Of a stretch of DNA of 42,573 nucleotides, positions 1 through 42,573 are shown one piece after another (the first letter of the stretch is position 1; every line of letters starts with the position of its first letter). The position numbers were made by a program, and so were the translations under genes. The stretch comes from a virus. Lineage: Duplodnaviria > Caudoviricetes. The notes under the pieces are model-generated. The model did no database searches, was not told the DNA's origin, and saw only the letters and a program-made list of their open reading frames with translations. The stretch covers positions 1 to 42,573 of IMG/VR virus record IMGVR_UViG_3300044724_011122; one strand, given 5' to 3'.

Positions 1-469
1 GTTCTTCTTTAAAAGATTTTGTTTTTTGTTTCCACAAAACTGATAACTTTTGCTTGAAAGCAGCAAACGATTCGTCTGTAGAATCAAGAGACTTGATGTC
101 ATCCACAATAACAGAACGATCTTCATCGTCAAGTTCAAATGCTTGATCCAGGTCTTCCATGCGGCTATGAAAGAGCTCTAATGCTTCTTTCGCTGCTACG
201 TGAGCTTTAAGTTCTTCCAATTCCTTGGAGGTGTTTTCTAATTGAGCCTTCACTTCTTCTGCAGATTGTTTGGCAGATTCAGCAGCAGAGTCCGACTCAG
301 CCTTCTTTTGAAGAAGGTCGTCTTTTTCGGATTCCCATTGCTTGTTCTTTTCAACAATAGCATCGTGGAAGATCTTGGTCATGTTGGCAACAGCTTCTTC
401 AGATAGCTTTTTAGAAGAAGCGGTCGACTCGATGACGCCTTGTAACTTGTCAAGAATTTCGTTTTCCAT
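1..469 (-). CDS. Probable nested scaffold protein from an internal in-frame start (MENEILDKLQGV...), partial
   Basis: In-frame ATG at 469 follows an AT-rich linker carrying an ATGTAA variant of the phage promoter element (502-507). The downstream sequence is coiled-coil-like. Analogous to lambda C/Nu3. Confidence 0.5.
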   Translation of the reverse strand, partial: MENEILDKLQGVIESTASSKKLSEEAVANMTKIFHDAIVEKNKQWESEKDDLLQKKAESDSAAESAKQSAEEVKAQLENTSKELEELKAHVAAKEALELFHSRMEDLDQAFELDDEDRSVIVDDIKSLDSTDESFAAFKQKLSVLWKQKTKSFKEE

Positions 470-1345
470 AATTTGTTTTGGGTTGTGAATATTGTAATAT
501 TTTACATCGTGTTTTTCAATTTGGGAAATTTTTTTGTGTTTTTTATTATCCTTTATTGAAATTTTTTCAAATTCGTAGCTCTCGCTTTTCTCTTCAGAGC
601 CATCAGGTTCTTTGGTTTCATCAGTAATTAAGCCTTTTACGGCTGCCGCTGGGTTTGTTGTAAAGCCGATTCCAAGTGGATAAATATCTCCCTTGATTAA
701 TCTGTGAACTTCTTCTCCGTCTTTACTGCGACCGCTACCACCGTAACATTTGAGGCAAGATTTTAATTCTTCTTTTTCCTCCTCAGAAGTTATGATTCTA
801 GCTTCACTTAAATTTTTACTACCCACGGCGATATCATATTCATTGAATCCGATCTCCCAGCTAGCAGAAACCTTTTGGTAGAATTCGCTGTCTTTATCTG
901 CAGACTTTTCAACGAGATCTGCGAATTCGGAATTAACAGATCTATACACCACGGCAGAAAGGGCGATATTGAAAGGTCCAGTTTCCCCGATGGCAGAGCT
1001 GACTTCCATAACCGAGCTGTCCTCAAAAGAAGAAAGAGATGCCCCAACAATATGACCGACGACTTTTTGTCGTTGATGCTCAATGTTTGTGGGCTTATGA
1101 ATAAAGTAATCTTTTATAGCTACAGCAGTTACTGCATCTATTCCATCTCCGTTCTTATTAAACATGTTTGCTACGGCAGCATTAAATGCAACGCCTATAA
1201 GATCAATGTTTTTCTCAAAGTCTATATCTTTAGGTAATAAAGAGGATAACTCATCTAGGGATGCCTTGGATACGAATTTGTCCTCTACTGGGAATACTTT
1301 AAAAGCATTCGCGAATGAAGCTGTATATTTAAATGGTAATGACAT
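1..1345 (-). CDS. Prohead (capsid maturation) protease fused to a coiled-coil scaffold; 3' end runs off the window; missing from the ORF track
   Basis: Hand translation from ATG at 1345 (MSLPFKYTASF...) is open to position 1. It contains HKPTNIEH..VVGHI, VSASWEIGF and GIGFTTNPAAAV, resembling the His, Ser and 'PA' motifs of HK97/herpes-like prohead proteases, followed by an E/K/A-rich helical region. It lies directly downstream of the portal. Confidence 0.8.
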   Translation of the reverse strand, partial: MSLPFKYTASFANAFKVFPVEDKFVSKASLDELSSLLPKDIDFEKNIDLIGVAFNAAVANMFNKNGDGIDAVTAVAIKDYFIHKPTNIEHQRQKVVGHIVGASLSSFEDSSVMEVSSAIGETGPFNIALSAVVYRSVNSEFADLVEKSADKDSEFYQKVSASWEIGFNEYDIAVGSKNLSEARIITSEEEKEELKSCLKCYGGSGRSKDGEEVHRLIKGDIYPLGIGFTTNPAAAVKGLITDETKEPDGSEEKSESYEFEKISIKDNKKHKKISQIEKHDVKYYNIHNPKQIMENEILDKLQGVIESTASSKKLSEEAVANMTKIFHDAIVEKNKQWESEKDDLLQKKAESDSAAESAKQSAEEVKAQLENTSKELEELKAHVAAKEALELFHSRMEDLDQAFELDDEDRSVIVDDIKSLDSTDESFAAFKQKLSVLWKQKTKSFKEE

Positions 1346-1362
1346 TTCTAATTATGTTACAC
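1346..1362 (-). promoter_or_regulatory. Putative phage late promoter element (GTGTAA) upstream of the protease
   Basis: Minus strand reads GTGTAACATAATTAGAA-ATG; the same element recurs before six other genes at similar spacing. Confidence 0.7.
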
Positions 1363-1372
1363 ACAAAAATAT

Positions 1373-3427
1373 TTATTTACTTATATTTTTACTGTGATAC
1401 AGGATTGCTGCTGGATAAGACACTATTTCGTGCTGTAATGATATGTCTGAAATTTCGGGCATCACGCCTAATTGTTCGATCTTTTCGAAGTCAGATATGC
1501 AATCTTCTATCGTTTCTTTCCATTTTTCTTTTCCAGTGGAAACGACTACGGACTCAATAAGATTACCAAGCATTTCTTTATGTACTTTGCTTAATCTTTT
1601 TTTATTGAATTGTTTTTTAAGTATATTGGCTGCCTCGACTTCAAGCTTTTCTATCGCATACACGGCTTCTTGTATATCTTTTCGACTGTACTGACCGCTA
1701 GCAATCAATTTGTCTGTTTTTGTGTTTGTGCCGGCAGGCCTTCCGTTTTCTCCAGAAGGCTTTGGGTTTTGCGGAGGTGAGGTCGTTTCCTGGTTATCCA
1801 TTTCCATGTCATGTTTTTCTTTTAACATTTCTTGGTCTTCTTCCCGTAGTATAGGTTGTGCCGCAGAAAGCGGAGTATAATATCCTTTTTCCCTGTCTTG
1901 CAACAGTCTCTCTTGTGAACTCCGCAGGTCTTCTGGATTTGGATAAACCCCCTGCTTGATTGCTGTCATGCCTTGCTCTGGGGTGATTATACCCATTTCA
2001 ATCAGCCTTGAAGCCACTCTTTGCAGTTGGACTTCATCCTTAATGTCGATCTCAATAAATTTCGCGGTTGGGAAGTTTTTTAGCCCAACAGACTTGCAAA
2101 CTTCTTTGATCTGTGGTTGTAAAAAATCGTTAATAAAAGCATGCCTAGCCTCTTTTAATCTTTCTAGAAATATTTGAGCCTTAACTTGCGTGCTTGAATA
2201 GTTTTCTTTACCAACGACAATGTTTTGTAAGCCCTCTCTAATATCTTCGTTTACTATTTGATACTTCTCTGGCCCTAAAACTTTGTTTAGGTCTGGTATG
2301 ATAAAATCGGCTTTTGTTGTGTAGTCAGCTATTAATGCCCTACCAACACTTTCATTAAGGAATAGATCCTGCATAGCTTTTAAATTATTAGGGTTGACAC
2401 CTCCTTTGTCCGGAGTATTACCCATAGTAATGAGGAGAATGACATTTTCAACAGTCCTGCTGATTGCTTGGTCTACTCTCTTTAATTCCATTTTCCAATT
2501 AATATCATCAAGAACAGGGTAACCAAATGGAATCGCGAACGGTTCATAGTCTTGTTTTTTATAAAAAGAATAAATTAATTTATTCGGATCAAGATCAATT
2601 AAGACACCGTCTCTATTGAATGATTTATCCCGAACTTGCTGTTTAGCACTAGGAGGCAAGGCATCAAACACTTCTCTGTCGTAATCTGTTTTAGGGTTAG
2701 CTAATCGCTCTAAATCATATTCGCTTAAAAGCTTTTTATAGATTCCCTCCTTTTGGTCAAATGTAATACTGCGGTCAGCAACAAAATCGTATGGATTAAG
2801 GAACACATACCTCATAGGCACTTTGACAGTCCTAGCCTTGGACTCTTGTGCATATATTTTATTCAATTTTAGTATATCGCTATTTTTAAAAGTTCCATCA
2901 AGTTTATACATGAATATGTTGCCCGAGCGATAATATTCACGAAAATACTGATCTTTAATTTTCCAGCTTTGAATTTTAGCTAACCATTTTTCAATAAAGT
3001 TTCTGGACTTTTCTGAGCCACCTTCTAAGTGGATATCTGAATTAGAAAATTCAGCCATAACATCTATAGCATTTCTAAAAATAGGAACACATGCATAAGC
3101 TTTTTGACATAAAAGTATCGAGTCTCTTGCAGATATAGATGAGCCTTTATCGTAATGATAAGGCAGTGAGCAATTATTAATATGATTGTATTTTTCGCAA
3201 GCTGGTGTCTTAGCTACTTTAGCACTCCTGCCTCTGGACATTTCCCCCCTACCAGGCTGACCCACATTCCTGCTATAATTAGCTTCGCTGTAAAAATTAG
3301 ATCCAGCAGACATAGGAGCTGTATCTGCTGGGACTTCACTAGCTGACTTTGCTAAATCTTCTAGACTTTTGTCTTGACTTTTAAACTTACTCCAATACTC
3401 TGATTTCTTTGTATACTTCCTAGCCAT
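1373..3427 (-). CDS. Portal protein (684 aa)
   Basis: Sits between TerL and the prohead protease. Portal-like segments IFRNAIDVMAEF, FREYYRSGNIF and a late GRP motif (ENGRPAGT), plus a C-terminal extension of about 110 aa. Confidence 0.8.
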   Translation of the reverse strand: MARKYTKKSEYWSKFKSQDKSLEDLAKSASEVPADTAPMSAGSNFYSEANYSRNVGQPGRGEMSRGRSAKVAKTPACEKYNHINNCSLPYHYDKGSSISARDSILLCQKAYACVPIFRNAIDVMAEFSNSDIHLEGGSEKSRNFIEKWLAKIQSWKIKDQYFREYYRSGNIFMYKLDGTFKNSDILKLNKIYAQESKARTVKVPMRYVFLNPYDFVADRSITFDQKEGIYKKLLSEYDLERLANPKTDYDREVFDALPPSAKQQVRDKSFNRDGVLIDLDPNKLIYSFYKKQDYEPFAIPFGYPVLDDINWKMELKRVDQAISRTVENVILLITMGNTPDKGGVNPNNLKAMQDLFLNESVGRALIADYTTKADFIIPDLNKVLGPEKYQIVNEDIREGLQNIVVGKENYSSTQVKAQIFLERLKEARHAFINDFLQPQIKEVCKSVGLKNFPTAKFIEIDIKDEVQLQRVASRLIEMGIITPEQGMTAIKQGVYPNPEDLRSSQERLLQDREKGYYTPLSAAQPILREEDQEMLKEKHDMEMDNQETTSPPQNPKPSGENGRPAGTNTKTDKLIASGQYSRKDIQEAVYAIEKLEVEAANILKKQFNKKRLSKVHKEMLGNLIESVVVSTGKEKWKETIEDCISDFEKIEQLGVMPEISDISLQHEIVSYPAAILYHSKNISK

Positions 3428-3441
3428 AACTTATAATACAC
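3428..3441 (-). promoter_or_regulatory. Putative phage late promoter element (GTGTA) upstream of the portal
   Basis: Minus strand reads GTGTATTATAAGTT-ATG. Confidence 0.7.
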
Positions 3442-3445
3442 TTAA

Positions 3446-3475
3446 AAAGTCAAAGTTAAAGTAAAAGTTAAATTG
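3446..3475. repeat. 6-bp-period tandem repeat (AAAGTN)x4 plus one degenerate copy in the terL-portal spacer
   Basis: Plus strand reads aaagtc aaagtt aaagta aaagtt aaattg. Confidence 0.75.
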
Positions 3476-3479
3476 CAAC

Positions 3480-5354
3480 TTATATAAACCTAGGAATGAA
3501 GGTAGTATCCACCGCCTCAGCTTCGACATTCATGAAATCATAATATGTCTTAATCATCCAATTACCCAGTACTAATGCTGAATACGAGTCCTTCCTTGCT
3601 TTACCTGGACCCGTCTGCCTTCGCAAGTTAGAGGGAAGCCCAAAGGTTTGTGTGCCCTGTGGGGTAGAAGTTACCTGTATTAAGGCACATTGATTCTTTG
3701 TATAATTAATCATGTCGTATTGATGGTCCACGAAATCAATCATTTTTGCGACTCCTTTAGATGATAGAACTTCTTTCTGGTTTGGCATAAATAGTAGGTC
3801 GTCAATTGGTATTTTTTGATTAATCTGCTTATGATAATCCTTATCCAGTGCGCGTGCGGCAAACCATATTTTTTTATGATCAAAGTTGGCCTGCAATAAC
3901 TCATTAGATTTTCTTATCCAGTCTGATGTTGGTTTCCTTAGAATACATATTTTCTTGTCTTTTAAGTTATATTGGCTTTTGGCTTCTCTAAGTTTTTCTT
4001 GGTACTTTTCAGTATCATCCAGGTCAACCATAATTTCTCCTAGCTTTATATTAGCTTCATTGAATTGCTGACTAGCATTAGCTGCTTGAAGGAATTGAAC
4101 CCCGCCTCCGTAGTCGCCCACTAATGCCACTACATTAAAGCTTGTTAATAAGTAATGCATGTAATTTATGTGATCATTCATTTTAAGGCCAGGGACCGCA
4201 TAACTGTGGACAAGTGTGCCAGTTCTTGTGTTGTCGTTTAATTTGAATAATTGTATTGCGAAATCATCTGAACTCTCACTCTCAGCCCAACTAGGGTCGA
4301 ATGCGACAAGATATTTGCTGTCTCGATCTCCTGATACTTCAACAGTGGGCGACTGGCCATCCTCTATTGTGCAGGACTTCATAGTGGATGTCTTAAAAAA
4401 CCCAGAACTATCATCCGTAAATATCGCATTAAATTCTCGATCGAACTGGGATTGGCTCATTGTTTGCCTTGATTGATTAATCAAGTTTTGGTCATAAAGT
4501 GCCTTGGGTGCTACATCATAACTAAAGTGCATAATCACCCTATTAGCTTTATCCTTATGAATATCATCAGAGCCATATAGTATTAAGTTTTCAAAAGTTT
4601 CATAAACCTTATAAAGATATTCAAATTTATAACTAGCAGAGGATAATGCAATTAACTTATTGTTAGGCCAAATTTTTCTTTCCTCCTCTTGCATTTTACC
4701 AGAAGCAATTAACTGATCCTCCATCTTTGTAAATTTTTCTCTTTCTGTAGGGTTCTGGACAACACTTAAGAATGGAAGTATAACTTCGTTGTAAACATGC
4801 TCTGGCATCAACAAAAACTCATCAATAATAATTCGGTGAAACCTAAAACCACGAAGCTTAGATCCGTCACCCAAAGGCAGAGCAATAATTTTAGACTCAC
4901 CTATCTCAAGGGTCCACTGGTCATTCTTTTTAGATTTCTTGGTAATGCATTGGCCCAGAAAAGCTGCTTCCGGTTTCTTTGCTATATCTTCTATCTTTTC
5001 AAAGATCATTTTAGATTGACGAAAAGTAGCTGCAAGTATACCTATTTGAATACCTTGATTAAAGATTGCATCAAGAAAAGCATATATCGCTGTACTAAAA
5101 GATTTCGACATACCACGACTCCATATCCCCAAGAAGTAATCAGCCTCAAGCATAGACTTGATCGCGAGATGTTGGAAGGGAAACAAGTCAACCCCAGCTA
5201 TCAAGTTAGTAGTGAATGTAACGTTAGACCTTAAAAATTTATACAAATAGTATTTTGCCTCTTCCTCATCAAGATACCCCTTGATTTCAAGCAACTCTTC
5301 GTTCGTCTTATCGAAATCCAATGAGTATTTTTGTATTCCTTGCTCCCAGCTCAT
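3480..5354 (-). CDS. terL: Terminase large subunit (624 aa)
   Basis: Q-motif LFPFQ, Walker A-like WSRGMSKS, LRGFRFHRIIIDE (Walker B), coupling motif ALSSA, QFDREFNAIF, RNase H-like nuclease start VAFDPS and terminal KDSYSAL. Confidence 0.92.
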   Translation of the reverse strand: MSWEQGIQKYSLDFDKTNEELLEIKGYLDEEEAKYYLYKFLRSNVTFTTNLIAGVDLFPFQHLAIKSMLEADYFLGIWSRGMSKSFSTAIYAFLDAIFNQGIQIGILAATFRQSKMIFEKIEDIAKKPEAAFLGQCITKKSKKNDQWTLEIGESKIIALPLGDGSKLRGFRFHRIIIDEFLLMPEHVYNEVILPFLSVVQNPTEREKFTKMEDQLIASGKMQEEERKIWPNNKLIALSSASYKFEYLYKVYETFENLILYGSDDIHKDKANRVIMHFSYDVAPKALYDQNLINQSRQTMSQSQFDREFNAIFTDDSSGFFKTSTMKSCTIEDGQSPTVEVSGDRDSKYLVAFDPSWAESESSDDFAIQLFKLNDNTRTGTLVHSYAVPGLKMNDHINYMHYLLTSFNVVALVGDYGGGVQFLQAANASQQFNEANIKLGEIMVDLDDTEKYQEKLREAKSQYNLKDKKICILRKPTSDWIRKSNELLQANFDHKKIWFAARALDKDYHKQINQKIPIDDLLFMPNQKEVLSSKGVAKMIDFVDHQYDMINYTKNQCALIQVTSTPQGTQTFGLPSNLRRQTGPGKARKDSYSALVLGNWMIKTYYDFMNVEAEAVDTTFIPRFI

Positions 5355-6271
5355 CGTTTATCTAGAAAATATTGCATGTCTGTCTCCCAGTTTTTTTTAC
5401 CATAAAGCAGTATTTTTGGTATCAGGAACTCAGACATGGCCCTGCTGCCTGAAAATAAAAACTGACAATTATCTTTGTATTCATGGCTCAACACTCTCGT
5501 GTTGTGCCATATGTAGGAGAGATTTGCTTGGTGGGGCCCGAAGTTATTGTTTTCAATTATTTTCTCAATAGAGCTTTCGACCACAACAAAAATAAATGAA
5601 GAGAATTTTTTTGCTCTTTCTATCTCCCTTTTGAATCTTTCAAATCCTGTTGACAGGGTAGACTTAAAGTCTGATTCGCTTTTTCTATCAACATATGTAT
5701 AGTCGTAGTGAGGTGCACCGATGGCATAATCCCCGAAATCTAGTTTCATCTTCATGCTGCGGTCAAAGGATAGCGGCTGCTGCTCTCTAGTGTCAACTAA
5801 TATTTTAAGCTTATCTAATTCGGGATTTTTCTGAAAAAAGTTTGCCATTATATTTTTGGGCAATAATGGCATTATTTTTAATATATTACATGCTTCGCTA
5901 TATGAACCAAAGAATTCTTTATACAAGTCAACACTTGGTAAATCAAATAATTGTATCTCTATATGGCTAGGTGCATATTGAAGTTTCTTTTGTTCTACAC
6001 GCCATCGTAAGCGTTTAAGCAAATAAGATCGAACTTCTTCTTTATCTGCATATCTAGACCAAGCAAATAAATTATCACTATTTAAAAAGTCAACACTTAA
6101 ATATTCTTCTTTATTAGTAAAAGGAAGTAATTCACCTGTATGTAAATCTTTCTTTTGGTGAAAATTAACATAATACTCCCCTAAAGGAATTTCATGTATT
6201 TTTGATATATGCATATGTAGGCCCTTATCGTTTTTGAACGACTTATCGCAAACCTTGCATTTCGAAGCCAT
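5351..6271 (-). CDS. C2H2 zinc finger plus ERCC4/XPF-like structure-specific nuclease (306 aa)
   Basis: N-terminal CKVC..F.....L..HISKIH. C-terminal ILVDTREQ, LDFGDY and VDRKSESDF (ERKxxxD variant), FVVVES. Overlaps the terL start by 4 bp. Confidence 0.85.
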   Translation of the reverse strand: MASKCKVCDKSFKNDKGLHMHISKIHEIPLGEYYVNFHQKKDLHTGELLPFTNKEEYLSVDFLNSDNLFAWSRYADKEEVRSYLLKRLRWRVEQKKLQYAPSHIEIQLFDLPSVDLYKEFFGSYSEACNILKIMPLLPKNIMANFFQKNPELDKLKILVDTREQQPLSFDRSMKMKLDFGDYAIGAPHYDYTYVDRKSESDFKSTLSTGFERFKREIERAKKFSSFIFVVVESSIEKIIENNNFGPHQANLSYIWHNTRVLSHEYKDNCQFLFSGSRAMSEFLIPKILLYGKKNWETDMQYFLDKR

Positions 6272-6285
6272 TAAACAAATAATAA

Positions 6286-6678
6286 TTAACTCATATAAGG
6301 CCTTACGATTCCTTCGGATAACATCAAGTCGTTAATGCATGTCCTTGTATCATGTAGCTCAGATGAGTCCAATTTGTCAAAATATAACTCGCCCAAAACA
6401 CGGCCATATTTACCGCTCCCAACTGAGTGAAGGTATATATCGTTGGTCTTGCAAATTTTTGCCAAATAGGATTTGGCTTTTAGCCCCAAATTTTTCTCAT
6501 GTATTCTATCTTCTAGATTTTTTATTTTCTTTTGTAATCTAGTCTCTGGTGCATTTATTCTATGTAGTCTTATTCTTTGTCTAGTAGATACTTTAAACCC
6601 TAAATCTATATCAGCATCTATTGTATCTCCATCTACTACTCTTATATTTTGTAGCTTGTAATAATATAAATCACTCAT
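6286..6678 (-). CDS. Thermonuclease (SNase-like) family nuclease (130 aa)
   Basis: RVVDGDTI, RIRLHRINAPET, GKYGRVLG and INDLMLSEG match staphylococcal-nuclease family motifs. Confidence 0.9.
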   Translation of the reverse strand: MSDLYYYKLQNIRVVDGDTIDADIDLGFKVSTRQRIRLHRINAPETRLQKKIKNLEDRIHEKNLGLKAKSYLAKICKTNDIYLHSVGSGKYGRVLGELYFDKLDSSELHDTRTCINDLMLSEGIVRPYMS

Positions 6679-6929
6679 TAAAATTTAATGGTAGTGTTTT
6701 CGTCTATATCTTTATTGTCTGGCTCTTTTATTTTTTTGACAGTGAGATGTACATTTTCGGCTCCACCAACATCTTCCTCGATGATATTTTTGGGGCTGAT
6801 TACAGCTCTCAAGGTTTCAATAATGATCTTGTCTTTTTTGTCTATAGGCTTAAAGCTAGCCTCGTTTTTAAATATCTCTTGTATTTCAGAGTATTCTTCG
6901 TCGCCGATTAGTAATTGTATATGTTTCAT
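6678..6929 (-). CDS. Hypothetical protein (83 aa)
   Basis: Tightly packed in the operon (1-bp overlap with the nuclease); no motif recognised. Confidence 0.7.
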   Translation of the reverse strand: MKHIQLLIGDEEYSEIQEIFKNEASFKPIDKKDKIIIETLRAVISPKNIIEEDVGGAENVHLTVKKIKEPDNKDIDENTTIKF

Positions 6930-6932
6930 AAT

Positions 6933-7982
6933 TTATATTGCATCCTTTTTTGAGATTCCTAGTATTCTTGCTTTCCAGCTATCCATATTATCAAGTCTTT
7001 CTACCTCTTCTTCAACTAAAATTTTCTGCATTTCAGCCAGTTTGATCATTTGTTGTCTTTCTTCCTCAATTTGAAAGTTTCGAACTAATGAGAGTATGCT
7101 GGCATTTTCTTTTGTTCTATTCTTAAGTCTTTCAGCTCTATCTCCATTCAGTTTCTTAATTAAAGACTCCATCCTTTTTTCGCACTTATCATACTCATCT
7201 GTCTTGGATTTTAGTACCTCTGCTAGCCTTACGGTCATGTCTTGCTGATCCTCCACCTCATTGAACATCGTATTGAGTTTTTCAATGTGCGATGAAATAT
7301 TTTTTAAATTTATGTAATCGACACAAACATTAATGTATAAATTAATTTCATCACTTGTTAGGTCGGGCTTGTCCCATGTCGCTCTTACAAATTCAGCTTC
7401 GAATAAATTTCTATCTTTTATACTACTGTAATTTCCTATAACCTGCACAAGCCTAGGCGCCGAGAGACTTTTAATTAATGATTTGACGCATTCCATATCG
7501 TCATGAGAAAGCTTCTCTTTTGTTAAATTTTCATGACAGTATTCGTTGATTTTCTCCAAACCTACAGCCGTAGTCTTTGGCGGTTTATACTCGTGATTAA
7601 TTGCAGTCTCGCTTTCATGTACAAAATTAGGCTCATACTCCCTAAGGAAATTAAGCACACACAAGTGTTGCTTGGAGAATCTTTTTACCGAAACATCAGG
7701 AAACAGTATCTCAGATATCTGAAACGCGCTTAAACCGTTTTCCGCTTGAGCTTTTATAAAGTCCACCTGAGCTTCAGTTAAGTCGATGTCTTCTATTTTC
7801 TCCCAGGCGCTAGTCTGATATTCGAGGTCCTGACTTGCGAGGAAGGCTCTGACAGCCCTGCCTTCTTTAGTGCGCCCATCTAAATCAGGATCACCAAATA
7901 GTCTTCTGGTTAGATCTATTAGACTGGGGTTTTCCTTGAAATTGTCAAGTAGAAATTTTTTTTGTTCTTCGGTTAACTCCAT
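6933..7982 (-). CDS. Tandem HTH-like plus coiled-coil protein, candidate terminase small subunit (about 349 aa)
   Basis: Two related N-terminal repeats (LTEEQKKF... and LTEAQVDF...) and a long C-terminal coiled coil, in the operon upstream of terL. Start moved to the ATG at 7982, 1 nt after the sigma stop. Function is inferred from position and architecture only. Confidence 0.5.
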   Translation of the reverse strand: MELTEEQKKFLLDNFKENPSLIDLTRRLFGDPDLDGRTKEGRAVRAFLASQDLEYQTSAWEKIEDIDLTEAQVDFIKAQAENGLSAFQISEILFPDVSVKRFSKQHLCVLNFLREYEPNFVHESETAINHEYKPPKTTAVGLEKINEYCHENLTKEKLSHDDMECVKSLIKSLSAPRLVQVIGNYSSIKDRNLFEAEFVRATWDKPDLTSDEINLYINVCVDYINLKNISSHIEKLNTMFNEVEDQQDMTVRLAEVLKSKTDEYDKCEKRMESLIKKLNGDRAERLKNRTKENASILSLVRNFQIEEERQQMIKLAEMQKILVEEEVERLDNMDSWKARILGISKKDAI

Positions 7983-7983
7983 A

Positions 7984-8703
7984 CTATTCTCCAAGAAATG
8001 TAATTCCTTTATTCTTTAATAATGTTGCAGCTTTTTGCTTGAATAAATTTTTTAAATTTTTAATTTGCTTATATCCAGCCTTCCTGCCAGACTCATTACT
8101 TTTAAAACCCATTTCTTTTGCGACATCTTCTTCGGACATATTTTTAATATATAATAATTCAAAAGCCTGCCATTGCCTAGAGTTTAAATTAGACTTTAAT
8201 TCTGTAAACATCTTTATTATGGATTGGTCTAAGTTGTAACTATTAACAGCATCATGCTGCTCAATTTCATGAGTATGATTCTCCATAGACAAAGTGATCT
8301 TTACATTGTAGGCCTGTTTCTTGCTTGATTCCCACTTCTTATACAAAGGGCATGAGCCATCCTGGGTGCCGCTTTTAGTAAACATGCATTCATTATCATG
8401 AGAGTTCCTCGAGAAGGGGCAATTTAAGCAAGGCCTTGCATAATTACTATAATTATTTCTTAATATATTCTTAAACTGATTGCTTATGATTTTATTTAAC
8501 CATGGTTTAATTGGTCTTTCCTGATCCCATTGTTCCCATTTTTTGTAAATATGTGCTCTGATTATTTGGCAGACATCATCAAAGTCTATCCATGCCACAG
8601 AAGTCAGGAACCAGTTATTCTTCCTCTTATATAGTTCTTTGTCTATAATTTCGGAAAAATCTTCATATGTGTATTTGGGGTTACTCTCTTTCTTTTTGCT
8701 CAT
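7984..8703 (-). CDS. Phage-encoded sigma70/ECF-like RNA polymerase sigma factor with a Cys4 insert (239 aa)
   Basis: Region-2-like DFDDVCQ...KPWLNKIISNQFKNILR. Region-4-like LNSRQWQAFELLYIKNMSEEDVAKEMG. CLNC-x10-C-x11-C lies between them. Confidence 0.8.
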   Translation of the reverse strand: MSKKKESNPKYTYEDFSEIIDKELYKRKNNWFLTSVAWIDFDDVCQIIRAHIYKKWEQWDQERPIKPWLNKIISNQFKNILRNNYSNYARPCLNCPFSRNSHDNECMFTKSGTQDGSCPLYKKWESSKKQAYNVKITLSMENHTHEIEQHDAVNSYNLDQSIIKMFTELKSNLNSRQWQAFELLYIKNMSEEDVAKEMGFKSNESGRKAGYKQIKNLKNLFKQKAATLLKNKGITFLGE

Positions 8704-9037
8704 GAATTATATCTTTGAAACTTTTAACATTGTCTCTAGGTATATCAATTTCATATTGCAATTTAGAAATGTTGGGCACATAATCTATATCGGTTTCATC
8801 ATCAGCAAGATGAACTGCAGGCTTTCTCTTTGATAGCGGTGTTTTTTTAGGCAAGGGGGTATACCTCGGACTTTCTGACTGTTTGACGCTAGGAGCTTTT
8901 TGAACCGGGGTCTCGACGGAAGCAGAGGTAACCTTTAATCCGAGTCCTGTAGATTCACCGCAAGCAGTGCAGAAGTTTGGTGCATTAACAGAGTATAGTA
9001 TTTTTGAGCCGCAGCTGGTACAATAAATTGATCTCAT
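8681..9037 (-). CDS. Zinc-ribbon protein (118 aa)
   Basis: YCTSCG...FCTACG double CxxC, a P/K/S-rich linker and an acidic C-terminal motif; overlaps the sigma gene start. Confidence 0.8.
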   Translation of the reverse strand: MRSIYCTSCGSKILYSVNAPNFCTACGESTGLGLKVTSASVETPVQKAPSVKQSESPRYTPLPKKTPLSKRKPAVHLADDETDIDYVPNISKLQYEIDIPRDNVKSFKDIIHEQKERE

Positions 9038-9043
9038 TTCTTC

Positions 9044-9072
9044 ATTATAAAAAAATAATATTAAAAATTCAA
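9044..9072 (-). promoter_or_regulatory. Host sigma70-type promoter, probably leaderless
   Basis: Minus strand: TTGAAT (9072-9067), 17 bp spacer, TATAAT (9049-9044), 6 nt, ATG (9037). Confidence 0.7.
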
Positions 9073-9696
9073 TTAAATTAAATATGCGGACAATATACGT
9101 GCTTGGGCGCGAAGAAAATCTTTCATTGTTCCTTTTGATGTTATCTCTAATTTATCGCAGTGCAAAAATATTGGGTCGGCTTTATTTTTTACATAGTCAA
9201 TTCCCAAGATGCCTATAATCTTGCCATCTAATGTTTTTAATGGAATATTGTATATTGATATGACGCCTTTTGATAAAACTAAATTTTTTAATGTTTGATC
9301 TTTTATTTCACCTGTGTTGGCATAATGATATTCTCCATTATTAATTAATAAATGAATATAGTTATGGTAATTAGAAACTAAATGGTTTTGAGATCTAGTA
9401 GCCTCCCTGCTTGTTCCTGGAGTGCAAGACTCATGAGTGCAACTGAACTTCTGTTGGCTTTTGCCGGATACATAATAACCTCCGTTATGAAATTGAAGAA
9501 CATAAGCTCGGTCGGAACCGGTCTGTTCTAGTACATAATCCAGGCACAATAATATATTCTCATTTGTCTCAAGATCATCTATGATTGGGTCTTTTTTTAA
9601 CCTACACCTTCGACTCATGAATAACTTACCTACCGCTACACTCGTTATTGTCGCAAAGGCGCTAATGCATGCTACTATAATTTCAGACCAATTCAT
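9073..9696 (-). CDS. Membrane-anchored GAF-like domain protein (207 aa), possible holin-like/lysis or sensor protein
   Basis: Hydrophobic residues about 5-27 followed by RRCRLKK. GAF-like DRAYVLQFHNG...KFSCTHE...GVISIYNIPLKTLDGKIIGILGIDY. Confidence 0.65.
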   Translation of the reverse strand: MNWSEIIVACISAFATITSVAVGKLFMSRRCRLKKDPIIDDLETNENILLCLDYVLEQTGSDRAYVLQFHNGGYYVSGKSQQKFSCTHESCTPGTSREATRSQNHLVSNYHNYIHLLINNGEYHYANTGEIKDQTLKNLVLSKGVISIYNIPLKTLDGKIIGILGIDYVKNKADPIFLHCDKLEITSKGTMKDFLRAQARILSAYLI

Positions 9697-9711
9697 AACA
9701 TGAATTTACAC
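9697..9711 (-). promoter_or_regulatory. Putative phage late promoter element overlapping the phoH stop
   Basis: Minus strand reads GTGTAAATTCATGTT-ATG; GTG TAA are also the last codon and stop of phoH. Confidence 0.65.
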
Positions 9712-10443
9712 GGTTTTTTGTGTTTTGTGATGCTCCTTAAGCTTTGTTATTATGTATTTTAATATTTCACTACGCTGTATATCTGATTCATTAAACCAGA
9801 ATGTATGTATCCCTTTTTCTTTACTTATTTCGTCATTGAATAAATTAATCATAGGGCTAAAGCCGCTTTTCCCATTAATGTCGCTCTGCATTGAATCCCC
9901 ACATATAAACAACTTTGAGTTTTCGCCCAGCCTCGTTATCATGGTTACCAGCTCCTTAAAGGTGAAATTCTGAGATTCATCAGCTACCACTACTTTATCA
10001 GTCCAATTGGCTCCCCTTAAATAATTTATGGGCATTGCCTGTACCCTCCCTGACTTAACTAGGTCAGCCTTTATTGTGCTATTACTAGGAAGTAGCTCCA
10101 ATAATTTGTCTTCCAGTGGAGCCATGTATGGGTTAATTTTCTCCTCGATTGTGCCAGGTAGTGCCCCGAGACCTTTATCGGCACTCTCAATGGCGGTCCT
10201 GACATAAAGCAAGTCCAGTGAATTATCTCGCTGCAAATGGCGCAAAGCAGACATCACAGATATGTAAGTTTTTGTTGAGCCGGCTGGCCCAGATATAAAC
10301 ATAATCTTAGTTGTGTCCTGTAAAGATAAATCGAGAAATAACTTTTGTTTTTCGGTTAGTTGTCTTCCTTGAATTTTTATTTTATCAAAAGGATTGGCGT
10401 TAACTTTTATTGAATCGTCCTTAGCGGTTTTTTTCCTAGACAT
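9706..10443 (-). CDS. phoH: PhoH-like ATPase (about 245 aa; true start probably MSRKK at 10443)
   Basis: GPAGSTKT, LGALPGTIEEKINPY, YLRG, VVADESQN, TRLGENSK and GDSMQSD. The track's extension to 10512 runs through promoter DNA and overlaps the divergent gene. Confidence 0.92.
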   Translation of the reverse strand: MSRKKTAKDDSIKVNANPFDKIKIQGRQLTEKQKLFLDLSLQDTTKIMFISGPAGSTKTYISVMSALRHLQRDNSLDLLYVRTAIESADKGLGALPGTIEEKINPYMAPLEDKLLELLPSNSTIKADLVKSGRVQAMPINYLRGANWTDKVVVADESQNFTFKELVTMITRLGENSKLFICGDSMQSDINGKSGFSPMINLFNDEISKEKGIHTFWFNESDIQRSEILKYIITKLKEHHKTQKTV

Positions 10444-10497
10444 ATATACTGTTTGATTGTAATATAGATATATACACAAAATAAGTGTAATATAACT
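10444..10497. promoter_or_regulatory. Back-to-back divergent GTGTA promoter elements
   Basis: Minus-strand GTGTATATA starts at 10477 and faces phoH. Plus-strand GTGTAATATAACT-ATG spans 10485-10500. A further TGTAATATA lies at 10458-10466 on the plus strand. Confidence 0.65.
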
Positions 10498-10695
10498 ATG
10501 AATATGCCACAAAGAAATAAAAACTCAAATAAGTTAGTCATGGATATTATATCCAAAAAAATGACATCATATGCAGCCACCCAGTGGTTGAAGTCTCCAA
10601 ACAAAAGCCTGGACGATAAAGCACCTTTTGATTTAATGAGCGAAGGGAAGGCTCATGTGGTATATAAACATTTAGTAAAACAACCTCCTCAATGA
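10498..10695 (+). CDS. Stand-alone MbcA/ParS/Xre-type antitoxin C-terminal (toxin-binding, DUF2384-like) domain (65 aa)
   Basis: AATQWLKSPNKSLDDKAPFDLMSEGKAHVVYKHL fits the A..WL..PN..L....P.DL...G...V...L pattern; it has its own GTGTAA element. Confidence 0.72.
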   Translation: MNMPQRNKNSNKLVMDIISKKMTSYAATQWLKSPNKSLDDKAPFDLMSEGKAHVVYKHLVKQPPQ

Positions 10696-12212
10696 AAGTA
10701 TCTCACACAGAAGTGGGGTCAAAGCCCCCAACTAATGCGATAGATGGGTATTTTTGGCTAAATACAAATAACTATGAGTTGTATATTTACGATGGAGTAG
10801 TGGGTTCTTGGGTTCAGGTATCAGGTAAGACTCAAGAACTAGGGCCCGAATCTGTTGGTTTGCTAAATTTAAAAAATAATATACTTGACCCTACAGGTGG
10901 ATTAGAATTTAATACTGAAGGGATAAGAATATCAAGGATTAACCCTAGATCTGTGACGCTGATTATAGATTCTTTAGCGGGAGCCGATTATGAAAACGGA
11001 ATTTCGCACGAGGGTAAATCATTGAATGAAATTGTAGACAGTTATGAGGTTTTAAATAAATTCAAGTCGATTCAAGATGCAATGCTGTGGTTAAGAGACA
11101 AGGCCGATGCATTAATAAAAGAAATTAACATAGTATTTGATTCTAATATTATTGAATCCTATGATTTAAATTTATTTAAATTCGAGCCCAACGGCTACGG
11201 ATATGATTTTCATAACTGCTCTAAAGTTAACTATGCAAGTAATGTTCAAGTTAATTATTTTTCATCAGGATACTGGTCATATGTAAATAAACAAACAGAT
11301 TATATAGGCCAAATGACTAAGCTGGAAATATCTTCCAGCCCATTGAATATATCTAGTTATAAAACACCATTATTTATAGATAGAAATTCTTCATTTTACG
11401 GCTTGCATTTTATGTTTAATGTGTCGTCTGGATCATCTGCACCTTCTTCGTTTATTAAGGTTAAGTCTTGTCAGGCCACATTTTGCCATTGCAAGATAAG
11501 CTTTGAATCTTCAAGTGGGTTATCTCAATCAAGTGATTCAATATTTTGTTGCGAGGATCATGGGTTGTTAAAAATTACATCGAATAATTTTGGAGCCAAT
11601 GAAAGATTGAAATATAATTACGATCCGGATAATTGCAAAGTTAAGAATTTAGGATACTGTGTTAATATTAATACAGGCATATCACTTGATTTGATTGATC
11701 CTCAAAACCTCGGAAAAATTGGACATGCTATAGAAATTGAACTGAATGACAATATGAGGTTTAACTATATTTTTGAAGCAAAAAAATATGGAGCCATTGA
11801 AATCGTAGAAGAAAGACCAAACCTCAGTAATAAATTAGGCAGCGAGTCTTCAGGTTTTCATTTTGCGGGTACAGCTAATATTCGCTTCTCTAACTTTGTC
11901 TATCTTGAAGAACATAGCAGGTTTAAAAGCAATACTAGGTTTAGTAAAAACTCAGGCGCGAACGATACACTAGCAGCACTTTCTGCATTTATGAGCTCGA
12001 AAATTTATGGCTCAGTTTTTGTCGACAATTACTTAACTTCGGACTTAAATATAAATTCTTTAGATAATTTACAAACATTTGTTTCTCCAGGTCTCCCGGG
12101 CACAATGTCATCCGATGTGATTGATTATGGGGATTTTGGCAATTTGAGCTACAACGGACCAGAGTGGCAAACTGTGGCTGGACTAGAAAACGATGAAGAC
12201 TATTTAATATAA
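10692..12212 (+). CDS. Fibre/spike-like virion protein with a probable beta-helix region (506 aa)
   Basis: N-terminal PPTNAIDGYFWLNTNNYELYIYDG..WVQV is typical of phage fibre modules. IIDSLAGADYENG...FKSIQDA resembles the cap preceding parallel beta-helix domains. Confidence 0.55.
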   Translation: MKVSHTEVGSKPPTNAIDGYFWLNTNNYELYIYDGVVGSWVQVSGKTQELGPESVGLLNLKNNILDPTGGLEFNTEGIRISRINPRSVTLIIDSLAGADYENGISHEGKSLNEIVDSYEVLNKFKSIQDAMLWLRDKADALIKEINIVFDSNIIESYDLNLFKFEPNGYGYDFHNCSKVNYASNVQVNYFSSGYWSYVNKQTDYIGQMTKLEISSSPLNISSYKTPLFIDRNSSFYGLHFMFNVSSGSSAPSSFIKVKSCQATFCHCKISFESSSGLSQSSDSIFCCEDHGLLKITSNNFGANERLKYNYDPDNCKVKNLGYCVNINTGISLDLIDPQNLGKIGHAIEIELNDNMRFNYIFEAKKYGAIEIVEERPNLSNKLGSESSGFHFAGTANIRFSNFVYLEEHSRFKSNTRFSKNSGANDTLAALSAFMSSKIYGSVFVDNYLTSDLNINSLDNLQTFVSPGLPGTMSSDVIDYGDFGNLSYNGPEWQTVAGLENDEDYLI

Positions 12213-12213
12213 C

Positions 12214-12720
12214 ATGAGCGAAAAAGACATCAGAATACAAACCCTTAACGGTAAAGGGCTTTCAGAAGATCAAGATAATCCAAATGTTTTAAACTTATCA
12301 AGCTCAACTGAATCGTCTTCAGGTTCAACTAAATTAAGCGACCTGCCTTCGACTTCTTTCCTTGAAGACAGCGACTTATTAGTGCTATCTAGGTCTAGTG
12401 ATAAATCAGGTGTTTATGATCAGTCCTTTTCTATTAGAATCGGTGAAACAACATTATCCCAATCTATACAGTCATCCACCCTGCCTATAAATATACTCTC
12501 AGATGTTGATGTGCAATCCCCAGCGGGCCACCAAGTCCTGGCATATAATGGCTCTCAATGGACCAACTATAGCTGGGATTATTTAATGAAAGACAAGTTC
12601 CAAATCATAGAAGGAGTGGGTCCCCCAACCAGCGACTGTGACGGGGATGAATGGAAAGAAGTAAATAAGATTTATGTTTGTCAAAAAGAAGGTAAAATAG
12701 TATTTTACTTTCAGTCCTAA
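12214..12720 (+). CDS. Small fibre/decoration-type virion protein (168 aa)
   Basis: TKLSDLPS....DSDLLVLSR and LSDVDVQSPAGHQVLAYNGSQWTN are motifs common in phage structural/fibre proteins. Its stop overlaps the convergent stop of the 2036-aa gene. Confidence 0.6.
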   Translation: MSEKDIRIQTLNGKGLSEDQDNPNVLNLSSSTESSSGSTKLSDLPSTSFLEDSDLLVLSRSSDKSGVYDQSFSIRIGETTLSQSIQSSTLPINILSDVDVQSPAGHQVLAYNGSQWTNYSWDYLMKDKFQIIEGVGPPTSDCDGDEWKEVNKIYVCQKEGKIVFYFQS

Positions 12721-15700
12721 TTTTTTTCAATATTCAAAGTTATCGATGTGTGGGTTTCCACATTAAATGAAGGTTTACCGGATGGCTTCCCAACCCTAAA
12801 GGTTAATTCTAAAGATGACTGATCAACGCTGCTTTTAGGCAAAGATGCAGTTGGTATTTCCCAACTCTTAAAACTGTATTTACCACTATCAAAGATAGCC
12901 TTGATATGGACCAGATCTCCTATGCTATAACTCTTTGGGAATGTTAGTGTGCTATTGGTTTCATCAGTAAACACAACTGGGTCTGATGGGTCCACCCCGT
13001 TTACCGTAATCCCATCTATAAAATGATCAAAACCGCTTAAACTTCCTCCAATAAAAATATCTTTATATATGTTAAAATTATTTGAAGCTGGAGCATAATC
13101 ATTACTTCCCGGGGATGCGGCATAAAGCCTTATTGCCAAAGGAGCACTACTTATGATTGAGTCTCCATTAATTGATGCCGTATATGTTTGTCCTGATATC
13201 GTCTTACTGTAACTCGTGAATGCTCTTAAGTCTTGGGTTGGGTCAGCTGGGTTCGATAATGTAAAATACTGGACTATTCCGGTGTTTGACGTTGCGCCTA
13301 GTACTTGAGATGTGTCTAGTGGTATAGTTGAGTTGAGATTTGAACTCCAGGAAATTGTATCAGCTGTAGTGCCTGCAATGTTAACAGATGCATTCCTCAT
13401 ATACACTCTGTCTTCCTCCATTAAATTTTCATCCGCGAAATAAACACTTTCCAGCCCAGAGAAAAACATATTAAATTTTAAATCTGGGCCACTGCCAAAC
13501 AATCTACTTAATGAAGCTTTTGGCCCGGACTCCCTAAATGCTTGAAGCGGGGAATTGATTTGAACTGGGGTGATGCTACCCAGGCCATAATATGGGCTGT
13601 TATTTTTCTTAACAGTTGTGATGTTTGCGCTATTATATGGTGTGATGCCATTCAATGCAGCAGATATATCGGCCTTGCCAGATAAGTAACCTGTATTAAA
13701 TTTACTTTCAAATTTCTTCTTCCATATGTTGATAAAATCACTATTCGTGTCAAAAGAATTAGTGTTAATTAAAATTCCCAAACTCGACTGAGTTCCATTG
13801 GATTTATTTCGAGAGATGAGGGATAATGTCTTCTCAACCATAGGAGACCCATCATTCAATTCATCAGTAAATTCAATATTTTGTGGTTCAAAATCATCGA
13901 CACTTTTTCCAAACTCAAAAACATGTATTAATGTTTTGTATAAATGTTTCTTGTTTCTTTTAAATGAATCTCTTTCTTGTGGGGTGCCGCTCAACAATTT
14001 CCAGTCTCTATCCCTAGGGCCTGAAAGGATATAGAATGAATCACCTTCATCAGGACCAGGAAGCTCCACCTCTCGAAAGGGGCAAGAAGTGAGCATTAAG
14101 CCAAAATCATCAACATTGTTTGAGTTTGAAAATGGATCAATATCCTTGCTCATAGCCACAGAATATCCGCACCCCCCGTGGGTAACAAATGGATAGCTTC
14201 CATTGTGCGAAGTTGTTGTTTTAGGTATATCGCAAAGACCCCAATCCCCAGCAGATAATAAATAATTTAATGTCTCTCCAGGAACCAGGGGAGTGGAGCT
14301 CTGATTCCAAAGACTTGGGTTATTTTTTATATCAGAATCTAATTTTCTCGAAGCAGTTAAGTATTGCCTTCCGCCCAGAGGGGCACCTACAGTAAGTAAA
14401 TTTCCATTGTTATTAATGCGAACCGAAAAACCAAATCTATCATCAGCTCTTTGGCCTGTAATTTTAGACCCCCCCTGAGACCATGACCCCCCTGAATATT
14501 TAAAAACTTTTACATACCCGGGAGTTCCTGTATATAAATAGTCGTATATATCATTTGGATCTTCACCAATTAAGCTCGACCAGTGCTTCCTTAATCTTGG
14601 TAAAACTGCTCCCTCTGCCAAATTTTTATCAGGAAAAAAATTGTAATGACTTAATAAGCAAATTAAATCTGGATCATAAACTCCAATTGGATGCGCTAAA
14701 TTCATTTGTGGTGCACCGACTACTAGAAATTGACCGTCATTTGATAAATCAATTGAGTAGCCAAACATGTCTGAAAGCGGACTGCCTGATGAGCTATAAT
14801 CTGCAGCACTAGACCATGTGTCTGCATTTGCATTAGTAAACTTTATATCGTCTCCTGAAATAGTTGCCCCTATTTGATTCCATGTTTTTGCCGAGGGGTC
14901 TCGTTCGTAAACTCTAACGGAGCCTCCGCTGTCTAATTCACCAGGAGATGAAATAGCAATAATGTTCCCAGATGAACTCATAGACATGCTAAACCCAAAT
15001 AAACTAGGGAAATCGCTGGTTCCTGGACTGGGGTCTTCGATTATTGAATCAAATTCATAAGATCCGGAATTATTAACCTTGTAGACAAGTACGGATGGGT
15101 TTGATCCTGAAAACGGAGAGCTATTAATTGCCCCTAAATTCGCATCCCTAAACCCTACCGCGAGCATTGATCCGTCATAGTTAGTAGCCAATGAGTTTAG
15201 TGGTTTGCCCGCAGGTTGGAATGCTTTTATCGTATCATCTACTATTGAAAACGGGTCGCCGCCGATTGAATTATAATTATCACGTGTTCCTAGTACCCCG
15301 GTAGATGAACCGAATACAACTTTGCCGTCTCCGGACATTGTAAAACTACCCGGCTTTATATTGGAATAATCAATGTTGAAAAATAGCTCTCTTTTTCGTT
15401 TGTTGTAATGATCATAATCTAAAATTTTAACTCCATGTTTATGTTTTCCCCAGGTACTTCCATCAGCCTCTTTAGTACTTAGAGAATCATGTAAGGCTTC
15501 TTTGTTTTTAGTGTACCGGATCCCTCCCAGGCGATCGTTTCCTATAAATTCATCTGAATAACTCGAGTCAAAAGAATATGGACTCGCGTCAAACATATCT
15601 GATGTAACCATGTTTGACCTTAAAAATGTTGAACCATCATTGGAAGCCTCTACCTCTATTCCCCCGAACCACATTTGATGAGGAGAGTCATATCTAAAGG

Positions 15701-18700
15701 CGTAATAATTATTATTATCTGAAAATTCTCCAAAGTTCTGCTTAAGTTCCTCGCGCCCCTGATCAGAACTGCTAAGGTAGCTCATTTCTCTATCTCTGTC
15801 CCGCATTTTACTATGGTATTTATTTTTATAATCATTCCATAGTAAGTTGAATGTAGGGGTCAATCCTTTTTTAAAAAACAAACTATCATCAAAAATATGA
15901 AGTGTTTTTGTTTTTTGAGCTGAATCAAATGATTGCTCTAGCTCGACACTTGCGGCATGAATAACTGAGCCCGCAGGAACTTCAGCTGTAATCTCAACTT
16001 CACCTTCGCCCAGTATCTCAAATATATCAGTATTGGTGCTTGATAATATTGATGTATCAGAAGAAGTGAAGAATATTTTAGAGAAAGATTTTGACTGAGC
16101 TATTGGGTAAATATATTTATCACTAGTTAATGCATAATCTAATGGAGAAGACCTGTAATCTATTGATCTATAATGTATAGGACTTTTAAAATCTATAGAA
16201 TTTCTAACACTGGCATTTCCTACGATATGGATATCGCTTGATTCGGTAGTTACCTGAAATCTGTTTAGTTCTAAACTCCGGTATTGATGTGTAGACTCAT
16301 AAGGATAAGCCCAATAGCCAGATATAGGTTGATAAACCACAGCCCATGGACTTATACTATTTTGCGCAAATCCAGCATTTCCATGGGCTGAGAAAACATC
16401 TCCATTGCTAGAGGCATAAAGTCCCTCAAGAAGAGTTTCTTGATAGTCTATAGCGCTTCTGGAGGCATAATCTGACCTTGCGGAGCTATATTGTCCGCCA
16501 GATGAATAATTTCCAAATGTCACGACATTGCCTTTAAAACTTAACTCGTTAGACAGATTAATAAAAACCCCAAATTGATCGTGGGCGCTAAAATAAGATA
16601 TGCAAGAACTTATCATTTTAGGATTTATGAGCCAAGGGCGAGGGGTGCCATTCACTAATTCCATTCCAAATTCTTTAGGGAAACAGTATTTGTTTACATT
16701 GGATCCTTCTGTATGTGTGTGTTCCCCGGCCCCAAAAAGTGTAAATATTTTTTTCTCACTAATATCATAGTTAGGATGCTTGTCTGCTGAGCTTTGGCTG
16801 AACTCATTGTACCAACTATCCTCTTGAAAAATCTTATCAAAAAACGGTTCTCCTTCTGATAATATATATGTAGAATTGCGCGAAGTGTGTATTTCTCTGA
16901 ACTCTAAAATTTCTTGGCCAGATGCTTTTATATACAAGGATTTATTTATTTCTACAGGTGTCGATACTGGTGAGGCTTCCGGTTGACCTGTTCCTAGCTG
17001 GCCCATTGAGCCATCACCCATTGCCCATGCAGTGCCACTATCTGTTATATAGAAGCTTCGATTCCATCCAGCTTTAATATATGTCGCTATGTTACCAGAG
17101 GGCCCTGTTCCGCTAATAGCTGTTGGTGTTAATACTTCTGTTGTATCTCCGGTACCTAATTGGCCGAAGTCGTTGTTTCCCCAAGAATAAACCGTGCCGT
17201 CGCTTTTTAATGCAAGCACATGGTACTCTCCGGCAGTTTCTCCTGGTGAGTTTTTAGACACAGAAACAGAAATAATTCCAGAGCCTGCAGCCATGACTGT
17301 AGTCCATGATCCAGTATTATCTTCCTTGTTGCCTGTGCCAAGTTGTCCGGATGAATTTCCTCCTAAACTTAATAAGCTGCCATCAGATTTGACTATAAAA
17401 TAACTATTACCAATGTAAGCAAAATCCACTACATCTGACTCTATTTTAGTAAAAGAAATATGTGAAACACTGGGAGTATTAAAACTAACCCAAGGTCTGG
17501 TTAAATAGTACTCAGGTGTTGATATATTTAGCTCAGTGATATCCCCAAATCCGTAAAGGTCTCCGTTTTCCCATACGACAAAACAGGGTGCAGGAATCTC
17601 TCTACTGTACAATTCCCATTGCTTGTAATCCTGGCCAATACTATTTTGTTTTCCTAGGTTTGTATCACTTTGCCTAGGTATTATTTTTTTAACTTGTGGT
17701 AGTTCGTTTAATGATATACTACTTAAGCTATTGTTAATTCCTTCGAATTTTGATCCAATTTTCTGTGACCACTCAAAAAAATACCAATCACTTTCTCCTC
17801 TTCTAGATGAACCAGAATCGGCTTGCTGTATTTCCCATGTTAATTCGATGGACCTTGGGCTCATGGTTAATGAAACCTCAACCCCCGTGGAGCCCATTGT
17901 AAATACTAGTGTTGATCCAGCCATATTAGAACTGTCAATAGATACCCCCGTCGTTCTCCAGGACCCCTCTTTGATTTCATATCCATCATTGGGGGTAGCT
18001 TGAATTGTTACAGTGTCTCCTACCTCATAAAATCCAGCCCCGGTAAAGGTGGCATTAGCCGCACTGGAACTTGATATTTTTACCTCTTTCCCGGATTTGC
18101 TAGTTTTTAATACTATGCTAACATCATTTGGCGGCATGTAAAAATCAAACCCAAGGGAGGTTGAATCTTGACCAGGTATCGATAGACTCCCGTCAGGGCT
18201 CGTCCACTCATTTAATAAGTAACCAGAATTTATAGAGCAAGAAATAGTAACCTTTTCATTTGTTTTTGCAGAGCTTACACCCACTATATTAGCGCTGCTA
18301 GAATCACTAGCTCCATCTAAAGCATAAGTTATATTGTACTGTATAGGCTTGACCTCGAAACTAATTTCAGGGGGGTAGCTTGGTATCACAAAGGTTATAA
18401 TATTGCCTGCTTGAGTGAATGTAAAATTTGCAGAAAATGATCCGTCGATAAACTCATAACCTGCATCTGGCACCACAGTCAAACTTATGTTTTTGCCCGC
18501 TGGTAATAATAGTTTTTGATCGGGGTCAGTTGTAACAGCTCCACTTCCAGTGTCGTATTGAAAAGAGTATCCACCACCAGAATCAATATTGTCAAAACTA
18601 AATTCTTGGTCTTCCCCTATTGTATTAAATGAAATATTAACATCGGCACTAGGCATTACAAAGCTTATAGATTCTCCGGATGGGCCAGAGAAACTTACAT

Positions 18701-18827
18701 CGGCAATACTAATTCCAGTAAACTCCCAAGAGCCTTGTTCGAATTTATATCCAGGATCTGGTTTCGCTGTTAGTGAAATTGCTTCTCCTGGTAATATATC
18801 TCCTAGATCTATGTTTTTTGTGCTCAT
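12717..18827 (-). CDS. Giant adhesin-like protein (2036 aa): InlB-B-like repeats, RCC1-like blades, FG-GAP-like propeller
   Basis: N-terminal repeats of type VTIQATPNDGYE..W...FTM. RCC1 blade HVLALKSDGTVYSWGNNDFGQLG. FG-GAP-like FGYSIDLSNDGQFLVVGAP and FGFSVRINNNGNLLTVGAP. No signal peptide seen. Confidence 0.8.
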   Translation of the reverse strand: MSTKNIDLGDILPGEAISLTAKPDPGYKFEQGSWEFTGISIADVSFSGPSGESISFVMPSADVNISFNTIGEDQEFSFDNIDSGGGYSFQYDTGSGAVTTDPDQKLLLPAGKNISLTVVPDAGYEFIDGSFSANFTFTQAGNIITFVIPSYPPEISFEVKPIQYNITYALDGASDSSSANIVGVSSAKTNEKVTISCSINSGYLLNEWTSPDGSLSIPGQDSTSLGFDFYMPPNDVSIVLKTSKSGKEVKISSSSAANATFTGAGFYEVGDTVTIQATPNDGYEIKEGSWRTTGVSIDSSNMAGSTLVFTMGSTGVEVSLTMSPRSIELTWEIQQADSGSSRRGESDWYFFEWSQKIGSKFEGINNSLSSISLNELPQVKKIIPRQSDTNLGKQNSIGQDYKQWELYSREIPAPCFVVWENGDLYGFGDITELNISTPEYYLTRPWVSFNTPSVSHISFTKIESDVVDFAYIGNSYFIVKSDGSLLSLGGNSSGQLGTGNKEDNTGSWTTVMAAGSGIISVSVSKNSPGETAGEYHVLALKSDGTVYSWGNNDFGQLGTGDTTEVLTPTAISGTGPSGNIATYIKAGWNRSFYITDSGTAWAMGDGSMGQLGTGQPEASPVSTPVEINKSLYIKASGQEILEFREIHTSRNSTYILSEGEPFFDKIFQEDSWYNEFSQSSADKHPNYDISEKKIFTLFGAGEHTHTEGSNVNKYCFPKEFGMELVNGTPRPWLINPKMISSCISYFSAHDQFGVFINLSNELSFKGNVVTFGNYSSGGQYSSARSDYASRSAIDYQETLLEGLYASSNGDVFSAHGNAGFAQNSISPWAVVYQPISGYWAYPYESTHQYRSLELNRFQVTTESSDIHIVGNASVRNSIDFKSPIHYRSIDYRSSPLDYALTSDKYIYPIAQSKSFSKIFFTSSDTSILSSTNTDIFEILGEGEVEITAEVPAGSVIHAASVELEQSFDSAQKTKTLHIFDDSLFFKKGLTPTFNLLWNDYKNKYHSKMRDRDREMSYLSSSDQGREELKQNFGEFSDNNNYYAFRYDSPHQMWFGGIEVEASNDGSTFLRSNMVTSDMFDASPYSFDSSYSDEFIGNDRLGGIRYTKNKEALHDSLSTKEADGSTWGKHKHGVKILDYDHYNKRKRELFFNIDYSNIKPGSFTMSGDGKVVFGSSTGVLGTRDNYNSIGGDPFSIVDDTIKAFQPAGKPLNSLATNYDGSMLAVGFRDANLGAINSSPFSGSNPSVLVYKVNNSGSYEFDSIIEDPSPGTSDFPSLFGFSMSMSSSGNIIAISSPGELDSGGSVRVYERDPSAKTWNQIGATISGDDIKFTNANADTWSSAADYSSSGSPLSDMFGYSIDLSNDGQFLVVGAPQMNLAHPIGVYDPDLICLLSHYNFFPDKNLAEGAVLPRLRKHWSSLIGEDPNDIYDYLYTGTPGYVKVFKYSGGSWSQGGSKITGQRADDRFGFSVRINNNGNLLTVGAPLGGRQYLTASRKLDSDIKNNPSLWNQSSTPLVPGETLNYLLSAGDWGLCDIPKTTTSHNGSYPFVTHGGCGYSVAMSKDIDPFSNSNNVDDFGLMLTSCPFREVELPGPDEGDSFYILSGPRDRDWKLLSGTPQERDSFKRNKKHLYKTLIHVFEFGKSVDDFEPQNIEFTDELNDGSPMVEKTLSLISRNKSNGTQSSLGILINTNSFDTNSDFINIWKKKFESKFNTGYLSGKADISAALNGITPYNSANITTVKKNNSPYYGLGSITPVQINSPLQAFRESGPKASLSRLFGSGPDLKFNMFFSGLESVYFADENLMEEDRVYMRNASVNIAGTTADTISWSSNLNSTIPLDTSQVLGATSNTGIVQYFTLSNPADPTQDLRAFTSYSKTISGQTYTASINGDSIISSAPLAIRLYAASPGSNDYAPASNNFNIYKDIFIGGSLSGFDHFIDGITVNGVDPSDPVVFTDETNSTLTFPKSYSIGDLVHIKAIFDSGKYSFKSWEIPTASLPKSSVDQSSLELTFRVGKPSGKPSFNVETHTSITLNIEKN

Positions 18828-18854
18828 TGATTCTGTGTGTTAGAATTTTAAATA

Positions 18855-21800
18855 TTAAGACAAGTTTAAGTGAGTTGTTCCGATTTCAATTGGCTGTACG
18901 TCTTCTTGTATGCCAAGGTAATTGCTCGGAAGCGGGCCGGATAGTTGCCCCCTATAATTTTGTCCGACCCCATACACCGTGCCGTCTGTCTTTAAATATA
19001 ATGTATTGCCGGGTGATGCTGATATTGTAGCAACATCTTGGATCGGGTTACCACTAAGTAATACCTGCTCCGGGCAGAATGTATTACCGCCCAAATTTCC
19101 TAAAGCTCCCAAGCCATCATATCCGCAGGCCCACACCGTGCCATCGCTCTTTAAAAATACGCTGTGCCTACCTCCCGCAGATATTCCAACTACACCACTT
19201 AACTCACCACCAGCACAATTTAATACCTGCACAGGGTTGCCTCGATCCGTGCTCGTCCCGTCTCCCAGCATACCACTATCATTATCTCCGCAGGCCCATA
19301 CCGTTTCATCGCTCTTTAAAAATAGGCTGTGATCTCTTCCCGCAGATATTCCCACTACATCACTAAAACTACTGCCGTCGGTATTTTTGACCTGCACAGG
19401 GTTGCTTCGATTCGTGTTCCTATCCCCGTCTCCTAGTTGGCCGAAAGCATCGCTTCCGCAGGCCCACACCGTGTTATCGTTCTTTAAAAATAGGCTGTGA
19501 TTTCTTCCCGCAGATATTCCCACTACATCACTAAAACTACTGCCGTCGGTATTTTTGACCTGCACAGGGTTGCTTTGATTCGTGGTCGTCCCGTCTCCCA
19601 GTTGGCCATTATCATTCCATCCGCAGCCCCACACCGTGCCATCGCTCTTTAAAAATAGGTTGTGATGACTTCCCGCAGATATTCCAACTACATCCCCAAA
19701 ACTACTGCCGTTGGTATTTAATACCTGCACAGGGTTGCTTCGATTCGTGGTCGTCCCGTCTCCTAGTTGGTTGTAAGCATTCCATCCGCAGGCCCACACC
19801 GTGCCATCGCTCTTTAAAAATAGGCTGTGACTATGTCCCGCAGATATTTCAACTACATCCCCAAAACTACTGCCGTTGGTATTTAATACCTGCACAGGGC
19901 TTCTTCGACTCGTGGTCGTCCCGTCTCCCAGTTGGCCACTATCATTCCGACCGCATGCTAATACTGTGCTATCGCTTTTCAAGAACATTGAGTGGTCCTT
20001 TCCGGAAGATATATCAGCAGATGCCGGTTCATTGATAAATGTAGCATTTACCGTTACATTATCTGAAGGCATCGAGAATTCTTGAGTTCCGTCACCCTTG
20101 TCAGTTAGTGTGACTTCCGATCCAGAGCTATCTATGACCGTTAATGTGTCTAAAATTTTGTCTGAATCTGGGATGACCGTCAAAGTCACCAATTCGTCTT
20201 TTGAGGCACTAGTTTTATTGCTAGATACAGAACCCCCCGTTATGCCAGAATTAATCGTAACATCGTATGTTATTATCGTGAACGATACATCAATAGTAAC
20301 ATTACCCACGGGCATTGTGAAGCTATACCCTGCTCCAGTGTTGGATGTGGCAATATCAGTTCCGTCTGAATCTAGAGAAACAACTACAGATTCTTCGTAT
20401 TCGTTGTTAGGAGTTACCGTAAAAGTAATAGTATCTCCATTTGTTGCCGTACCACTATAATCAGAGAGCGACCCCGATAGTTGAGCATCCCCATTGGTCA
20501 TTGGGTTGTTGATGGATATATCAGAGGTTACTGGGATAAATGAAAACAAAGCATTAATCGTTACATCTGCAGAGGGCATAATGAAAGTATACTCTAGACC
20601 ACTAATAGAATTTAATGTTATTTCATTGGATAAAGAATCTATAACTGTTAATGATGATAGCTGATAACCTGGATTCGGCTGCAATGTAAGTTGAACCTCT
20701 TGTGTTTCATTCGCAGAACCACTAGGTACAGTAGATACAGATCCTCCAGTAATGCTGCCTAAACTAATCGAGTAAGAGTTAAGTTGAATAAACTCAGCAT
20801 TAATTGATATATCGCTTGCGGGCATATCAAATGTTAATGTCCCGTCTGAATTATCTGTATATGAAATATTATTACCTGATGTATCAGTGATCGTGGCAGA
20901 CGAAAAAGCATACCCATTTTGAGTATTAATCGTTAATGTAACTGTTGAAAGTTCAGCAGCGCTATATTTATCCGGTATTACTGATCCACCGACAATACCC
21001 CCGATCAGTGTTATATCGTATGTGACCAAAGAGAAGCTGGCGGTCGCAGTAATATTATCAGCAGGCATTGTAAGGCTGTATGATCCATCTTGATTGGCTA
21101 CTGTGTTTACTGTTTCGTTATTTGAGTTTGTTACTGTAATACCTTCAAAAGAATATGTTTGATTAGGAGTAGGTGTTAATGTAATACTGTTGTTCTGAAA
21201 GGCACTATTGGATGGATCGCTAACGAGAGAGCCGTTAACTATATCTGGGTCAATAATTATATTGTAGCTTGGTAAGCTGCTAAAGCTAGCGCTGATAGTA
21301 ACATCTTCCCCAGGCATAGAGAATATAAAATTTCCGTTATTTAATAGGGTCGGGCTAAATGAAGCCGTGGAGATATCCCCAGTAACCGTGATTGTTTCAA
21401 TTGCATACCCATTTTCAGGCACAGGGGTCAGTGAGACTGTGTCACCTTTAGATGCCGATGGACTATTTGGCTCAATAGAACCATTGGTCATACTTGCGTC
21501 AATCGAGATATTTAAAGCTGCAACGGCAGATGTTGTAGTAGACAAATCAACAACTAATAAATTTCCCTCTGGCTTGTACCCTAAGTTCCCGACTTCATAT
21601 GGCCATAGGCCGATACTTAATTTTGTTGCCCTTATTGGTGTAATAGTGCTTGTTGGGCCATATTTAATATCGGGTAAAAATCCTACGCCAAATATGAATC
21701 CTTCTTGATCTTTTAATAGGGTACTTTCAAACCCAGCATGCAAACTAGTAAATGCATGGGCCTGTAACCCAAAGATGCCATCCACTTGCTTAGCATAAGG

Positions 21801-24800
21801 ATGGTATGTCCCTGTAGTTGTGTACCCTAATTGATTTTGATTGTTTCGCCCAAATGAAAAAACTGTTCCTTCAGTATTTATTAAAACAGTATGATTCCCT
21901 CCGCAATCAATTATGTTAATATTGGCGACATCTATAGCATTTCCCGCTGATTCTGTGCCGCTAGATAAAACCTTAACAGGGTAATTCCTGCTTTCGTTAG
22001 TACCGTCCCCTAGCTGCCCATGCTCATTTGACCCAACACTGTAAACAGTTTTGTCGTTCGATAAAAAGGCCGCATGTTTTATTCCAGAGGAAATATCAAT
22101 TATGGAGCTCAGGGCAATAGCATCACCGCCCTCGACAGAGCCTGACTCAAGTACTTGCACTGGGTCACGCCTATCTAAATTTGTGCCATCACCAAGTTGG
22201 CCAAAATCATTAAATCCGTCGGCCCAAACATTACCATTTATGTCTAGATAATAATTCTGGCTGCCTGAGGCCGTAATAGCGGTAATCGTAGGTAAATTTG
22301 CTATCTGGACTAAAGTATTTTCAGTTCTTGATTTTACAGTGACCGTTATAAAAATATTTGCATTACTAACGGTGCTCAAATTAGCCGTCCCGTCACTATT
22401 GACACCATCCCTTGAGTATATATAATATCGACCAGAAGATGATAGTGTTTTTTGCAACACACCCTCGACACTGTACTCTGATATTGGGCTACCGAAAGAA
22501 TCATTGGATATGTATATATCATCATCTGGGCTAGTAGTGAAATTTGCAGTGTTATTAATAATTATCGTATCACCTTCTTCCACAACAATGCTTGAGCCAT
22601 TCACCACCCCTTCTAAGTCGTCTCCTTGAAGTGCAAGGGACCCATCTATAGTAATGTTGAATTTTCTTCTAGAGTAACCGGGGAATTGATTGCCGTAAAA
22701 GTAAACAGCCCCATTATCATCAAGGAAGATGGAGTGGTTAGATCCTGATGCAGATGCAACTATATTAGATAGACCATTAATTTTAACGGGTTCGTGTGTC
22801 CCAAATTGAGAGAGCACTGGCGAATCACTAAGGAAGTTTCTCTTTAAACTTGACCCAAGTTGATAAACATCCCCAATAGAGTCAATTATCACTATATGTG
22901 ACCCCCCCACACTAATTTCTAGGGAGTTAGAAAAAGGATCAAATAGCTCGCCCTGATTCGTGGATCTTTCTGAACCCAGGACATATCCGCTTTGCATCGA
23001 TTCCGATAATGCAGAACTTGAAGGATTTAAAACTGGAAGCACCTGCCCCTTTGTATCCGTAAAAAAACAAGCTGAGGAGTGTTTATTATTAAAAACATTA
23101 ACAGCATTAAAAATATAAGAGTCATTTTTATTATTGTAATTATATTCTCCAATTGTATTAATTGCTTGCCCTTGCAACATGGCAACTGTTTTACCATCTG
23201 AGCTACTATGCTTAATAATATTAAAATCTTCAGTAAAAGAAGTATTTATTAAATCATTATTATATACCTGTTTATCATCAACAAATTCAAGTTTAGCATT
23301 ATAGCCTGCATGTATAGAATCTTGATAGTTAATGCTGTAAAAAGATTTGTCATAAAGATTAGTTTGGTTAACACCATTTTTTAAGTTTCCATAATCAGGA
23401 CTGTTAATAATTTTAAAGTCTCCATTACTGTCGAGATATGAAATATATTTGGTAATTTTACTATCTGAATAATCATTAAAAGCCCTATCTACCTCGCCCC
23501 AACCGGCGACAGATGTGTGGTCTGCTGAATCTTGACCAAAAGGAATTTTGGTAGCTATATTATAAACTTGATAAAGATCTTGTTTGTTTTGATTTAAATC
23601 TGTATATGTGCCGATTTTAATGGGACTCTTAAAGCTGTCCTGCATTTGATACTCCCACACCATTGATGTTTTAGTGCCTGGGTCGTATTCGTTGCTTATT
23701 AATGATGCCTCTCCGAGTTGAGAGTTCCATATATAGTTTTTAGACTCTGGCGCAAATGCGGTCTTGGCTCTTTTAATGGGGGCGATGCCTAGGCTCCAGC
23801 TATTATTAACTGAATCCCATATATATATCTCCGTACTACCCTCTGTCGGCCATTGTGAAAAATCGCTTCGATCTTTAAAGTTAAAGATATCAGGGGATGG
23901 ATTGGCACTGCAAGACATAAACACTCCATCCCTGCTGACCTGAGAATCAAATAATCCTAATCTGGTTTCAGATACAGGTTGAAATATTTTATTGCCAGAA
24001 GCATCAATACTGATTTGTTGAAAATTAAGAGTCGACCCGTACACAGCAGAGACGTCTCCCGAATTTAAACCATAAGTAGTGATCCGCCCACACCTAACAG
24101 CGCTAGGCACGGAATAATCTGGTTCTGATATTACAATTTTATTATCTGGACAAATATATACTTGATGGCCAAATCTGCCAGCAGTAACCCTGGAAAAATG
24201 AGGGTATATTTTTTGGTAAGATTTGAAATATGCAGAAGATTCGCTCACCCCAAAGCTAGACTCTCCTATACCGTGCAAGGATTGATCTGTTTTTAAGACC
24301 TGCCCATAATAATGGGTGTTGTTGCTAGCAGTTTGATGCAACTCGGCGTTAAGGGCATCATTCATCACGAAAACTTCTCTATCTGCTACCAGATTGCCTT
24401 CTGCGTCATTATAATAAATTGACCTATAGTCGCCTTGCTGGCTTTTCTCGGTTGGGTTTGTGGGCCAGCCTAATGACCAGAGGCTATCATCTGATTTAAT
24501 CAAGTACAGGGCATTTCCAGTGGCACTCACCTTGCTTACCGCAAGCCCTGAATTATTTACCAGTTTTTCAAATCTATAAGAGTATCTAAAGGTTCCACCC
24601 AGTGAAGTAGATCTAGTTGTCTTGCACCATAAGCTGCCATCTGTTTTAATAATAAACAAATGCCTGCCGTCACTTGATGTGAATACAGATTGATTGTTGT
24701 TATTGCTCGAATCAATTTCAATAGGTGAATGATTATTTAGTAAGCCAGTTAATCCTGCAATTTTTCCAGAACTGTCATCTCCGAGGCCGAAAAGGGTATT

Positions 24801-27800
24801 GTCACTAGTAATATAAAACAATACACCCTGGCCGGCTGCGAAACTGATAACATCATCTGCAATCTTTATTGAATCAGAGCTCCATTGAGCTTCTCCTCCG
24901 TTGGTGCCCAGTTGGCTGTAAAGATTGGAGCCCCTTCCCCATAAGGTATTATCATCTTTGAGGTAATATAAATTTCCGTCCACTATAACTGCATCCGACA
25001 CATTTTGAGCTTCAATTTTATGCCAAAAGAAATTGGCGTTATAAGTCCATGTATTGCTACCTGTCGAGAATGTAGAATTATACCTGCTTGATATTTCTCC
25101 AAAATAATTACTTCCGGACCCCCATAGGCTACCGTCGTTTTTGATGATTACTAAATTGAAAGAAGGGTGCTCAAACGAATTATCAAAGCTCGATATATTA
25201 TCTTTACTAAATCTTCCAATATAAGATACTTTACTAATATTATCTAGGATTTCTGTGCCTGTTCCATCAATATATGATATCGGTTGAAGGGTTCCTATTT
25301 CTGATTCAGTATTCCTTTGATATTTATCGGCATCTATTGTTCCCCATGTATTATTGCCATATCCGGCCAGCTTCCCCTCGCTAGTCACTATGAAATTATC
25401 GGAAAAATCAGATACAGTTATCCCGTTGTCAAAGGCACTAGGCGGCGGAGTTAGCATCTTAGATGCGGTTTTGTGAGATGCATTATTAAAGTTATCCATT
25501 GGGCTTGCATCCGATACTAAGCTAAAGCTATCATTTGGTGCGCTTCTACTTAAGCCTATCACTCCAAGATGCTGGTCTGTGTGCAAAAATGCTGAAACAA
25601 AATATGCGCCTCCATCCCATTTGTAATAAACACAATAGCCGCCTCCTGGAGCCCCAACTAGTAGGCCAGAACCGTCAGCAGAAATCGATACTGAGTGGCC
25701 GAACTCATCTGAATCTCTTGCCGCATAATTAGCCCACTCAAATTCAACATCATCCGGGTCAAAATCAAAGCAAGACAATGCAGGGCCTCTTTGTACGTAT
25801 TCCCCAGTTGACCTATCGTAGATATAGACTTTATTTTTAGACGAGTTACCTATCGCTATTAACAATCCGTCTTCGCTCAAATCGAAAGAAGTAGCTTTAT
25901 CAGCATAAATATGTTTTGTTATCTGCCCTAAATATGTATAGTCATATTCCTGGCTTGGGTTATCCAGCTTGCGCCAATCTGTATTATGTTCAATTTTGAT
26001 TACCTGACTTTCTTCGATAGCCTTTGCATTATCTCTTGCCGAACCAGATCCAGTTACTTTGGTATACCCGGCAGAATTTAGCGAAAGTGTGTCAAGGGAA
26101 TTTGCCTCAGATGTTCTAATGTCATCGGTTTGATACAAAACCTCATAACTTAAACTGGTAAGCCTGGGTAATTCAATATAAGAGCTAGACAGCTCAATTG
26201 GGGTAGGCAAACTGAGCCCGATTGTTTGAGCTTCTTGTAGGTAATCCAAGAAACCATCTCCGTCTAAATCATCAATATCAGATATGACGGATGTTGGCCT
26301 GGTTTGCGAGACAGGGAGGTACAGTGATGTTCCATCTTGAGAGGCTGTTATTTCAACTGAGCCACTATTTTTTAATAACATTTTATCTCCATCAATCTCA
26401 ATAATGGAAGGGTCGCTAGTTGAGTATGTAATTGGCAGCCCAGTATTAGAAGATGTGCTGGTAGAGTATGAGTATGCAGCAAGTTGAACATCTCCACCTG
26501 AAACATAATAAGAAGAATCTAAAGTAAAGTCAAATATACTTTGGCTGTACTGCACCGCCGCTGTAACATTAGCTGTTATGGATATATTTTCTGCCGGAAG
26601 AAAGTTTTCGTTTCCATCTTGTGAGGCTTCTATTGTGAATTGACCTTCGGATAAAAGCATTATGGTGTCTCCAGAGAATACACCGGTATCGATTTCCTTA
26701 AAATCAATAATCGTGCCTGATCCACTCGTGATACTATATGTAACAGGTAAGCCGGATGAGGATGATGCTTGTAATTGGTATTCTGATAATGCTAAGTTGA
26801 GGTCACTAATTGCATCAAAAGTGATAACTTGAGGCTGTTGGTATGGATGAGGATCGATTGAATCCATGACTCCATCACCATCCGAGTCTCTATCTTGAGC
26901 AGTAATGCTTTGAGTTAAACTATCCGCTGGTAAAAACTTAGAGTTGCCAGGTTGACTTGCTGTAATATCAAAATCACCAACACCTAAGATAGTAAGCTTG
27001 TTTCGGTCAGTGATTGCTCCAATTAATGGGTCGGAGCTCGCAAATTCCACATTCAGTCCAGAATCAGAGAATGCGGATAAATATATAGTATCACCAATAT
27101 AAATATCTGATAAATCTTGGTTGGCATTCCACTCAAGTGTTTGTGATGTTTTCTGTCCAAATATTAATTGAGCAGAAGATATAGTTGCTGTAAGGTTATA
27201 CGATGGGGCATCGGCCACTAATGTGAGGGTAATATCTCTCGGGGGCATTCTGAACGAGAAACTGGGAAAATTCGATGAATCATTTAGAATAGCTGCAGGC
27301 TCCCCATCTGCTTGATATATCCAATGTAAGAATTCTGTACCAGGAGCAATGTTGGTAAGTGAAACCGTAACTTCTTCATCGTAACTCTTAACACCATCTC
27401 CTGAAACATCAGCTATTCCATCAATACCAATAACTGTAGCAGTGTATTCGGCTACAACAAAATTAGCCCTAATTACCGTGTCTTGATTTGGTACTATAAA
27501 TGTTGGTTTTTTGTCAGTTGTATCAAGGGTCGGGATTGATGCTCCAGCTGTCAGAATCTCCCATGTATCAAGTTCGTACCCGTTTACAGGAAGGGCGGTT
27601 AGCTGTATGCTATCTCCTGCCTCTTTACGTGCAGATCCATAGACTAGTCCAAAATTTTCGTCGCTTGATATTGCTTCTATATATGATGTTATTTTGCTAT
27701 AATTAAAGTTGAGGACTACATTTTGATCGGGCATAGTAAGGCTTAAAGCTTCATCCTGACTGAGGATATTAATCTCAGTACTAGTCCACCCATTAAAATT

Positions 27801-29213
27801 ATAGCTTGGGTCGGCGCTTTCTGCCGTAACTGCAAAAGTGTCTCCCGCCATAAAAGTCCCAGATAATATAAGCTTGTCATTCCCTATGTAACCGATCCCA
27901 TTGTCAGTCTTAGAATAACTAATCACCACAGAGTATTCATTGCTTTGAAAAATAGGTTTAATGGAGACGTCATTTGGGGGCATTACAAATGTAAGGTCAG
28001 GATCTGATGTTTGAGCTGCCGAAAGCGATATTCCTTCAACTTCCCAACTTACAAAAGTGTATTTGCTGTCAGAAGGGTTCGGAGATAAGGACACTAAGCT
28101 TTGGTAGTCCTTTAAGCCCCCGCCTGAAGCAGAGCCCTCGATAGAGTCAATGACATTGACCGAGTATTGTAAGGCTGTAAAAACACCTTCAATCTCGACA
28201 GACTTTTGGGGCATTGTGAATACACCAATTGAGGCTATATTGGTTTGACCTATACTGTCAACCAAGGACTGATCATTATTTTCAAAAATATTAACATCGC
28301 CGCTTTGCCAGCCCTCAAATTTATACCCAGCTTTTGGCTCAGCAATGATAATAACTTCTTGCTTTTCTGAGTATATCCCGAAACCTGTATCCTGAGTAAT
28401 TCCAGCATCTGGATTTTGGTTTAAAAACTTTACACCATAATTCGCTTGACCTGAATCAATGAAATTGTAAGATGGAGTAATGCTTACATGGTGCTGAGGC
28501 ATTGAGAATGTAATGCTTGTAGATTTAGCCTCTGATTCAGTGAGATTTAAATCATTAGTGATCCACCGATCAAAAACTCTTTGATATCCAGCTGTAGCTT
28601 GCAGGGTGATTTGTGTCCCAGGAAGATATCCTTTGTAAGAAATATCTTCTCCATTTTGGGTCTCAGTACCTTCGGAGGAATCTGTATTAATTGTTAAAAA
28701 TGCAAATCTACCAATAGTATTGTCATTATCGTTTAAATCTACGGAGGAGTCTATACCATCTCCGTCACGATCTATGCCAGTTGCAGACACCTGAACAAAA
28801 GTATTGCCAAGATTATTTAAATCTATACAATCGTTGTCATTGAAGCAGATATATGAGCCATCCATAGACTGGATAGCCTTAGTGATCCCGTCAACTGTAA
28901 TTAATTGGCTAATATAAAATGTTGCATCATGAATCGACCGAATTGCATATCGGTAGCCCTCTTGATCGTAAATATATTTAAACCCTGGATCAGGCTGATG
29001 TATGCTGTAATCCTTGTCGTTAAATATTCCGTAATCAGGCCCAATATAGTCAGATTCTTGACCTGGTTCATACCCTTGGTTTTTGTAGCTATTTTTTTCT
29101 GTATGTTTATACCAAAGCTGTCGTCCGTTAACTTTAAAAACATTAACTGTATTGCCATTAAATGTGGACGAATCTAGTGCAGATATATCAAAATTAAAAT
29201 TATTAGTGGCCAT
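18855..29213 (-). CDS. Giant adhesin-like protein (3452 aa): InlB-B/Ig-like repeats, DxDGDG motifs, FG-GAP and RCC1 propellers, C-terminal RCC1 propeller
   Basis: N-terminus is homologous to that of the 3680-aa protein. Many ...GY.F..W...F.MP..DV repeats, SSSGLPVTY-type Ig-like repeats, DRDSDGDG motifs and seven C-terminal RCC1-like blades. Confidence 0.85.
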   Translation of the reverse strand: MATNNFNFDISALDSSTFNGNTVNVFKVNGRQLWYKHTEKNSYKNQGYEPGQESDYIGPDYGIFNDKDYSIHQPDPGFKYIYDQEGYRYAIRSIHDATFYISQLITVDGITKAIQSMDGSYICFNDNDCIDLNNLGNTFVQVSATGIDRDGDGIDSSVDLNDNDNTIGRFAFLTINTDSSEGTETQNGEDISYKGYLPGTQITLQATAGYQRVFDRWITNDLNLTESEAKSTSITFSMPQHHVSITPSYNFIDSGQANYGVKFLNQNPDAGITQDTGFGIYSEKQEVIIIAEPKAGYKFEGWQSGDVNIFENNDQSLVDSIGQTNIASIGVFTMPQKSVEIEGVFTALQYSVNVIDSIEGSASGGGLKDYQSLVSLSPNPSDSKYTFVSWEVEGISLSAAQTSDPDLTFVMPPNDVSIKPIFQSNEYSVVISYSKTDNGIGYIGNDKLILSGTFMAGDTFAVTAESADPSYNFNGWTSTEINILSQDEALSLTMPDQNVVLNFNYSKITSYIEAISSDENFGLVYGSARKEAGDSIQLTALPVNGYELDTWEILTAGASIPTLDTTDKKPTFIVPNQDTVIRANFVVAEYTATVIGIDGIADVSGDGVKSYDEEVTVSLTNIAPGTEFLHWIYQADGEPAAILNDSSNFPSFSFRMPPRDITLTLVADAPSYNLTATISSAQLIFGQKTSQTLEWNANQDLSDIYIGDTIYLSAFSDSGLNVEFASSDPLIGAITDRNKLTILGVGDFDITASQPGNSKFLPADSLTQSITAQDRDSDGDGVMDSIDPHPYQQPQVITFDAISDLNLALSEYQLQASSSSGLPVTYSITSGSGTIIDFKEIDTGVFSGDTIMLLSEGQFTIEASQDGNENFLPAENISITANVTAAVQYSQSIFDFTLDSSYYVSGGDVQLAAYSYSTSTSSNTGLPITYSTSDPSIIEIDGDKMLLKNSGSVEITASQDGTSLYLPVSQTRPTSVISDIDDLDGDGFLDYLQEAQTIGLSLPTPIELSSSYIELPRLTSLSYEVLYQTDDIRTSEANSLDTLSLNSAGYTKVTGSGSARDNAKAIEESQVIKIEHNTDWRKLDNPSQEYDYTYLGQITKHIYADKATSFDLSEDGLLIAIGNSSKNKVYIYDRSTGEYVQRGPALSCFDFDPDDVEFEWANYAARDSDEFGHSVSISADGSGLLVGAPGGGYCVYYKWDGGAYFVSAFLHTDQHLGVIGLSRSAPNDSFSLVSDASPMDNFNNASHKTASKMLTPPPSAFDNGITVSDFSDNFIVTSEGKLAGYGNNTWGTIDADKYQRNTESEIGTLQPISYIDGTGTEILDNISKVSYIGRFSKDNISSFDNSFEHPSFNLVIIKNDGSLWGSGSNYFGEISSRYNSTFSTGSNTWTYNANFFWHKIEAQNVSDAVIVDGNLYYLKDDNTLWGRGSNLYSQLGTNGGEAQWSSDSIKIADDVISFAAGQGVLFYITSDNTLFGLGDDSSGKIAGLTGLLNNHSPIEIDSSNNNNQSVFTSSDGRHLFIIKTDGSLWCKTTRSTSLGGTFRYSYRFEKLVNNSGLAVSKVSATGNALYLIKSDDSLWSLGWPTNPTEKSQQGDYRSIYYNDAEGNLVADREVFVMNDALNAELHQTASNNTHYYGQVLKTDQSLHGIGESSFGVSESSAYFKSYQKIYPHFSRVTAGRFGHQVYICPDNKIVISEPDYSVPSAVRCGRITTYGLNSGDVSAVYGSTLNFQQISIDASGNKIFQPVSETRLGLFDSQVSRDGVFMSCSANPSPDIFNFKDRSDFSQWPTEGSTEIYIWDSVNNSWSLGIAPIKRAKTAFAPESKNYIWNSQLGEASLISNEYDPGTKTSMVWEYQMQDSFKSPIKIGTYTDLNQNKQDLYQVYNIATKIPFGQDSADHTSVAGWGEVDRAFNDYSDSKITKYISYLDSNGDFKIINSPDYGNLKNGVNQTNLYDKSFYSINYQDSIHAGYNAKLEFVDDKQVYNNDLINTSFTEDFNIIKHSSSDGKTVAMLQGQAINTIGEYNYNNKNDSYIFNAVNVFNNKHSSACFFTDTKGQVLPVLNPSSSALSESMQSGYVLGSERSTNQGELFDPFSNSLEISVGGSHIVIIDSIGDVYQLGSSLKRNFLSDSPVLSQFGTHEPVKINGLSNIVASASGSNHSIFLDDNGAVYFYGNQFPGYSRRKFNITIDGSLALQGDDLEGVVNGSSIVVEEGDTIIINNTANFTTSPDDDIYISNDSFGSPISEYSVEGVLQKTLSSSGRYYIYSRDGVNSDGTANLSTVSNANIFITVTVKSRTENTLVQIANLPTITAITASGSQNYYLDINGNVWADGFNDFGQLGDGTNLDRRDPVQVLESGSVEGGDAIALSSIIDISSGIKHAAFLSNDKTVYSVGSNEHGQLGDGTNESRNYPVKVLSSGTESAGNAIDVANINIIDCGGNHTVLINTEGTVFSFGRNNQNQLGYTTTGTYHPYAKQVDGIFGLQAHAFTSLHAGFESTLLKDQEGFIFGVGFLPDIKYGPTSTITPIRATKLSIGLWPYEVGNLGYKPEGNLLVVDLSTTTSAVAALNISIDASMTNGSIEPNSPSASKGDTVSLTPVPENGYAIETITVTGDISTASFSPTLLNNGNFIFSMPGEDVTISASFSSLPSYNIIIDPDIVNGSLVSDPSNSAFQNNSITLTPTPNQTYSFEGITVTNSNNETVNTVANQDGSYSLTMPADNITATASFSLVTYDITLIGGIVGGSVIPDKYSAAELSTVTLTINTQNGYAFSSATITDTSGNNISYTDNSDGTLTFDMPASDISINAEFIQLNSYSISLGSITGGSVSTVPSGSANETQEVQLTLQPNPGYQLSSLTVIDSLSNEITLNSISGLEYTFIMPSADVTINALFSFIPVTSDISINNPMTNGDAQLSGSLSDYSGTATNGDTITFTVTPNNEYEESVVVSLDSDGTDIATSNTGAGYSFTMPVGNVTIDVSFTIITYDVTINSGITGGSVSSNKTSASKDELVTLTVIPDSDKILDTLTVIDSSGSEVTLTDKGDGTQEFSMPSDNVTVNATFINEPASADISSGKDHSMFLKSDSTVLACGRNDSGQLGDGTTTSRRSPVQVLNTNGSSFGDVVEISAGHSHSLFLKSDGTVWACGWNAYNQLGDGTTTNRSNPVQVLNTNGSSFGDVVGISAGSHHNLFLKSDGTVWGCGWNDNGQLGDGTTTNQSNPVQVKNTDGSSFSDVVGISAGRNHSLFLKNDNTVWACGSDAFGQLGDGDRNTNRSNPVQVKNTDGSSFSDVVGISAGRDHSLFLKSDETVWACGDNDSGMLGDGTSTDRGNPVQVLNCAGGELSGVVGISAGGRHSVFLKSDGTVWACGYDGLGALGNLGGNTFCPEQVLLSGNPIQDVATISASPGNTLYLKTDGTVYGVGQNYRGQLSGPLPSNYLGIQEDVQPIEIGTTHLNLS
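19122..19955 (-). repeat. Array A: about five tandem near-identical 165/168-bp RCC1 repeat units
   Basis: The ccgca anchor recurs at 19123, 19288, 19456, 19621, 19786 and 19951. Sampled GC is about 51% (19621-19800) versus about 25-38% in sampled flanking lines. Confidence 0.95.
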
Positions 29214-29229
29214 ACCTACTATATTACAC
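29214..29229 (-). promoter_or_regulatory. Putative phage late promoter element upstream of the 3452-aa gene
   Basis: Minus strand reads GTGTAATATAGTAGGT-ATG; a second TGTAATATA overlaps the upstream stop codon. Confidence 0.7.
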
Positions 29230-29245
29230 GTATATCTAACATATA

Positions 29246-32200
29246 TTACAAAGAAAATCCAGTAGCAATGGCGCTAATTGATGTGTTTCCAATTGTGCCG
29301 TCTCCGTATTGTCCATACCCTCCGTGGCCACAACCGTATATAGTGCCATCACTTGCTAGAAATAAAGAATTATATACTCCAGCCTCTATCTGAACAATGC
29401 CCTGTAGTGGATTGCCACTACTGTCTACAACTCTTGTAGCATAGGAAGCATGTGTTCCTGTGTTGTTGCCATTCCCTAGTTCTCCCCACACGTTTCTTCC
29501 TAAGCTCCAGACTTCATTAGAGCTATCTAGAAATAAAACATGTTGATTACCTGCTTCTATGGCTATGATATTTGATAGTTTATCTGTACTATTGATCATA
29601 ACATCGACAGGGATGTTAGAACTGCTACCACTGCCACCATTACCCAGTGCCCCATAAGTATTGTCACCAAAAGCTTTTACCGAACCATCGTCTATAAGTA
29701 GATAGCTAATCGACTCTCCGGCTGCGGCAGCGACAACAAAACTAGATAAATAATTCGCGCTATACCCTACACTGTAACCGCCCGATTCAAGCACGCGGAC
29801 CGGATACTCAATATTACCCGATCCAGAATAACCAAGACCTAATTGACCTGAGTAAGTGCTCCCTTGGGCCCATGCGCTACCGTCGCTTTTTACATATAAT
29901 GAGTAAGAAGACCCAGCTGCTACATCCACTGCATCTTCAAGCTCATAATAATAGTCATCAGAACCTTGGATGTTTGTATGGTATTGGGGCCTTGAGCTAG
30001 AGTGGGTAATATACAGTGGCGTGCTTAGTTTGTCAAGTGTAGTTAAACTTATTTGTTGATTGGAGTTATTTCCGACTCCCAGAACTCTTCCTGATGACTC
30101 AAGAAATAAAACATGAGATAAGCCCGTACTTATTTTAGTAACATTGCCAAGGACACCATTGGTACCAAATTCAACAGGAGCTGCATACTGCTCTGATGTT
30201 GAAGTGGACCCCCTGCCGAGCTGCCCTTGTAAATTTGCTCCTACACCCATGACAGTGCCATTATTTTTCAGAAACATTGTGAAATTGGGACCGCTATTTA
30301 TCGATACGATATCAGTAATAGGAACATCGGTGTTTACTGAAGCAAATCCACTAAGTAAGCAAGCTGAAGGAGTCCAAATACCTTGACTGTTCGGGCCATT
30401 CTCAACCCCCATTGATAAAGCATAGTTTGTGTTGTTGCCTGCAGCAAACGGAGTTCCATTATTTTTTAGTACGATATTGAAATCTGTTCCGCTAGCCAAA
30501 CGATCAGATATAGTTGGTGCAGGAATGACTTTGAATGTGACGTCTATTGAAACCTCTGAAGCTGGCATGTTTAAAGAATAATGTAAATTCATCGTGTAAG
30601 TCGTGGCAATAGGATTGCCAGATCCATCGTTGACAGTAAAAGTATCAATTTGGTAACCTTCGTTTGGCAAAATGCCTATTTTTAAAGTTTCGCCTTCGTA
30701 AAAATAATTTCCATATGTAGAGTAATCTATATGAGCCCCTCCATTAGCCCCTGATGTAATTGAAGGTTCGTATAAACCCTCTTCAGTAAAGGTGGCTTTT
30801 GTGGTGACATTTTTATTTGGAATATTAAAAGTCCAAGTTCCATCATTATTATTCGTTAGCTGAACATCGGTTCCATCTGAATCTTCAGCGGTGACCGATG
30901 TTAATGACCATCGATTTTCTGCTGAGACAGTCAAGGTGACAGTGTCACCTTCGTACCCTTTAGATATACTTGAAGTAATTGACCCGCCGCTGTTGGTATG
31001 CAAGCCTTCAATAGAATATACAAATTCAGTAGTATTATTGATTGAGTATTCTGGCTGGGCTCCACCATACGGATAGACATGACTAACATAAAGAAGTTTA
31101 CTATCTGAGTATGCATCAGTCAGCTGTTTGTCGTAATTAGCTCCACACCCCAGTATGGAATTCTCATCATTAAGAAATAGAGTTGTTTGGAGCCCAGCAG
31201 AGATAGCTGTTATATTTTCAAGGGCAGCTCCTGGGCCACTAAAAACAAGGCTTGCATAGGAGGCATCAATTTCAGACCCAGTGCCTAGTTTTCCGGTGTT
31301 ATTTTCTCCTGCCGCCCAAACATTACCATCATTTGTTAAAAAAACACTATAGTCTCTGCCAGCACTGACAGCTGAAATACCTGTAAGAGGAACACCGGGC
31401 TCTGTGATGACTTGAGTAGGGTAATATCTAGTAGTATTGTCCCCCACCCCTAATCGTCCATCTGAATTTCTGCCAAAAGTCCAAACAGTGCCATCAGATT
31501 TCAAAAGAATACAATGGTATTCGCCGGCACTTACAGACACAATATCATTGCTAAAATAAACTTCATCTTCATTTGAATAATCGCCGCTTGATAATACACG
31601 CACAGGGTAGAGCGCCTGGAAGCTCTGATTTTGCCCCACACCTAGCGATCCATAAGCATTTCTTCCTGCAGCCCATACCGAATTATCTGACTTTAAGAAA
31701 AAACCGTTTCTTCCGGCACTTATCATTTGTACATCTTCGAATGGCACCGCATCTCCTCCAGCTACAGATCCGCTAGATAATGTTTGAGTAAAATAATGAA
31801 CAGTAGTAAGAGACCCATAGCCAATTCCACCACCGGTGCCGGAGCCCCAAACTGTGCCATCATTTCTTAATGCAAGAGAAACGTACTGGCCTAAGTCAAA
31901 ACCAACAACATTAGTGATTGGTTCATCTACATCAATCAGCATTTGAACAGGGTATGTTGTCCGGCCAGTTCCAGTAGTAGGCCCAATAGCTGCCCACCCA
32001 CTCCCCGCCTGAGTATCACCAGAAAACCAGAGGGTGTTATCATTTTTTAAGTATGCTATGGAACCATTAACAAGCATATTAGTTCCAGCAATAGCTTTGA
32101 CATTTTGAAAATCTACATCATCCTCATCAAAAGCACTGCCGCTAGATAAAACTTTTACGGGCGCTCCATAGTCTCCATGTATAGGTTGTGTTTTTGCCTC

Positions 32201-35200
32201 GTCATAATAATCTGGAGGGGCTGGAAAATCAAACGTAGAGCCACAGCCTTCAACAGTTCCATCTGTTAATAATCTCAGTGTTATACTGTTATCTACGGCA
32301 AATCCTGCAGATTGAATCGGGGGAAAAGGTAGCCCTACGAAATTAAAGGTCGCAGTAACAATTGCATTATATTCTCCCGTGGTAAATGTATACCCTGTAT
32401 CGTTTGCTTGTGTGACGGTGTAAGTTCCTGAACCAGGGTCATTGATGGTGCTACCAGACTGATTTACAGTGATAGATGCAAGCTCATAGCCGGAGTTAAC
32501 TGACACGGTTAGGGTACATGTTTGTGGTGTACTACTAAATGTATCAAGAGACGATACTACGGTGCCACCACTAATAGATGGGTCAATTGAAACTGATCGT
32601 AATTTAAAATTAAACAATGTAGCCCCTATGTCGACTGAGAAAGGTTTATATGTGCTGTCACCAGCTGTCGCAATAGCTATGTGCACTGTATCCATATCTT
32701 CATGGGCGGATATTAAATCTCCCAATAAAGATGGAGGATTTGTAGCAGAACTTGGGGAATAGGTGTGAATACTATAAGTTGAGCTTAGTCCGGAGGTCAT
32801 GGTGGCATTAAGCTGATATGCCTTGTAAAGCATGAGATTGTCCGTGCTGGAAAATGGCACACTGTTTCCAGTTGTCGGATCTATTAACTCGAAAGATGCT
32901 AAAGAATCATCTGCTCGCCCATCAACAACTTCTGCATATCTTGTAGATTCCACCGCTTTATAGTCCGAGGTTTCTTCTGTGTATGCCTTGATACCAAAAG
33001 TTCCCTGCTCTGATGAATTAAAAGTATAGTTACCTGCTCCATCATCGGTTATTGTTGGCCCTACAGTAACGAGCTCAAATTTAATACTATTCCCTGATGC
33101 TGAGCTTGCGTTGAGCAAAAGGTCTGATCCGGCTGAGATGCTGCTTAAATCTTGATCCCAAGTTATCTCGTCATCTGATTGGTTTGGATATGGATCGTCA
33201 GTGTCGGGAATACCGTCGCCGTCTCTATCGTTGGCTGGATCAATTATATTAATTGATTTAATTACATCAATAGCAGCACTATAAACATCGTCCCCGGGTT
33301 GGTATGCTTTAATATCAGTTGTTCCTTCTATGCCATTTAAAGATAAAGAATTTCCTGAAATTGATCCAAGTGTCTGATCTGTTAGTTCGTAAAACACCGT
33401 CAACCCAGAATCAGATGATGCGTCAAGTGTTAGTGGCGAGTCACTAAATAATACAGATGATAGGTCTTGAGACCATGTAATAACTTGCGACCCCCTAACC
33501 GCACCATTAATGGTGACGTTCGCTGCTGCTAAATTATCTGCATCTCCAGGTTGAGAGGCTACCACGGTAAAAGTACCTAGATCTAAGGCTGTTAATTCTT
33601 TAGTGTTAGAGTTAAAACTAACAACACTGCCTTCTCCGCTAGAAATCAAATACTCAACCTCAAGGCCGGAATCGCAAGTGGCATTTAATGTTATAATGTC
33701 ATCAATAGACATGTTTGATAAATCTTGATCCCAGGTAATAACAGGTGATACCTCAGAATCAATATTAATTGAGCAACTGTAAGGCGGCATTTTAAATATA
33801 ATATATTTAGCTTCCTCTCCATTAAGAACCTCAACCCTGTCGGATTCCTGTTTGTCATAAAAACTTGCAACACCAACATCAGTCAGCAAGCTGGGTAGCG
33901 GTGCACCATACCATTCCTCTAGGTCGACCAACTCAAAAGACCAGCCAGCAAAAAGGCTGCCGGCGTCCATTGATTCTATTAAAATCTTGATCTCTTTGTT
34001 CATTTTTGCCCCACCAGAAGTATCTCCCGAGATTACTCCGCGAGGAGCCCCTTCTACTGTTTTGAATAAATTATATTGGGCACCAACTCCATTAATATTA
34101 ATAATATTAGTAAAATATTTAGTTACATTTAATTTCAATTCCTTGGTTTGCTCATCTAGTAAGCTGGTAGCTGGCTGTGTAGCAAATAAACTAAGTTCTC
34201 CAATATCCATAATTAATAGCTCATCTTTATTCTCGCCCCCAATTATTGCTTTATTTGGGTCAGATACAGAATATGTGATCGGTAGTCCAAATTCTGAGGT
34301 TGCTGTCAATTTAATTATATGTCCAGCTTTAAATCCGGCAGGGTTTTGACTCCAGGAGATTGAGTCGTAAAACTCTTTAAATATCGCTTCTAATGTTAGA
34401 TTGTAAGGAGGCATTGCAAAGCTTATACTGTCCTGTAGTAAATCTATGCTATAATTATTATAAGTTACTATCCATTTAGAAAATTTCCAGTCGTTTGAAG
34501 GTTCGGCAAAAGCATCTACATCATCTCTAAATAAATATCTATTTTTAAATCCATAAATTTTGCCACCGATATCCTCTAGGGTTATGTATTCATCTTCGGT
34601 TTTAGGCTTAAGTTCCCATTTTACTACTATGTCTTCTCCATCACCTCCGGTGCCTCCTCCTGTTTCTGTACCTCCATTTCCTGCAGTTGGTCGACCGCCA
34701 GTCCATGGAATAACATCTCCGTCTGGGGCTTGGTATGGTATGACTTCGAAATCTTCCATACTCATGAGTTGCTGATAGCTATCGGGGTGACATAATAGCG
34801 GTGGAGTTTCGGATGGATTTATTGCACTGGATGAATAATATAAATAACCATTTTTTAAAATAAATAAATGTCCATTTTCTAATCCTTGAGTGTTGACCAA
34901 CTGAATATCGTCAACATCTAAAGCTATTAAGTTTTTTTCGAAATAACCATCAATGAGGTCACCATAAAAGAAGGAAGTTGAGCGAATACTGGGTTCAAAT
35001 ATTTCAGACCGAAAAACATTTCCGTTATTCTTCATGTATGCAACTTGGACATCAGATGCCGTAACTTTGAGTACTTGATCATCGTGCAAAAGAAAGCCGT
35101 CTTTTAGTGCGTCTGCATAATTCTCGGATAGTTTTCCTGATTCATCATCATATCCAGAATACTGAAGATTGCCCTGAGCGTCTACTACCCACAACCTGCT

Positions 35201-38200
35201 CCAGAACCCACTGGATGCTGACAGGGAATTAAATTCATATAAACTGGTGTATACCTCTCCGCTTAATGTCGTAATTGATTCTCTGATTTTATAAAGATGT
35301 GGTTGGCCTGGGTCTGCCTCAGTGTATATTCCTGAATTTTTAGGTAAAGAAAATTTATCAGAAGCATCAAAGTTCCCGTAAAAATATTTTATACCATCGT
35401 GTGTTGAGAATATGATTGACTGAGTGCCTCCACCGCTAAAAGATTTTACATTGTCAAAAATTTTCTTAAACGATGAAGATTGCTCCAGGAAATTAAAATT
35501 CCCCGCGTTTAAGTCTTGCGAAACCTCTCCGATATACCACAAGCTTTGATCTTGCTTTTTGATGACAGCTCTAGTGGGGAGATATTTTGCCCCGTCGCTG
35601 GGCCCAAACTCTGTTCCGCTGATATCCTCTATTTCGCCAGCACTAAATATTTCTACAGGACCTGAGGGCGGTGTTACGGATTTGTCTACCGTATAGTCAA
35701 TTTCAATATTTTTATTAGCTACATCATGGTTGAAATGTCCGGAGGCTAATAAGGATCCATCATCAAGTAAAATTAAGATACAGTTTCGGATTATTACAAA
35801 TTTATTGATTCCCTTTATCGGCGTGGAAGAATCATACATAAACTTACCCTCGATAATGCAATTGAAGTCAGTCTCCCATGCTCCGAAAAGCTTCGCTGAT
35901 TTGACATCAGATAACCCAAGTGAATCAAATTTTATTGAATTAAGATTACTTATATTCATAAAAGGGGCAGAATCAAGACCAAAACGAAACAATCTAGTAG
36001 TTCGATCCGCAAAAGATAGAGTAATAAAATAATTACCATTATAAATAACGAAAGGATGTATTTTTGTGATAAAATTTGCAGCAGGTTCTGGTGCCGTAAT
36101 GTCCCCCCAGTGATTGCCAAAAATTTTATGAGCATTCACGTTATACCATAGTGGGGAGGGAGACCAACTGCTTTCGGTAAGTCTAGTTGCACCCGCATAA
36201 AAAACTCTTTCACTTGAATAATCTTGTATAATTTTACCCGAAGTAAATAAAATAGACTTAGGTTCGTTTTCGTAATCCGTGAAATATGCTGATGATATAT
36301 CTCCTTTATAGTAAAATAAATCTTCAGGTGATACCCCCGACGTATTCGAGTTGACAATAAGTACATCATCTTTATCTTGAAAGTAAAATCTTACCCGACC
36401 AGACCAGGCATTTTTTATACCAGAGACAATATCTCCGTTAGTATAACGCGCAGGAACTGGAGAAGTGGACCCTTGGGTGAAATTATCTGGGTTAAAAAAA
36501 GAGCCCTTCCATTGAGTCCCTAGTCCATAAAGCCTGCCCTCCGTGGTTAATACGTGATAGGCTCCTTCATATCCTCTATAGACTTGCCGAGCTAGGCCAG
36601 TAGATGAGTCTAGTGCGAAGTTAATTTCGTACAACTCGCTGCTTGATGAGGAGGTTGGGGTATAGTCTACTTGAACTAGATTACCAGTATTACCCGGAAA
36701 ATATTCCCCTCCAGGTAAAGTCAGTTCTGAAGAACCTAATTGACCACTAACACCATGACCAACCCCGAATGTACTACCATCAGATTGTATAAACATCGTG
36801 TGATCTGCAGAACTTCCCGCTGTCGCCAAGGCGACATCTTGTAATGTAGATCCATCTTTCGTCACTTGTAATGGGCTCAAACTAGACCCACCCTTCGGTG
36901 AAAGTCCTAGTTGGCCGAAAACATTATGTCCGCAGGCCCACACCGTGCCATCGCTCTTTAAAAATACGCTGTGCCCATTTCCCCCAGATATTCCCACTAC
37001 ATCCCCAAAACTACCGCCGTCGGTATTTAATACCTGCACAGGGTTGCTTCGAGTCTGGGTCGTCCCGTCTCCCAGTACACCACTAGCATTAATTCCGCAG
37101 GCCCACACCGTGTTATCGCTCTTTAAAAATAGGTTGTGATTACGTCCCGCAGATATTCCAACTACATCCCCAAAACTACTGCCGTCGGTATTTAATACCT
37201 GCACAGGGTTGCTTCGATTCGTGGTCGTCGTCCCGTCTCCTAGTTGGCCGAAAACATTATGTCCGCAGGCCCACACCGTGTTATCGCTCTTTAAAAATAT
37301 GCTGTGCCTACTTCCCGCAGATATTCCAACTACACCGCTTAACTCACTACCATCACCATTTAATACCTGCACAGGGTTGCTTCGATTCGTGGTCGTTCCG
37401 TCTCCTAGTTGGCCGAAAACATTATCTCCGCAGGCCCATACCGTTTCATCGCTCTTTAAAAATAGGTTGTGATTACCTCCCGCAGATATTCCAACTACAT
37501 CCCCAAAACTACTGCCGTCGGTATTTTTGACCTCGGCCGGGCTGTATTTGGCTGCATTCGTTCCATCCCCTAATTCGCCAAAAAAATTACGTCCAAATGA
37601 AGACACCGTTCCGTCAGTCTTCAGTAAGACAGTGTTTTCGTAGCCAGCGGATACTTGACTTACATCTTCGATACCAAGTGGAACTGAATTGATAGTCTGA
37701 TTTTGGTAAACGGGATGTGGTGCGGCCCCCAATCCTAAATTATTTACTAGACCTGTACCCCAAACAGTTTTGTCATTTAATAAAAAAATAGTATGATCTG
37801 CTCCAGCGGCTACCGATTTACAGAAAAGTGGCAAAGGGCTATTTGACACCTGAGACACAGAGGAGCTCGTTAAGCCTGTTGGTAAACCTGACTGACCTTT
37901 TATTGTAAATATTTTTTTATCCGACCTGAGAAAAATCGCTTCCCAATTATCGTTACCTGAAGTACCGGTGTCCATTTCTACAACATCAAACTGTATGATA
38001 TTGTATAGTTTGCCTGGTTGCAACTGAGAAAGATTGCCCTCATTATCAAATAGCCAAACTGCACCATCTTGCCTTAAGAATATAGCGGCTGTACCCCCGG
38101 CCCCTATCGCGACTACATTTTTAAATTCTTCATTCCCGTTTTTTATTTCTTTTGCATATAATAGATCTGGGTTGGACCCGAAACCTTTACCAGAAAACAT

Positions 38201-40288
38201 AACTTTTCCGTCGTCCATCAAAAAGAAAGTTCTAGATGGTATTACAGAGAATTCATTATGGCGCCTCGGGGTACATACATCTATAACATTTTTCAAAGGA
38301 GCGCCCAATTCATCGAGCATTAATTGCCAGCCATCATTTTTTTCTCTTAACCCGTTAGCAAGCTGACCGAAATCATTATTTCCAGTGCTGTAAACATAGC
38401 TATCTGATCCGATAGATTTAGCTAGTATGATGTTATTTTCAAGTTTAAGAGAGTAACCGTCTACATAAGGGTAGCTCCACTTACCTAAAATTGGAGCACC
38501 GGGTATTCCAGGCCCGCTTCCGTCTGCTGTTCCGGTCGAAGCGGCAGGATCATCTCCTCCCGTATCACTTGTGTCGCCGGGGTCAGAGTCTCCAGTGCCA
38601 GAGTCTCCAGTGTCAGCCGATATAATACTAGGGTCCAGCTGTTTACTTGTTATAAAAGCATTTACATTAAATTTTTGCTCCTCTATAACTGCTCGTAATA
38701 TAACATCGTAGCCAGGCATAACAAAAGTGCTTTGTTGAGCTTGTTTATTAAAACCTTTAATAATGACATTGTTTACTATTTCCCATTTAATAAATTGATA
38801 TCCATCCGGCAAATCAACACCAATAGTAACATGTTCTCCGCCCTGTTGTGTGCCTCCGCCAAATGTGCTCCCATATTCACTAGTGATAAATAGGGTGGGT
38901 GTGGACACCTTATACTTAAAAGATAATTCGACCTTATAGTCAGGCATTATGAAGTATGTAGCCTCAGAGGTATCATTATCAAGGTGCAGATTTTTACTTT
39001 GCCATTTAGTGAAAACATATTCCCCTCCAGGTAAAATAGCTGAAATATCGACACGGGAGCCCGGTAAATGGTGCGCAATACTTTGTTGTTTTAAGCTAAC
39101 CCCATCTTTTATTGTGACAGAATAAAGAGAGGACTCAAAAATGGGAAGCACATGAACTTTCTGGCTCGGCATATTGAATTGAACAATTTGACTGTAAATA
39201 TTAACGGGGCTTGCTCCTTGAATTTCCCAGCGCGAAAACTTCATATCCTTATCGTTGGGTGTAGCGCTTAATACAACTAATTCATTATACTCATATTCTT
39301 CTTTAATTAGGCCTTCAACCTTACCCTCTGGAGAATCTTCTATAACTAGAGGGAATTTATTTGCTTCAAATTTTCCAAAAATAGTAACATTTTTGTCGGG
39401 TAAAATTTCAACAATAGATTCAGTATTTTTTTGATTTATATCTATGTCTCGGGAGCTCCATGATGTAAATTTGTAACCATTCTTAGGAGATGCGGTCAAT
39501 CTAACTTCATCGAAACCTTTGAATTGATTGTTTTTTAAATTTGTTGTTAAATCCCCTTTTGCTGTATCTAGGTTAATTAGTATTAAATTATTATACGGTC
39601 TTGAGGCTCTATCCTTTCCATAGATAGGGGTGATTTCCACCTCGTTAGATGGCATTAAAAAAGTAATAGTGTCTTGTGTTAATTGATCACTTGTGAGGTT
39701 TAACCCGGATGGTACTCCCCAGGACAAAAACTCTTTGCCCTCTGCGGGATTGGCTTGTAGTGTAACTGTGTCATCAGGGTAAAAACCTTTATATATAACA
39801 TTATTATTATTGGGCTGTATTTTCCTGCCATCGAAAGTTTCGTAGCCGTTAGAGGGGTCGGAGTTTAGTATAATATGGCGAAGACCCAAATTAAATGGAG
39901 TATCAATAATAAGAGGTGGAGAGTCATCCAGGTTAATGCAGTCAGTCTTGTCTTCGTTAAAACATATTATAGGCATCTCAAGCGAATGAATGGTCTTGTC
40001 GACACCATCAACTTTAATTACTTGATTTACATGGAAAACTAAGCCATGAACATAAGGAACAATATGCTGGTTACCTTCTTTATCGTATACGAGTTTATAA
40101 CCATCAGGAATAATTACATTCCTTTTATACTTTATGTCTATATTTGGCCCGTAATTTTTCCCATCATAAAACTCAAACCTGAAGTATTTAGCCCAGATCT
40201 GCTTGCCGTCAACCTTGAATATCCTGACTTCTTTGTCTTCAAAATCAACAGACCGAATGATAGAAAAATCTCGGTTGAAGTTTTTCAC
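29246..40288 (-). CDS. Giant adhesin-like protein (3680 aa): InlB-B/Ig-like repeats and several RCC1/BLIP-II-like propellers
   Basis: GTG start directly after the upstream stop; N-terminus paralogous to the 3452-aa protein. InlB-B-like repeats, G/D/T linkers, ITWDQDLS...SGL repeats, DRDGDGIPD and at least three RCC1 blade clusters. Confidence 0.85.
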   Translation of the reverse strand: MKNFNRDFSIIRSVDFEDKEVRIFKVDGKQIWAKYFRFEFYDGKNYGPNIDIKYKRNVIIPDGYKLVYDKEGNQHIVPYVHGLVFHVNQVIKVDGVDKTIHSLEMPIICFNEDKTDCINLDDSPPLIIDTPFNLGLRHIILNSDPSNGYETFDGRKIQPNNNNVIYKGFYPDDTVTLQANPAEGKEFLSWGVPSGLNLTSDQLTQDTITFLMPSNEVEITPIYGKDRASRPYNNLILINLDTAKGDLTTNLKNNQFKGFDEVRLTASPKNGYKFTSWSSRDIDINQKNTESIVEILPDKNVTIFGKFEANKFPLVIEDSPEGKVEGLIKEEYEYNELVVLSATPNDKDMKFSRWEIQGASPVNIYSQIVQFNMPSQKVHVLPIFESSLYSVTIKDGVSLKQQSIAHHLPGSRVDISAILPGGEYVFTKWQSKNLHLDNDTSEATYFIMPDYKVELSFKYKVSTPTLFITSEYGSTFGGGTQQGGEHVTIGVDLPDGYQFIKWEIVNNVIIKGFNKQAQQSTFVMPGYDVILRAVIEEQKFNVNAFITSKQLDPSIISADTGDSGTGDSDPGDTSDTGGDDPAASTGTADGSGPGIPGAPILGKWSYPYVDGYSLKLENNIILAKSIGSDSYVYSTGNNDFGQLANGLREKNDGWQLMLDELGAPLKNVIDVCTPRRHNEFSVIPSRTFFLMDDGKVMFSGKGFGSNPDLLYAKEIKNGNEEFKNVVAIGAGGTAAIFLRQDGAVWLFDNEGNLSQLQPGKLYNIIQFDVVEMDTGTSGNDNWEAIFLRSDKKIFTIKGQSGLPTGLTSSSVSQVSNSPLPLFCKSVAAGADHTIFLLNDKTVWGTGLVNNLGLGAAPHPVYQNQTINSVPLGIEDVSQVSAGYENTVLLKTDGTVSSFGRNFFGELGDGTNAAKYSPAEVKNTDGSSFGDVVGISAGGNHNLFLKSDETVWACGDNVFGQLGDGTTTNRSNPVQVLNGDGSELSGVVGISAGSRHSIFLKSDNTVWACGHNVFGQLGDGTTTTNRSNPVQVLNTDGSSFGDVVGISAGRNHNLFLKSDNTVWACGINASGVLGDGTTQTRSNPVQVLNTDGGSFGDVVGISGGNGHSVFLKSDGTVWACGHNVFGQLGLSPKGGSSLSPLQVTKDGSTLQDVALATAGSSADHTMFIQSDGSTFGVGHGVSGQLGSSELTLPGGEYFPGNTGNLVQVDYTPTSSSSSELYEINFALDSSTGLARQVYRGYEGAYHVLTTEGRLYGLGTQWKGSFFNPDNFTQGSTSPVPARYTNGDIVSGIKNAWSGRVRFYFQDKDDVLIVNSNTSGVSPEDLFYYKGDISSAYFTDYENEPKSILFTSGKIIQDYSSERVFYAGATRLTESSWSPSPLWYNVNAHKIFGNHWGDITAPEPAANFITKIHPFVIYNGNYFITLSFADRTTRLFRFGLDSAPFMNISNLNSIKFDSLGLSDVKSAKLFGAWETDFNCIIEGKFMYDSSTPIKGINKFVIIRNCILILLDDGSLLASGHFNHDVANKNIEIDYTVDKSVTPPSGPVEIFSAGEIEDISGTEFGPSDGAKYLPTRAVIKKQDQSLWYIGEVSQDLNAGNFNFLEQSSSFKKIFDNVKSFSGGGTQSIIFSTHDGIKYFYGNFDASDKFSLPKNSGIYTEADPGQPHLYKIRESITTLSGEVYTSLYEFNSLSASSGFWSRLWVVDAQGNLQYSGYDDESGKLSENYADALKDGFLLHDDQVLKVTASDVQVAYMKNNGNVFRSEIFEPSIRSTSFFYGDLIDGYFEKNLIALDVDDIQLVNTQGLENGHLFILKNGYLYYSSSAINPSETPPLLCHPDSYQQLMSMEDFEVIPYQAPDGDVIPWTGGRPTAGNGGTETGGGTGGDGEDIVVKWELKPKTEDEYITLEDIGGKIYGFKNRYLFRDDVDAFAEPSNDWKFSKWIVTYNNYSIDLLQDSISFAMPPYNLTLEAIFKEFYDSISWSQNPAGFKAGHIIKLTATSEFGLPITYSVSDPNKAIIGGENKDELLIMDIGELSLFATQPATSLLDEQTKELKLNVTKYFTNIININGVGAQYNLFKTVEGAPRGVISGDTSGGAKMNKEIKILIESMDAGSLFAGWSFELVDLEEWYGAPLPSLLTDVGVASFYDKQESDRVEVLNGEEAKYIIFKMPPYSCSINIDSEVSPVITWDQDLSNMSIDDIITLNATCDSGLEVEYLISSGEGSVVSFNSNTKELTALDLGTFTVVASQPGDADNLAAANVTINGAVRGSQVITWSQDLSSVLFSDSPLTLDASSDSGLTVFYELTDQTLGSISGNSLSLNGIEGTTDIKAYQPGDDVYSAAIDVIKSINIIDPANDRDGDGIPDTDDPYPNQSDDEITWDQDLSSISAGSDLLLNASSASGNSIKFELVTVGPTITDDGAGNYTFNSSEQGTFGIKAYTEETSDYKAVESTRYAEVVDGRADDSLASFELIDPTTGNSVPFSSTDNLMLYKAYQLNATMTSGLSSTYSIHTYSPSSATNPPSLLGDLISAHEDMDTVHIAIATAGDSTYKPFSVDIGATLFNFKLRSVSIDPSISGGTVVSSLDTFSSTPQTCTLTVSVNSGYELASITVNQSGSTINDPGSGTYTVTQANDTGYTFTTGEYNAIVTATFNFVGLPFPPIQSAGFAVDNSITLRLLTDGTVEGCGSTFDFPAPPDYYDEAKTQPIHGDYGAPVKVLSSGSAFDEDDVDFQNVKAIAGTNMLVNGSIAYLKNDNTLWFSGDTQAGSGWAAIGPTTGTGRTTYPVQMLIDVDEPITNVVGFDLGQYVSLALRNDGTVWGSGTGGGIGYGSLTTVHYFTQTLSSGSVAGGDAVPFEDVQMISAGRNGFFLKSDNSVWAAGRNAYGSLGVGQNQSFQALYPVRVLSSGDYSNEDEVYFSNDIVSVSAGEYHCILLKSDGTVWTFGRNSDGRLGVGDNTTRYYPTQVITEPGVPLTGISAVSAGRDYSVFLTNDGNVWAAGENNTGKLGTGSEIDASYASLVFSGPGAALENITAISAGLQTTLFLNDENSILGCGANYDKQLTDAYSDSKLLYVSHVYPYGGAQPEYSINNTTEFVYSIEGLHTNSGGSITSSISKGYEGDTVTLTVSAENRWSLTSVTAEDSDGTDVQLTNNNDGTWTFNIPNKNVTTKATFTEEGLYEPSITSGANGGAHIDYSTYGNYFYEGETLKIGILPNEGYQIDTFTVNDGSGNPIATTYTMNLHYSLNMPASEVSIDVTFKVIPAPTISDRLASGTDFNIVLKNNGTPFAAGNNTNYALSMGVENGPNSQGIWTPSACLLSGFASVNTDVPITDIVSINSGPNFTMFLKNNGTVMGVGANLQGQLGRGSTSTSEQYAAPVEFGTNGVLGNVTKISTGLSHVLFLESSGRVLGVGNNSNQQISLTTLDKLSTPLYITHSSSRPQYHTNIQGSDDYYYELEDAVDVAAGSSYSLYVKSDGSAWAQGSTYSGQLGLGYSGSGNIEYPVRVLESGGYSVGYSANYLSSFVVAAAAGESISYLLIDDGSVKAFGDNTYGALGNGGSGSSSNIPVDVMINSTDKLSNIIAIEAGNQHVLFLDSSNEVWSLGRNVWGELGNGNNTGTHASYATRVVDSSGNPLQGIVQIEAGVYNSLFLASDGTIYGCGHGGYGQYGDGTIGNTSISAIATGFSL
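36906..37533 (-). repeat. Array B: about 3.8 tandem near-identical 165/168-bp RCC1 units, a direct repeat of array A
   Basis: The ccgcaggccca anchor recurs at 36930, 37095, 37263 and 37428. Stretches of about 46 bp are identical to array A (37421-37466 = 19281-19326). Confidence 0.95.
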
Positions 40289-40627
40289 TTAGCCTTTGAT
40301 GTCTAATATTGTTCCTCCTGGAGATAGAGCGAAATCTGTGGTTGGGCTTGAGGTGCTAATTTGTACAACGAAACCATTTACGGAAACTTCAAACACATCT
40401 TCTTCGCTCCAAATATTTAAAGACTTGTCATCGTAATTATAATCATAGGTAGACCAGTACTTTATATTTTTGCGGATTGCCTTAAATAGGTCGTCGGCGG
40501 TGATTGTATGCGTGTTATCGTAAGTTTTGTCATTCTCGACATCTCGAGAGAAAACTACAATATCGCTACCTTCAAGCTCTTTCTTGATCCCAAGGTCACT
40601 AATTTTGCTTCTTCTGTATGAATCCAT
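40289..40627 (-). CDS. Small virion-type protein with a KISDL motif (112 aa)
   Basis: SKISDL......GSDIVVFSR...THTITADDL resembles motifs in the 168-aa and 369-aa proteins; preceded by GTGTAA. Confidence 0.7.
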   Translation of the reverse strand: MDSYRRSKISDLGIKKELEGSDIVVFSRDVENDKTYDNTHTITADDLFKAIRKNIKYWSTYDYNYDDKSLNIWSEEDVFEVSVNGFVVQISTSSPTTDFALSPGGTILDIKG

Positions 40628-40644
40628 TATGTAATGGATTACAC
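40628..40644 (-). promoter_or_regulatory. Putative phage late promoter element within an inverted repeat covering the start codon
   Basis: Minus strand reads GTGTAATCCATTACATA-ATG; inverted repeat AATCCATTA-CA-TAATGGATT. Confidence 0.65.
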
Positions 40645-40681
40645 TTTTTTAGCTGTATAAAGAAACCTTAGGGCTGTTTAA

Positions 40682-40816
40682 TTATTTTTTAGTTTTCACC
40701 AAAAAAATATTATGTTTTTTTAACTTATTAGACCGGTAAAATTTATTTTTTGCTTTTTGAAGGCTGTTTGAAAAATTAGGATCTTTAAATGTATCAAGGC
40801 TTGCTTTTTTCTTCAT
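40682..40816 (-). CDS. Small basic protein (44 aa), below the ORF-track cutoff
   Basis: MKKKASLDTFKDPNFSNSLQKAKNKFYRSNKLKKHNIFLVKTKK. The ATG is 1 nt after the upstream TAA and the ORF fills an otherwise empty gap. Confidence 0.5.
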   Translation of the reverse strand: MKKKASLDTFKDPNFSNSLQKAKNKFYRSNKLKKHNIFLVKTKK

Positions 40817-40817
40817 T

Positions 40818-41927
40818 TTATCTGGGTATTAGTTGAATGTCCACTGAGCCTACATTTATATCGGTAATAATTCTAGGTAAATCCGGCGGGGCAGTAATTG
40901 CATAAGTTACCGAATCCAGCTTGGTGGTGTTTTCAAGATCTACCCACTCGGAATTAGAGTAAGTGTAAACTTTGCCGTAGCTGTCAGTATCATTGCCAAG
41001 GAAGCACCATCCGACTGTAGTGTTTGTGCCCTCAAAGGTGGAGTCTACATAAATCATAGGTAAAGCCTTAGAGTCTGTCCAGAACCACGCCGACATTTTA
41101 TCACTCCATGTCCACCAATTAATGTAAGGACGACTGCTTGAGGTTGGGGCAATACCACCAATAAACTGCCAGTCTCCTAGCTCCGAACAAAAAACCCAGC
41201 ACGAAGAATTTTCTAGGTCAGTCACCGTTGTTGCAAAAGAAAAATTGCTAAATGAGTTATTTCTATTGTTGGATAGGTCAAAAGTGACGGATTCTCCAGA
41301 GCCAGTGTATCTAGCTGATTGAAAAATTGATGCCGGATAGTGGTCAATAGACGATACTACTCCCCCTGCATATTGGACTCTCTTCAACGGCAAGGTTAAT
41401 CTTCCGTTACTTACAGTGCCATCATCAGAAACATCTTGAAATGTTATGTGTTCATAATCAACCACATCTTCTATCCCCAATACAGCAAGTTTTTTAGTTT
41501 TAAAAACAGCATCTGGGTTAGTAGTTCCGTCAGGCAAAAAACAAGAGACACTTTCAAGGCTTGAATTGTAACACACATCAACCACCTGAAGGCCGGCCTG
41601 CAAGCCAGAGGAATCGGCACCAGCTATAATATAATTTTTTAAGTTGACTGCATTTAGGCCGGATGCATCAACTTTTTGCTCTACCCCATTAGTGACTACA
41701 TTTGGACCAGGCCGTGTAGCTATATCTGAATCATTAATCGGGGCATTGGCTGCCGAGGCTATTTCGGCTTTATGGTTATCATAAGATTCTATAACTTCTC
41801 TTATGTGAGCCTTCTTGGTGATTTCTCTTGCATTCGAGTTTGTCGCGACAAGAAGATAATCCTCAGGGTCGACTCGATCATCGATAAAACTTTCTAGCTC
41901 TCTAATTTTTTTTGTCTGGTTGGCCAT
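40818..41927 (-). CDS. Virion-type protein with an N-terminal KIREL motif and a Trp-rich C-terminal module (369 aa)
   Basis: TKKIREL...EDYLLVA...TKKAHI at the N-terminus; CWVFCSELGDW...WWTWSDKMSAWFWTDSKALPMIY...GWCFL...YTYSNSEW; preceded by GTGTAA. Confidence 0.7.
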   Translation of the reverse strand: MANQTKKIRELESFIDDRVDPEDYLLVATNSNAREITKKAHIREVIESYDNHKAEIASAANAPINDSDIATRPGPNVVTNGVEQKVDASGLNAVNLKNYIIAGADSSGLQAGLQVVDVCYNSSLESVSCFLPDGTTNPDAVFKTKKLAVLGIEDVVDYEHITFQDVSDDGTVSNGRLTLPLKRVQYAGGVVSSIDHYPASIFQSARYTGSGESVTFDLSNNRNNSFSNFSFATTVTDLENSSCWVFCSELGDWQFIGGIAPTSSSRPYINWWTWSDKMSAWFWTDSKALPMIYVDSTFEGTNTTVGWCFLGNDTDSYGKVYTYSNSEWVDLENTTKLDSVTYAITAPPDLPRIITDINVGSVDIQLIPR

Positions 41928-41942
41928 AAAATGTTATTACAC
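41928..41942 (-). promoter_or_regulatory. Putative phage late promoter element
   Basis: Minus strand reads GTGTAATAACATTTT-ATG, just downstream of a terminator, which implies independent initiation. Confidence 0.72.
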
Positions 41943-41974
41943 TTATATTATAAGTTATTGGTTTTCCTTTTTCA

Positions 41975-42000
41975 ATAAAAAAGCCCTCAAGTGAGGGCTT
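41975..42000 (-). terminator. Rho-independent terminator
   Basis: Minus strand AAGCCCTC-ACTT-GAGGGCTT followed by TTTTAT, 22 nt after the stop of the 105-aa gene. Confidence 0.85.
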
Positions 42001-42022
42001 AATTATATATAATTATAATATT

Positions 42023-42340
42023 TTAATTATTTTTAGCTTTTCCAAATCTAATATCGTCAATGTGACTCTCTAATTTAAAAATAACATTCTCCAAATATTG
42101 AAGCCTCATGTTTTGTTCAGCATCATCGGGTAGAGATCCAAGCTCTCCTCTTGGCCATTTGATACGAAACTCACTATTCATATCTATAGTGTGCTCCATT
42201 CTATCTAGCTCATTATCTAGTTCGGTGATTTGATTTTTGATTGTTACATACCCATATGTAAGTGTAGCAACAGCGGCTATAGTCTTCAACATAAATGTCA
42301 CATTTGCAGTGACTTGACTGTTTTCAGATATTACCCCCAT
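42023..42340 (-). CDS. Single-TM plus coiled-coil phage membrane protein (105 aa)
   Basis: Hydrophobic residues about 14-34, then a coiled coil and NSEFRIKWPRGELGSLPDDAEQ; function unknown. Confidence 0.75.
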   Translation of the reverse strand: MGVISENSQVTANVTFMLKTIAAVATLTYGYVTIKNQITELDNELDRMEHTIDMNSEFRIKWPRGELGSLPDDAEQNMRLQYLENVIFKLESHIDDIRFGKAKNN

Positions 42341-42342
42341 TA

Positions 42343-42573
42343 TTACTTTTTCTTTTTATGCCAGCCAGATTCAGATTTATTGTGAGTATAACCTTTTTTC
42401 TTGTAAGCTAAATGTTCTTCATAGGTTTTTGCCATATATTTTTTTCCGGTATTTGGGTCATACATAGCATGTGGCTTGAAGTCCTCATCTGATTCTGCCT
42501 TTGATTTATTTTTCTTTTTTTCTAAAATCGATTTCTTGATAGCATCAGGTAGTTTTTTTTGCTCATCTTTTAA
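42343..42573 (-). CDS. 3' part of a Lys-rich phage protein (5' end outside the window)
   Basis: Open frame ...LKDEQKKLPDAIKKSILEKK...FKPHAMYDPNTGKKYMAKTYEEHLAYKKKGYTH...HKKKK*, ending in TAATAATG and coupled to the next gene. Confidence 0.75.
   Translation of the reverse strand, partial: LKDEQKKLPDAIKKSILEKKKNKSKAESDEDFKPHAMYDPNTGKKYMAKTYEEHLAYKKKGYTHNKSESGWHKKKK

What the first reader, a model, noticed from the sequence alone, without database searches (positions are those of the whole stretch)
19122..37533. Two hypervariable RCC1 repeat arrays shared between different giant adhesin genes: candidate blade-shuffling diversification system
Seen: arrays at 19122-19955 and 36906-37533 are made of the same 165-bp unit and are nearly identical even at synonymous sites, while the rest of the two paralogues is highly diverged. 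Differences cluster in a few codons per blade: after ISAG (HS, SH, RN, RD, GR, GN, SR, RN, NG), after CG (RNDSG, WNAYN, WNDNG, SDAFG, DNDSG, DNVFG, HNVFG, INASG) and in the GDGTTTNRSN loop. Most changes are non-synonymous. Derived alleles are shared across loci: the KSDETVW unit with its synonymous GTA is identical at 19281-19326 and 37421-37466, it is followed by an ELSGVVG linker in both, and both arrays end with HSVFLKSDGTVWACG. Alleles reassort between units, giving mosaics. Known: RCC1/BLIP-II propellers bind protein targets through loops on one face. Inference: ongoing recombination or gene conversion plus diversifying selection yields a combinatorial, antibody-like binding surface for host recognition.
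Basis: partly seen in the sequence, partly recalled or inferred. Interest (0 to 1): 0.85.

Follow-up and report, generated by a model that had tools for sequence, protein, structure and literature searches.

The report
Phage propellers sharing one blade pool
Two giant, otherwise unlike genes of a marine phage each carry a predicted seven-bladed propeller whose blades share almost the same DNA scaffold while five positions per blade on one predicted face change fast, which likely lets the virus re-tune what it binds by ordinary recombination and selection, as fungal self/non-self receptors do.

Summary
Genes B (18855-29213) and C (29246-40288) of an uncultured estuary/marine phage each hold a predicted seven-bladed RCC1 propeller (pLDDT 92, 91). 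Nine 165/168-bp blades are homogenised across both genes: 92% identical codons at same-residue sites against 37% expected, while the rest of the proteins is 25-34% identical. Blades do not group by gene (AU p=0.0002). Five codons per blade, also the variable ones in 17 other arrays, have dN/dS 3.2-4.3 (p<0.0004); strands 0.2-0.3; the whole unit about 1, so 'mostly non-synonymous' alone says little. A related strain changes the same sites in the unique blades, and a third assembly has one half-blade replaced by another blade's tract. Against: four estuary runs show no variants at contig level, the recombination test weakens to p=0.05-0.06 without the variable codons, and binding, virion location and host are untested. 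No DGR signature. It works like fungal HNWD WD40 repeats; highly repetitive RCC1 propellers are known; I found no paper on this in phages. This scan noted the same pattern on other DNA at least eight times. New variant of a known kind.

The parts
18855..29213 (-). Gene B, 3452 aa: Flg_new_2 (InlB B-repeat-like) spacers, internal divergent RCC1 blades, C-terminal seven-bladed RCC1 propeller
18858..20030 (-). Propeller of gene B: unique blade B0 (5' half), homogenised blades B1-B5, unique closing blade B6 and tail
   Evidence: AlphaFold2 model, seven blades, mean pLDDT 92.1; UVR8 TM 0.84
19122..19955 (-). Homogenised array of gene B: B0 3' half (to 19857), B1 19692-19856, B2 19527-19691, B3 19359-19526 (168 bp), B4 19194-19358, B5 5' half 19122-19193
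29246..40288 (-). Gene C, 3680 aa: same domain kit, homogenised propeller at about residues 815-1200, further divergent RCC1 propellers towards the C-terminus
36689..37846 (-). Propeller of gene C: two unique blades, homogenised C1-C4, unique closing blade
   Evidence: AlphaFold2 model, seven blades, mean pLDDT 90.9
36905..37533 (-). Homogenised array of gene C: C0 linker 37499-37533, C1 37334-37498, C2 37166-37333 (168 bp), C3 37001-37165, C4 36905-37000
19281..19326 (-). 46-nt tract identical to 37421-37466 (KSDETVW allele with synonymous GTA)
12717..18827 (-). Gene A, 2036 aa: third paralogue-like giant gene with divergent RCC1 blades, not part of the shared pool (56% nt to B1)
3480..5354 (-). 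Terminase large subunit: marks the contig as a tailed phage
   Evidence: Pfam Terminase_6N, phrog_2

Best explanation
The two arrays encode predicted seven-bladed RCC1 propellers in two giant, likely virion-surface proteins, and their blades likely evolve as one pool: short-tract recombination (gene conversion) within and between the two genes would keep the scaffold DNA alike and move loop alleles between blades, while selection acts on five codons per blade that are predicted to form one binding face. Shown: the shared scaffold, the mixing of blades across genes, the excess of amino-acid change at unit codons 8, 9, 25, 27 and 28, the same codons differing in a related strain, the seven-blade fold in two models. 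Inferred: that exchange is still going on, that it is done by general phage or host recombination and not by a dedicated enzyme, that the proteins sit on the particle, and that the face binds a host surface molecule. Conversion that keeps seven blades would survive; unequal cross-over that loses blades would likely break the propeller, so diversity would come from allele content, not copy number.
For: Shared scaffold: 92% vs 37% codon identity; between-gene unit identity 0.842 (12 pairs) vs within-gene 0.829 (9 pairs); B blades as one clade rejected, p-AU 0.0002; blades group by genome against the orthologue P0126 (86/80 support, 0 of 500 shuffles as low; weak tree, 34 columns). Mosaicism: 266 of 561 site pairs incompatible, PHI-type p=0.0002 (all sites) and 0.002-0.02 (one site per codon); 10 of 15 pairs of synonymous sites incompatible, Hudson-Kaplan minimum 5 without the variable codons. 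Selection: the five codons were the variable ones in 17 other arrays (mean pN 0.46-0.63 vs at most 0.27 elsewhere); in the window they have dN/dS 3.2-4.3, p 9e-6 to 3.5e-4; strands 0.23-0.30; opposite face 1.0-1.5; 9 of 9 blades differ in their five-site combination. Between strains: in run X5 all 12 changed codons that the table shows in the end of gene B are non-synonymous, 8 of 8 in the fully listed contig, among them codon 8 of blade B0 and codons 25, 27, 28 of blade B6; run X11 shows 9 of these 11 letters too. Ongoing exchange: protein P0123, another JGI assembly, equals gene B's last 180 residues except for six residues where the 5' half of B5 carries B3's alleles; exact matches at the switch points are at most 19 nt, short of usual assembler overlaps. 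Face: strands and turns in the models put codons 8-9 in the A-B turn and 25-28 at the start of the C-D loop, the same end of a meander blade (topology argument, no coordinates seen); codons 8-9 align to the W and R of UVR8's GWRHT motif, whose arginines hold the dimer (PMC5108777, passages). Virion location by analogy: phrog_4219, hit by A, B and C, was found in W70 particles by mass spectrometry (PMC11370258, passage); in a giant-virus record the same kind of shared array sits in two genes with tail-fibre chaperone domains.
Against: No letter variant in either array in contigs of four estuary runs (X1, X3, X4, X6; Logan contigs drop rare variants and X6 is thinly covered). Without the five variable codons the spatial recombination test gives p=0.05-0.06, and 0.06-0.14 without the linker as well. 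P0123 is known only as a protein from one 3.3-kb contig, so an assembly or polishing chimera is not excluded; L001, otherwise identical over 20,403 nt, has a four-blade array with a patchwork junction that looks like an assembly collapse, showing that assemblers do err here. dN/dS rests on 11 partial units and minimal-event counts. Only 12 of 45 residues at the five sites are aromatic or histidine, a polar face. No signal of location, ligand or host was obtained.
Confidence: 0.62

Rival explanations
1. One-off history: a blade was amplified recently, the young propeller was copied into the second gene, and the blades have since differentiated under selection with no continuing exchange (the amplification-and-differentiation cycle of Pereira and Lupas 2022).
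For: Highly repetitive RCC1/BLIP-II propellers are 10% of that paper's set, including local amplifications (PMC9218822, passages and Discussion). Grouping by genome and the higher GC3 of both arrays (0.45-0.47 vs 0.32-0.33) fit a recent common source. Recombination test marginal without the variable codons; no variants in four runs.
Against: Shared alleles lie in different registers (B4 pairs with C1 at codons 18-20 and the linker, with C3 at 28-31; B2/B3 with C0 at 46-47; B3/B4 with C4 at codon 2), which one copy event does not give; 10 of 15 synonymous site pairs are incompatible; P0123 carries a replaced tract.
Confidence: 0.15
2. Homogenisation without diversification: gene conversion keeps the scaffold uniform, and the loop codons differ only because conversions that overwrite a blade's own binding residues are purged, or because loops are unconstrained; nothing favours new variants.
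For: Synonymous divergence is reset by conversion, which inflates loop dN/dS; whole-unit dN/dS is about 1 and the opposite face is near neutral too; the same positions vary in nearly all RCC1 blades; local population looks clonal.
Against: Between strains the unique blades B0 and B6, which are outside the pool at those positions, change at the same codons with 8 of 8 non-synonymous changes in one contig and none in the adjoining 170 nt.
Confidence: 0.16
3. A diversity-generating retroelement mutates adenines in these blades.
For: 49 of 63 variable columns include A; A/G 25 vs C/T 5 on the coding strand. An FGE-sulfatase (CLec-type) domain, a usual DGR target fold (recalled), sits in another giant gene of this phage and in P0126. 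About half or more of the genome is not in hand.
Against: Wobble adenines are as fixed as other bases (7 of 9 invariant vs 13 of 18); many changes do not start from A; no template copy in the window; no RVT_1 match in the window, its 33-kb neighbour record or three complete relatives, 0 of 5. The A/G excess follows from N/D/S/G exchanges.
Confidence: 0.03
4. The arrays or their mosaics are assembly artefacts.
For: Three JGI versions of the B array exist; short-read contigs break in the arrays.
Against: Both frames stay open and close at exactly seven blades; identical protein on two contigs; X1 contigs match individual blades with no difference; longest exact repeat 73 nt; an orthologue has the same layout.
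Confidence: 0.04

Closest known systems
Podospora anserina HNWD/NWD (het-d, het-e, het-r) WD40 repeats (Paoletti, Saupe, Clave 2007, PMC1805685: abstract and Results part 2 read; Chevanne et al. 2010, PMC2873952: abstract read)
   Same: Beta-propeller repeats homogenised within and between genes, grouping by genome rather than by gene, a few codons per repeat under diversifying selection on one propeller face, no dedicated enzyme.
   Different: RCC1 fold, not WD40; no NACHT/STAND or HET domain; a phage, with likely outward-facing proteins; pool of 9 blades in 2 genes vs 69 repeats in 10 genes; repeat number appears tied to seven here whereas it varies widely in Podospora; rearrangement shown by mutants there, only suggested here.
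Highly repetitive beta-propellers amplified from single blades (Pereira and Lupas 2022, PMC9218822: abstract, passages, Discussion read)
   Same: RCC1/BLIP-II propellers with high blade identity, local amplification inside a differentiated propeller, found also in viruses.
   Different: That paper reads them as independent recent amplifications; in its main text 'concerted', 'positive selection' and 'phage' do not occur. Here one pool spans two genes and is mosaic.
Phage RCC1 proteins found in virions: coliphage W70 gp237-239 (phrog_4219; PMC11370258, passage) and Cronobacter phage GAP32 GAP_001 (PMC5259590, passage)
   Same: Same PHROG family as hits to genes A, B, C; detected in particles by mass spectrometry.
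   Different: Single 40-43 kDa proteins; no blade homogenisation or binding role described in the passages seen.
UVR8 and BLIP-II (solved RCC1-type propellers)
   Same: Seven-bladed fold (UVR8 TM 0.84; BLIP-II TM 0.55-0.58 by query); variable codons 8-9 align to UVR8's GWRHT W and R.
   Different: Fixed sequences with one partner each; 26-27% identity.
Diversity-generating retroelements of phages (Bordetella BPP-1 type; recalled)
   Same: Variation focused on a binding surface of a likely receptor-binding protein.
   Different: No adenine specificity, no template repeat, no reverse transcriptase found.

Membership tests
RCC1/BLIP-II beta-propeller | RCC1 repeats above Pfam cut-off | tested here: met
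   PF00415 267.6 and 277.1 bits vs cut-off 21.7
RCC1/BLIP-II beta-propeller | Seven-bladed propeller fold | tested here: met
   Models pLDDT 92.1 and 90.9 with seven blades; B model to UVR8 TM 0.84
HNWD-type concerted repeat diversification (works like) | Repeats homogenised within and between genes, grouping by genome | tested here: met
HNWD-type concerted repeat diversification (works like) | A few codons per repeat with dN/dS above 1 | tested here: met
   Five codons, 3.2-4.3, p<0.0004, positions taken from 17 other arrays; small sample
HNWD-type concerted repeat diversification (works like) | Selected residues on one interaction face | tested here: inconclusive
   Same end of each blade by secondary-structure topology and UVR8 alignment; no coordinates or exposure values available; binding untested
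HNWD-type concerted repeat diversification (works like) | Repeat arrays polymorphic among individuals | tested here: inconclusive
   P0123 and L001 differ only in the array but may be assembly products; no variants in four runs; strain in X5 differs
HNWD/NWD gene family (membership) | NACHT/STAND NTPase with WD40 repeats | tested here: not met
   No NACHT, NB-ARC or HET family in Pfam scan of A, B, C
Diversity-generating retroelement | Adenine-specific variation | tested here: not met
   7 of 9 wobble A invariant vs 13 of 18 other bases
Diversity-generating retroelement | Template repeat and reverse transcriptase | tested here: inconclusive
   None in window or in 5 records, but the genome is incomplete (CheckV 30% for the window)
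Phage receptor-binding/adhesin protein | Part of the virion and binds host surface | not testable with these tools
   Only analogy: phrog_4219 members in W70 particles; weak phrog_20500 tail hit for C, E 3.6e-5

The most novel reading that the evidence does not exclude
A phage keeps a shared library of propeller blades across two giant virion proteins and converts blades into one another during infection often enough to make a combinatorial, reverse-transcriptase-free repertoire of host-binding faces; the same strategy recurs in giant viruses and bacterial surface proteins, making RCC1 propellers a general natural variable-binder scaffold.
Probability: 0.3. Interest if true: 0.75.

Novelty: new variant of a known kind. 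Interest (0 to 1): 0.5.

Why it matters
It would give phages a second route, beside retroelements and cassette inversion, to fast change of a binding surface, using only repeats and recombination, and it names five codons per blade whose role in host range can be tested directly. It also speaks to an open point in propeller evolution: whether near-identical blades are young amplifications or old blades kept alike. The pattern is not rare (18 of 84 other loci that were picked by likeness to this blade hold such an array, 5 of them across more than one ORF), so it is a clear example of a recurring strategy rather than a singular machine.

Tried and rejected
DNA search of annotated phages with array B: no match. 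Scaffold DNA pattern: one IMG/VR locus, the same phage; none in JGI metagenome contigs. Related phages by terminase (80 loci kept of 105): 0 of 5 records searched carry RCC1 (three of them complete), 4 of 5 (two of these the same phage, two with a 499-aa frame), so the giant genes are lineage-specific and no close strain with an assembled array was found. The X4 'joint' 19502 to 19335 is not a duplication: both it and the X1 contig are 198 = 168 + 30 nt, the loop of a k=31 graph round the 73-nt repeat. L001's shorter array was not counted as copy-number variation: four blades, patchwork junction. DGR rejected. Host: no cultured relative above 26% terminase identity; one unnamed MAG contig. N-terminal domain of B: no Atlas hit at 0.9. 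Gene C protein not in the cluster collection under three starts, so no alleles of array C from that source. PMC12906663 was a false hit (RCC1xxx are strain numbers). Literature searches with no paper on RCC1 blade exchange in phages; the library lacks most subscription papers and I opened no supplements. A BLIP-II interface residue list was not found, so no residue-level match to BLIP-II is claimed. L110 was left out of the pooled 17 arrays as a near-duplicate of L109, and the indel column was dropped from the counts. No complex was predicted: there is no candidate partner.
Full report
Setting. The window is a whole 42,573-nt virus record with a terminase large subunit, PhoH, a sigma-like gene and a nuclease. 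A second record of the same phage is identical over 6,142 nt and continues 27 kb to the left, with a capsid-cement-like gene and two more giant Flg_new_2 genes. Sequencing runs that hold the stretch are estuary and marine metagenomes (7 of 17 rows hold half its words or more). The host is unknown. Three giant genes lie head to tail on the minus strand: C (3680 aa), B (3452 aa), A (2036 aa), all built of Flg_new_2 spacers and RCC1 repeats.

Observation. TRF finds only two long-period arrays, 19121-19955 and 36905-37526, both of period 165, 82-89% identical to each other. They are blades B1-B5 (plus half of B0) and C1-C4 (plus the C0 linker). 28 of 56 codon columns hold a single codon in every unit, or differ in none (table). 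Among 635 cross-gene codon pairs with the same residue 92.4% are the same codon; codon usage predicts 37.1%, and six other RCC1 blades of the same genes give 32.4%. Outside the arrays B and C are 25-34% identical. The window's version of gene B is on two contigs, and contigs of run X1 match blades B2-B5 and parts of C without a difference at about the depth of the flanks. The longest exact repeat between blades is 73 nt, so ordinary reads can span it; no long read was seen.

Structure. Both regions model as seven-bladed propellers (pLDDT 92.1 and 90.9); the B model matches UVR8 at TM 0.84 and BLIP-II at 0.55-0.58. In each, the homogenised blades sit between unique opening and closing blades. 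Unit codons 8-9 form the A-B turn and 25-28 begin the C-D loop; in a four-stranded meander these lie at the same end, while codons 16-18 and the linker lie at the other. This is a topology argument, as I had no coordinates. Codons 8-9 align to W and R of UVR8's GWRHT motif, and R286 and R338 of that motif hold the UVR8 dimer (PMC5108777, passages).

Selection. To avoid choosing sites after the fact I took them from other arrays: of 85 loci examined (the window, 7 viral loci, 77 metagenome loci found with this blade) 19 hold three or more blades at 80% DNA identity, and in the 17 pooled non-window arrays codons 8, 9, 25, 27, 28 stand out (mean pN 0.46-0.63, all others at most 0.27). In the window these five codons carry 20 minimal non-synonymous events on about 12 sites, against 19 synonymous events on 37-47 sites: ratio 3.2-4.3, p 3.5e-4 to 9e-6. 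Strands give 0.23-0.30, the rest of that face 1.2-1.6 (not significant), the opposite face 1.0-1.5. Conversion resets synonymous sites and can inflate such ratios, so an outside check matters: a related strain in run X5 differs at 11 letters in the last 110 nt of gene B and at none in the next 170 nt; these make 8 of 8 non-synonymous codons, three of them codons 25, 27, 28 of the unique blade B6; of the 10 differences in a second contig 6 are listed and make 4 non-synonymous codons, one at codon 8 of blade B0. Run X11 shows 9 of the 11 letters at low depth.

Exchange. Units are as alike between genes (0.842) as within (0.829); holding B's blades together is rejected (p-AU 0.0002). The orthologue P0126 from a related phage (35% in the N-terminal part) has its own blade type, and blades group by genome (support 86/80 on 34 columns, 0 of 500 shuffles as low). 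Sites are widely incompatible (266 of 561 pairs) and compatibility is local (p 0.0002; one site per codon 0.002-0.02), but without the five variable codons p is 0.05-0.06. 10 of 15 pairs of synonymous sites are incompatible. Cross-gene sharing falls in several registers (table), which a single domain copy does not explain. For present-day exchange the best sign is P0123, a third assembly whose last 180 residues equal gene B's except for a tract where B5's first half carries B3's six alleles; exact runs at the switch points are 19 nt or less. It is one protein from one short contig. L001 is identical to the window over 10,076 + 10,327 nt and differs only in a four-blade array with a patchwork junction; I read it as a probable collapse. 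In four estuary runs no array variant shows at contig level, which counts against fast turnover, though such contigs drop rare variants.

Mechanism. Most likely, general recombination between 75-91% identical blades converts short tracts within and between the genes; selection keeps seven blades and the strand residues and favours change at the five face codons. A DGR is unlikely: wobble adenines are as fixed as other bases (7 of 9 vs 13 of 18), there is no template copy in the window and no reverse transcriptase in 5 records, although the genome is incomplete. That B and C are on the particle is inferred from gene context and from relatives: phrog_4219 proteins were found in W70 virions (PMC11370258, passage) and an RCC1 protein in GAP32 virions (PMC5259590, passage); locus L104, a giant-virus record, has two neighbouring genes with Peptidase_S74 chaperone domains whose RCC1 arrays are 74-82% identical to each other while other aligned parts are 66-75%.

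Comparison and novelty. It works like the Podospora HNWD repeats (PMC1805685, abstract and part of Results; PMC2873952, abstract) but is not a member of that family (no NACHT domain). Repetitive RCC1 propellers are known (PMC9218822), there read as recent amplifications; that remains the main rival for the history. Six searches found no paper on blade exchange in phage RCC1 proteins. Earlier notes of this scan describe the same pattern in other phages and giant viruses; they are unchecked leads and gave me two papers to read. What this locus adds is a pool shared by two very distant giant paralogues, the strain-level changes at the same codons, and a candidate converted allele. Verdict: real, new variant of a known kind, interest 0.5.

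Noticed in passing
L104:1970-3105 and 9208-10373: Giant-virus record (GC 24%) with two adjacent fibre-like genes (Peptidase_S74 C-termini) whose RCC1 arrays are 74-82% identical across genes and vary at the same five codons; an independent case.
   Followed up: partly
L107:2695-13381 (same phage, left of the window): Two more giant genes with Flg_new_2 repeats; the second also has an FGE-sulfatase domain and divergent RCC1 blades, so the phage has at least five such genes.
   Followed up: partly
window 19113-19856 and 36920-37498: Both arrays are richer in G+C (49-50%, GC3 0.45-0.47) than their genes (40%, GC3 0.32-0.33), which may point to a foreign source blade or to biased conversion.
   Followed up: no
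window 22370 to 29279 and 32734 to 29238: Run X3 has contigs joining these places near the B/C gene boundary with extra letters between (depth 16.8 and 5.7; table 5c); chimeras or gene-fusion variants, not tested.
   Followed up: no
window 10692-12720 (+): Two genes on the opposite strand (506 and 168 aa) between PhoH and gene A; the smaller has a weak tail-fibre PHROG hit (E 4.7e-4); absent from the other terminase loci.
   Followed up: no
L002-L007, L089-L101: Low-GC phage records with large RCC1 proteins of 147-bp period whose length differs between otherwise alike loci (1345 vs 1598 aa in L002 vs L003).
   Followed up: no
window 32509-32510: Only letter difference listed for runs X1, X3, X4, X6 over 18.7 kb: two adjacent changes in one X6 contig.
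   Followed up: no
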